A stretch of 64,000 bases of DNA, taken from positions 187,240,001 through 187,304,000 of the forward strand of contig OX597814.1 of the NCBI GenBank assembly GCA_951406725.2, in the 5' to 3' direction. Source of the DNA: Octopus vulgaris. Lineage: Eukaryota. This document shows, in pieces, positions 1 to 64,000 of the stretch; the stretch's first letter is position 1; every line of letters starts with the position of its first letter. The notes beneath the pieces are model-generated. The model worked only from the letters and a program-made list of their open reading frames with translations. It was not told the origin of the DNA and ran no database searches. Position numbers and translations under genes: made by a program.

Positions 1-109
1 TGTGCTTTTGAGTTAAAATCTTAATGAGGTCAACTTTACTTTTCATTTCTTTAGGGTCCATAAACAAAATACCGTCTATGACTGGACTTTCTCTCTCCTT
101 CTCTCTCTC

Positions 110-337
110 TCTCTTTACTCTTTTACTTGTTTCAGTCATTTCACTGTGGCCATGCTGGCGCACCACCTTTAGTCTAGCAAATAAACCCCAGGACTTATTC
201 TTTGTAAGCCTAGTACTTATTCTATTGGTCTCTTTTGCTGAACTGCTAAGTTATGGTAACATAAACACACCAGCATCGGTTGTCAAGTGATGTTGGCGGG
301 GACAAACACAGACACACAAACATATACACACACACAT

Positions 338-384
<47 letters not shown>

Positions 385-552
385 CACATATATACGACGG
401 GCGTCTTTCAGTTTCTGTCTATCAAACCCACTCACAAGGCTTTGGTTGGCCCGAGGCTATAGTAGAAGACACTTGCCCAAGGTGCCATGCAGTGGGACTG
501 AACCCAGAACCATGTGGTTCGTAAGCAAGCTACTTACCACACAGCCACTCCT
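110..552 (-). mobile_element. tRNA-derived SINE family A (CORE-like CCTTGGGCAAGT, internal CA/TA microsatellite)
   Basis: Related copies at ~5285-5440, 9350-9500, 12945-13350, 13738-14145, 15340-15670, 21130-21710, 36890-37130, 54380-54690; B-box-like GGTTCAGTCC in the head. Confidence 0.85.
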
Positions 553-886
553 AAGCCTATTTATCTATTTTAGACAAATAGATAGATAACTATTTCTCAA
601 ACAAATCAGCAATGCCCAGACCTAGACAAGGATGGGTACTGTCAGGTTCAGATACTCAGGCACCCCTAAGACTCCATCAAGACTTGGTGTTAAAAGCAGA
701 GCATAATATTCTATCACATTATTCAGCACTTATTTAGCTATTAACAAAACCAGTCTATAGATACTTAATGAAAGATTTTACCAAAATGTAGAGTAGGAAT
801 CATTGATATGGGCATGAACATCACATAATCTTAATGGTATTCTCAATATAATGTAAGAACTTGGTATTTGCTGGAGGTGGAATATA

Positions 887-1303
887 TATTTCTTTATTGC
901 CCACAAGGGGCTAAACATAGAGGGGACAAACAAGGACAGACAAACAGATTAAGTCGATTACATCGACCCCAGTGCAAAACTGGTACTTAATTTATCGACC
1001 CCGAAAGGATGAAAGGCAAAGTCGACCTCAGTGGAATTTGAACTCAGAACGTAATGACAGACGAAATACCTATTTCTTTATTACCCACAAGGGGTTAAAC
1101 ACAGAGAAGACAAACAAGGACAGACATAGGGATTAAGTCGATTACATTGACCCCAATGCAAAACTGGTACTTAATTTATCGACCCCGAAAGGATGAAAGG
1201 CAAAGTCGACATCGGTGGAATTTGAACTCAGAATGTAACGACAGACGAAATACCGCTAAGGATTTCGCCCGGCACACTAACGTGTCTGCCAGCTTGCTGC
1301 CTT
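887..1303 (-). mobile_element. SINE family B (Meta-domain-like core GTCGACTTTGCCTTTCATCCTTTCGGGGTCGAT), internally duplicated, with 16-bp TSD
   Basis: Flanks ctggaggtggaatata (871-886) and ctggaggtgaaatata (1304-1319); two ~180-bp units. Confidence 0.85.
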
Positions 1304-2622
1304 CTGGAGGTGAAATATAGTGAAGGCAAGGATCAGGAGAGGTACAACCCACTGGTGAAATAGAGAGGTGGTCATATAATTAAGAAGTGTTTCATTAGCT
1401 TACGGTGCTGGGGTATTTGTTAATATCCTTTTAGATTTACTTAGGAAGACAAAGAGACTCCACAAAGTTGATTTACTCGAGATAACACCATACAAGGAAG
1501 GATGAAGCCTTCAGTCTTGTTCCAACAATAAAATAAATGACTCTGAACATCTCCTCCCTCCACTGTTTAAATCTTCATTACATATCCATATTATCATTAG
1601 TAAACATTGACAATACAACTGCCCGACTTTCATTGTTACACTCTGACACAAAACATCCTATAATCTAACATTTTGTATGATGTATGGTGAGATAAAAAGT
1701 TCTGATAACCTCCTCCTCCACCACTGCTTTCAAAGTAAAAGTGTAGGTTTCAAATGACAGTTAATGAATAGATCATTGTACCATGTTCAAACTAAGCTAA
1801 AACGATTATAAAAGCTGATAAATTTCTCTGTATTTCTTTTGTGTGTGTTCATGTATCTTTACATCAGTATTTACACACACACACACATACACACACACGA
1901 TGATATATTCATATACATACATATGTTTGTATTACAAATGTAAGAGTGTACATAATTAATCTCCACCATCTAAGATCATTCAATCACTAGTTTTATACAT
2001 CTATTTGTTGGATGAGACTATTCCAAATATCTTCATTTTGTCACCTTTGCAAAGTCAGCTGTATTCATCTCATAATAATTGTTAATTTGTAATTTCACAT
2101 CTGGTTTTTATATCACATTTCTATTGGAAGGATCTCATAAATTTAATTATCAACCATCTTTATAAAGAAATTAATACCAAATCCAAAATTTTTATTTATA
2201 TTTTATTTACAAAGAGGATGTGAATTGACAGAGTCATTGCAAGGCTGCACAAAAATATATTGCAGTATTTATCCACTACCTTGCATTCTGAATTCAAATC
2301 ATGACAGAAACTTTGTTGCCTTCTGTTTCTTTTTTCTTTTTGAGACATAATAAAGTATCAGTCCACAGTGGTTGACTGACAGAAGTGTTAGAGCATTGGA
2401 CAGGATGCCTTCTTCCTATATCTTTGCATTCTGAGTTCAAATCCAGCCATGACCTACTTAATTTAGTCCATTGTTCAGTTTAACTTCACAGCACTTTGGT
2501 GATATTGAGCAGAGTTCATTCTAATGCAATCATTTGAGTCAGTTCTTCTGTTTAAGGATACATTCCTCCCACTTGTATTAAGGCCCTGAAATAGGCTATA
2601 GGTACTACCCTTCCCTCTTGAC

Positions 2623-2850
2623 TTAACCTTTTCATTACCAGCCCGGCTGAAACCAGCTCTGGCTCTGAGTACAAATATCTTGTTTTCATAAGTTTTGAAT
2701 TAAAATCTTCTACCAAACCTTAGTAAGAATTTATGTACCTAACACTAGCTTAATGATAACTAAGTTATTTTACTAAATTCTTTGTTATATTTAAAGTAAT
2801 TGAAAGAAACACAGAGCATCTCAAAATAAATACAGTAACGAAAGGGCTAA
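2623..2850. mobile_element. TTAA-associated MITE with CCCTTT...AAAGGG termini (piggyBac-like, non-autonomous)
   Basis: Copies at ~22480-22700 (inverted), 28085-28545 and 46523-46726. Confidence 0.75.
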
Positions 2851-4873
2851 AGACAAAAATAATCCCTCCTGATTTAAAGTCAAAAATAATCCAGTAATCA
2901 CATTCATTTCCATCTTCTTCAGATTTTGTTCATTTTGTAAATACTTCAGATTCATATCTTCTATTCAGTTTGAAAATATTTTTTATTGCTATCAAAGAAG
3001 AAAAAAATCACCAAATTTCTTTCAGCAATGATTATTTGACCCCACCGAATACTGAGTTACAAATTAGATTGAGTAGTGAGCATGCCTTTACCACAAACCT
3101 CTTTGATATATGTATACATATGTATCATCATCATCATCTTTTAATGGGTGTTGTCCATGCTGGCATAGCTTGGATGGTTTGACCAGGGCCAGTAAGCTGA
3201 CAGGCTGCCCCAGAATCCAGTCTGATTTGGCATAGTTTCTACGGCTGGATGCCCTTCCTAACACCAACCACTCCAAGAGTGTAATGGGTGCTTTTACATG
3301 CCACTGGTATGGGTGCCAGTTGTGTAACACCAGTACCTGCCATGACTACGACTTCACTTGTCTTTACGGGTCTTCTTCTCAAGCACAACATATTGCCAAA
3401 GGTCTCGGTCAGTTGTCATTGCCTCCATGAGGCCCAACACTCGAAAAGTGCTATTTACATTCCACTGGCACACATGCTAGTTATGCGATACATATACACA
3501 CGAGTAAGCACATAAAAGCAAAACAAGGAGGAAAAATAGTACTTGAATACCGAAGGTAGAGTAATATCCGTTTTTATTAAAGCTGCAAAAACATTACAAA
3601 AATCTGTGACTCAGAGTTTCAGGTTCCCGTTTGTAAGACAGTTGTGATCAAGATAAAGAGTTCAAAACTTCATATTGAACTTCTACTCTATATGGTAACA
3701 CTGTATGTACAGCTCAGTCTCCTTGACTTCCGACAATTAACAATTGCAATTTGAAGTTGAATGGTTAGCAGTAAGAAAGATGTCCAGATTTCTTTAAAAA
3801 TTATTGTGTAAAATATTCTGAGAAAAAGTAACTTTTTCACCACAACAAAGCACACACACACACACACATAGGTGTCTCTGTGAAACTTGTGCTACTACAA
3901 ATAGCAGTCAAATCACTCTTAAAACACACCCTTTCATCAAAAGAAGACACAGATTTACAGTATTTCAGGAGGGAAAAAAAACTATGTGATGGGTCTGCTA
4001 CATCAGAGGGAACTCTGAGCTAAACAAAACACATATACTTAACATTAAACAATTATCTACTAAATAATACTAATAAAGTTGATGGTACATGCTTCAAAGT
4101 TTCATTCCCTGGGAAAACTCCATGTATTTCAAAGATTTTGTAATTATGCTCTAAGATATAAAGATTGTTCAGGCAGAGTTGTCTCCCTTAGCTAAAGACC
4201 TCAAAATTGTGCAACTTGACCTCATTTCCGATGTTATTTTCGTAGTAAAAAAAGAGTTGTTGTGCTAAAAACATACTTTATTTGATAACTGAAAGACTAC
4301 TGAATCTTTTGATACCTCATTCGTCAAAATTGGCAACACAATTTTCAATTCCATAAGGAATATACACACATGCACACACACACAAACTCTGTTATATATA
4401 TATATATAGTCCACAGATGAGATCCAGACATTCTCAGTACAGAAGATACTTAGAAGTTCTCAAAAGATTCAAACTTAGATTTTGATGTCTTTACAGGGGA
4501 TCGATTCTGCAAGGTAATGAATGGTTGAGCGTGATCGTTACCAGCGTCACCTTACTGGCACTTGTGATTCTTTACAAAACAGTATTGCTAAGAAAAATAT
4601 TTGAGCGAGGTTGTTGCCAGTGCAGCTGGACTGGCTCCTGTGCAGGTGGCACATAAAAACACCATTTGAGCGTGGTCGTTACCAGTACCGCCTGACTGGC
4701 ATGTAAAAGCACCCACTACACTCTTAGAGTGGTTAGCGTTAGGAAGGGCATCCAGCTGTAGAAACTCTGCCAGATCAAATTGGAGTCTGGTGCAACCATC
4801 TGGTTCACCATTCCTCAGTCAAATCGTCCAACCCATGCTAGCATGGAAAGCAGACGTTAAATGATGATGATGT

Positions 4874-4908
<35 letters not shown>

Positions 4909-4909
4909 C

Positions 4910-5100
4910 ATAGGGAGATGTTACGAAAAAAACAAAAGACGAAGACAGGTGGTGTACAAAACAAACAGATGTATTAGTATAACGCTCAGGAATAGAAACA
5001 GTCTTTTACGTTTCGAGCCTACGCTCTTCTACAGAAAGGGACACAGAAAAACAAGGAGAGAAAAAAATGTGTGTAGTGGCTAACGATCTATCATGGTGAC
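4910..5100. mobile_element. Dispersed repeat resembling a Penelope-like terminus; inverted copy at ~12135-12335
   Basis: Two copies in the window; GAAGAGC..GCTCGAAACGT motif; embedded in (TA)n. Confidence 0.55.
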
Positions 5101-8100
5101 TCATGATATATATATATATTTGTTGAAATAGAAAGATGAATTTTCTTGTAACAGATTATTCAAAGGTTTAACCGATACCTGGGTAGCAAAAATCACAGCG
5201 GAAAAACAGCACGGTTGGAGATAAGACCATTTGGTGTTGCAACCGTGCGTTGGAGTGGATAATTGAAGTTTAATATATATATATGACTGGTTTCTGTCTA
5301 CCAAATCCACTCTGAAGGCTGTGGTCAGCCAGTGGCTATAACAGAAGACACCTATCCAAGGTATCATGTAATGGGATTGAACCCAAGATCACATAGCTGG
5401 GAAGCAAACTTTTTTACCTACAAAGCCATGCCTATTCCTACATAATCAACAAAAATAAAATATTATATGGAATAATGTTTTCATATCAAAAGTGGTTTAT
5501 TACATTTAACACTTGACATCTTAGGATATATTTAGTAAAAAAAAATGCTTTCATTCCTCCTAAATTTTCAAATCTTAGTTTTCTACTCTGACCATCTCAT
5601 AAATCTGTGAAGGGCCTGGGAAACTGGAAAGTTAGCCCTTTTTGATTCCATATTAATGGCGGCTAATGAGAGATATGATCGGAGAAAAGTGTTAAGCAGC
5701 AAGCTCTTACATAAAAGATTTACGCTTAATTGACTTGTTGATTTTTCTAATTTTGCTTTATTTCCCTCTTAATGAGAGCAAGAGTTAGCACACAAGACTT
5801 TATTTTAGCAATTTTAGGGAAGATTACCAACCACTATTTTGCAAAGATCAGTGTAAGATAGTATTCTGCTTACAGAACCAAGAATGTAAATTGATAAGGC
5901 CTCTGTGACAGCAATAAAGTGATTCATATTGTTTATATTAATTGTTATCAATGCAAATTCGAAATTCATTTTAACATTAAAGATAAAACAAAAATGTATG
6001 GTTCCTAGGAAGCATTATTGCCTATGAGGATTCTGTCACTGAATTGTTTTAGATAAATTTTCATTGAAGAAATCTTTTCTAAAATATAACAAATATTATA
6101 AGGTTTTAGGTATAGTGCAAAAAAAAAAAAGAAAGAAAAAAGGGAAAAATTAGTAAATGAATAAATAGATAACAACCAAGTAGAATGACTACTTTGTTCT
6201 AGATTTCAACATATAAAGAAACAAGTTCTTTTGTGGTTGGCAACCTTGATTTTCATTTGTTTTTCTCATTAGTTCAGTAACAATTCAGCAGTAATTTACA
6301 CATGGACTAATTTACACCTATTTCATAGGTTTATTTTTGTAGAAAGGTGGAATACATCAATCCTTTTAAGTATGGGAGCTGACATGATTTGCTGAAATTA
6401 TGCCATTTGTCATACCATTTTTAAAAAGCTTAAAAATTCAATAATAAATTTCATGGCCTTTTACTCCTCAGTAACAGGAATTAATATACCTAAAAAGTTA
6501 ATTTCTTACAGAAGTGCAAAACCCCAGATATATAAAGAAGAGAAATGTGCATTGCTTTCCTTCACACATTAGTAAGATAAATGAAGTGAACCAGTTACTG
6601 CTTGATATAAAAAGCATACAAATTCTAGGAAATTACCTCTACTCAATGCTGTTTGCCTGTGAGGTAGATTTACTTAAAAATATAAATAATCATTTAAAAA
6701 ATATTAAATTACTAAAATGAAGTTAAGATTCTTTACAAAACAGTATTGCTAAGAAAATAGTTTAAATCTTATCCATAGGCCTTCTTTAAAAATAAGCACT
6801 TTTATTCTTCTTTACCGATAGCTTAAAGTTAAAATAGTTTCCATCAAGTGAACTATGTATGCTAAATTTGGTAATATTTTTTACCAATTTAAATTTAGTT
6901 GAGATCTACATTATTTCTTGATTTTTTTTTTTAAAGTCTTATTAGAAATTGTGCACTAGAATTATAAATGAATTTCGCAAAAATAATTTCTTTTTATTTC
7001 AAACTTGCTTGTGATTAAAACAAATGCATATCTATTTAGAGGAAAATTAGGAAAGAAATAACAATATTGGTATAACAGTCTTAATTTCATTTTTATAGAA
7101 AATTTTAAACCATTTAAAATTTTTATATCTGTAGTTTAAGTTGAGAAACGTATTTCCTATTTACTAGTGTTTAAAGATTTATTTCTAACATTTTCAATAT
7201 ATCTTTTATCAAATAAACAAATGAAAAATTACTTTAAAAAATACTTTCATAGAAAACTAATTTAACAGTTGAGATAAGTTTTCTCATTTTTTAATAATTT
7301 TTTTACTAAAGAAAAGCTTGATATTTTTATTTTGTAAACTTCTTTAAATATTCACAACTTTACAACTGCTATTTGTATTATGTTGAGACTGAGAAAATGG
7401 CGTTTGTTTATGTCAAGATAACTGCGAGTGCTGTCTTATGCTATACCAATTATATTTGTACAGCAAAGCTGTATTGTCTCTCATATAAAACATTTTCTTT
7501 CTATATTGAACATTTTCTCTGTAAAGCATTTATTACCCACATTTTTAACAGTCTTATTTACTTTTATTATTGAAAGATATTGCAGTCTGGGGAAGTTTAT
7601 CTTAGTTTTTATGATATCAAGCATTTTGTGAGATTTTCTTTCCAAGATAGGCTTACCAATCTATCAAATATTTTTCTATATACAAGGATTTCAACTTATA
7701 ACAACACATTCAACAACAAATGATTTTACTTTACTTATTTCAGAAACTTATATTGCACTCCAGTTCTTATCGCATTTACCCATCATGAACTATACAATTC
7801 TTTTTGCTTCTTTATGCTTCATATTTTTAGCATTCCATCAAAATATCAAGAAGTCTTAGCTTTCACTTCAGGTTAGAATGTACAATTGATTGTGAAGAAT
7901 TGTTGACACAATCTGGAAATGACATATTCTCATAACAGACAACATTCAGAGAACCATTAAATTGATCTCACCTTATCAAGAGAAAATTACTTACCAAAGG
8001 TTGTGTAGAAATGAACTAAATGGACACAGTATTGTTATTAAACCAGCGTCCATCTACTGTAGATGGTTCATTTTACATTTACAGGGTGATCCACAGCAGA

Positions 8101-10199
8101 AGTTGTCATCATCGTTTAACGTCCATTTTCCATGCTAGCATGGGTTGGACAGTTCGACCGGGGTCTGGTAAGCCATGGAGGCTGCACCAGGCTCTAGTCT
8201 GACTTGGCAGAGTTTCTACAGCTGGATGCCCTTCTTAACGCCAACCACTCCGTGAGTGTAGTGGGTGTTTTTTACGTGCCACTGGCACAGGGGCTAGAGC
8301 AGGATGGCAAACGGCCACGATCGGTTGGTGCTTTTACATGCCACTGACACGGACGCCAGTCAGGCAGCACTGGCATCTGCCACGTCCAGATGGTGCTTTT
8401 TATGTGTCACCAGCAGAGATGTCTTAACTACAATTTCCATTTGATTTTTATTTTGATGTTGACGTCCTGGTGAAGAGGATTGGTCTGCAAGAGTCCTGTG
8501 CCAGGGCCACATAAAAAATACTTGTACCAGTGCCACATGAAAAGCTCTTGAACCAGTGCCATGTAATAGCACACATGTTAGTGGCATGTTCAAAGCCCCA
8601 GCAAACACTGTAAAGTGATGGAGTATCAGGAAGGATAACCAGATGTAGAAACTAAACCAAATCAGACAGGAGCCTGGTTCAGCTTCACAGCTTGCTAGCT
8701 CTGGTCAAACTGTCCAACCCATGCCAGCATGGGAAACAAACATTAAAGGATTATAATGATGATATTCATCTGTTCACTTAGTCTAAGGCATACTTAGTTG
8801 ACAGTCTGATGACATTCTCTAAAATAGCCAAGCATTATATCCAAGAAGAATTTCATCTCATGTCTATTTCATGTCACAAAGCTGCAGTTGAATGCCTAGC
8901 TATAAAATTTAATCTGGAAGATGTTTTTTGCTATACTCTTTCCCTTTGATTTTTGTTACTCATTTTTGTTAGTTGCACTGGGTTTAATCCCAAATTTTAT
9001 ACTAAGCACTGCAAAAGGTTATTGAGCACTCAGATTTCTTAGTTTCACCTCAATGATCTCAAACTTATTGGCTTTTTTTCCATTCTTTCTATTCGAGAAT
9101 TCTCTCATGGACTATGATCTACAGGATAGAAAATATGTGCCCTCTTTCTCCCTGGGACTCAGACTGCACCACCACTGATCATACAGTAGTCAACCTTACT
9201 GATGGAAAATAGATAATTTATTACAATATACAGCATTCATATTTATTCCCTAAAGTATTGCTCTTCATTTGATTTCATGTATATATATTGCATTATGTGT
9301 AAAATAACAAAATAATACAAAAAAGAAAAACTTAAATAACTGTTATATGGGTGTGTGGTAAGAAGCTTGCTTCCCAACCACATGGTTCCAGGTTCAATCC
9401 CACTGAGTGGCACTTTGGGCAAGTGTCTTCTACTATAGCCTCGAGCTGACCAAAGCCTTGTGAGTGGATCTGGTAGGCAGAAACTGAAAGAAGCCCCTCA
9501 TATATATATACACACACACACACATAGATAAATATAGCAGCTACATGCAATATAAAACCATAAAAGAAAGAAAAGGCACTCAACACTTTTTCTTTTGTTG
9601 GTCTACTCATTTATACAAGCGCTCCAGACCATTTTGAGTTTCATCTGCAAATGTCTGATAAACAATTTGTAATGGAGAGACAGCCACTGTCATACTCATT
9701 GACGAACATCCAAATATCATCAAGGAAAATATATTTGATAAGGCTCCCAGAGAAACTGAAAGTGCCATCAAGCCTAAGCGCTGGAAGGCTTTCTTCTTTG
9801 AGAATCCCTCCATTCCTACATCTGCAAACAAGTTTGGCTTTCAATCCAGAGCCTGAACAAGCTGAGCTTTTGTAAAAAGCATGTGAAACTTCAAGGCCTA
9901 TGGAACTGAATCAAACTGATAATCCTTTCTACTATAGGCACAAGGCCAGAAACTTTGGGAGAGGAGTTAAGTCGATTACACAGACCCCAGTATTCAATTA
10001 GTACTTAATTTATTGACCCTGAAAGGATGGAAGGCAAAGTCAACCTAGGCAGAATTTGAACTCAGAGCATAAAGATAGACAAAATGCTGCTAAACATATC
10101 ACCCAAAACGCTAACTATTCTGTCAGCTAGGTGCTTTAATAATAATAATAATAATAATAATGTGTGTGTGTATCTATATATATATATATATATATACAC

Positions 10200-10996
10200 A
10201 CATGGTCTGCTCAATACGTATCCGGACTGTTGCTATAGTAACGAAGCTAAAGAACAGAGAGTGAAGCTGCTTGGCACAGATTGACCTTGAACTCTGCTCT
10301 GCTTGTGCACTAAGGTTTAGCATTCTAGCTCACTTCCACTGTTTACAGCAGTGCTTGGAAGGAAAGTGTGTAGCATGTGATTGTCGCATTGACCATGACA
10401 GAGAAAGTTGAGCAGAGAACCTGCATCAAATTCTGCTAAAAGCTTGGCAATACCTGTTCAGAGGCCCATGCAAGGTTTTCAAAAAGTTTTTATTGTTCTC
10501 TTCACAATCAAGAAAATCTTGTACTACTGAAACCCAAGTGTCTTGTTGGTTAGCTGATAGTAGTTTTGGCACAAACTTGGCAGACATGTATCTCATACCC
10601 AAATCTTCAGTGATCATGGACTGAACTGAACTATAACTAGTCTGCACATCCTCTGATAACTCAATGATGGTGATTTGATGATCTCCCCTCAGAGCTGCAC
10701 ACACATCTGCAATGTTTTTCTGTTCTGCTAGTTGCAGGTCTCCCAAAACATTTATCAATATCAACATTTTTTCAGTACAGTTTTTACAACTTTCTTTAGG
10801 CCTCTGAACAGGTATTGCCATAACATCTTTCTCTGTCATGGTCAATGTGATGATCAAATGCTACACGCCTTCCTACCAAGCACTACTGTAAACAGCAGAA
10901 GTGAGCTAGAACATTAAAACTTAGTGCACATGCACAGCAGAGTTCAAGGTCAAGTTTTACTCTGAGGGCTCTAGCTTCATTACTATGGCAACAGTC
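10200..10996. mobile_element. Defective mariner element with two inverted 5' ends
   Basis: + strand MTEKVEQRTCIKFC*KLG at ~10395; - strand transposase remnant (ITEDLGMRYMSAKFVPKLLS); ~10226-10405 is the reverse complement of ~10830-10996. Confidence 0.85.
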
Positions 10997-10999
10997 ATC

Positions 11000-11690
11000 A
11001 TCATCATCATCATCATCATCATCGTTTAACGTCCGTTTTCCATGCTAGCACGGGTTGGACGGTTCGACCGGGGTCTGGGAAGCCAGGGGCTGCACCAAGC
11101 TCCAGTCTGATCTGGCAGAGTTTCTACAGCTGGATGCCCTTCCTAATGCCAACCACTTCGCGAGTGTAGTGGGTGCTTTTTACGTGCCACCTGCACAGGT
11201 GCCAGGGGGGTCCGGCATTGGCCACAATCGGTTGGAGCTTTTAACGTGCCACCGGCACGGAAGCCAGTCAAGGCGGCGCTGGCAACGGCCACGTTCGGAT
11301 GGTGCATTTTATGTGCCACCGGCACAGGTATCACAACTACTATTTCCATTGATATTTATTTCGATGTTCATGTTCATGTACTTGACTCAACAGGTCTCCT
11401 CAAGCACAGCGGGACATTCTGGAATCCAGGGTACTTTGAATGGGCAGGGGCTATGCGGAACTGGTGCAGGAAGCAGCCCGGGTCTTTGCAGTCACAGCAT
11501 ATCTCCAGAGATCTCGGTCCTTTGCCATTGCCTCAGTGAGGCCCAATGCTCTGAGGTCATGCTTGACTACCTCATCCCATGTCTTCCTGGGTCTACCTCT
11601 CCCCCTGATACCTTCAACTGTTTGGGAGTGGCACTTCTTCACACATCTATCCTCATCCATCCGCAGTACATGACCATACCATCGCAGTTG
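11000..11690 (-). mobile_element. RTE-clade LINE 3' end / RTE-tailed short element (family C, (GAT)n tail)
   Basis: VEGIRGRGRPRKTWDEVVKHDL..DRDLWR is a typical RTE C-terminus; tail copies at ~3125, 4520, 8105, 14180, 17705, 28230, 44090, 51063, 53733. Confidence 0.9.
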
Positions 11691-13161
11691 TTGTGCAGTT
11701 ATCGAGTGGTACCTGTGTGAGCGGAAATGACCACTTGGAAGGCCTCCACGACGGTGGAGTTACAATTTCAGGAGGATGGTTAGGATCACATGGATGAGAA
11801 AAGCGTGATCCAGAGAGGAGTGGACAGCATGCTGTGACCAGCGGTGTCAAATGGACGCCCGACAGACTGGTCGGTCAAGGTGATCAAGGTGATATTAGAA
11901 GAAATAAGGTACTCAGAAATCTGGATGGTTTTATATTTACAGATTTTTATTAATATGTCACATGTTTTTATAAATCATATATTAGCACTTGCATCTACTC
12001 TAGTAGAATCTGAAGTACCTTATTTCTTCTAATATATATACCTGTACATCACCTCCAAACCTTCTAATACATATATATATATATATATATATATATGCTT
12101 ATATACAATATATATGTATGTATATGTATAGTCGCCATGGTAGATCGTTAGCCACTACACACATTTTTTTCTGTCCTCGTTTCTCTCCTTGTTTTTTTCT
12201 GTGTCCCTTTCTGTAGAAGAGTGTAGGCTTGAAACGTAAATTCTTTTCTATTCCTGAGCATTATACTAATACCTCTGTTTGTTTTGTACACCACCTGTCT
12301 TCTTCTTTAGTTTTTTTTCGTAAACTCTCCCTATATATGTATATTAACATGTGTGTCTGAATGTGTGTGTGTAATCATGCATAGGTACAAAACCACAATT
12401 TTGGGGTGAGGAGTTGAAGGTACAGTCAATTAAGATCAACCTCAGTTTTTCGCTGGTTGTTATTTTCTCTGGGACAATGAAAGGCAAAGTTCGTTTTGGT
12501 GTGATTTTGAAGTGAGAGCAGGAAGTGACATAACTGTGTAACATAAAGTATCTTGTCTGATGCTCTATTGATTCTGCCAATCAATATATGAACAATTGCC
12601 TTTTCTGTTTTTTCTGAAACTTTTGTTTCACACCAGTCAAAGATAAAGAAAAATAAAAGAAATCAATAACCAACTTATAAATGTATTGAATATTTTTAAA
12701 AGGGATTTTTCTTTCACACTTTTGATAGAAGATACATGCCCAGGGTTCCCTAAAGTGGAATTGAATTCAGAACCATATGGTTGTGCAACCAATTCTTAAC
12801 CACACAACTATATTATTAACAGAGGTGTTATAGATAATGATGTACAAGTATCCTTCACAGGACATATGTCTTTGAAAATCTTGCAGTAATATATTTCCCA
12901 ATGAGCATGTAAGTCACTGGGAAAACAGGTTTTGTTAAAGAATACTCTTTTACTTTTTTACTCTTTTATTTGTTTCTGTCGTTTGACTGCGGCCATGCTG
13001 GAGCACCGCCTTTTGTCAAGAAAATTGCTCCCAGGAGTTATTCTTTGGAAGCCTAGTTCTTATTCTATCGGTCTCTTTTGCTGAACCGCTATGTTACGGG
13101 GATGTAAACACACCACCATCGGTCATCAAGCGATGCTGGGGGGACAAACACAAACACACAA

Positions 13162-13196
<35 letters not shown>

Positions 13197-13737
13197 CATA
13201 TATACGACGGGCTTCTTTTAGTTTTTGTCTACCAAATCCACTCACAAGGCTTTGGTCGGCCCAAGGCTATAGTAGAAGACATTTGCCCAAGGTGCCACGC
13301 AGTGGGACTGAACCCGAAACCATGTGGCTGGTAAGCAAGCTACTTACCAGAATTGTATGTTTTTTTCTTTTTGTGTTTTTCCTTTTTATTTCATTAGTTG
13401 TATATAAATTTTAAAGTACAAGGAAGTTGCATAAAAAATGGTATGATACATTATTTACAAAGTAGAGAATAAAAAAACTCTTGGGAATGGAATGAAATAG
13501 TTCATTATTGAGAATGCACTATTCGGGCTAGTGAGGCCATTGAGAATAATTATAGTAAAAAAACTATCATCATTTTCATGAAAGTCTGTAAAAAAATTAC
13601 TTTATATAAAGTCAATTTTAATTTTATTTACAAATTTCAAATTATGTTATATCAAGATTTTCAGGAAACCAATGTTTCCATATTGCAAGGGAAGCCTGTA
13701 GTTGATTAAATGCTCCAAATACAGAATGATTAGAACC

Positions 13738-14145
13738 TCTCTTTTACTCTTTTACTTGTTTCAGTCATTTGACTGCGGCCATGCTGGAGCACCGCCTTTA
13801 ATCGAGCAACTTGAACCCGGGGACTTATTCTTTTGTAAGCCCAGTACTTATTCTATCGGTCTCTTTTGCCGAACCGCTAAGTAACGGGGACATAAACACA
13901 CCAGCATTGGTTGTCAAGCAATGCTAGGGGGACAAACACAGACACACAAACACACACACGCATATACATATATACATATATACGACGGGCTTCTTTCAGT
14001 TTCCGTCTACCAAATCCACTCACAAGGCTTTGGTCAGCCCGAGGCTATAGCAGAAGACACTTGCCCAAGGTGCCACACAGTGGGACTGAACCCGGAACCA
14101 TGTGGCTGGTAAACAAGCTACTTACCACACAGCCACTCCTGCGCC
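13738..14145 (-). mobile_element. SINE family A, near full-length
   Basis: High identity to 110-552 and 12945-13350. Confidence 0.85.
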
Positions 14146-15014
14146 TATTAAATGTTATAGGGCCAATAAAATATCCTTAACATGATCGTTACCAGCGTCG
14201 CCTTACTGGCACCTGTGCCGGTAGCATGTGTAAAAAGATTCAAGCGAGGTCATTGCCAGTACCGCCTGACTGGCCCCCGTGCCGGTGGCAAGTAAAAATC
14301 ACCCACTACACTCTCAGAGTGGTTGGCATTAGGAAGGGCATCCAGCTGTAGAAACTCTGCCAGATCAAGATTGGAGTCTGGTGCAGCCATCTGGTTCGCC
14401 AGCCCTCAGTCAAAATCGACTAACCCATGCTAGCATGGAAAATGGACGTTAAACAATGATGATGATGCTGCTGCTGCTGATGATGATGACTAAGGCTGTT
14501 TCAGCAAGCATCACCTTAGAGGGGCCAATAAATCAACATACTAGACATACATAAGCTGTTTATGTACTTGGCTTTGTACCTATGTAGAAAGAAACCTTAG
14601 GATAAGAAATAGTCTGCAACAGCTTAGTGGATGGTGTTTCTTAAAAGTTTCTGATAATTGCCAAATGAATCTTGGACATTTACTTGATATTAGAACAAGA
14701 AGGAAATAAAATAGAATCACTTGGCAAAGTTCTGTGATAACTGAAAATTAGCAAGTAGATAGTTTATAAGGATGACATGGAAAATTCACAGAGAGACTGA
14801 TATAACAATCTAAACACCAGATAATTACTACAGCTGGTTTATCACACAAATATATCTGTGAGTATATCAATCTTCACAAGAGTGAAGTAAGTAGGAGTCT
14901 GATCTTAATAATCCTTATCAGTTAGATTTCCTGTGTTTGGTATAAGGTGGGATGCTTCCAATTATTAAGAAAATGTTCTAGCATTGCTTGTAAAAGTATG
15001 AATAACCGTCTATG

Positions 15015-15272
15015 TTGCAGGTTCGAATCTCAGACTGGGTGATGTGTGTGTTTATGAGCGAAACACCTAAGCTCCATGCGGCTCCGGCAGGAGGTAATGG
15101 TGAACTTCTGCTGACTCTTTTGTCACAACTTTCTCTCATTCTTTCCTCCTGCATCTTGCAGCTCACCTGTGACAAACCGGCGTCCTGTCCAGGTGGGGAA
15201 ACTATATTCCAAGGAAATCGGGAAACTGGCCCTATGAGCCAGGCGTAGCTTGCGAAGGAACAAACAAAAACA
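15015..15272 (+). mobile_element. Probable SINE of another family (5'-truncated)
   Basis: B box GGTTCGAATC, GC-rich body, ACAA-rich tail. Confidence 0.55.
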
Positions 15273-15501
15273 TAACCATATATGTAGTTGGTTAAACAAA
15301 TCTAAGGAAAGCCATTAGTAATAATATGATTAATTAATAGGTGCGGGCATGGCTGTGTGGTATGAAGTTTGCTTCCTAGCCTCATGGTTCTGCGTTCAGT
15401 CCTACTGTGTGGTACCTTGGGCAAGTGTCTTCACTATAGCCTGAGGCTGACTAAAGCCTTATGAGTGAATTTGGTAGACAGAAACTGAAAGAAGCCCATT
15501 G

Positions 15502-15532
<31 letters not shown>

Positions 15533-15679
15533 TTGTGTGTATCTTTTGTATCTCTGTTTGTTCCCCACCACTACTTCACTGCTAGTATTGTTGTGTTTTA
15601 CATTCCCATAACTTAGTGGTTCAGCAAAAGAGACTGAATGAATTAGTACCACATTAAAAAAAGTACTGGGGTCAATTCA

Positions 15680-17252
15680 TCATTATCATCATCATCATCA
15701 TCGTTTAATGTCTGTTTTCCATGCTAGCAGGGGTTGGACGGTTTGATGTGAAGCTGACCAGCTGAGGAACTATCTAGACTCCAATTTTTTGTTGTGGCAT
15801 GGATGCCCTTCAGCTGGATGCCCTTCCTAAAATCAACCACTTAACAAAATGTGCTGGGTGCTTTTTATGTGTCACTGTCACAGGTGCACATCTGTAGCAC
15901 TTGCATAGGTACATTTTATGTGGCACCAGCACTGGTTGAGGACAAGCCTGTATGTATGGAAAACAGTGATTGTACTTAGTTTGACTTGTCTTTTCGAATC
16001 TCCACAACTCCCAGTCCCTTGTAATTTCCTCAATGAAGCTCAGCATCCAAAGATCCTTTCTCACCATTTTGTCCCATATCTTCCTGGGTCCACCCATTCC
16101 ACAGGTTCCTCCACAATTAGAGCTGGTACTTCTTTACGCAGCTGTCCTCATCCATACACATCACATGGTCAAACCAGTGCAGTCGTCTCTCTTGTACACA
16201 ATACCTGATGCCTCTTATACCCAGTTTTTCTCTTAAATCATTTACATTCTATCATGCATGCACACTGACATTACCCATCCAGCAGAGCATGCTGACTTCA
16301 TTTCTTTCAAGCCCTCACAAGTCCTCTGAATTCAAAGCCCATGTTTTACTGCCATGTAACATAGCTGTGTATTCACAGGCATCATACAACCTGCCTTTTG
16401 CTCTGAGAGAAAGGCCCTTATTTACCAACAAAGATAGAAGCTCTCTGAACTTTGCCCAGCCTGTTCTTATTCTAACAGCTACACTTTCAGAAGTTCCTCC
16501 TCCACTGTTAACTTGGTCTCCAAGGTAACAGAAGCTATCTATTACTTTTGATGATCCCTGTAAGCATTTGAGGGAGTCTATTGTCTGCGCACTTTTAGTG
16601 CTTACTGTATCCACACATTTGCCACACACAAAGACTATTTTCTTTGTTAACTTTCTTGTGATACTGCTATACCTCTTATGTGTTCAAAGCTTGCAATGGG
16701 TACAATGTAGGGAGTTTCTACCAACACACTTCTTACATATCGAGCAGGGCCATCTCTCTGAAGAGACTTGTGATTTGTTTGTTTTCCTACTTACAAGGAC
16801 TTTGGTTTTTACTAAATTAACTGTAAGGCCCTTAGATTCCAAGCTTAGCTTCCACACCTGAAATTTCTTCTCTAGGTCAGGTAATGATTCAGCTATAGGA
16901 ACAAAGTCATCTGCATAGAAGAGCTCCCAGGGGCAGCCAGTCTTGAATTCCTCTGTTAAGGCTTGGAGGACTAAGATAAACAAGAGGGGACTGAGAACTG
17001 AACCTTGGTGAACTCCTACCTGTGCACTGAATTCATTGTTATACTCATTGCCAACACTTAATTTACTGGCAGCATCCCTGTACATGGCCTGTACAGCTCT
17101 CACTAACCACTCAGCCATCTCTAGCTTCTGCATTGACCACCAGAAAAGGGAGCAAGGGACTCTGTCAAAGGCTTTCTCCATGTTAACAAAAGCCAGGTAC
17201 AGAGGTTAATTTTGGGCTAAATATTTCTCCTGAAGTTGCTTTACCAGGAATA
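15680..17252 (-). pseudogene. RTE-clade LINE reverse transcriptase remnant (3' part)
   Basis: EKAFDRVP, GVHQGSVLSPLLF, FYADD, FCYLGD motifs; frameshifts and stops. Confidence 0.93.
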
Positions 17253-18664
17253 GAGGGCAATTCCATCATAACTGACACAACATTTACAAGAATTTTTTAA
17301 AACTAGAAATGTTCTGGCATGTCACTTACTGAAATGTAATGACCCATGAATACTTTAACTGCTGTGGCCCATAAATATTGTTACATATGTATTGTAATTC
17401 TATGTTTGAACAAGCTTGTCTTAGAAAGAATAAATACTTGCGTAACTGATGCAACGAAAAAAGATATGATACTTGATTTGATGGTACTTATGCTGGAAAC
17501 CCTATGCCAAAAATTTACCTGTGCAAACAATTTATATATCAAAAGAAACCTGAAGTGGTATGGATGTTATACAGGTTGTCATTTTCAACGCTATTGTTTA
17601 ATACATGCTGTAGAGCCTTTGGTAAAATATAACTGATGCAATAGGCACATGTAACTGATGCAACATTTCCACCCAGAAATGTGTAACAATTAGTATTCCA
17701 TATTTCGCCGCCTTGACTGGCTTCCGTGCTGGTGGCATGTTAAAAGCACCAACCGATCGTGGCCGATGCCAGACTCCCCTGGCACCTGTGCTGGTGGCAC
17801 GTAAAAAGCACCCACTACACTCGCAGAGTGGTTGGTGTTAGGAATTGCATCCAGCTGTAGAAACACTGCCAGATGGTGCAGCCCCTGGCTTCCCAGACCC
17901 CGGTCAAACCGTCCAACTCATGCTAGCGCAGAAAACAGACGTTAAACTATGATGATGATTTTTATTTTAATCAATCAGGAACATAAGAAATTGATCAAAA
18001 GGTAAAAACACACACTATGTATTCAAAATGTGTGCTGCACTTGAACACAAAGTTCTAAATAATGTTTCTTGAAGCTTGTTGTAGCACATGCATAATGTCT
18101 TAGATAATTCTATCTAGACATTTTACATGCATTGCAGGTAACTGTGAGAGCCCTACAATACAGTAAGCTTCTGATCTTAATGTGACTGAAATTTCCATGG
18201 ACACTGCACAAGCAGGGACATGTAATTGAAAATGTAAAGTACTGTGTATAAGAATAAAATTCTCCCTTACAGTATGTCATAATGGTTGCATTGGTTTAAA
18301 GTAATTATTTGTCAGGATTTTGTAAACTAAACTTATAATGCCAAAATGTAACTGACACAACAAATTTTAATGGCCACAGTAAATTCTGTTTTTGCTGACA
18401 AGCAGGATAATCTTCCAAAAGATGGAAAGTTCATTTTTTTCTAGAATGGAACTGGATACCTACCTTTTGTCTTTGCACTCAAATTGCCATCTTCTAGACT
18501 GAATAGATGGCTGTCCTGGTCACATGACAATAATCCTGCAGAAACAGTTTTTTTACTTTTTTGAATCATATTGGCTTATGGGAACACAAAAAATACATAA
18601 ATCATGGTAGCATAGTTTTATTGTAATTTTTGAGTATTTGTCTCCCTTTGTGTTGAATTGCCCC
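17253..18664. mobile_element. ~1.4-kb insertion with short TIRs (GGGCAATTC...GAATTGCCC), a probable non-autonomous DNA transposon
   Basis: Splits the RTE RT reading frame; internal TAACTGAYRCAA motifs. Confidence 0.7.
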
Positions 18665-18858
18665 ATGGCATCAGTCATGCTCCCACCTGGCACAAATCCA
18701 AACTATATCTCATCTATACTAACTCTCTTCCTAATTAATTGAGCTATGACCCTTTTTGTGACTTTTATCCCCTGGTTCAGCAAGTTGATGCCTCTAATTA
18801 TTTCTGTCTAAGGGATCACCTTTATGCTGCTACACCAATCATTGGGTATGACTCCCTC
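18665..18858 (-). pseudogene. Upstream continuation of the same RTE RT (RGINLL...FGFVPGGS.TDA)
   Basis: Manual translation joins to IFLVKQLQEKY at ~17250. Confidence 0.8.
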
Positions 18859-19547
18859 TTGACAATCTGATTAACTATATGGGTGACTAGGCCGGCCAAA
18901 ATCTAATGATTGCAACAAGTAAAAAATAAATGATAATTGAAATACTTACTCTAAATTTTTTTTAATATTTCTGTATTTTAAGTAAAAATTAAATTAATTG
19001 ATTCCTCTGTTACTCTTGTAATATTTTAACTCATAGTATATATATGATGCAGCACAAAGCTTTGTCAGTGAACAGGTTGCGGTCTCAAAGCGACGAAAAT
19101 ATTTTGACAAATTAAATTTAAATATTGCAGTGAATCTAACGGTTTTGTGTGTTTTTTAAATGGCTTATAAACACCTTCTACACTGCAATCGTTATATATA
19201 TATATATATATATATAATATAGGTAGATATTTAGATCATCAAAAATTGCTTTGTTGCAATTGTTAAAGTCTTTGGCCTTATTTTAAGCACCATGAAGCTA
19301 AAGCTGTTTCACCAGATATGCATAGATATGGTATTTGTTGGTAAACATGCAGTGTTTTGCATACCTCAGAACTCCAAGATAGCAGTGTGCCCTTAAGCTG
19401 TCTCATTATCTTGCCATAGTTATATGAGGCTAAAATCAAATGGGATGTCTATGATGCAGTGGTACTTCTTGCATTGCTCTATGCAGTGAAATATTGGACA
19501 CTATACAGGAAACAAACATGAGTTCTTAATAGTCTATGGCTACATTG

Positions 19548-19757
19548 TATGAGCTGGACTGAAAAATTCCTGGCTTTGGGTTAAAGAAAACACAAGAGGA
19601 TCAGTTAATTATGATTTTATTCCACATATTTCCCTCTCAGATTCACAACTGTCTTTCAGGTTTTCTAAGCCCTATAAAAGCACTTAGAAGGTTGGGCCTC
19701 CAATCAGACCTTTTGTGATACCCTTAAAACCAGAAACTTTTCAATTCCACTTCATAC
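19548..19757. mobile_element. Small mariner-like MITE within a decayed + strand LINE fragment; partial copy at ~24005-24092
   Basis: Imperfect TIRs gaaaaattcctggcttt / aaaccagaaactttttc, TA flanks. Confidence 0.55.
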
Positions 19758-20044
19758 ATGGAGCGATAAGATTATGAAAAGCAGTATCCTTAACTAGTGT
19801 GAAATAAGTAGGGTCCAAACCTTCGAGTTATAGCATGGCACTATTGGCTGGTCATGTAAAAATATAAGAAAGAATATCAAAGTAAAGTAAGGTGTGGTGG
19901 TTAATTATAATGAAATACTTATGTATCAGAGCAATGATTTTCTACAGCTCATTCCGGCAAACCATCTTACCCGTTACGATATAAGTAATTTCTTACCTAG
20001 TTGGACTAATGATAAACAGAATAAATTTTTAAGATCTGTTCTTT

Positions 20045-20270
20045 TAATCCTTTAGCATTCAGATTACTCGGTCAAATGTAATGTTTATATATTCACATTG
20101 TTTTAAATTACTCATGCATTCTCTAGTAGCTCTCAGATTTCAGTGATGTGATTGCTTATGTTTAGAATTACAATGTTGGGTAGGTGAGAGGCTTGATATG
20201 GCCAGTTTGAACATAAAACAGGAAGAATATTTGGACCAGATATGGCCAGTTTAAATGCTAAATGGTTAAT
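20045..20270. mobile_element. Second TTAA-flanked MITE family; copy at ~54950-55160
   Basis: ttaatcctttagcatt...aatgctaaatggttaa termini; shared body. Confidence 0.65.
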
Positions 20271-20390
20271 ATGATTATTTCTTTTGACTTGTAACAAATA
20301 CGAATGTTCCTAACGAAAAAAGAAACAAGACTGTGTTGTATGTGTGTGTGTGTGTGTGTAATGAACTTATTGTATACAGTACTCAGTACT

Positions 20391-20720
20391 GGCGCATGAC
20401 TCAGTGGTTAGAGCGTCGAGCTTACGATTGTGAGGTTGTGAGTTCGAATCCTGGACTGGGCTGCATGTTGTGTTCTTGAGCAAGACACTTTATTTCACAT
20501 TGCTCCAGATCACTCAGCTGTAGAAATGAGTTGCGATGTCACAGGTGCCAAGCTGTATCAGCCTTTACCTTTCCCTTGGATAACACTGGTGGCGTGGAGA
20601 GGGGAGGCCGGTATGCATAAGCGACTGCTGATTTTCCATAAACAACTTTGCCCGGACTTGTGCCTTGGAGGGTAACTTTCTAGGTGCAATCCCATTGTCA
20701 GTCATGACCGAAGGGGTCTC
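20391..20720 (+). mobile_element. tRNA-derived CORE-type SINE
   Basis: A box (TGACTCAGTGG), B box (GAGTTCGAATCC), then TCTTGAGCAAGACACTT core. Confidence 0.75.
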
Positions 20721-21453
20721 AGCAACTTAGTGCACTAAAGGACTATTCAGTAGTTCAAGAAAAGCAATATGGTTATAACCAGCAATTTAAGACACGATCT
20801 TGAGTTTGGTTCACCAGGAATTTACATCATATTCTATTGCATGTGCACCTTCAAGTTATTTTGCTTATAAAATCACTTTCTTATTACACTTGGTCCAAAA
20901 CAATTATTAATTTCAAGCTTAAAATAAATACCAGCAACAAACTAATATCAGTGAATATTAATGTTTTTTCACAAAAGAGGTGCAACATGTATTTGATCGG
21001 CAAATATTGTTGGCAGCTGGTTAATTTTTTTAATGACAATCTTGTAAATATAATTTGGATGTGATAGCATTTTTATCTCCAGATATTTAACAAAATGTCT
21101 CCACTGTTCTTACTTAAAGAAACTAATGAGTGGCTGTGTGGTAAGTAGCTTGCTTACCAACCACATGGTTCCGGGTTCAGTTCCACTGCATGGCACCTTG
21201 GGCAAGTGTCTTCTACTATATAGCCTCGGGCCAACCAAAGCCTTATGAGTGGATTTGGTAGACGGAAACTGAAAGAAGCCCGTCGTGTGTATGTATATAT
21301 ATATATATATATAGTAAGGAAAATTTTATATATTTTATCAATTTCTCATTTTATTAAAATTTTCTTTCATTTGAGCATTCTGCATTTTAAAAAAAAATTT
21401 TCCTTACTTATCATTTCTCCACGTGCGGTCAACACAACCCCACCATTTATTGA

Positions 21454-21514
<61 letters not shown>

Positions 21515-22105
21515 ATATGTTTGTCCCCGCAACATCGCTTGGCAGCCGATGCTGGTGTGTTTACGTCCCCGCAACTTAGTGGTTCGGCAAAAAAGACTGA
21601 TAGAATAAGTACTAGGCTTACAAAGAATAAGTCCTGGGGTCGTTTTGCTCAACTAAAGGCAGTGCTCCAGCATTGCCACAGTCAAATGACTGAAACAAGT
21701 AAAAGAGTAACTAGTTTTGAACTAGTATTTCTAACTTAACCCTTTTAACACCAATCCACCTTTTAGTCTATAAACAAGACAACCTAGTTTGAAAGGGTTT
21801 ACATTTAATGAAAAATTATCTAAAATAATTTCAAAAATCTTTTGTTATGTACCTAACACCAGATTCAAAATGAAAAAAATGCTATTTTACTAAATTCCAC
21901 CAAATTCTTATTTTCAAAATCAATTGTAACACATAGAGTATTCAGTATGAGAACATTAGGATATTTTCCTTAGGTTTACACAGAAAATACTTTGTGTTAG
22001 AATGAGAAAACTCTTAGTTTATGTACTTGCATCTTTTGCCTCCTAGACAATATTTACCAGATCATTTAAAATGCTTATTTCAGCTGCTGTTGTTTAGCTC
22101 CAGGT

Positions 22106-22411
22106 TTGATCTCTGACCAAATGAATTCCAGCCACAACCATCTTGCTTTTTTCACTCTCTTAAAAAAAAAGTGTAATTTGAGAGAGATTGAGCCATTCTT
22201 TTGAGCAATTATATATTCTCAAATACTAATCTTAATCTGTGGTCATTTGGCACACTCCTTGATCTCTGACCATATGAATTCCAGCCACAACCATCTTGCT
22301 TTTTTCACTCTCTTTAAAAAAAAATGTAATTTGAGAGAGATTGAGCCATTCTTTTGAGCAATTATATGCTCTCAAATACTAATCTTAATCTGTGGTCATT
22401 TGGCACACCCC
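22106..22411. repeat. Tandem duplication, 2 x ~153 bp
   Basis: Units start at 22106 and 22259 with few differences. Confidence 0.95.
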
Positions 22412-24088
22412 TATTCACCTTGCAATACTGATGGTTATAAATTCCCATCTCAGTGATACTGCTGCTAGAATGATATAGTTACCCCTTTCATTACTGTATT
22501 TATTTTGAGATACTCTGTTTCTTTCAATTACTTTAAATATAACAAAGAATTTAGTAAAATAACTTAGTTATCATTAAGCTAGTGTTAGGAAACATAAATT
22601 GTGACTAAGGTTTGGTGGAAGATTTTAATTCAAAACTTATGATAACAAGACATTTGTACTCAGAGCCGGTTTCAGCTGGGTTGGTAACGAAAGGGTTAAA
22701 GTTCATTTTTTAATATCACTAACTGATAGATTGGTGAGTATGTGAAAATTCTGGTTATGATTCCTAGTATATCTTGTGTTTAAACACCAGAAATTCATAC
22801 ATTCATACAGATATTTAGTAAATGTTTTAAACAGAAGTCCTGATTATATTGCTTAGCCTTAGCCTTAGTGGAAAGCAATTGAATACTTGTTGCAATAAAG
22901 AGGCCTGATGTGAGAGACTAAACCTAGTAAGGTTAGCTCTCAGGTCTCAAACCCTCAGCAAGTTAGGACATGTCTACCCAAGTATGTAAAGCTAATGCTG
23001 ACAGAAAGAGGATGAGAAGAGCACTAAAAAAAAAAGCAGTTTTAGCAAATAATGTACAATGAGGTCACCAAGACACTATGGAAGTCCTGGTTAACTTCAG
23101 CATCTAACCATCTTACCTCTGGATCAAACAGGCTTGGATGAGAGAGTGAAGGCAACAACATGCAACTGTCCCTCACTTAAATTCATCTGCAAGTCATGAC
23201 AATCTTGTTCCTACAACTCAAATCCACTAATGAAGTCCATGGGTCCATCCCATGGATGAACAAGAAGACGAGGAGAAAATGCTCTGTTTGATTATCTGTC
23301 TGGGTGACTACAAGTTGAACTCTTCATAGCTGAATGGTTAGGATCAATTAATAATTAATGCTATTAATGTGAGTAAGGCAGCAAGCTAGTAGAATCATTA
23401 GCATGCCAGGCCTAATGCCTAGTGGCATTTTGTCCATCTTTATATTTAGAGTTCGAATGCCACTGGGGTCAACTTTGCCTTTCATCTTTTTGGGATCAAT
23501 AAAATAAGTACCAGTTGAACACTGGGATTGATCTAATTGACTTAGCCCCCTCCTCCAAAATTACTGGATGTGTGTCAAAATTAGAAAACAATATTATTAA
23601 TGTGAGTAAAGATTAACAACCAGTGTGGAGGATACAAAGGCTAAGAGAACTAAAAGCTGTTCTTAATCAGCCAGATTGATAGGGTTAAGTCACTGGTCCA
23701 TTTTTTGTTACTATCTTAACAGCGTCCTTGGTTATAAGTTGCCAGTGGGTCAATCAATGGTTCACTTCATTGCAAAGTAACAAGCGAGTGTTTGTGCAAC
23801 TTGGATGGATAAATATCATAAGATATTCTTGTTCAATAACATTGGTTGAATTGGCTGTTTTCTCACTGATGCATACATTTTCCCCCAAAATAAACGCACA
23901 TATGTAAATATGTTTATATGTATATACATAACTGGCTTCTGTACAGTTTCCATTTACCAAATTTCATTCATAAAGCATTGCTTAATATGGGGTTTACACT
24001 TGCATAAGCCATGTAAAAGAACTTGGAATGTTGGGCCTCCAACCAGGCCTTTTGCGATATTCTTAAAGCCAGAAACTTTTAGGTATCC

Positions 24089-24122
<34 letters not shown>

Positions 24123-24419
24123 CCTCACAAATACATATATAAATATAATATTCAAAGACTGGAAACATAATTTTAAATTTGCAGTTAATAGCAAAGATTT
24201 CAGCCTCTAATAAATATGATGAAACTCTGCATCTTGTATTTAATACTTTTTCCTCTTTTTTTGCACAAATATTTCTCCCAGCCATTAAACTTATATATAA
24301 ATGTTTTTTCTTTGTTTGATAGTAAGAATGAGTACATAACAACAATACTCAATTTCAGAACAAAATGTATTAAATTAGAAAAGTACTTTATTCACACATA
24401 TCCATCAACAATAATACAA

Positions 24420-25255
24420 GGGTGGGGTGACTATGAAACAGTGATGCAAGAGCTGTGAAATCTTGCATGCATTAATTTCATCTCTTTTTATTAATACTGC
24501 ATCATTTCTTTCAGGGTAAAGTGATATTTGACTGTTCAAAGAAGGCTTCAAAAGTAACTAGATGTGACTTTTCTTGAAAATGCACAAAATCTGGCATTAT
24601 ACTGTTTCAAGTACTAGCAGAAAAATAGTTTAGCTCCTGAAGGCATTCATGATGAAATGGTTGCTACATTAGAGGATGATGCTCCAGCTTTATCAACAGT
24701 GCAAAAGTGGGTAGCTGAATTTAGAAGGGGAATATGACCCAAGGTTTGGACGTCCTGCAACTGCTGTTATCAGGGAAAACATTGATCATGTTCACCACAT
24801 AATAGATGACAGGCAATTGATTTAAATCAAATCACCAATGCTATTATTGTATCCCACGAGAGAGTTGAGAATATTCTGCACAATACACTTGGGCTGGAAA
24901 TGGAGATCTCCAGGTTCAAATTCTTGAATGGCTAATGGTTATTGTGGCTTTTAACTGGTTGATTACCCTCCATATTCTTGTGATTTGGCCCCAACTGACT
25001 ATCATCTATTCCCCAACATGAAAAAACACTTGGCTGGGAACCAGTATCACAGTGATGATGACATCATATCTGCTGTTGGTAATATTATTTTGAGCAATAG
25101 AATGAAGGCTTTTTCACCAATTGGATCCAAGCACTGCAACACCAATGGAAGAAGTATGTGGGTCACAAGGAGGACTATGTTGAAAAATAAACCTCATTTG
25201 GTCATATTCAATGACAGTAACCCAGTCAGCCTATTAACTTTCCTGTTGGCCCTCA
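24420..25255 (+). pseudogene. Decayed, internally deleted mariner transposase
   Basis: APALSTVQKWVAEFRRG, GRP, and YSCDLAPTDYHLFPNMKKHLAG motifs. Confidence 0.85.
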
Positions 25256-25799
25256 CAGGTCTTGTTAAATTTCTTCAACCACATCATTTATTTTTATTCT
25301 ACACTGGCATAAAATAAATCTTTAGTTTCAGCCTAGTAACAGACAAATTTACTGCCAAGAACTTTTCTCCAATTTTTTTAGCAAATTATCTTACAATTTT
25401 TAACTTCTTTCTTTCTCACTACAAATTGGTTAATGCTAACTGCTATGAGCAAATAAAAGTCCAATACAAAATAAAATTTTATATAATTTTTTTGTTTGTT
25501 TTCTTTTTAGTTATATCCTGTTTTACTGCCTACAACCCTTACCGAAGGGAATTAATAACAATTTTTAATGAGTAGAATTGCAGCAGATAATTATTTAAAA
25601 TAAAGCACTTTGCTTAAGGACTCAGGTAATGTATAGAACTCACCAGGACTTAATAAGATAATTCTGTATTACACTGCTAATTTCATGAAGTTGAATTAAA
25701 TTTCCAAGGTTACAATTAACCATTTACACAGTACACATTTTGGTCTTCCAGGTTTGTCATCTCCATCGTTTGAACTCCTAGACCTAATGTACATCAAGG

Positions 25800-28700
25800 A
25801 GTTAAAGCGCAAGCCATATACTAGAGTTGATATAATCAACCCTTTTCAACTAAAATAGCTGGCCTTCTGCCAAAATTCAAACATCATTAGGAGGAGAAAG
25901 AGGAGGAAAGCAGTGGATTGGCAGAACCATTAGAGTGATAGAGGAAAAATGCCTTGTGGTATTTGACACCCAACACCACTGGGAGGTGGCCCTCGAAGTC
26001 GCTGGAAATGGAGATCTCCAGGTTCAAATTCTTGAACGGCTAATGGTTACTGTGCATGACTGTGACTTTTAACTGGTTGATCACCCTCGTGATTTGGCCC
26101 CAAGTTCAAATCTTACCAAGATCAACTCTACTTTCATTCCAAAGGAATTGATAGAATCAAGTACCAGTTTAGTACTGATCTAAATAGTTGGCCTTGTGCC
26201 TACATTAGAAGAAATTATTACGTTGGTGAATTGGTAGAACTATTATTAAATTGTCAGAAAAAAAAATGACTAGCAGTCTTTCTTGGGGGTTGATTGAGTA
26301 CCAGTCAAGTATTAACTAATTTCCACCTTTCAAAATTACTAACCTTGTGCCTAAATTAGAAAGAATTATTAGAAATGGCAATAGCAAGCTGGTAGACTCA
26401 TTAGTACATCAGAAAAAATACTTTGCAGTATTTGTTCTCACCCTTTATGTAGTCAGTTCAAATCACACTATGATCAGCTTTGTCTTTCATTCTTCCGGGG
26501 GTGGCTAAAAGTACCAGTGGGGTCAGTGATATCAACCTTCCCCTCCCATCAAAATTGTTGGTCTTGTGCCTAAATTAGAAGGAATTATTATTGGGGGAAG
26601 AGTTGATTACATTGACTCTAGTATTTGACTGGTACTTATTTTATCAATCTCAAACGGATGAGAGGTTGACTTTTAGACATTTGAGCACTGGGATTCATGT
26701 AATTGACTAGGTGCTCCTCTAAAACAATTTCAGGCCTTGTTCCTATAGTAGAAAGGATTATTATTATTATTATTATTATTATTATAAGGTTGGTGGATTG
26801 GCAGATCATAAGTGCATCAGAAAAATTCCTCCTGGTATTTCCTGCTAATTTTTAATGTTCTAAGTTTAAATCCCATCAAAGTCAACTAAAGTTTTATCTT
26901 TCCAGTACTGAGGAAGACAGAAGTTGATGGTACCAACTAACCTCCACCCTTAAATTTCAGGCCTTGTGCTAAGTTCATAAATAATAATAATGATGGTCAC
27001 TCCTGTTGATTTCAACGTATGAGTGCTTGAAGGAGGATTTTAAAAAAAGAAAAAAACTTTAAAACTAAAAGTAACTGCATGAATGTAATTTGAGTGCAGG
27101 CATGGATTTTGCTATGAAGTCACAATGAGGACACACACACATAATTTTAATTTTACCTGGGATTGGGCAAATGTGCCTGCTGATTGCAGGATAATTTTTT
27201 TATTGTTCTGTTTCTTCAGCTCAAATCTTGATGCATCATGACACGTGTTACACCATGCTGATTGATCTAGACAATAACTTTCTCAAGATGTCAAATTAAG
27301 TTGTAGAGATTTTAGTTATTGCTTCTAATTGTCCTTATATTTAAGTACAGGTTTTCCTTTTCTGTTGTATCCTTCTATTTGTTAGCCATAAAAATTTTTT
27401 TCCAGAATGCAATCATCTTTTCATTCAAATATGTCCTAACCATCTGCACTGAATTCTCAGCAGCATGCATTTGATACTGGAGATATCACATTTTCCTAAG
27501 ATTCTGACATTTGATATCTTATCTTGCCATTTTATATTGTAGATATTGCAGACAACCATGTGCAAGTTTCAAGTTTTTTTTTATGTTTGTAATAGGGAGT
27601 CCATGCTTGTGCTCCATCTGAAAGTGTGCTTGTATACACTTTGATTTGTATACACTTATTTTAGTTTAGACTGACACACTGTTCATCCCACAAACAATGG
27701 GAAAGTTTTCCAAAAGCACTTTGTAGCCTTAGTTATTCTAACACTGATTTCGTCATCAAGAATACTCTTAAAGTTTACTGTACTTCCAAGACATTTAAAT
27801 GACCTGACCCATTTTAATAATATTCAAATAAAGGGCAGTGGACTGACAGAACAAGTTAAGCACAAGAGGAAAATTTTCTAGAAGTATTTAGTCTGTTATT
27901 CACTTATTGTGAGTTCAAATCCAACCAAGATTGATTTTACCTTTCATCCCTCCATAAATTGATGTAATTGACAAGACTCCTCACACTAAATGGAAGTTGT
28001 TAGCACGTTGGGCAAAACTGCTTAGCAGTATTTCTTCTGGTATTTTACTTTGAGCTCAACTTTGCCTTTCATCTTTTCAGGATCAACCCTTTCCTTACCA
28101 ACCCGACTCTGCCTCTGAGTACAAATGTCTTGTTTTCATAAGTTTTGAATTAAAATCTTCCACTGAACTTAAGTCACAATTTATGTTCCTAACACTAACT
28201 GAATGATAACTAAGTTATTTTACTAAATTCATCAACGTCATCGTTTAACGTCCACTTTCCATGCTAGCATGGGTTGGACGATTTTGACTGAGGGCTGGCA
28301 AACCAGATGGCTGCACCAGGCTCCAATCTTGATCTGGCAGTTTCTACAGCTGGATGCCCTTCCTAACACCAATCACTCTGAGTGTAGTGAGTGCTTTTTA
28401 CATGCTACTGGCATGGGAGCCAGACAGGCGGTACTGGCAATGACCTCGCTTGAATCTTTTTACACATGCCACCGGTACAGGTGCCTTAAAGCAACTGAAA
28501 GAAACACAGAGCATCTCAAAATAAATACAGTAACGAAAGGGTTAAGCATCAGAATTTGAAGATTTATCAGAAGATTGTGAGCTGGCAAAATCATTAGCAC
28601 ACCAGACAAAATGCTTCATAGCATTTATTCTGAATTGAAATTCTGCTGAGGTTGACTTTGCCTTTCATTCTTTCAGGGTTGATAAAATAAGTACCAGTCA

Positions 28701-29010
28701 AGCACTAGGATCAATGTAATCAACTTAGCCTCTCCTCAAAATTGCTGGCCTTGTGCCAAAATTTGAAACCATTTTTATTATGAGGAGGCTGCAAGCTGGC
28801 AGGATGGTTAGCATGCAGGACAAAATATATAGTGGCATTTTGTTTGTCTTTATGTTCCAAGTTCAAATTCTGCTGAGGCCAACTTTGTCTTCATCTTTTC
28901 AGGGTTGATGAAATAAGTATCAGTTGGGCACTTGGGGGTAATATAATTAACTAGCCCCTCTGCATCATATTTCAGGCCTTGTGCCTATAGTAGAAAGGAT
29001 TATTAGAATA
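25800..29010 (+). mobile_element. Cluster of mostly head-to-tail diverged family B SINEs, interrupted by a decayed non-SINE segment (~27100-27800) and a MITE
   Basis: Recurrent GAGTTCAAAT / CCTTTCAT / AAGTACCAG / GGCCTTGTGCCT units. Confidence 0.75.
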
Positions 29011-29239
29011 TTGCAGGACACTTTGAACAAAGGGTGCATGTTCATCAGAAACACATGTAAGTTAGATGCCTCATTTAAGAGCAAAATTCCAATAGTAGCT
29101 TTCGGTTGTTTTGTTATTTTCTTTCACGAAGCAATCCAATCTGTGACTATTTACTTACCATATTTTATAAGAGACAAAAAAAAAAAGCAAAAAGAAACAA
29201 ACAAAATAAGATCATGAAATATTAGAAGGATGACAGGAA

Positions 29240-31070
29240 ATAAGAACACGTGGCAAATTCTACGACAAAGAGCAAACACCTGTACAAGTTCCTTTATTAG
29301 ATAAATAATGATCACATGAAAGGACTACTGTACATATTGGAGAGGAGTTATCGTCGTCAAGACAACTAAAGTTGTAGAGGTGGTGAAGTAGCGGTGGATG
29401 CAGCTGCATTGGGCATTGGCATTGTCTGACTGCACATTCTTGTGGCAATCCATATACACTATGATGACAGTCATACAAGTAAAGTCCAACTGACGTAGCT
29501 GCCATAAGAATAGAGGACCAAACAATATCAGTTTCTGATCACACACACACACGCATACATATGCAAACATACACACACACATGCAAACGTGCACACACAT
29601 ACACACACACGCGTGCATGTGTATGTTTGTGAGCATTAGAGGTAGAGAGTAAATGGCTGAAAAGATGAATCCTTCAAAATAGTCGCCCCATTTTATTATT
29701 GTAATAAAGGATTAAAATAAACCTCAGTTACTGATAAAAAAAAAATGAGTTGTTAAAGCATCTTTTAGTTTAACAATAGTTCAGATGTTAGAGAGAGAGA
29801 GAGAGGAGAGGGGGGGAGAGAAGAAATAAGTGGTATACATCAAAAGATAATAGAACCTCTGGAATCCCTACAAAGTTTAGAATTGCTAATTTCTGTGATA
29901 TTTTAATCAATACAATTAAGTTGGTTTCTTTTTTGTGTCTGGTACATATTTAAAAAAAAATATTTTTGACATTTCTTTTGAGCAAGTAATGAAAAATTTA
30001 TCTGGTGAACAAATGTTTACTAACTTAATTTTATTTTTAACACTTCTGAATAAATACTCCAGGAAAAAAAATGCAGCCATGAATTAGCTCAGTCATAGAT
30101 TAAAGAAGTTATTTTCTAGCTAAAGTAAAAATTCACCAATGTATGGCAAAATTAAATGGATCACACTGTAAGAAGAAATGGAACTTGCTAGAAGAAAAGA
30201 ACGAAAAAAAAAAAAGATCCTTAAAAACTGAAATGAATGAACTCAAATAAGAATTTGATTCCAAAAAGAAACAATATTAGTTAACCTAGTTTACTTTAAT
30301 TAAAACCAGTTTCCTTTTAATTTATTCCAAAATTATAACTGAGGTAGAAATTGGAAGGTATAAACTGAAAAAGTTTTTTTTAAATCCATGCGTTTGGAAA
30401 CCCACCCTACTTGTTTTCTATTAAAACTTATTTATTTATCACAAAATGGACTGTTAAGCCCAGAGAACCATTCTGAAATTGAAATTTGTTTTTATGAAAA
30501 CAAAGATTAAAACACCCCTATGACAATTTGGATATTTCTTCCTTTAGCTTCTCTCTTTTATTATTCCTTTTTTTCTTTCCATTTACTTACCCAGATGAAC
30601 ATTTTAAAATACATTTCCCCATTAATTTCATGTACAAAGAACCATTTATTTGTTTTGGAAAGAACCAAAGAGACAAAAAAAAAAATTAAAATAAAAATAA
30701 AAATTCCTGCCAAAGCCAGAATCTGCTGACAGCAAAATGCTTCAAGCAAAAAGTCAAATGAAATACTTTGCAAATACCCTAAGAAACAATTAAAAAGTTA
30801 CTGGCGTTATAAAATTCTTACAACAGAATTGGGAGGGACAGAGGATTAAACTAGCAAATTTTAAACTACACACAAATATAGCTTAAAAATTGATGGATCT
30901 TCTAATATAAAGATATATACATACATACATATATATATACACACACACACACATATACATACATATATATATATATATACATATAGATATATATATACAC
31001 ATATAGATATATATATACACACATATACATATATACACACATATATATATACATAGGTATATGTACACAC

Positions 31071-31107
<37 letters not shown>

Positions 31108-34100
31108 CATACACACACAACACACATACATTATATATATATATATATGTATGTATATATCGACTTTTCAATTGCATTTTGCTCTTTTCTCCTCTGACTA
31201 CTTCAATTTTTCCCAAAACCAGAATTAGTTGATTTATTTACATCCAAATAAAGGAGAAAGGTGAATAAGATTTAATATCAGAACCTAATTTGTGAACTGA
31301 AAAGTTAGTTATGAAATGTTTTAATGAATGATGATAATGAGAAGAAAAATATTTTCTGAAAAATTCTTTTTGTTAGTATATCCGATATTGATTTGATAAC
31401 GATGAAGAACATTATGAAAATAATACTTTTTCTAAAAAAAATTTTCTTCATTCTTGAAACAAAAAAAAAATCTTGCAGCTTTGAAAATTGTAGTATTTAT
31501 AAAATCAAGAACAGGAGCATTCATATGATTGGTCTATTGAAGCAATGTAAATCAACAGATTGTTGAAAATATTATTTCAAAGCTCACTGTGTATGATATG
31601 AAATGAATGATTTCTTAGATATAAAAACTTAAGTAAACAGGACTAAGTCTAATGCCATTGATATAAGAATCGTAATGAGAAATGAACTTATGCTCAATGG
31701 ATTATATATTTTCTTCATTAACAAGAATAAAACAAAGTAGATACCTTCCAATATAATACTCAAGACATAAAACATATAGAGTTAATATACATTTATTTAT
31801 ACAAATGATAACACTATAGTCATTTCATCTGAAGGTCTTATGAAGTATGATACATATTTTACAGTATTCATGTAGCTATAATGGCATGATATGGGAATTG
31901 CATATAGCCATATCCATTGCTTTTTACAAAAGAAATATTGATTTCTTTTGCTCGGGCTCAAGGCCCTTTTCTGTTTACTCTAACTTTATCAGTTTTAGAA
32001 AGATTAAAAATGAAATTAACCTCATGCAAACACCCAGACAGAATTTTTTGAAACAGGAATGTGAAACTCCAACCAAGAGGCTATAAAATAACAACTCTTA
32101 CATTCTACTATTTACTCCAAACCTAAAACCTCATAAGAGAAATGATTATGAAATAAAAGATAATAAATATAATTGAGATAGTAAATATTAACAGTATTAA
32201 GTAGAAATCCATTATAGTTTTTTTATATCAACAATTTTCGCTTATTAACTTAATTTCCCTCTAGAAGAAATGCAATTATGCATTGATGGTTTTAATCTCT
32301 CAGATACAAACCTAAGATTCTAAGCAACAATTGTTAGAAAAACAAAAAGAATACAAATCTGCCTTTTAAGTAATTAATATTGGGGAATTATAATTGATTT
32401 CTACCAAAACTAACTGGGGAAATGGTCAATCCCTGATTGCTGTATTAATAAGAGTTAATGAAAAGCTTTTTGGGTGGGGCAGATTCTGGTTGAAGATCTG
32501 TCAGAGTAGAGATGCAGTTGTTGGACTTGTAAGGAGTATGTGATATATAAAAAGATGTAGACTGCTTTAAATTTTAGAGTAGATTTAAGAAAATAACTTA
32601 AAACTATAGTGAGGTGAGAAGCTGCAAAGATATAGAGATTTGTTTGATGTATAGGAGAAATATGGGGGTGGAGGGTGAAATGTACAATGAGATGCAATGA
32701 TGTAAAAATAAGTAATGATGAAATACATTAGTGATATAATGTTTTGCTTTTTTGTCTTTTTTGTGGGTGGGGTTTATACAATATTAATGAACCTGTCTTT
32801 GAAAATAATTTTTTAAAAAAATGTTCTTTTGCTGCAAAGTTTGGAAAAAAGGTATAAAATCTGTCTTGCAACAGAACTGTGAACCCAGACAATAATGAAT
32901 GATTTCAGAAACGTAATAATGAGGGGAGAAATAATTATAAAGGATTCAGCTACGTCAGTTACCTTAAAACATTGAATTCAGATATACAAGATGATTTAAG
33001 CCCATGAAAAATATATACACACACAAAAGGAGAAAAAAATAAAAATAAAATGGGCCTCACCCCCAACCCTCTTAACTGTTATGACAAACCACACTTTCCT
33101 TTCATTCAGTTAATAATGTTGTACAGTCACTTATATTCCAACATATGTACCTGTGCAAGCAATCATTCATCAAGTGTAGGGGGGGGAAAAAAATTCTAGA
33201 TGATGTGAAACATTAATAAAAAAAAAAGCAAGCTATTATACTATTATCAATGGTGAGTTTTTTTTTTCATATTTTCAAACCATATTTATATATATAATTT
33301 TTAATTATTTTAAATGTCATTCTTTTAAAGTCTTACTCCACATATTTAGTTAAAAATAATTTTTGAAAACACCAACAATTCAACAAATCTAAAAGTGGTT
33401 GGCTTAAAATATACAATTTCAGAATTCTTTGATACTGCCCTTTACGGTAGTTTATTGTAGTGATATGTTGGTGAAGGACCTGACACAGGTAAAATGGAGA
33501 AGATTTTTTTCTTAACTGCAAAAATTTTTCTGGCAGCAATATTTTAAATATGCTACAACAATGACATAAGTAATAGTACTAAACAGCTGTTCTGCATGTA
33601 TACGCACACATTTGTGTGCGTGCATGTGTGTGTATACATACACACACATCTATATATATATACATATATATCACGTGATCACGTGACCGACCAGACCATC
33701 AGATGTTGTTACACATCGCTGGTCACAATGCATTTGCATTGTTTTAGCCTTTGAATGACGCCACCCCGCTGGCTAAGCGAGCAGGCCAATATACATATAT
33801 ATATTGATGTGTGTGCATATCTATCCACACACATAAACAAACACATGCATACACCTTCTTTTAAAAGCTAAGTTGAGGAAATGCCAATAAATTAAGTCAA
33901 ATACTTTGCTGTTGCAGTCACAAATTAACAATAATTATGTGGGTTTTTTCATTCTCACTGTTTGTGCTCTCTTTCAAATAACACATTCAAGACCTCCCCA
34001 TAAAATAAATTGCATACATACATACACACATACATATATATATGTATGTATATATGTATGTATGCACAAAAATCCTATTACTACAAAGACAATGTATGCC

Positions 34101-36433
34101 ACAATGCACAGAGAAATCCTCACAATGAAGAATTTTTGGCAACTTCATTTTGTTCATCTTGTGGGTTTAATCTGTGACTCTACTTGGTAAACACTGACCA
34201 CAGCCTCCAATGCAATACTGACCACATAGATACGTGAAGTGAGGTTCTAAGTTTAAACAGATGAACGCTATAATTTGTAGTTGATTTTTTTTTTTTCTTC
34301 TTTTTCATATGTTAAAAACTTTTTGTAAAACCTTGCCCTTAGAAGAAATACATTCTTTTGAAAGTTGCTCTCCACATTCATTCAGAATCTTTCATACATC
34401 CAGTTTTAATGTTTTTCTCTCTTTTTTTTTTGTTTGTTTGTTTAAATCCTTATTTGTCCAACAGCAATATTTTACAAATTAAACATAAACATAAGGTAGC
34501 AGATTTTCTTTTATCCTAGTGTATATCCAAACTGATAAAAATAGATAAGAAAATAGTAAGTAATGGACACACCAATTCAATTAAGTATGTAAAGAACAGA
34601 TTTAATATACCTACCCAACCCATTCCAAAAACAATAAAATCTTTAGCTGGCTATTTTTTTTTTCTTCTAAATATTGGTCAAAAGAAAAAAAAAAAAGTTA
34701 TGTTACTCTAAGCATTGGTCCAGAGATGCAGCATTGAAACAAACAGAATTTGTATCAAAGTACTGCATTAAGGTGCAAGATATAGAATACATCTACTCTA
34801 AGAAGTAAAGTTACTTTTCATTATAAAGAAATTTAAAGGCTTAATTGATATTGGTATATAGCAAACAACTGATCAAATTATAAAATTACGAAAAAAAAAA
34901 ACCCCAGTAAACCCCAACAAAAACTAAGTGTTAGAAGTTGTAAAAGAGGCTCTGCAATAATAATAATAATAATTGCTGTGTCAAAGACAGAAGGATAAAA
35001 ACACGCATAACTGGATTTGATGGATATAAGGTGTCAGGATATGTAATACAGAAATGGAGAGGGGGTGGGGGAAATCTGTTGAGGGTTGATAAAATTAAAG
35101 GTTCTTGTGAGAAGAAAAGTATGTGGGTGAGGTCAGAATGAGGACAAAACAAACAAAAAAAAAGTGAGTGGTAGAGATGGGGGTGGGGATTTAAGCATAC
35201 TGGAAATTTGAACCTAATCCAGGCAAGTAATAATTGAAAAATATATGTATATTTATATATATATATTTATATATATATATATATATTGATTTATTTATTT
35301 ATATTTATATATATTCATCTATATGTATATGATAAAATTGGATGTGATATTTTTCAATTTTTTTCCCTTTAATTTTTTTTTATATTTTATTTTCTAATAT
35401 TTCTTTTATTTTCTCTCTTTTTTTAACGCCCATCCACTGTACAGGAGTTTGACAGGAGAGTCCACCAGATCAATGGCTGCCAATTGCTTTAAAGACAAAA
35501 ATACAAATCAATATTTTGCTAAATTGTTTTTTTTTTTCTTCATTTTTTTTATCTCTCCTTTGGGGTTTTTTTTTTAAATCTTCATAAAAAGACTGAAATC
35601 TTCCCAGCATAATTTGTCACTTGAAAGTTGCTATTGTTAGGGGAGGATTGGTTTAAAAATTGCTTAAAATTTCTATGACAATGTTCTTTTGTTCCTTAAA
35701 GGTGTATACAGTCTCAAGTCCCTTTCAAGTGGGAAACATAAAAAAAAAAAAAAAACCTGAAGAAAAAAATTCCCTTTTGTCCTTTGCTTTTTAAAGATCA
35801 ATCAGTCGGTGGCCTTTTTGTTTCCCCCATTTCCAAGAATAGCCGTTGTAAAGAAATGTGTTTGGTTGGGTACTGAGACCCATCTGAGCAGTGAAACAAT
35901 GAAATTGTGTTTAACTGCAGTGACAATTGTCAAATACAAGAGTCTTTACCTGCTGAACAGTTAAGTTTCTTTTCCTTTTTTTATTTTTTATTATCATTAT
36001 ATATTTGTGTTTATTTTATTTTATTATTTTTTTTACATATGTAAACCATTGATCTAAAAAGGTTCAACTTGATTGTTGCTGTCATCATGACCCTCTGAGG
36101 TAACACACCAGCCTCGTTTTGGGTCACAACTAAGAAGGAAGCATTGCATTTCGCAGCAACTTCTCACTTATGGTTGACACAACATTCCAACAGATTTGGA
36201 GCTGGAAATGTTGATGTCAGATAGAATTTTTTCTTGTTTTCTTTTCATTTTTGAAAATTTTTGTTGTAATTATTTCGCCACATTTTTACCAGTTGTTTTA
36301 TTTTAACTCATTTTTTTTGTTTTGGTGAGAAATTTGTTTCACTTTATTTTTATTTTTTTCATAGATTTTTATTCAGTCTTATGATTTAATCACTGGGTAT
36401 GCTAGCTGGGATTGCAGTTACTGTAAGTGTCTC
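29240..36433 (-). other. Putative long 3' UTR of the ZMIZ gene (3' end uncertain)
   Basis: ~7 kb after the stop nearly free of the SINEs that saturate flanks and introns; minus-strand AATAAA at e.g. ~31792, ~30431, ~29292. Confidence 0.5.
30910..31160. repeat. Compound (AT)/(AC) microsatellite
   Basis: Direct. Confidence 0.95.
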
Positions 36434-36589
36434 CTAAGAGTCAAACAACGACAAAAGATCATCATTATTGTTACTGCCATTCCCACTGTTCCCTGAGCCA
36501 GGTGCACCACCAGTGCCATCTCCGCTGTTTTCAGGAGGACCCAAATATGATAAAAGTTCCATTGGATCACCTATGTTCTCAGGAAGAAG
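36434..36589 (-). CDS. ZMIZ1: ZMIZ last coding exon (LLPENIGDPMELLSYLGPP...NNNDDLLSLFDS*)
   Basis: ELLSYL and DDLLSLF match ZMIZ C-termini; cattacag acceptor; TAG at 36434-36436. Confidence 0.95.
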   Translation of the reverse strand, partial: LLPENIGDPMELLSYLGPPENSGDGTGGAPGSGNSGNGSNNNDDLLSLFDS

Positions 36590-37138
36590 CTGTAATGAAA
36601 AGAAAAATTTCTATTAAACAGTTATTCAATACAGTTTTTTTCTAAACAAGTGCAAAGCTTAAACAAATATGTTAACTAAACCTGAAGACAAAAGAACTTA
36701 ACTGAACCTAAAAGCTATCTCAAACCAAAATCGTAACAAATTTTGGTCATTTAAAGAAGGAAAAAGTGAAAAAAATACAAATTATAAAGCATCAGTCCAT
36801 AATATTATACATTAACAAGTCAGAGAGGTCTATAGACTTCGTGCTACAGTGCAAGAATTATTTCTTCTTATAGAAATAACAAGAGTGAGGCTGAGAAGTT
36901 TACTTCCTAACAACATAGTTTCAAGTTAGGTGCCACTATATGGCACTGTGCCTTTGACTATAGCCCCAGGTTGACTAAAGCCATGAGAGGGTTTGATAGA
37001 TGGAAACAGAAAGAAGCCCATCATAAATGTATGCATGTGCAAGTGTGTGTGTGTGTTTGTGTTTCCTTGTCTTGACATCATGTGATGATTGTAAAAGAGG
37101 ATCACTGTCATACAAGTGGTGTTGTCTGTTGGCATTCT

Positions 37139-37372
37139 TATTTCTTATTTGCCCACAAGGGGCTAAAGATAGAGGGGACAAATAAGGATAGACAAAGGGA
37201 TTAAGTCGATTACATCGACCTCAGTGTGTAACTGGTACTTAATTTATCGACCCCGAAAGGAGGAAAGGCAAAGTCAACCTCAGCGGAATTTGAACTCAGA
37301 ACCTAACAGCAGACAAAATACCGCTAAACACTTTGCCCGGTGTGCTAACGATTCTGCCAGCTTGCTTCCTTA
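37139..37372 (-). mobile_element. Family B SINE with 13-bp TSD (ctgttggcattct)
   Basis: Direct repeats at ~37126 and ~37377. Confidence 0.8.
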
Positions 37373-37827
37373 ATGCCTGTTGGCATTCTGTGAAAACCTG
37401 TACAGTCATGGGAAAATATTACCTTGCTTGGAAACAGGTAAAGGTTGTTAATAAGAAGGACATCCAGCTATAGAAAATCTGCCTCAACAAATCCTGCTTG
37501 ATCTGTGCAAGCATGAAAAAGTGGATGTGAAAACAATGATGATGATGATGTGCATGTTCATTTACACTTGTGCATTGCTGAAAATAGTGAGCTACAAGCG
37601 GCGATGTGGCTGTCAATCCTTCTGTCAACAAATGGTCAGCTGGCTTTGCAGCTTCAAAACTTGCATGTGAAATAATAAATCCCTTACTTGAAAAACAATA
37701 AGGGTTAGCAACAGGAAAGGCGTCCAGCTGTAAAACAATGCCTCAGTAATATATTTGCCTAACCCATGCTAGCATGGAAAAACAGATGCATAAACTAACA
37801 AAAACAAATAATTAAATTAAAACATAC

Positions 37828-38227
37828 ATCAAGTGATTCTTGTCCTTGTCCTTCTCCATCAATAATGGCAGCTGGGTCAAAGTTCAAATCTCCTAAATTT
37901 CTATGGTGTGATGAAGTGTCTGTAGTAGGTGTATTACTTGGAGTGGAGCTGTTAGGCTGATGACTGAGCGGATGGCTGCCATTTGATGAACTGTTGGGAA
38001 CTTGTGATTGGCTGGGCGGTGTCATGTGATTGTTGATGCTAGGATTCTGTTGGTGTTGCTGCTGTTCCATTCCAGGATGAGAAGATCTCAGCTGTTGACC
38101 AGGCTGTTCAGCAGCATTGGGATTATACTGGCTTGAAGGAGGTGGCGGCAGTGGTGGGGGTATATGACCACCCAGTTGTTTGTCTGTTGAATGTGGTGGT
38201 TGCTGTTGCTGATGTTGCTGCTGCTGC

Positions 38228-38261
<34 letters not shown>

Positions 38262-38438
38262 GCTGCTGCTGCTGCTGCTGTTGCTGTTGTTGTTGTTGCT
38301 GCTGCATCGGTGGCTGTCCACCAGGTGGCCCACCGGCCATATTTTCATTAATATGACTTAACTGTCCTGGAAAATCTGGAGGTCGGCCTTGAAAATTCCC
38401 ACTTCCATCATTGTAGTTACTACCTGTGAATGGTGCTC
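37828..38438 (-). CDS. ZMIZ1: ZMIZ large exon: Pro-rich C-terminal region with Q30HQ4, ending DLNFDPAAIIDGEGQGQESLD
   Basis: atttcag / GAT|gtatgt, 611 nt, frame consistent with both neighbours. Confidence 0.93.
38200..38304 (-). repeat. Coding CAG/CAA repeat (Q30-H-Q4)
   Basis: Direct codon count. Confidence 0.95.
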
Positions 38439-38966
38439 CTGAAATAAATAAATTAATATATTCCAGATATCATGTACCACAAATTCATTATATTTCATTT
38501 TACTTCAAAGCACAGTGCATTTAAAGCAGCGATAATTTATTTTCTCTCTTCAAATGAAATATTATATCTATATAAAATATTACTGCTCTTGCTAAGAACA
38601 GTTTCTGGAAGTCACTGAAGAATTTAAACCACTGAGACAATCTAGATCTGACATTAACTTTGATATCTAAATAGTTCAAAGTACTGTATGTTTCTTTTTT
38701 CATTCCTGTAGATATTATTTGTTATCAATAAAGGGGCTTTAGGAGAATAATTTAAATCAAAAAGTGAAAAGCAACAGGAATGACAGAAAAGATTAATATG
38801 ACTTCCTTCAATTCTGATGCACAATATTCTGCATTTACCATATTGGAACTTCTATCTCAATTAACAAAATTATGAGATAAAGAAAGAGAAGAAATTTATT
38901 TTACAACCTAAACCTTTTGAAATATATACTTTAAAATAAAATCGAATCAATGCTAAAGATTTCTAC

Positions 38967-39104
38967 CTTGAGAGGCAGGAGGCAAGGGATAGGGAGAATG
39001 CTGGCGAGCATTTGGACCAAATTCCCATGAATTCATAGTTGGTAAGGGCATACTTGATGGAGACATGGCTTTCATCCAGCGACTGTTACCACCACTGCAT
39101 TGTT
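38967..39104 (-). CDS. ZMIZ1: ZMIZ exon (EQCSGGNSRWMKAMSPSSMPLPTMNSWE...PPASQ), not in the ORF track
   Basis: Open frame, KxMSPxxMxxP motif, cccttcag / G|gtagaa, phase 1-1. Confidence 0.9.
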
Positions 39105-39202
39105 CTGAAGGGGGAACAAAAACATTTTTTTCTTAGTAAGAATTCTAGAATGGCTGCCAAAATTAGCAAAGTAGAAAATAACTGGATGAAATCAAAATTT
39201 AC

Positions 39203-39363
39203 CATTTTCATCAGGTTCTTGTTTCACGGCTGTCTTTAATGGTACAGGTTTCCAGCTTGCAGTCTGGTCAATAGTAACTTCTTCAAAATCTGTCTGAGCC
39301 AAATTATTGAGAACCGCCCAAATATACTGGTCAATTTCAAGACCTTCCAGTAAAGCTGTTTTG
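39203..39363 (-). CDS. ZMIZ1: ZMIZ exon ([19 protein letters not shown]...VKQEPDEN)
   Basis: Conserved post-RING block; ttttcag / G|gtaaat; contains a VKQE SUMO-consensus motif. Confidence 0.96.
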
Positions 39364-39402
39364 CTGAAAATGACCAAAAATAATTTTTGTTCAGATTCTA
39401 TA

Positions 39403-39456
<54 letters not shown>

Positions 39457-40149
39457 TACATACATACATACAGAAACATTAGCATAACACATAATAAATA
39501 CTACAAAAAGAAACACATAAAACAAATATCAAAGACATTAAAATACTACCTAAAAGATTGCTAATGTTGCACCATTATCACATTAACTTGTAAGTAATCT
39601 AGTGTTGCAGTAAAGTAAATATTAATCTTTTTAAATACATTTTGTATCATCAAGAATTGTTGGCAAATCAATCTAATTCTATAGCAAGTTGAGCCAAAAG
39701 AATCATACTTTTCTATACATAGATGGACAGAACAATATGCACTCACTCACACATACAGACACACACAAAAAGATGCATTAATGGTTTGACATTGTCATTC
39801 GAGTTCGTTATATACCTACATTACATTTATCGAGGTTAAAAGTACTTTGTATTTTCTATGTATTATTTGGCAAAATGCCTTATAATTTTAGAATAAAAGC
39901 AGCTATTCATTTTTGCTCCTTCCTATGAGATAGAGTAATCTCAATGTTCATATAACTAAAACAAAATGCTGATCAATAACTTAGCAAATCAAATATTTTG
40001 TTAAAAGATGAGAAAATTCAGGACTAATTTACATTCGTTGCATAGTAATAAGTATGGGGAGTGTGGGAAGTTTTATGTAGTATCTATAAAATAAGAAGAA
40101 AAGCAAACATTAATTTGCTAATCTTTGAAGATAGAAAATATTTTACTTA

Positions 40150-40269
<120 letters not shown>

Positions 40270-40512
40270 TCAACAAGATTATATATATATAAAGGATCAC
40301 AATTTCTTCTACTCTCATATACTACATATCCCATTAATCCCATTACATTTTGGCATAATTTCCTGATAACTTTGATCTCCAAGAAGCTGCCCACCTCTCT
40401 ACCCAACACCAAGGAAAGATACCAGTTAGAAGCTAAATTCTGCTCTCCTAAATCCAAGTACAAATCAGTAAAGAGATTCATAAAACCTGCTGGTATGTAG
40501 TATAAAATATAA

Positions 40513-40629
40513 CTCCATGCTAGCATGGGTTGGACGGTTCAACCGGGGATCTGGGAAGCCAGGAGCCTGGTGCAGCCCTCTGGCTTCCCAGATCCCCGGT
40601 CGAACCGTCCAACCCATGCTAGCATGGAG
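40513..40629. repeat. Near-perfect inverted repeat (50-bp arms, 17-nt loop)
   Basis: 40513-40562 vs 40580-40629, one mismatch. Confidence 0.95.
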
Positions 40630-41623
40630 AACGGATGTTAAACAATGATGATGATGATGATGAATAAATAATAAAAACTAAGTGTCGCTAATAGATGTTA
40701 ATTTTCATGATACACAAAAAAAAAAAAAAATAACTTCAGATGATTTAACAAGGCACGCAAGGCCAATGAGAGGATTCGTAGAAGAAAACATAATGATGCT
40801 ACATACTCATACACACACACATGCAAATGCATGTGTGCACCCACGTGTGTTTATATTTGCAATTGCTTACAACGGGTGTTGTTGTCCTAGCGTTTACTAT
40901 ACTCTGTAAAGTGGGTGGCAGCAGGAAGGGCATCCTGCCATAGAAACCATGCCAAAACAGACAAGTGGAGCCTGGTGCAGCTCTCCAGCTGGTCAGTTCC
41001 AATCAAGCCATCCAACCCATGCCAGCAAGGAAGATAGATGTTAAATGTAAAGTGTGGAGGAGGAGGACGTGGATGAAGGACATCTATCTATAACAATGCC
41101 TTAAATAACAGTTGTTCAACTAATACAAACATGGAAAAAAAGATAAAACGAATGAATGAATCCATAACTAGCAGGAATTTTATGCATCAAATAGTTTAGA
41201 AAGTGATGGTCATGTATTTAAGAAGTTTGCTTGAAAACAATGTGGTTCGTTTCCTCTACATAGCACTTTGCTAAGAGTCTTCAATTACCCACTGCTATAT
41301 GATTGAAATTTAATACGGGGAAACTGGAAATATGACTGTAGGAAGCCTGATGTGCGTGTGTGTGTGTGTGTGTGTGTGCACGCGCATGTGTACAGGTGTC
41401 TCCACAATGACACCAAATTTCTCTTACAAACTATTAATCAACCTGAGGTTATACAACAAGACACTTGCCAAAGTGCCATGCAGTGGGATTGAACTTAGAA
41501 CCATGTGGCTGCAAATTGAATTTCTTAACCATACAGCTACACCTGCACTTGTGTGTGTAGCATCATTATATGTTTTCTTCTACCGATCCTCCTTGTGTGC
41601 TATATTGTTAAATCAACTGTATG

Positions 41624-41855
41624 AAGGCGGTGAGCTGGCAGAATCGTTAGCATGCTGGGCGAAATGCTTAACAATATTTCGTCTGCCGCTACGTTCTGAG
41701 TTCAAATTCCTCCGAGGTCGACTTTGCCTTTCATCCTTTCGGGGTCGATTAAATAAGTACCAGTTACGCACTGGGGTCGATATAATCGATTTAATCCGTG
41801 GGTCTGTCTTTGTTTTCCCCCTCTATGTTTAGCCCCTTGTGGATAGTAAAGAAAT
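41624..41855 (+). mobile_element. Family B SINE, full-length
   Basis: GGCGGTGAGCTGGCAGAA head, B box, Meta-like core. Confidence 0.85.
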
Positions 41856-42800
41856 AGAATGTGTGTGTGTGTGCATGTAACAAGTGAGCAGACATGGGAT
41901 AGCTAGGTCCCTTTAGCTCTGGGGAGGACACAGCAACCTCTCTAGTGCTGACCCCCCCCCCCCGCATACACACAACCTAGTATACTCAGTAATGTGGCTG
42001 GTGTTAGGAAAGACATCCAGTTATAAAAGCCAAACCAAAATTGAAACTTGAGTGAGATATGGTTCCCCAACTCGTCTTGAACAGTACCTCTGAACATCCA
42101 CTGGTTTCGACTGTGGCCACCCATCCAACCCACACTAGCAGGGGAGCATAAAACAACAATATGTATGTAAGCAGTGTAAGTGTGCATGTGCATGCATGCA
42201 CACACACATATATGCACACTCATGAATTCTGAATAGTCCCCATCTCTCAAATTTCATTCACAAGGCTTTTGTCAACAAAACATAATTGCAGAAGACACCT
42301 GCTGCAGCTATAGAACAAGGAGGTCAAACCCAGCGTCACGTGGTTTGAAAGTGAATTTTTTAACCACATGGCCATAACTGTACTCATGTATGTATGTTGT
42401 TGTAAGTATTAATGAAAAATCAAGTATTGCTTTTTGTGCAGACTTCAAATTCAATTTGGCAAAGCAATGGCCACAAATAGTTTTTACACAAAGAGATAGA
42501 TTAGCATCTTATTTTTAGCTTACATAACTGCAATATAATATTAATGCTTTCATTGGCAGCCACATTTTTTCAAAGACATATATTTATCTACAAAAACACA
42601 GTGTAAATGATCAATGTTTTTTCTCCTATGTCAATGAAAAATTCATATTTAGAAAAAAAAAGAGAGATGTTATAATATGTGTTTATTGAAATGGGAATAG
42701 TGTAATACATTTGTCGCATGAAAATACACTTAGAACTTCAAACAGTTTCTGTATTTAGCAGGAAAAGTGTTAAGTTAGGAAAATAGACAAGAAAGCTTAC

Positions 42801-42955
42801 CTGGATGTGTTTGCAATCATGTCCTCGAGCTGGCAAGGTTATCCTTCGGAACGTGATTGGACATTTCAAAGACACTTTCATAGCTGTCTGCTCTACACCA
42901 TCTTCTCCATTCAAAGTATTACCCCCAGCTGGAACATTGCTAAAGTTTCTTTTGA
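42801..42955 (-). CDS. ZMIZ1: ZMIZ exon, first half of the SP-RING/MIZ finger ([25 protein letters not shown])
   Basis: SP-RING signature; ttctcag / CAG|gtaagc. Confidence 0.98.
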
Positions 42956-43756
42956 CTGAGAATTCAAGAAGAAATGATTTCATTAGATGAAATAAACACA
43001 GCGTTCAAAGTAAGAAATGTCATAATATTTAACAATTAGGGCTAAAAAGCCTCTACTTTTTATTTTTTTAATTGTAAATTTAGTCTGCATTTTCAGTATC
43101 TCTCTTCTTGAGTTAATAAAGAACCTTATAATCAAGATAGTTCTGAAATATCTATTCTATTTCTATTCTTCTTAAATTATTAAACAGCTGGCCAACTAAG
43201 CTTAATCTGTTTTTATTATTTTCAAAATAATTACAGCAGTCTTTTGTAACCTGTTTAAAAGTGGTGTTTATTTTATTTTCCTGAGTAGCATAGCAATTGA
43301 CAAATAAAAGTGCAAAAAACTATGGAAATATTCACAGCAGGAGAGCTGGGCACAAGGAAACATGAGTAATTTTAAAACTCTGTTAAAATGTGGACAAATC
43401 TGATAAGTCATTGTGTAATATTATACGTAAAATGTTTAGTGCTAAAACAAAGATGAGGATTAAAGCTTTAGTTATACTGTAATTTGTTTCAGGAAATATC
43501 TTCCTTCCCAGCTTCTTCAAGTAAAACATAAGTAATTCACTAATGCTTCCTTTAGTTTACATTTTCCATCACAAATTATTCATTCTTTAACGTTTATAAA
43601 TAATAATACTTCATTTAAGATAAATGGAAGTGATAGGACTATGACAATATTGATATATTGGTGTAAATAACTTTAACTTAACTCATTTGTAAAATAAAGG
43701 AAAACAATATTATTAAAAGTCAGGTCTTAACAGCTGAAACTAGAACTAAGCTTTTA

Positions 43757-44026
<270 letters not shown>

Positions 44027-44089
44027 TTAGCATATAAACATCGATAAATAACTACTGCAAAAAAAATCATTGAAAACTTTATCCAATGG

Positions 44090-44762
44090 ACATCATCATC
44101 ATCATTTAACATTTGTTTTTCATGCTGGCATGAGTTGGACGGTTCGACTGGGGTCTGGGAAGCCAGGAGGCTGCACCAGGTTCCAGTCTGATCTGGCAGT
44201 GTTTCTACAGCTGGATGCCCTTCCTAATGCCAACCACTCTGAGAGTGTAGTGTGTGCATTTTTTTTTATGTGCCACCAGCACAGGAGCCAGAGGGGGCTG
44301 GCATTGACCATGATCGGATGGTGCTTTTTATGTGCCACCGGCACGGAAGCCGGTCAGGGCGGCGCTGGCATCAGCCACGTTTGGATGGGGCTTTTTACGT
44401 GCCTCTGGCACGGGGATCACAACTACAATTTCGATTTGATTTGATATTGCTAATGTTGATGTACTTGACTCGATAGGTTTCCTCAAGCACGGCATGTCGC
44501 CCTACGATCCAAGGTACTTTTGAGTGGGCTGATTATACGACACTGGTGTCGGTTACAGCTGTGAACTCATTTTATTTGTTGGGTCTTCTCAGTCACAGCA
44601 TATCTCCAGAGGTCTCGGTCTTTTGTCTTTGCCTCTGTGAAGCCCAACATTCAAAGGCCATGCTTCACCACCTCATCCCATGTCTTCCTGGGTCTCCCTC
44701 TACCCTGGATTCCTTCCACTGTTTGGGAATGGCAATTTCTTTAACACAGCTCTTATCCTGTG
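44090..44762 (-). mobile_element. RTE 3'-end element (family C) in a ZMIZ intron
   Basis: Colinear with 11000-11690. Confidence 0.85.
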
Positions 44763-45064
44763 TTTGAAAAGACAACCTCTCCTCCAGTACAGGTATCATA
44801 GTCACACCTGGATTTACTTTGTGTTACTATAGTAGAGGGAATTGGTAATGGCAGCAGTAACCCATTTAGATCAAAGAAACATATAAAACGATATAAATTT
44901 AGCCAACATCTTTTTTCACTTCATTAATTCCAACAAATTACACTTTAATGCATGAAACGAAAATTTGCAACATTATTCTTATAATTCCATGATTGATTAT
45001 ACCAATAGAAAAAAATTTAAGCAATGAATATAGAAGTAAACTGAAACTATAACAGGATACTTAC

Positions 45065-45275
45065 ACAACAGCATGCTGTTACTGTTATTTGTATGGTGTT
45101 TCGGCCTGGTTGGCATACATCCTTCAGATAGAGGGGCTTATGAGAAGTCTTATTTTCTCCTCGCTCTATATTAAGGGGGGTTGCATTGACACTGACCGTG
45201 ACAGATGCTGGCCAATTTGTATTCATTTGCCTATCTTCATGATGAAAACATTTCAGCTGCAGTTCAAGGTCAGAT
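45065..45275 (-). CDS. ZMIZ1: ZMIZ exon ([22 protein letters not shown]...[10 protein letters not shown])
   Basis: Highly conserved ZMIZ block; ctttttag / TGT|gtaagt. Confidence 0.97.
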
Positions 45276-45633
45276 CTAAAAAGACAATACCAGTAAAATT
45301 TGATAAAACTTTTATGATAATTTCTCACTCCACCTCTCATCATTTCAGTGCAACAAACAATATAACTCATGAATAAATTTAATTAAAATATTTGTATTGC
45401 AAAATTACCTAGTTGAAATGCAGACCAATGTATTATAAATTCTTACTGTTTTAAACTCATTAACCATTAAAACAAGCTTTCACTACACCTTCCTTTAGTT
45501 TGTAGCAGCACAAATACAGACAGAACCCCCCCTCCTCTCTCACTCATACACACACAATAGCTGACCAACAAATATTACAGAAATTAACATTAAGGATAAT
45601 GCATAGAAGAAATGAAAAAATGATGCTACTAAC

Positions 45634-45769
45634 CGCCACATAAGAGTTTGATAAACAGATTCCCGTAAGTGAAAGGCATGGTTGCTCACTGCTAAATTGT
45701 GTTCCAATCGGAACGGATGAAGTACAGTGCCATCTCGTACAGGAAACGTTAATCGGAGTTCATCATTCT
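45634..45769 (-). CDS. ZMIZ1: ZMIZ exon ([46 protein letters not shown]), not in the ORF track
   Basis: Manual translation matches the conserved [24 protein letters not shown] block; cttttcag / CG|gttagt. Confidence 0.96.
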
Positions 45770-47386
45770 CTGAAAAGACAAAGAAAATTTATTGAAGGAT
45801 GCATGTTTTTGCCTCTAATTTCATATCTATCTATCTATATACATATACACAAACAATGAGTGTCTTTCTGTCTCCATCCACCAAATCATCTCACAAGCTT
45901 TTGGTCAGCCAGAAGCACTTGCCCAAGGTACCACACAGTAAGACTGAGTCCCAAATTATACTGTTTGGAAGCAAGCTTCTTAGCCACATAACCATTCCTA
46001 TGTCTATTGCCATACCTCTACACACACATCTGTAGGTGATGGGAATGGAGTAGGTACTTATATACTACATATTTCAAAGGATACATCAAATGAATATTAC
46101 GTTACTTTAAGTGCTACACAGATGTTCAGTGTTCCTTCACCTTGGGCACTTTTCTACCTGTTGCTTATTATATTTGCATGCACACAAACACACAGAGGAA
46201 AAACTCTAAAGTTAAAGACACTAATTCATAACTTCTCACTATGAATTGGTGAAAGTGTTGTTTCTTTGCTAAAACATTATATTTATTTTTGTCTACATAC
46301 ACACCAAATTATCTTGATAGCTCTCACACTGTTCTATAGTGAAGTCCTGAAGACACAGGGATTCAATTAATAATGAATTGGGTTCGACTGGTAGTTGCAC
46401 AAAACAAAAACTAAACAATACATAACAGCTAGATAAATTGACAACTTGGCCTTAATAATCATACAACATTTTATTTTGTAATATGCTAACACATCTCAAA
46501 TAGAGGTGTGATCTTTTATTTTTTAACCCTTTTGTTACCAACCCGGCTGAAACCGGCTCTGGCTCTGTAGTACAAATGTTTTGTTTTCATAAGTTTTGAA
46601 TTAAAATCTTCCACCAAACCATGGTCACAATTTAACCAAGTTATTTTACTAAATTCTTTGTTTATATTTAAAATAATTGAAAGAAACACAGGATCTCAAA
46701 ATAAATACAGTAACGAAAGGGTTAAATGGAAACAGCACATGCCTACTACAAGCCAATGAGGTCATAATTTTGCTAGAGCTGGAAAAATTAATCAAGTTAA
46801 ATGTCAGGTGAAAAATTAATTTCACTCATTAAAAGCATCCTTGTCATTTTAGCAACTGATCATAAACATTTGACATCTCTGAAGGAGGACTTGGTTCAAT
46901 TTCAGCAAAGGATGTCAAACCATACATCATTTTAGCCCATGTTACACAACTGCTTTTACAATTATCATCAGTTTGTTCAATTTCCAAAAAACACTGTGAT
47001 ATGCATGACCTCACATCTTGTAACACTGTTTATAGCACTTAACAAGTATTTTATTGGGGCAGACTGTTAACCCAACGCATTTTCTTTTTTTTTGTTGTTG
47101 TGGTGTGTGTGTGTGTGTATGTTTTGGAAGAAGAGGTTGAACACAGTAGTGCAAGCTAACAAAATATCTGTCAATGTTACAATGCTTCTGTTGTTAATTA
47201 CAGTCAGCTGTACTACATTATGGTACCTACTTACAATAGTTATATTAGATCATGGCTACAGTAGGGCAACAGCAATAGAATACAAATTCTTATCCTTTTG
47301 CCTGTTTGTCCAGTACATTACTAAATCAACTATTTACACCCCACCCACAAACACAATCCTTTATCCTTTAAATGATAAGACTTTAC

Positions 47387-47537
47387 CTTTCTTAATAGGT
47401 AATGTTGGTTTCAAATCTTGAAACTGTGGTTTTATATCAGCACCTGGGGATACATATGGGGGTACTGCACTGCCTGGGGTCATTGGTGGTGTTGGGTTAC
47501 CAGGGAGTGGTGAGTGCTGGTAGTTCATGTTAGTTTG
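47387..47537 (-). CDS. ZMIZ1: ZMIZ exon ([17 protein letters not shown]...DIKP)
   Basis: Conserved [15 protein letters not shown] motif; tgtttcag / G|gtaaag. Confidence 0.95.
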
Positions 47538-47601
47538 CTGAAACAAAGAAAATACAAAAGTTGTAAAAAAAAAATTCAATTACAAGATATTTTAATATTT
47601 T

Positions 47602-47776
<175 letters not shown>

Positions 47777-48378
47777 CATAATATAAAAATAGCAAGCAGC
47801 AACCTTTTCATTCATCCGTCCATCCATGCGTCTGTCAATCATGAACTGAGTATCTTGGAAGTAGATTTGACCTACTTTTAGATGTCTATCAGTTGCTTGG
47901 GCCTCTAACCCAGGAGGCATTGCACTAACCTCTCCTCTTATCTGGAAGAGGAGCAAAAAAGTAAACAATGATCTCTTTACAACAATGAGCTCTACTTTTC
48001 TAAACTATGATATTTATCAATTAGTTAGACATATAATTCATAAAATAGCAATTCGAATTAAATACAATAATAATAATAATAATAAAAATAAATTTTTTTT
48101 TTTAAGATTGTAAAATTCACTTGTATATATTTTTTCCTTACAGAAAAAATATTTACCGTTAAAAAAATTTTTTTTTTATATATAACCGTTACTATGAATA
48201 GAGTAACTGCATGGGTATGTGTGTGTTTGTGAATGTATGTGTGTACGTGTAACTATGTACACATAAGTAACAGCCGTTTATAACTAGGCAAAATGTTTTT
48301 ACAATTAGATTTTTCTTTTTCAAGAAAATCAATGACTGTCTGTTTTTCTTCTTTTTCTAATTTCAGTCAGCTCCAACA

Positions 48379-48436
<58 letters not shown>

Positions 48437-49905
48437 GAGCCCAATGCTCGAACCACTGAGCCATTTGCCTTCATGTGTGTTTGTGTGTGTATCCTCTCAA
48501 AGAAATTCCAACTGAGCAGTGAGTGTTCAGTACCTCGACCTGCTCAAAAAGTTATTTCTCATATTCGAAATCCACATCTCTTTTAAATGTGACATGTTTT
48601 CATGTAAAAGTGGATGTTTATTTTCACAACAAGCATTTATAACTGCAATTTATAATATAATCACTTTCTAATAAATACATACATACTTACATTCATACAT
48701 ACATGTGTGTGTGTAAGCAAAATAAAATTTGATTCATTTCAAATTCTGGTTTTTCACAACTGTCACTTAATAGTATATTACTGTTTTTATGTCTCACCCC
48801 ACTTTTAAGTTAACGTGCAATGTCACAATTTTGCTCCAGAATAAGGCACATACACTATGCATAACTGAATGCTAGCAAGGCCTGCTCCTATTTCATGATG
48901 AGTTGTTAGAACTAGGAAATAAACAGCTATGCTGTTGTACATACAAAGAAAAAGAAAAAAAGAGGGAAAGGGTAGTTGCTCTAATAAGATCTATACTATT
49001 CATGGTTGTAAGGAATAACAGAGATTGACATAACTAAAACAAATCAATATTAATTCATAATCTGTAAGAAAGTAGCACTGATAAAATATCACCCTCAAAT
49101 TAGGGATGTTTCTATGATATTTTGCATCAGTCGTCTGACTGCAATTTCAGGTGTCAACTGGGAATGAGACTTAGTCTTTTTATTCCAAAAGAGTATTCCT
49201 TTGCACATAACATGCACCTTCTTGTTGTTGTTCCTCTTCATCACCTTTTTTATCATCCACTTTTTCATTGAGCCAGATTTGCTATAACCAGATTTCCTGA
49301 AGAAATGCATGTCAGTGAGTGTGCGTGAGAAAGAGTGAGAAATAGCTAGATAGAGAGAGATAGATAGATAGATAGACAGATAGAGAGGTAGAAAGAGAGA
49401 GACACTAAGTATCATGTAATAGTTACAAATGAGTGCCACTATCATATAAGTTTTATATAAAGGTATTTATACTTGGCCATTGTACGACAGTGATTTTCAG
49501 AAGCAAAGATTTTTGGCCCCACCCAATTCTTGACTTGGGGTGTGTTTTATTTACCGACAAATATATTATGTATATCAGTGCAACAATATAAACACGTCTC
49601 CATCCCATATTTATGTATATAAATAAATGAGGGAAGACTCAGATGATGGTAAAACAGAATTCAGATAAATCATAAACCGTCAACCAGTTTGCTGCAAAGC
49701 AACAGTGCTGACAAATCATTTGCCTAATCTCATTCATATATACACACACGTTATTCAATCACACATACATATTGTAGACATTTACAATTGATGGATAGTG
49801 GTGAGAAAAGTGGAAAGGTAGTGAAAACAAACTGCACAAAGCCCAAACCAGTTAACCAGATAAAGTTACAAAGAAAACCAGTTATAAAGTTGTAGTAAAA
49901 CCTAC

Positions 49906-50151
49906 CTGAAAATTTTGCTGTGTAGGGAACTGGTTGGGAAAACCAGGGGGTTGGGGTTGTCTAGTGGAGAATTGATTTGGCCCCATATATATATTTTGAC
50001 CATTGGAATAAGGTGGGGTAGGTCCATTAGGGCGAATGCCTTGCTGTGGTGGCCCTACATAGTTTGGTGAGGGCAAGGGTTGTTGAGTTGGAGGGTACTG
50101 TGCCTTGCCCGGGTGCTGTGGTTGGCTCCCATATGCTGTTGGTGCACCATA
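49906..50151 (-). CDS. ZMIZ1: ZMIZ exon, Pro-rich (YGAPTAYGSQPQHPGK...QPLPSPNY...QQNFQ)
   Basis: cctacag / CAG|gtagg, 246 nt, phase 0-0. Confidence 0.9.
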
Positions 50152-50785
50152 CTGTAGGTGAAAATAGATAGTGATTAAGCATAAACTAAGGATGGTGAAG
50201 GATTGCAGTATATTGGAATCTTACTTAAAACGTGGATCTGTGGAAAGCAGATGTCATTGTACATTATTATGCAATTATAATCTATTACATAATCATTTAC
50301 TTTATGTATCACACACACACGAACATATATATATATATATATATATATATCGTGTGTGTGTATGTTATGTATAACATCTACTGGAAACATTTCCTCTATT
50401 GAACACAAGGAACCTTCAATGTTTCAGTGATTTTTTTTTAAATAATTAAAATTTTTAATTAGAAACTAAAGTAGTCACATAAATTAAATGTAAAATATAT
50501 GTTATAATTTGTCTAATTTTAAAATATATTCTGTTTTAATTATTGACAAAAGATTAATTACTGATATAATTTGTAAATATATATATTATATAATTTTTAT
50601 TTACCACTATATATATATGCCCTAGAGTATATATATTAAGGTGGATATAATTTCGATGCTTATGAGAATGCAAACTTTTGTGCAATAATTACAATAAAGC
50701 TTGTGAATTATGAGTGTTACTATAAGCAAGATTAGTACTAAGATTGCAGGTGAAAGAAGCTCATCAACAAGCAAACATTCCTTAC

Positions 50786-51007
50786 CTGAGTGCCATTTGG
50801 ATATTGCTGTTGTCGTTTCTGGAGAATTTGCTGTGGACTTGGGTAGGGTGAAGCTCTCCTTTGATGATTGTACATAGTAGGCATAGTTGGCTTGCTTGGC
50901 ATCCCTCCTGGACCCGGCGGTGGACCTTGAGCCAGAGTCATACTTCCTGGAGGTGGACGTTGTTGAGGAATTCCATACTGATTATTAAAATGTTGCTGAC
51001 TTTGCAT
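50786..51007 (-). CDS. ZMIZ1: ZMIZ exon, Pro/Gln-rich (MQSQQHFNNQY...PNGTQ)
   Basis: ttttcag / CAG|gtaagg, 222 nt, phase 0-0. Confidence 0.9.
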
Positions 51008-52242
51008 CTGAAAATTAATGTGTAAAGAAAGAGAGAATTTAATTAATCTCAATTTAGGTATATCATCATCATCATCATTGTTTAACATCCGTTTTCCGTG
51101 CTAGCACGGGTTGGACGGTTCGACTGGGGTCTGGGAAGCCAGGAGGCTGCACCAGGCTCCAGTCTGATCTGGCAGTGTTTCTACAGCTGGATGCTCTTCC
51201 TAATGCCAACCACTCCGTGAGTGTAGTGGGTATATATATATATGTATATATATATAAACATATGTATAAACACATAAAAAGCTCTGCCTACTATATGGGG
51301 TGGCTGGTGTTAGGAAGGGCTTCCAGTTGTAAAAGCCATGCCAAAGCAGACACAGTACCCTGGTGGAGTCTTCTACCTGGCAGGCACCAGTCAAACCGTC
51401 CAACCTATGCCAGCATGAAAGACATACAGTAAATAATGATGATGATGATGATGATATCATGTGACTGACTGCTGTTATCATTAGTTGTTCTATCAAATGA
51501 ATCAGAAAACTAGTTGTTACTAGATCACCAATGTTTAAATTTGTTTGACTGCCTGTGTTTTAAGCTAATTAATTTAAGTAATAAACATCTGTGTATCGGT
51601 AGAACTGATGAAGAAAGAAATATCTACCGACAATATCTTGATAGTCATCTGATGCACCAGGCTACTTGTTTTTAAACGATGGAATCATTTTTAATTTATT
51701 GAGAAAGTTGGACTGCAACAACTTAGCATTTTTCTTCCTGTAACTCTAAATAGCTCTACCGCTTCTTCATCACCATCATTTATATGTACAATAGTTGGCC
51801 ACTGTACATATGCAATGAAGTAAGACTAACACACCAATTTAGCCTTCTATCTGTGAGCAACATAACTTTATTTGTCTTCAATAAAAGTTTAAAATCTTAG
51901 GTGTTAATAGGACAATAGTGCCAGAGTGAATGGCAAAGATATTATGAAGATATCAGATATTTTATGGTAGAATAATTAGGCTTTGATCAAATAAAGTGCA
52001 AAGCATGTAATCTGCAGTTTTGTTGTTTGTGTGATTTTTGCAAAGAAACTCATAAGAAACAGAATTACTGAAGAGTGTTACGTACTCATTAAAGGTGTTC
52101 ATTTATATCTTATTTAAATGAGCAAGTTGCAAAAATAATACAAACTAGCTTGTTAGAGAAAGTTTAAGTGATCTTTATATATATATTGTTTTTGGATTTG
52201 GTTTGCAAGATTCTTTATGTGAGTTCATGTGTTGAAGCATAT

Positions 52243-52433
52243 TTTGTGTTTGGGGAGAGTCATTCTCTTATAGTGCCTTATTATTTAACACACTCACTGG
52301 TAAAGTCCCTACTCATTTATTTTATCTAAAATTTTAAGAAAATATTAGGCAAAATATTTTTGCCTAAACGAGTGGAAATCGGTGAGTGTGCTAAATAATA
52401 AGGCACTAAAAGAGAATGACTCCCCAGACACAA
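52243..52433. repeat. Inverted repeat / hairpin MITE (~55-bp arms)
   Basis: gagtcattctcttatagtgccttattatttaacacactcac vs gtgagtgtgctaaataataaggcactaaaagagaatgactc. Confidence 0.85.
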
Positions 52434-52869
52434 CAATGTGTGTGTGTGTGTGTGTGTGTAAAACATTTTGTCTTTTGCAAGATCACCAGAAATCAAAGAC
52501 AAATACCAATCCTTATTTACAAGTGACTGAAACTACTAAACATACATGCTAAATATATCAGTAGAACTCAGAAGTACAACTAGTAGATAGGTATAGATAT
52601 TTGTTAAGATGCCAATATTTATAGACTGTTCATTCTAGCAAGCTACAAATAGTTTATAAGGGATATGTTTGACTTGTAAACACTTTCGTAAACTATTCTA
52701 GTAAATTTTGCAACAAATATAAATATGTACACACACACAACTACTCAAAGCTATTATTATTTATTTAAGAATTTAAAACTCAACAAAAAACACCTAAATG
52801 AAGTAATTTCCATCTCTATGCAATTGTCAGCGTATTTTCGTTTTTAACTGTTATCTAAAAATGAAAAAT

Positions 52870-53030
<161 letters not shown>

Positions 53031-53879
53031 AAATTATCAACTGTGTTTTGTTTTTTACACATTGAATCTATAAATTGGTTGCTCTGTATGTATATATGCA
53101 TCAAACGTAGCAAGTGTAAGAAACTCACAGAAGAGAAAGACCAAATAAGATGTACGAAAATGAAGTGAGATCTGATCTCAGGAAGATGAAGGATTATAAA
53201 GAATGGAGAGACACTATCAACCTCAATAAAAACAGAGAAAGAGAGAAAAAGATAGAGAGAGAGTACAGGCACAGTAACTATTTTAGATGTTTGTGATAAA
53301 GTTTCAAAGAAACAGACTGATAAATAAAGTCGGTATTTAGAAAGGTTAGCAAGTATGTACGTGTACACAAACACACACAAGTTTATATGGTTTTGCATAT
53401 TTTGATATTTGTAAGAATTATTCGGTCAACACTTCTATAGAGTAATGGCTTCTAATGCTAACTATAAAGAGCGAATTCTGGCTATTTTTAGCTGTGTGGG
53501 GGTCGATTTTATCGACCCACTCCTGTTCCCCAAACTGCTGGCCTTGTGCCTAAATTACCAACTGCTACTACTACTATTACTACAACAACAATAACACCAA
53601 CCAATAGAACTAAAACAGTTTTCTAAGCAGTTTCTCAAGAGGCAAATTGTAAAGTTTCCATTATTTATATATAATCTTGAAACGTACTTTCATTTATAGT
53701 ATCTGAAAAGGTTATATACATATATATATGTATCATCAGCATCGTTTAACGCCTTGCTTGCCATGCTAGCATGGGTTGGACGATTTGACTGAGGGCTGGC
53801 GAACCAGATGGCTGCACCATGCTTCAATCTTGATCTGACAGTTTCTACAGCCGGATGCCCTTCCTAATGCCAACCACTC

Positions 53880-53944
<65 letters not shown>

Positions 53945-53945
53945 T

Positions 53946-54384
53946 AACCAAGACATCAAAAAGAAGAAATAAGAATTATACATCTTCAAAATATATTTAT
54001 TAAAGCATTATTCTGAATCAAATTCCAATCCAACACATGTTTCTGCTGGGCAAGTATCCTAGTGTCTATTGATGTAGCAGTTATGTGCATTAGTTGATTT
54101 AAATTTTAATCAGTTGCAGTACATATTCGTACCTATGCTGCTTTGTCCAAGGCTTTTATCCTGCATGGGCAAAACCTTCAACAAAGCTGTATAGGAATGT
54201 CTACCCTAGATGAATATGTACTGCAACTAATTTAAATTTAAATCAACTATTGCAGATAACTGTCACATCAAAGGATACTTATCCAGCAGAAACACATGTC
54301 TGACTGGAATTTGATGAAAATAATGCTTTAATAAATAAATCTTGAAGATGTCTAATTCTCCATTCTTCTTTATGGTATTTTGGT
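53946..54384. repeat. ~440-bp imperfect fold-back palindrome
   Basis: ~53946-54130 pairs with ~54209-54384; the centre is also self-complementary. Confidence 0.9.
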
Positions 54385-55272
54385 TCCCAACCACACAGTT
54401 CCAGGTTTAGTCCCACTGCATGCACCTTGGGCAAGTGTCTTCTACTATAGCCGCGGGCTGAACAAAGCCTTGTAAATGGATCTAGTAGACAGAAACTGAA
54501 AGACACCCATTGTGTGTATATATGTGTGTGTGTTTCTGCCCCAATAACTTAGTGGTTCAGCAAAAGAGACCAACAAAATAAGTACCAGGTTTAAAAAGCA
54601 AGTACTGAGCCAATTCATTTGGCTAAAAAAAATAATAAAAAAATTCATGGCTGCAGTCTAATGACTGGAACAAGTGAAGGGTAAAAGATAATCTATATGC
54701 TGTAAGAAATCCAACAAAATGAACTCAGGATTTGCCTATTGAGTGAAGTACCGTTTAACTTAGTTGTAAAGGATTCTGCATGTTCCCTATCATTCAATGT
54801 AAAGTTTCATATATACATACAGGTTAATCAGATTGGGATTATATAGCAGAGCGCTAATAAGGAATGTACTTGGATTCCAAATCCCTATTCCTTCACATTA
54901 TATATATATGTATGTATGTATGTATGTGTGTGTGTGTGTGTGTGTGTATAAAACCTTTTAGCATTCAGATTACTGAATCAAATGTGATGTTTGCTTATTC
55001 ACATCTTTTAAAATTAATCCTGTATTATCTTGTAGCTTTGAGATTTTGAGGATGTGATTGTTTATTTTTAGATTAACACTGTAGGGTAGGTGTGAAAGGC
55101 TGGATCTGGCCAGTTTGGACATAAAACAGGTAGAATATTTGGGCCAGATCTGGCTGCTAATGGGACATATATAGATATATAGACTCACACACAAATATAT
55201 ACACACAAACAATTAATTATATGCATGTATAACCAATATATGTTCAGTCTGTAGAAGAATCTATCACCATAC

Positions 55273-55513
55273 CTGTACTTGGGGACCATACTGATTGTTC
55301 ATGTTCATATTCATGTTCATATTCATCTGTTGCTGCTGGTTCTGTTGCTCTTGGATAGCTACCATGCTGGCTGTGGCTGTGGCTGTAGCTGTGGCAGTGG
55401 CAGCCGCTGCCACCAGAGCAGCAGACAGCGCTGCTGGAGCAGCTGGGTATTCATTATTGCCGGACATCTGGGAAGGGTTAGAACCTGGAGTATTTGGAGT
55501 TGGAGGGTAACCA
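55273..55513 (-). CDS. ZMIZ1: ZMIZ exon with the alanine-rich motif AALVAAAATATATATATASMVAIQE
   Basis: ttttcag acceptor, CAG|gtatgg donor; the Ala/Thr tract is a hallmark of ZMIZ1/2. Confidence 0.95.
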
Positions 55514-56446
55514 CTGAAAAGCAAAAATAGATTTTAAGGCTTCAGAAGAGCAAAGAAAAATAATTCTATTATATTCCAATACAAAAGCTAATTCCACAAA
55601 TGTTGACCATATTCCTTATCTAGAGAAAGATTTAAAAAAAAAACTATATGTATATTTAGAGACTCAGGAGTTTGAATGAACTTTACACACACGAACACAC
55701 AAGCACAAAAATTAATGAAACCCATGATTTTATTCTTTTATGCTCAATGACATAAGTGTTCCTAAGATTTCTGATGGTGGGAGAGATGTCTGAAAAATAT
55801 TCAAGCACCACTGTAGGTCATAGATTTGCTAGTTAATAGAAAGGAAACAGGCATTTATACATAAAGCAATTTGTTCACTTTTAGTGATGGCCATGATGAT
55901 GATGATAATGATGAATTTGATGATAAAAATATTTCTTTTTGCTATAGGCACAAGGCCTGAAATTTGGGAGAAAAGTGGAGTAAGTCAACCCCAGAACACA
56001 ATCGGTACTTATTTCATCAACCCTGAAAGGATGAAAGATGAACTTGAAATGTTAAGAGCAGAACAAATATCGCAAAGTGTTTTTTCTCCAATGCTCTAAT
56101 GATTCCACCAGCAATTTTAGGGGAGGGAGGGTCAATTACATAGACCCCAGTTTTCAACTAGTATTTATTTTGTCAGCCTCAAAAAGATGAAAAGCAAAGT
56201 CAACTTCAGTGGGATTTGAACTTAGAGCATAAAGAGCCAGAAGAAATGCCACTCAGTATTTTGACAAATGCACCAATGATTCTGCATTAATAACGATAAT
56301 AATAATTTTTTCAAGTCTAGGCACAAGGCCTGCAATTTTAGGGGTGGGGGTTAGTCGATTACATCAACCCTAGTGCTCCACTGGTACTTATTTTCTCAAC
56401 GAAAGGCAAAGTCAACCTCAGTGGAATAATAACGATGATAATAATA

Positions 56447-56612
56447 AGCCATCTACTCGCAATACCAGAAGGCGCACACTCTCCTACCCTGGTGTAATCT
56501 CCATGGATACAGGCATCCAGCAACAGGACCTCCGTAATGCCATGATGGACCGTGAAGTCTGGCATAGCATGGTAAATTCCATTGTCTCGAGCACGGTCGA
56601 ACGATGATGATG
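56447..56612 (+). mobile_element. 3' end of a different RTE-like LINE
   Basis: RRRTLSYP..DTG..DLRNAMMDREVW followed by (GAT)n/(AAT)n tail. Confidence 0.7.
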
Positions 56613-59404
56613 ATAATAATAATAATAATAATAATGATGATGATGATGATGATGGAACTGCAAGAATTCATCGCAGGGTTCTTGAAGCATGACCAGTAAA
56701 ACAAATGTCACCTTAGCCTGCTGGCTGCAGACACTTTCCATCATACCCAGCAATATAAGCTGTGAGATTTAATACAACAACAACAATAATAATAATAATA
56801 TCCTACAGTATGATGAAATACAAACCTAACAATCAAAAGTATAAATAACATTTCATCACATATATTCATCATTAATCTTTCGAAAGAAACAAATGCACTT
56901 TATGTTTCAAGACTAGAAGCTTGTCTAACAGCAAGCCAAACAATACTGAAATAAATCATTAAATATAATTTAAGGGAAATATATATATAGCTCTGTATTT
57001 GAATAAATAGTTCAGACTAGACTGAAAACTTAATCCTTTGAGAAAACATTTCAAAGTTCAACACTTCTTAGGATTTATTGCAGAGTTAAAAAAACAATAT
57101 ATTTAGCATAAAATAAATAGTTCTCAAATATAAGCTAATTGGAAATGTAAAGAATTCAATGATTTGATGTTAGTGCCTTGAAAGTTTTATGTCTACAAAA
57201 GTCATTTCTATTCTACAATTAAACACTACTTACAACTTCATTAAAAAACACATTCACTTCATTTTATACATTGAAAATTAGAAATTAAATGAAAGCAGCC
57301 TATTCATAACGTACTGCATTTTCAAATAATTTTCAAACATACACACACACATTACATATCTGCAAATACTAACTAATTACTACTGGGAAATATTAACTAG
57401 CATTATACCTTACACAATAATTTAAACCATTAATTATATATGATAAAATCAATTTTATAAGAGACTCAAATTTTTAATACTTATATCACATACACACACT
57501 GAGATATGTATACACATACATACACATATGTTGATTCACTTTTTCAAGAGTAATTTAAACATGTTTAAAAAGTTTTCAGACTAAAATTTAACAAATTTTT
57601 CAAATGTTGCTAAATTCAAGATAATGTAATTTGAATGAATTTTTATATTTTAAATTAGTCTGCAGGCAATGATTTACAATGAATAAATAAACAAATTTAC
57701 AGTTAGTAGACATTTCATGCTTTTCAGTTTTGCTAACTTCCTTATGATAAACAGAAAATACTAAAAACATATCATGCACAAGAAAGAGAGATAAAGAGGG
57801 GAAAAAGACAGAGAGAGAGAGATATAGAGAGTTGGGGAGGGAAAGCTGATTAAATCAAGAAAATGTAACACTGGAATTATTTAAGTGGGTGGATATGATC
57901 TAGTAAGATGGATTGAGTTTTCCTGGTTTGGAAGACCCCACCCTAAAAATGATCTAAAAATATTTAGAGGTATCAAATGTGATAAATGGTAAAGGAATAC
58001 TTCAGTTGTAGTGTTAGTGGATGCATATGGCTCTAAACTTGTGTTTGGAATGAAATTCTACTGCATTCAGTGGCATAAGCAAGGACAAATTAAATTTATA
58101 ATCTAAATAGAAAATATTGCTCTCGCCATGACTTGTTTGAACAAAAGTGGCCATTGAGCCACAAAACGTGTCCCAGTTATATACACTCCTGGGTATGAAA
58201 ATGTCACCACACCCATTGTGTATGTAGAAGTGACCTATTTTTTTTCTCTAAAATACTATTGATTAGGAGTGGGACCAAATGCAATCATGCAGAACAATCC
58301 ACTCTGCACTAGTACAGAAGGTTAGTGTATTCAAAATGATAGGCATGATGAGTAGGCAGAAATTGAACAAAACACCTTTAATCTAAATGGGTTTCATTAA
58401 TCTATAAATAATGAAATATAAAGGTCAACGAAATGTAGCATTCTACCTAAGTTTCCCGGATATTTTTGCCACAGTAACATAAAGTATAACATTGATTTTT
58501 AATTATTTGATTTTCTATATTAGTAATAGTGAAGAAAAGCTAAAATGTGAAAACAAGAAGCAATTTAATAATTTTATTTTATCCCAAATAAAGTATAAAA
58601 TCACGGGTCAGTATGGTATTGTATTTAGCAGGATGGTGGGAATTTAACGTGTAGAATAACTAAGTCCAACAAACACAATACATAGCATCAGATTTCTTAT
58701 AAATCATCAACTGCTGCATAAGTAAAATGCAAGCAGGAAATGTGATGTTAGCTAATTTCCTGACAAACAGACAACTTTACAATAATTCCTGCAGCAGAAT
58801 TCATGTCTTGTTATGTACAGAGTTTGGAATGATTTTAGATCTCAGAGTGAGGTTAACACTCTTTCGTAATTGAAGGAGGGGAAAAAAAAAAGAGCATGTT
58901 TGTCATGTTAACAGGAATGATCATGACACCATGTAAATGAGAATTTACAACACTAACGACTTAAAATTTTAGGAACATGAAAACCATTGGAAATATTAAT
59001 ACTGATTTAATCACATACCATTACAGTATATATACTTAGAGCATGAATTTGAATATTAGTTATGTGTATATAGTTATTATCCTAATTTAAATAAGCTAAA
59101 TATTTAAGCTGGTAATTATTTAAAATGAAGGATGCTAACAATGTCGTATGTATATATAGAGAGAGATTTAACATATACTAGTTGTAAATAACTATAACAG
59201 GTGCATTATAAGTGTGTTAGTAATAATAAAACAATTAAAACAAAACATGGAAAATTAATATAAAGTCCAATAGATGAGAACTAGTGAAAGTATACAAAAT
59301 TAACTGTTTGACTAGAAATTGAATAAATGCAAGAAAACATATTTTGCAACTATCACAATGTTCTCAAATATTGGAAGAGATAACATCTAGGCACTATTAC
59401 TCAC

Positions 59405-59503
59405 GCAACAGATAGGGCTGACGGTGAAGGGGCAGGGTAGTCATGATTACCCGGCAGAGGGAGTGGGGTCGACCCCGGGGTATTCGGTGTGGGTGGATAA
59501 CCA
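59405..59503 (-). CDS. ZMIZ1: ZMIZ-family gene, 99-nt phase 2-2 exon (GYPPTPNTPGSTPLPLPGNHDYPAPSPSALSVA), paralogous to the next exon
   Basis: Acceptor tttttcgttttag, donor GC|gtgagt, open frame; first 11 aa identical to the exon at 55513. Confidence 0.8.
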
Positions 59504-60849
59504 CTAAAACGAAAAATAAATAAGACAAAAGCAAATTAGGATTTCCCAAACAAATCAAAGTAAAAATGTCAATTAATATTGAGAATTGGTAAAAACAAAA
59601 AAAAAAAAAAAAAAAAAAAAATTCAATTAGCAACTAAAATCACAAGCATTGGAGTTATATAAGTAGAAAATTGCTTTAAAAATTAAAAATTAACACATCT
59701 GATATCCCCTAATAGAGTTTAGGATCTTCATAAAATCAATTCATGTTTTTTTTTAAATTAAGCTATGGATTAAAAATCACTTTGATTTTTGTGTATAAAG
59801 TTTTAAATTGATATGTTGTAAAACTATTTTAGAATTAAGTGTAACAGATGAAACTACTTTAACAGGTTTAGATCACTAATTCTAAAACTTAGAGGTAATC
59901 AGGAATGTTTACATTATCTTAAATATGAATTAATACATTCCATATATCTATCATTCCAGTTGATCCAATAGTAACAAGCTACTGAACCAGTTGAAGTAAT
60001 TATAATACCCTACTATGGGAATGAGTAATTTTTGTGTCATTCATTAGAATATATATATGGAATTCTAACTAGGGCATATTCGCAACTACATAAGTATCTT
60101 TATGAGAGAACATTGAACGAAGTACAATAAATAATATATGAAAATTAAAATTTCATGAATAAACAGGATTAATAAATTACACAAAATGAAATTGATTTCA
60201 TTAATACATCAGTATTTGAAGAAACTTCACAAATGCAATGTAATCATCCCCCATACACACATTCACACACACAAAGAAGCAGTTATCTTATATATAAGAA
60301 ATACAAATACAATTAAAAAACACAAACATTATTATAAAAAAAAGCAATTTCCTGAATATTGGGAAAAAAAAGTACATAACATTTAATGAATGGTTGTTAA
60401 ATATGACTACGTGAGATTTTTTCAGTTGGCCTAAAAATTAGGTTTTTCTTTAGCAATTATAATAATTTAGTAACAATCATATATGAGAGAACTGCCAGCA
60501 ATGAAATCTGATTTCACAATGTAATAAACAACAACAATGAAGCAATGCATATAATTTATAAAACAAATTCAATTATGATTGTTAATGAGCTAGGTAACAA
60601 ACTGTGTCTTTTGTTCTTCAATGAGTGTGTATTTATGTGTATGTATGCATATGAGTCCCTGAAGAAAACAGGTTAGTAGGGTTTATCCGTCTCATTGTTA
60701 AAATGTTTTGACCTTTCCCATGAAAGACTTGCTAAAAAATACGCAAATACTTGTTTTCAAAAGGTTTAATTCTATCTGAAAAGAGAGTTTGTTCTTTACA
60801 AATCATTCACTATTCATTAAAAAATACTTTTTATATATATGTATTGCAG

Positions 60850-61880
60850 TTGTTGTCTTACCAACATCAACTTTGCCTTTAATCTTTTCAGGGCTGTTGA
60901 AATAAAGTATGTTAAGTATGACCCCCACCACCAACTGATATTGACTAACCTCCTCCCACAGAATTTCAGGCCTTGTGCCTATAATGGAAACCACATTTAT
61001 TATCATTATTATTATTAAGGTGGTGAGCTGGTAGACTTGTTGGCACACCGGATGAAATGCTTAGGAGTATTTCGCCCAGCATTACATTCTGAGTTCAAAT
61101 TTTGCCGAGGCTGACTTTGCCTTTCATCTCTTCGGGAGGGGGGGTCAATAAATTAAGTACCAGTTGAGTACTGGGGTCAATGTAATTGACTAGTCCCCTC
61201 TCCACAAATTTCAGGCCTTGTGCCTATAATAGAAAGGATTATCGTTATTATAATTTTGGCAGAATCATTAGCACATTGCAAAAAATGCTTTGCGATATTT
61301 ATGTTCTGGCCTTTGCATTCCAAGTTCAAATCCTTTCAGGGTTGATAAAAAGGTATCAGCCAAGTACTGAAATTGATGGTTAGAACCAGCCAGCTTCTCA
61401 AAATTTCTGGTTTTGTGCCTAAGTTAGAGACAACAACAACTATCATAACTAATATTTTGGTAGAAAAGGCTTAATGGTATTTGTTCTGGTTCTTTACATA
61501 CTGAGTTTAAATTCTACCAACATCCAGTTTGGCTTTCATCCTCTTGGAGCTGATAAAACAAAGTGCCAATCAAGTACTGGGTTGATGGTATCAACTAATC
61601 CTCTCCTTTAAATATCAGGCCTTGTGTCTATATTAGAAACAATTCTTCTTCCTATTACTATTATACTAGGAAGGCATCAAACTGGCAGAACTGTTAGCAC
61701 ACTGGACAAAATGTTTAGCTGCATTTCACCTGTATTTACATTCTGAGTTCAAATTCTGCCATGGTTGACTTTACCTTTCATCCTTCTGGGGTCCATAAAA
61801 ATAAGTACCAGTTGATCACTGGCATCAGTGCAGTTGACTAATTCCCTCCCCCTATTATAGGCTTTGTGCCTATAATAATA
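60850..61880 (+). mobile_element. Head-to-tail array of about five family B SINEs
   Basis: Repeated heads (e.g. 61019, 61255, 61670) and GGCCTTGTGCCTATAAT tails. Confidence 0.8.
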
Positions 61881-63393
61881 AAAGATTACTGTTATTATTA
61901 CAATAAAAACAATTTGGTATTTTAGATTTAAGTAAACTAAGATGTTAAAATGCTTTACTTTAGCCACCTGCACAAGTGTGGGTGTATTTCTACCGTGTTA
62001 GACTCAGCTGAGTAGTTTTGCAAATTCTTTTATTGGCATAAATTTTAAGGTTGGATTGCATTAGTCACATGTCCTTCATAATGTTATCAATACAATATTG
62101 AAATTGTAGTCTTTGTAGCACAAGTGTTTTCTGACAGGTATACTGACACAAATAGCATAATGTCCTTCTTAACTGAAACCTCTATTAGCACAATGAAAAT
62201 ATGCCTATCAAATAATTTTTTCAAATAACAAAAAAACGTTTCTATATGTGTATGTGTGTGTATATATATATATATAATAACAAAATAATAAATAAGACAT
62301 ATGCATATAGATGTAGGCATGTACATATATGTATGTATGTATATATGCATATGCTTATATATTATTTTGTTATATGATTGAACGCCACGCATCCACTTCC
62401 AAGTATATATACACACACACAGACTCATATACATGCAATATACTTGTATACACATCTTCACATAAATGCATGTGTGTGTGCGCGCACAAGCACACATACA
62501 TACAAATAAATAAATACAGTCATTAATAAATACAGCTGAATAGGAATGTTATGAAATAATATAGTTTATACAGAGAAAGAATAAGGAAAACTGTCACCAT
62601 GAGGCACAGGTGTTCATAAAGCTTAGTTCTTCTGAGTGCTGCAGTGAAAAATGTGTTCTTTCTCGCTTCTAATAATATACACTTATCGGTCCCACCCCAC
62701 CATCCAGCCCACCCACTCTCTTATGCAAGCATAACAGATTAATTTTGATTACAACCTGAATCCTCAATTCATTCAAAATAATGATAATAAAAAATTTGTA
62801 CACACACACACACTCATAGAGTCTACCTATTATGCATAAATACATTGCATTTTTTTGCTGGCAAAGACAAGGAGTGGGAAAATGCAAATTAATTCTCTCA
62901 ACAATATAAACCACATTACTGTCCTGTTTTCCGAGGCAAATAGTAATAGTATGAAGGTTATTTACTACTATACAATAAGACAAATTATATATACATTTTC
63001 CCAACTAACTCAGTAGTTAGTAATTATCAGAAATGAATGAAATAAGCATATTTTGAAATATTTCCAATCAAAAGAAGGATAGCAATTAAAGTTAATTGTA
63101 AAAATTAAGTAAATCATCTTTTTCTTCTTTTTTTTTAAAAATTTAATTACTCCACTAGGTCTGTTTTAATGTCAATTAATCTTTCTCTTAAATGATATTA
63201 AAATACACTTTATTATTTTTTTAAAGGGAAACAAGTGCCATCAACTGTCACCAAAATCACAGGTGACCAATTAATGAGAATAGGTTAAATAAAAGTTAAT
63301 TAAAGTTCCCAATATTTGTTGTTGATTAAAATAATGATGAACAACCTGAAAAAAAAAATCTAAAACCTTACCAAGTTTTACTTTATTATTAGG

Positions 63394-63462
<69 letters not shown>

Positions 63463-64000
63463 AATTATTTAAGCAGGCTTCCAAAGATCCCAGCCTTGAT
63501 CCTTTGGGGAGTATCCTTCAGACTACCATCACTGCCCACTGCTCTTGCAATTACTTAGTCTGCCTACAACTATTACTACTGCTACTACAATAATTTTTTG
63601 TTTGTTTGGTTATCTATCCAATGTAGTTTTTCAGAAGGATTATAACGTGCATAGACTACAAAGAGACATTTAGTGCAATATAAAAGCAAATCACTTCCGT
63701 GTGCATAACTATACACAGCAGTCATTCAAACCAACATGGAGAAAGACTGAGTTGAAATACAGTGAGTAGTCAGAATATGATTGAAGTTTAAACATGATGT
63801 TGATGCATGTAAGAATAAGGATTTTTAACATGGTCTAAGTAATAACTTGTTGGGAAAAGACAATCCAGTGAAGGAACATGATGAAATGATTTTGACTGAA
63901 AACAGGTGTGGGACTAAAATTACATACAAGTTCTCCTTTCTTTAGTACATTCATGTTGGTTGTCTAACCAGATAAAAGCAAAGTTGACTTTGGCAAGGTT

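What the first reader, a model, noticed from the sequence alone, without database searches (positions are those of the whole stretch)
55273..59503. Tandemly duplicated ZMIZ exon: a frame-symmetric 99-nt paralog of the Ala-rich exon
Seen: exon 59405-59503 encodes GYPPTPNTPGSTPLPLPGNHDYPAPSPSALSVA and exon 55273-55513 begins GYPPTPNTPGSNPSQMSGNNEYPAAPAALSAA. The first 11 aa are identical while most codons differ synonymously (TAT/TAC, CCA/CCT, CCC/CCA, ACA/ACT, CCG/CCA, GGG/GGT, TCG/TCT), which indicates purifying selection after an old duplication. The upstream copy has its own donor just before the Ala/Thr tract and is phase 2-2, so it can be included or skipped in frame. Established: the Ala-rich region is a variant hotspot in human ZMIZ1 neurodevelopmental disorder. 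Inference: a lineage-specific cassette that doubles a T-P phospho-motif module next to that region.
Basis: partly seen in the sequence, partly recalled or inferred. Interest (0 to 1): 0.75.

Follow-up and report, generated by a model that had tools for sequence, protein, structure and literature searches.

The report
Duplicated optional exon in mollusc ZMIZ
This animal's ZMIZ transcription co-activator gene carries an old partial copy of one of its own exons that is spliced in or left out of the RNA without breaking the reading frame, likely giving the protein one or two copies of a short, probably phosphorylated motif; the event is real and apparently unreported, but of a familiar kind.

Summary
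Confirmed and extended. Exon A (59405-59503, minus strand, 99 nt, AG/GT, phase 2-2) is a partial tandem duplicate of the 5' end of the Ala/Thr-tract exon B (55273-55513) of a ZMIZ gene: 21 of 31 aligned residues identical, dN about 0.20, dS about 1.4-1.7. It is a true cassette. The A-to-B splice stands in 5 of 6 RNA-like contig sets laid, the skip junction (upstream exon U to B) in 2 of 6, and both in run X3 (depth 32.1 against 19.9, sum 52.0 against 51.8 for B). None of 100 ZMIZ proteins of 600 aa or more from other animals has two strict copies of the motif, and two outgroup genomic contigs lack it in that intron. No cephalopod-named sequence was returned, so the age of the duplication is open. 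The copy leaves out the Ala/Thr tract that is the human disease hotspot. It adds four S/T-P sites and one loose FBXW7-type TPxxTP that fails the refined consensus. Tissue regulation and function are untested. New member of a known kind; interest moderate to low.

The parts
59405..59503 (-). Exon A: 99-nt phase 2-2 cassette exon, partial duplicate of the 5' end of exon B; adds 33 residues when included
   Evidence: Splice sites and frame; A-to-B joint in contigs of X1, X3, X9, X10 and X7; skipped in X3 and X12
59464..59481 (-). TPGSTP in exon A: matches the liberal [TS]P..[TS]P pattern for FBXW7/Cdc4 degrons; B has TPGSNP and does not match
   Evidence: Pattern test with the patterns of PMC8955265; fails that paper's optimal and core patterns
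55273..55513 (-). Exon B: ancestral 241-nt phase 2-0 exon with the YPPTPNTP module, the Ala/Thr tract and a Gln/Met/Asn-rich tail; present in all 6 runs laid
   Evidence: same acceptor and phase in outgroup contigs L014-L016
55369..55416 (-). Ala/Thr tract of exon B (counterpart of the human alanine-rich region); not duplicated in A
   Evidence: Translation; conserved in 95 of 100 long homologues by pattern; no trace downstream of A's donor
55514..59404 (-). Intron A-B, 3891 nt, GT..AG
   Evidence: Joint 55513/59405 with CT..AC ends on the plus strand in 4 of 4 runs
59504..64000 (-). Window part of intron U-A (7866 nt in all; exon U lies outside the window at G000:C1:187307370-187307636)
   Evidence: tblastn map of the gene, exon U sequence; loose ends in X3 and X12 match U's 3' end
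47478..47492 (-). TPPMT core in a downstream exon: counterpart of the tested human ZMIZ1 FBXW7 phosphodegron; context for what exon A could add
   Evidence: human peptide listed as positive in supplement S1 of PMC8955265; the motif is in 100 of 100 long homologues
36437..51030 (-). Downstream coding exons of the ZMIZ gene (GBD-like domain, MIZ/SP-RING finger, C-terminal tail); approximate outer bounds
   Evidence: tblastn; Pfam PF25527 and PF02891 above their cut-offs

Best explanation
Exon A is a partial tandem copy of the ZMIZ Ala/Thr-tract exon that is spliced in or skipped in frame, and it likely works as an optional second copy of the conserved YPPTPNTP proline-directed motif in the protein's disordered region. 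Shown: duplication, frame symmetry, both splice forms, excess of synonymous change. Inferred origin: the ancestral exon B is phase 2-0, so a whole copy could not be added without a frameshift; the copy survived as a shortened exon with a new phase-2 donor ahead of the Ala/Thr tract, which made it additive rather than mutually exclusive. Inferred splicing: the long form dominates in most samples laid and the ancestral short form remains, the ratio probably differing by tissue or condition. Inferred function: the long form carries six S/T-P sites in this stretch instead of two, which would tune MAPK/CDK-type phosphorylation and partner binding (possibly turnover) without touching the TPR, Ala-rich, GBD-like or MIZ parts.
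For: Geometry and identity. Selection: 21 of 31 residues identical but only 5 of those 21 codons identical; pN 0.176, pS 0.63-0.67, dN/dS about 0.12-0.14. Inclusion: joint 55513/59405 in X1, X3, X9, X10 at depths 232, 32, 101, 410, with A and B on one unbranched 1213-nt contig in X9 and X10, and A's end as the loose end in X7: 5 of 6 runs, 4 studies. Skipping: a 54-nt contig at depth 19.9 in X3 and a 2296-nt contig at depth 23.7 in X12 continue from B into U's 3' end: 2 of 6 runs, 2 studies. In X3 the contig lengths (54 and 153) equal those expected for skip and inclusion paths, and depths add up (32.1 + 19.9 = 52.0 against 51.8). Ancestral state: one strict copy in 91 of 100 long homologues and never two; B's acceptor and phase are the same in three unnamed animal contigs, two of which show the whole upstream intron without a copy. 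The best-kept part of A is the motif that is best kept across molluscs and nemerteans (31 distinct modules). S/T-P sites: 4 in A, 2 in B. Human ZMIZ1 levels respond to MAPK inhibitors through FBXW7 (PMC8955265, passages and sections).
Against: No tissue labels, so regulation is not shown; X12 is another species label (organism C) and could lack or have silenced exon A. Contig depth is a crude measure and minor forms are pruned, so 62% inclusion in X3 is rough, and skipping in X1, X7, X9, X10 is not excluded (X1: 232 for the joint against 288 for B). The runs are RNA by the tool's guess and no DNA run was laid as control. dN/dS is pairwise and cannot be split by branch: a neutral copy would keep 21 of 31 residues with P 0.002 at 0.5 substitutions per site, but with P 0.09 at 0.3 and 0.45 at 0.2. 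No protein-level evidence for either form, and no evidence that these sites are phosphorylated. The motif has no Pfam match and no known partner.
Confidence: 0.6

Rival explanations
1. Exon A is a splice-controlled stability switch: its N-to-T difference creates TPGSTP, a second MAPK-primed FBXW7-type phosphodegron, so the long isoform would be degraded faster.
For: A matches the liberal [TS]P..[TS]P pattern and B does not. Human ZMIZ1 is a tested FBXW7 substrate, and a splice-dependent degron in a 34-residue insert is described for KLF4 (PMC8955265, passages). Glycine at P+2 was tolerated, though weaker, in that paper's model degron (section 2.2).
Against: The motif fails the paper's optimal, TPP.[STED] and TPxP[STED] patterns. 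It departs at two positions (Asn at P-1, Gly at P+2), which the paper calls mostly deleterious, and only 5 of 22 liberal-pattern motifs tested positive. The gene already has the counterpart of the tested degron in a downstream exon, as do 100 of 100 long homologues. The same liberal match occurs in 2 of 31 single-copy outgroup modules, so it may be drift.
Confidence: 0.12
2. Exon A is an essentially constitutive extension of a disordered linker kept by weak selection; the skip form is leaky splicing at a suboptimal donor with no regulated role.
For: Inclusion is the only form seen in 4 of 6 runs. The exon side of the donor (TGC) departs from the usual consensus (consensus recalled). Most duplicated exons end up constitutive (PMC8373072, Introduction).
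Against: The skip form is about 38% of depth in X3 and the only form in X12, too much for noise; X3 and X7, from one study and one species label, differ.
Confidence: 0.2
3. Exon A is a decaying copy under little or no current selection, tolerated because it keeps the frame.
For: Pairwise dN/dS cannot assign constraint to A's branch; if most synonymous change fell on B's branch the identity is unremarkable (P 0.09-0.45 at 0.2-0.3 substitutions per site). Codons 12-24 have pN 0.29.
Against: Total dS is about 1.4-1.7, and an even split gives P at or below 0.002. The flanking introns have lost all similarity while the exon, its frame and its splice sites persist. A shows 0 differences in a run with a second species label (X9).
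Confidence: 0.06
4. A and B are mutually exclusive homologous exons of the Dscam type.
For: They are tandem homologous exons with the same acceptor phase.
Against: A is spliced directly to B in 5 of 6 runs. A ends in phase 2 and B in phase 0, so A cannot replace B in frame. A junction from A to the exon after B was not looked for directly (that exon lay outside both stretches laid).
Confidence: 0.02

Closest known systems
Alternatively spliced tandem exon duplications (Kondrashov and Koonin; Letunic et al.; the 236 human tandem exon duplication-derived substitutions, as described in PMC8373072)
   Same: Adjacent homologous exons in one gene, kept under purifying selection, giving alternative isoforms.
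   Different: Those catalogued events are substitutions (one exon or the other). Here the copy is partial, has a donor that B lacks, and is an in-frame insertion used together with its parent exon.
ZMIZ1/ZMIZ2 family (Zimp10/Zimp7; PIAS-like co-activators)
   Same: Same gene architecture: Ala/Thr tract, proline-rich disordered region, GBD-like domain PF25527, MIZ finger PF02891, and the NPTPPxTP degron motif.
   Different: No other protein examined (0 of 100 long homologues) has two strict YPPTP.TP modules; three Tubulanus isoforms have two loosely similar motifs. The human isoforms described in the passages read are N-terminal truncations and a circular RNA (PMC13687641), not this cassette.
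Splice-dependent FBXW7 phosphodegron of KLF4 isoform 1, and the ZMIZ1 T517/T521 degron (PMC8955265)
   Same: A short in-frame insert in a disordered region of a transcription regulator carrying a [TS]P..[TS]P pattern.
   Different: The KLF4 insert comes from intron retention and is a tested degron; exon A's motif is only a liberal match, fails the refined patterns, and is untested.

Membership tests
ZMIZ family gene | MIZ/SP-RING zinc finger (PF02891) | tested here: met
   Exon 42801-42956 scores 37 bits against a cut-off of 33.5
ZMIZ family gene | ZMIZ GBD-like domain (PF25527) | tested here: met
   Exons 45065-45283 and 45633-45770 score 120.8 and 65.8 bits, cut-off 26
ZMIZ family gene | Ala/Thr-rich tract | tested here: met
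   Exon B translation and hits to named mollusc ZMIZ proteins
ZMIZ family gene | N-terminal TPR domain (PF18028) | tested here: inconclusive
   An upstream exon matches residues 119-164 of P0005 at 80% identity, overlapping the end of its PF18028 hit (42-132), but that 45-residue exon alone gives no Pfam hit; exons further upstream were not located
Tandem exon duplicate | Adjacent homologous exons on the same strand, similarity above chance, own splice sites | tested here: met
Cassette (skipped) exon | Both inclusion and skipping junctions exist in transcripts | tested here: met
   A-to-B in 5 of 6 runs, U-to-B in 2 of 6, both in X3. The U-to-A joint is inferred from the 153-nt contig length and 2 shared bases, not displayed
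Cassette (skipped) exon | Frame kept on inclusion and on skipping | tested here: met
   99 nt, phase 2-2; U ends and B begins in phase 2
Tissue-regulated cassette exon | Reproducible change of inclusion by tissue or stage | not testable with these tools
   Runs are coded, without tissue labels, and held only as contigs; samples do differ
Mutually exclusive homologous exons (Dscam type) | The two exons never occur together in one transcript | tested here: not met
   Direct A-to-B splice
FBXW7 phosphodegron | Liberal [TS]P..[TS]P pattern | tested here: met
   TPGSTP in A, none in B
FBXW7 phosphodegron | Refined consensus (optimal pattern, or TPP.[STED] / TPxP[STED] core) of PMC8955265 | tested here: not met
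   No match in A
FBXW7 phosphodegron | Phosphorylation-dependent binding and degradation | not testable with these tools
   Needs a binding or degradation assay
Lineage-specific exon | Absent from outgroups | tested here: met
   0 of 100 long homologues with two strict copies; 2 of 2 genomic contigs that show the whole intron lack a copy
Lineage-specific exon | Distribution within cephalopods known | tested here: inconclusive
   No cephalopod-named protein returned; present in runs of coded organisms A and B, not seen in the one run of organism C

The most novel reading that the evidence does not exclude
A cephalopod-specific, tissue-regulated (for instance neural) splice switch that doubles a conserved lophotrochozoan kinase motif and adds a second MAPK-primed FBXW7 degron, setting the dose of a dosage-sensitive neurodevelopmental co-activator by isoform choice.
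Probability: 0.08. Interest if true: 0.65.

Novelty: new member of a known kind. Interest (0 to 1): 0.35.

Why it matters
If the reading holds, it is a clean natural example of how an asymmetric exon can be duplicated and rescued as an additive cassette by gaining a new donor. It also singles out YPPTPNTP, an uncharacterised motif kept across molluscs and nemerteans, as a likely functional short linear motif in ZMIZ, because selection kept exactly that part twice. The two isoforms differ by one 33-residue insert, so the function of that motif can be tested directly. It says little about human ZMIZ1 disease, since the hotspot tract is not the part that was copied.

Tried and rejected
No run was on record as RNA; RNA status rests on the tool's guess and on spliced GT-AG joints. 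Six of the 24 runs listed were laid. Searches for cephalopod ZMIZ proteins gave none: exon B (26 hits, 38 hits), the 44-residue open frame around A (none among 10 candidates), exon U (4 hits), cluster look-ups. P0117 equals B's peptide over 80 residues with different intron-derived residues ahead, but is unnamed and holds no upstream exon. A search of metagenome contigs by exon A's peptide was not possible because it is too short, so conservation of A itself in other genomes stays open; a degenerate motif scan gave 3 contigs, none with two copies; L015 is too short upstream to judge. A score of 43 for A in L016 (shuffle maximum 39) proved to be an out-of-frame reading of part of the U exon. 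No remnant of the Ala/Thr tract after A's donor and no similarity of intron flanks. No TGCATG/GCATG element within 300 bases of A (motif recalled). No letter differences in A or B in the contigs shown, so no sign of recoding there (table 3 was cut). No retrocopy found in the own genome. Literature: no paper for ZMIZ1 + octopus + alternative splicing or cephalopod + alternative splicing + ZMIZ; one unrelated hit for octopus + cassette exon + exon duplication; the library lacks most subscription journals, and public cephalopod gene models could not be seen, so the exon may already be annotated there. Earlier findings of this scan: nothing. Structure prediction was not run: the region is described as disordered (PMC11057416). 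Rejected: mutually exclusive splicing, chance similarity, assembly duplication (the copies differ at 29-30 of 93 aligned bases).
Full report
Observation. Exon A (59405-59503) is 99 nt, with a U-rich acceptor ending TAG and the donor GC|GTGAGT. Exon B (55273-55513) is 241 nt, acceptor CAG, donor CAG|GTATGG. A reads one base, 32 whole codons and two bases, so it is phase 2-2; B is phase 2-0. The first 11 residues are identical and 9 of these 11 codons differ by one synonymous change. The similarity is not chance: local score 68 against 16.8 +/- 2.8 with 0 of 300 shuffles reaching it, 2 motif matches in the window against a mean of 0.00 in 100 shuffles, and only these 2 matches in the whole genome G000.

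The gene. tblastn with 5 homologues on the window plus 100 kb of adjacent genome maps one ZMIZ gene on the minus strand (output partly cut). Pfam confirms the GBD-like domain and the MIZ finger; the N-terminal TPR domain was not confirmed on the one exon tried. The exon before A, called U, lies outside the window (G000:C1:187307370-187307636, 267 nt, phase 2-2); the introns are 7866 nt (U-A) and 3891 nt (A-B). The closest named proteins are from chiton, bivalves and gastropods. That the host is an octopus is my recalled guess from the genome's size and make-up; no call names it.

Splicing. Of 24 runs listed, none is on record as RNA; I laid 6, all held as contigs. On 53100-64000 the joint 55513/59405, with GT-AG ends, stood in 4 of 4 runs (depth 232 in X1, 32 in X3, 101 in X9, 410 in X10); in X9 and X10 a single 1213-nt contig holds all of A and B with 0 differences. 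I then laid 4 runs on B's 5' end alone, where inclusion and skipping leave loose ends at different places. X3 shows both: a 153-nt contig going on into A (depth 32.1) and a 54-nt contig going on into letters that match U's 3' end (depth 19.9), beside B at 51.8. These lengths are those expected for the two paths, and the depths add up, giving about 62% inclusion. X7 and X1 show only the A path; X12, of another species label, shows only the U path on a 2296-nt contig at depth 23.7. In all: inclusion in 5 of 6 runs (4 studies), skipping in 2 of 6 (2 studies). Since organism C matches B at all 121 bases laid while A and B differ heavily at synonymous sites, the duplication should predate that split, so C probably had exon A (inference).

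Selection and origin. With one codon gap, 21 of 31 residues are identical but only 5 of those 21 codons; pN is 0.176 and pS 0.63-0.67 (dN 0.20, dS 1.4-1.7; Fisher p 2.4e-5), while intron flanks and B's 3' part show nothing above shuffles. A neutral copy would keep this much with P 0.002 at 0.5 substitutions per site and 0 of 20000 at 0.7, but 0.09 at 0.3 and 0.45 at 0.2, so constraint on A's own branch is likely but depends on how the divergence is split. Three unnamed animal contigs have B's acceptor, phase and full length including the Ala/Thr tract; the two that show the whole upstream intron hold no copy. So B is the ancestral exon. A whole copy of a phase 2-0 exon could not be added in frame; A's new phase-2 donor before the tract solves that (inference). 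Whether it began as a whole or a partial copy cannot be told.

Distribution. Among 100 homologues of 600 residues or more, 95 passed my pattern for the Ala/Thr tract: 90 have one strict YPPTP.TP module, 1 a diverged single copy, 1 (a spider) none, and 3 (Tubulanus isoforms) two loosely similar motifs. The 5 rows dropped by the pattern have one copy (1) or none (4). None has two strict copies. The set includes annotated isoform series of chiton, abalones, oysters, scallops, mussels, snails and two nemerteans (at most 15 members listed per cluster). No cephalopod-named protein came back, so the node at which A arose is unknown.

What the insert could do. It adds 33 residues to a region described as disordered in human ZMIZ1 (PMC11057416, passages), with 4 S/T-P sites to B's 2. 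The part best kept is the motif that is best kept among 31 distinct outgroup modules, which points to a short linear motif; that it is phosphorylated is inference. Human ZMIZ1 is a MAPK-dependent FBXW7 substrate through T517/T521 (PMC8955265: passages, sections 2.2 and 4.1, supplement rows). That degron's counterpart sits in a downstream exon here and in 100 of 100 long homologues. A's TPGSTP matches the paper's liberal pattern, which B's does not, but fails its refined patterns, and only 5 of 22 liberal matches tested positive there; 2 of 31 single-copy outgroup modules match it too. I therefore rank a second degron as a minor rival and motif dosage as the best reading.

Against what is known. 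The alanine-rich region does carry the highest load of disease variants per residue in human ZMIZ1 (PMC11057416 and PMC12170594, passages), but A stops before that tract. Alternatively spliced tandem exon duplicates are a known class; most duplicates end up constitutive and the catalogued alternative ones are substitutions (PMC8373072, passages and Introduction). This case works like an additive cassette and is not a member of the mutually exclusive kind. A 2026 review's passages on isoforms mention truncations and a circular RNA only (PMC13687641). Searches for this event in print found nothing relevant; public gene models of cephalopods were not visible to me and may already hold the exon. 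PMC12728233 (one passage) was not relevant.

Verdict. A real, transcribed, alternatively spliced partial exon duplicate in a mollusc ZMIZ gene, missing from all outgroups examined; a new member of a known kind. Function and regulation are open. Interest 0.35.

Noticed in passing
window 55273-55279 (minus): Exon B has a possible second donor 6 bases upstream of the one used (CAA|GTACAG|GTATGG), which would remove two residues in frame; contigs of X9 and X10 use 55273.
   Followed up: partly
P0015, P0060, P0061 (Tubulanus polymorphus ZMIZ, about residues 238-290): Two loosely similar Y..PTP..P motifs precede the Ala/Thr tract in all 3 isoforms; possibly an independent doubling of the same module.
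   Followed up: partly
window 47478-47492 (minus): Counterpart of the tested human ZMIZ1 FBXW7 degron, present in 100 of 100 long invertebrate homologues examined, whereas the passage read in PMC8955265 speaks of conservation in vertebrates.
   Followed up: partly
L013:9370-9636 (minus), G000:C1:187307370-187307636: Exon U is itself frame-symmetric (267 nt, phase 2-2), so it could in principle be skipped too; not tested.
   Followed up: no
L016:1400-3120 (minus): In this unnamed animal contig the counterpart of exon U is split by an extra intron that the window's gene and L014 lack.
   Followed up: partly
P0008 and P0009 (Bradybaena similaris): Two ZMIZ genes in this snail; in P0009 both threonines of the module are changed (YSPAPNAP), unlike nearly all other molluscs seen.
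   Followed up: no
window about 38180-38300 (minus): A run of about 34 glutamines in a late ZMIZ exon, much longer than in the homologues aligned.
   Followed up: no
window about 16300-17200, 11450-11760 and 10430-10860 (minus): Broken frames that look like non-LTR retrotransposon reverse transcriptase and a mariner-like transposase remnant (family names recalled, not searched).
   Followed up: no
window 55545-55739: Intron-spanning contigs of X1 and X9 differ from the window by several substitutions and gaps just upstream of exon B, while exons A and B show none in the records listed.
   Followed up: no
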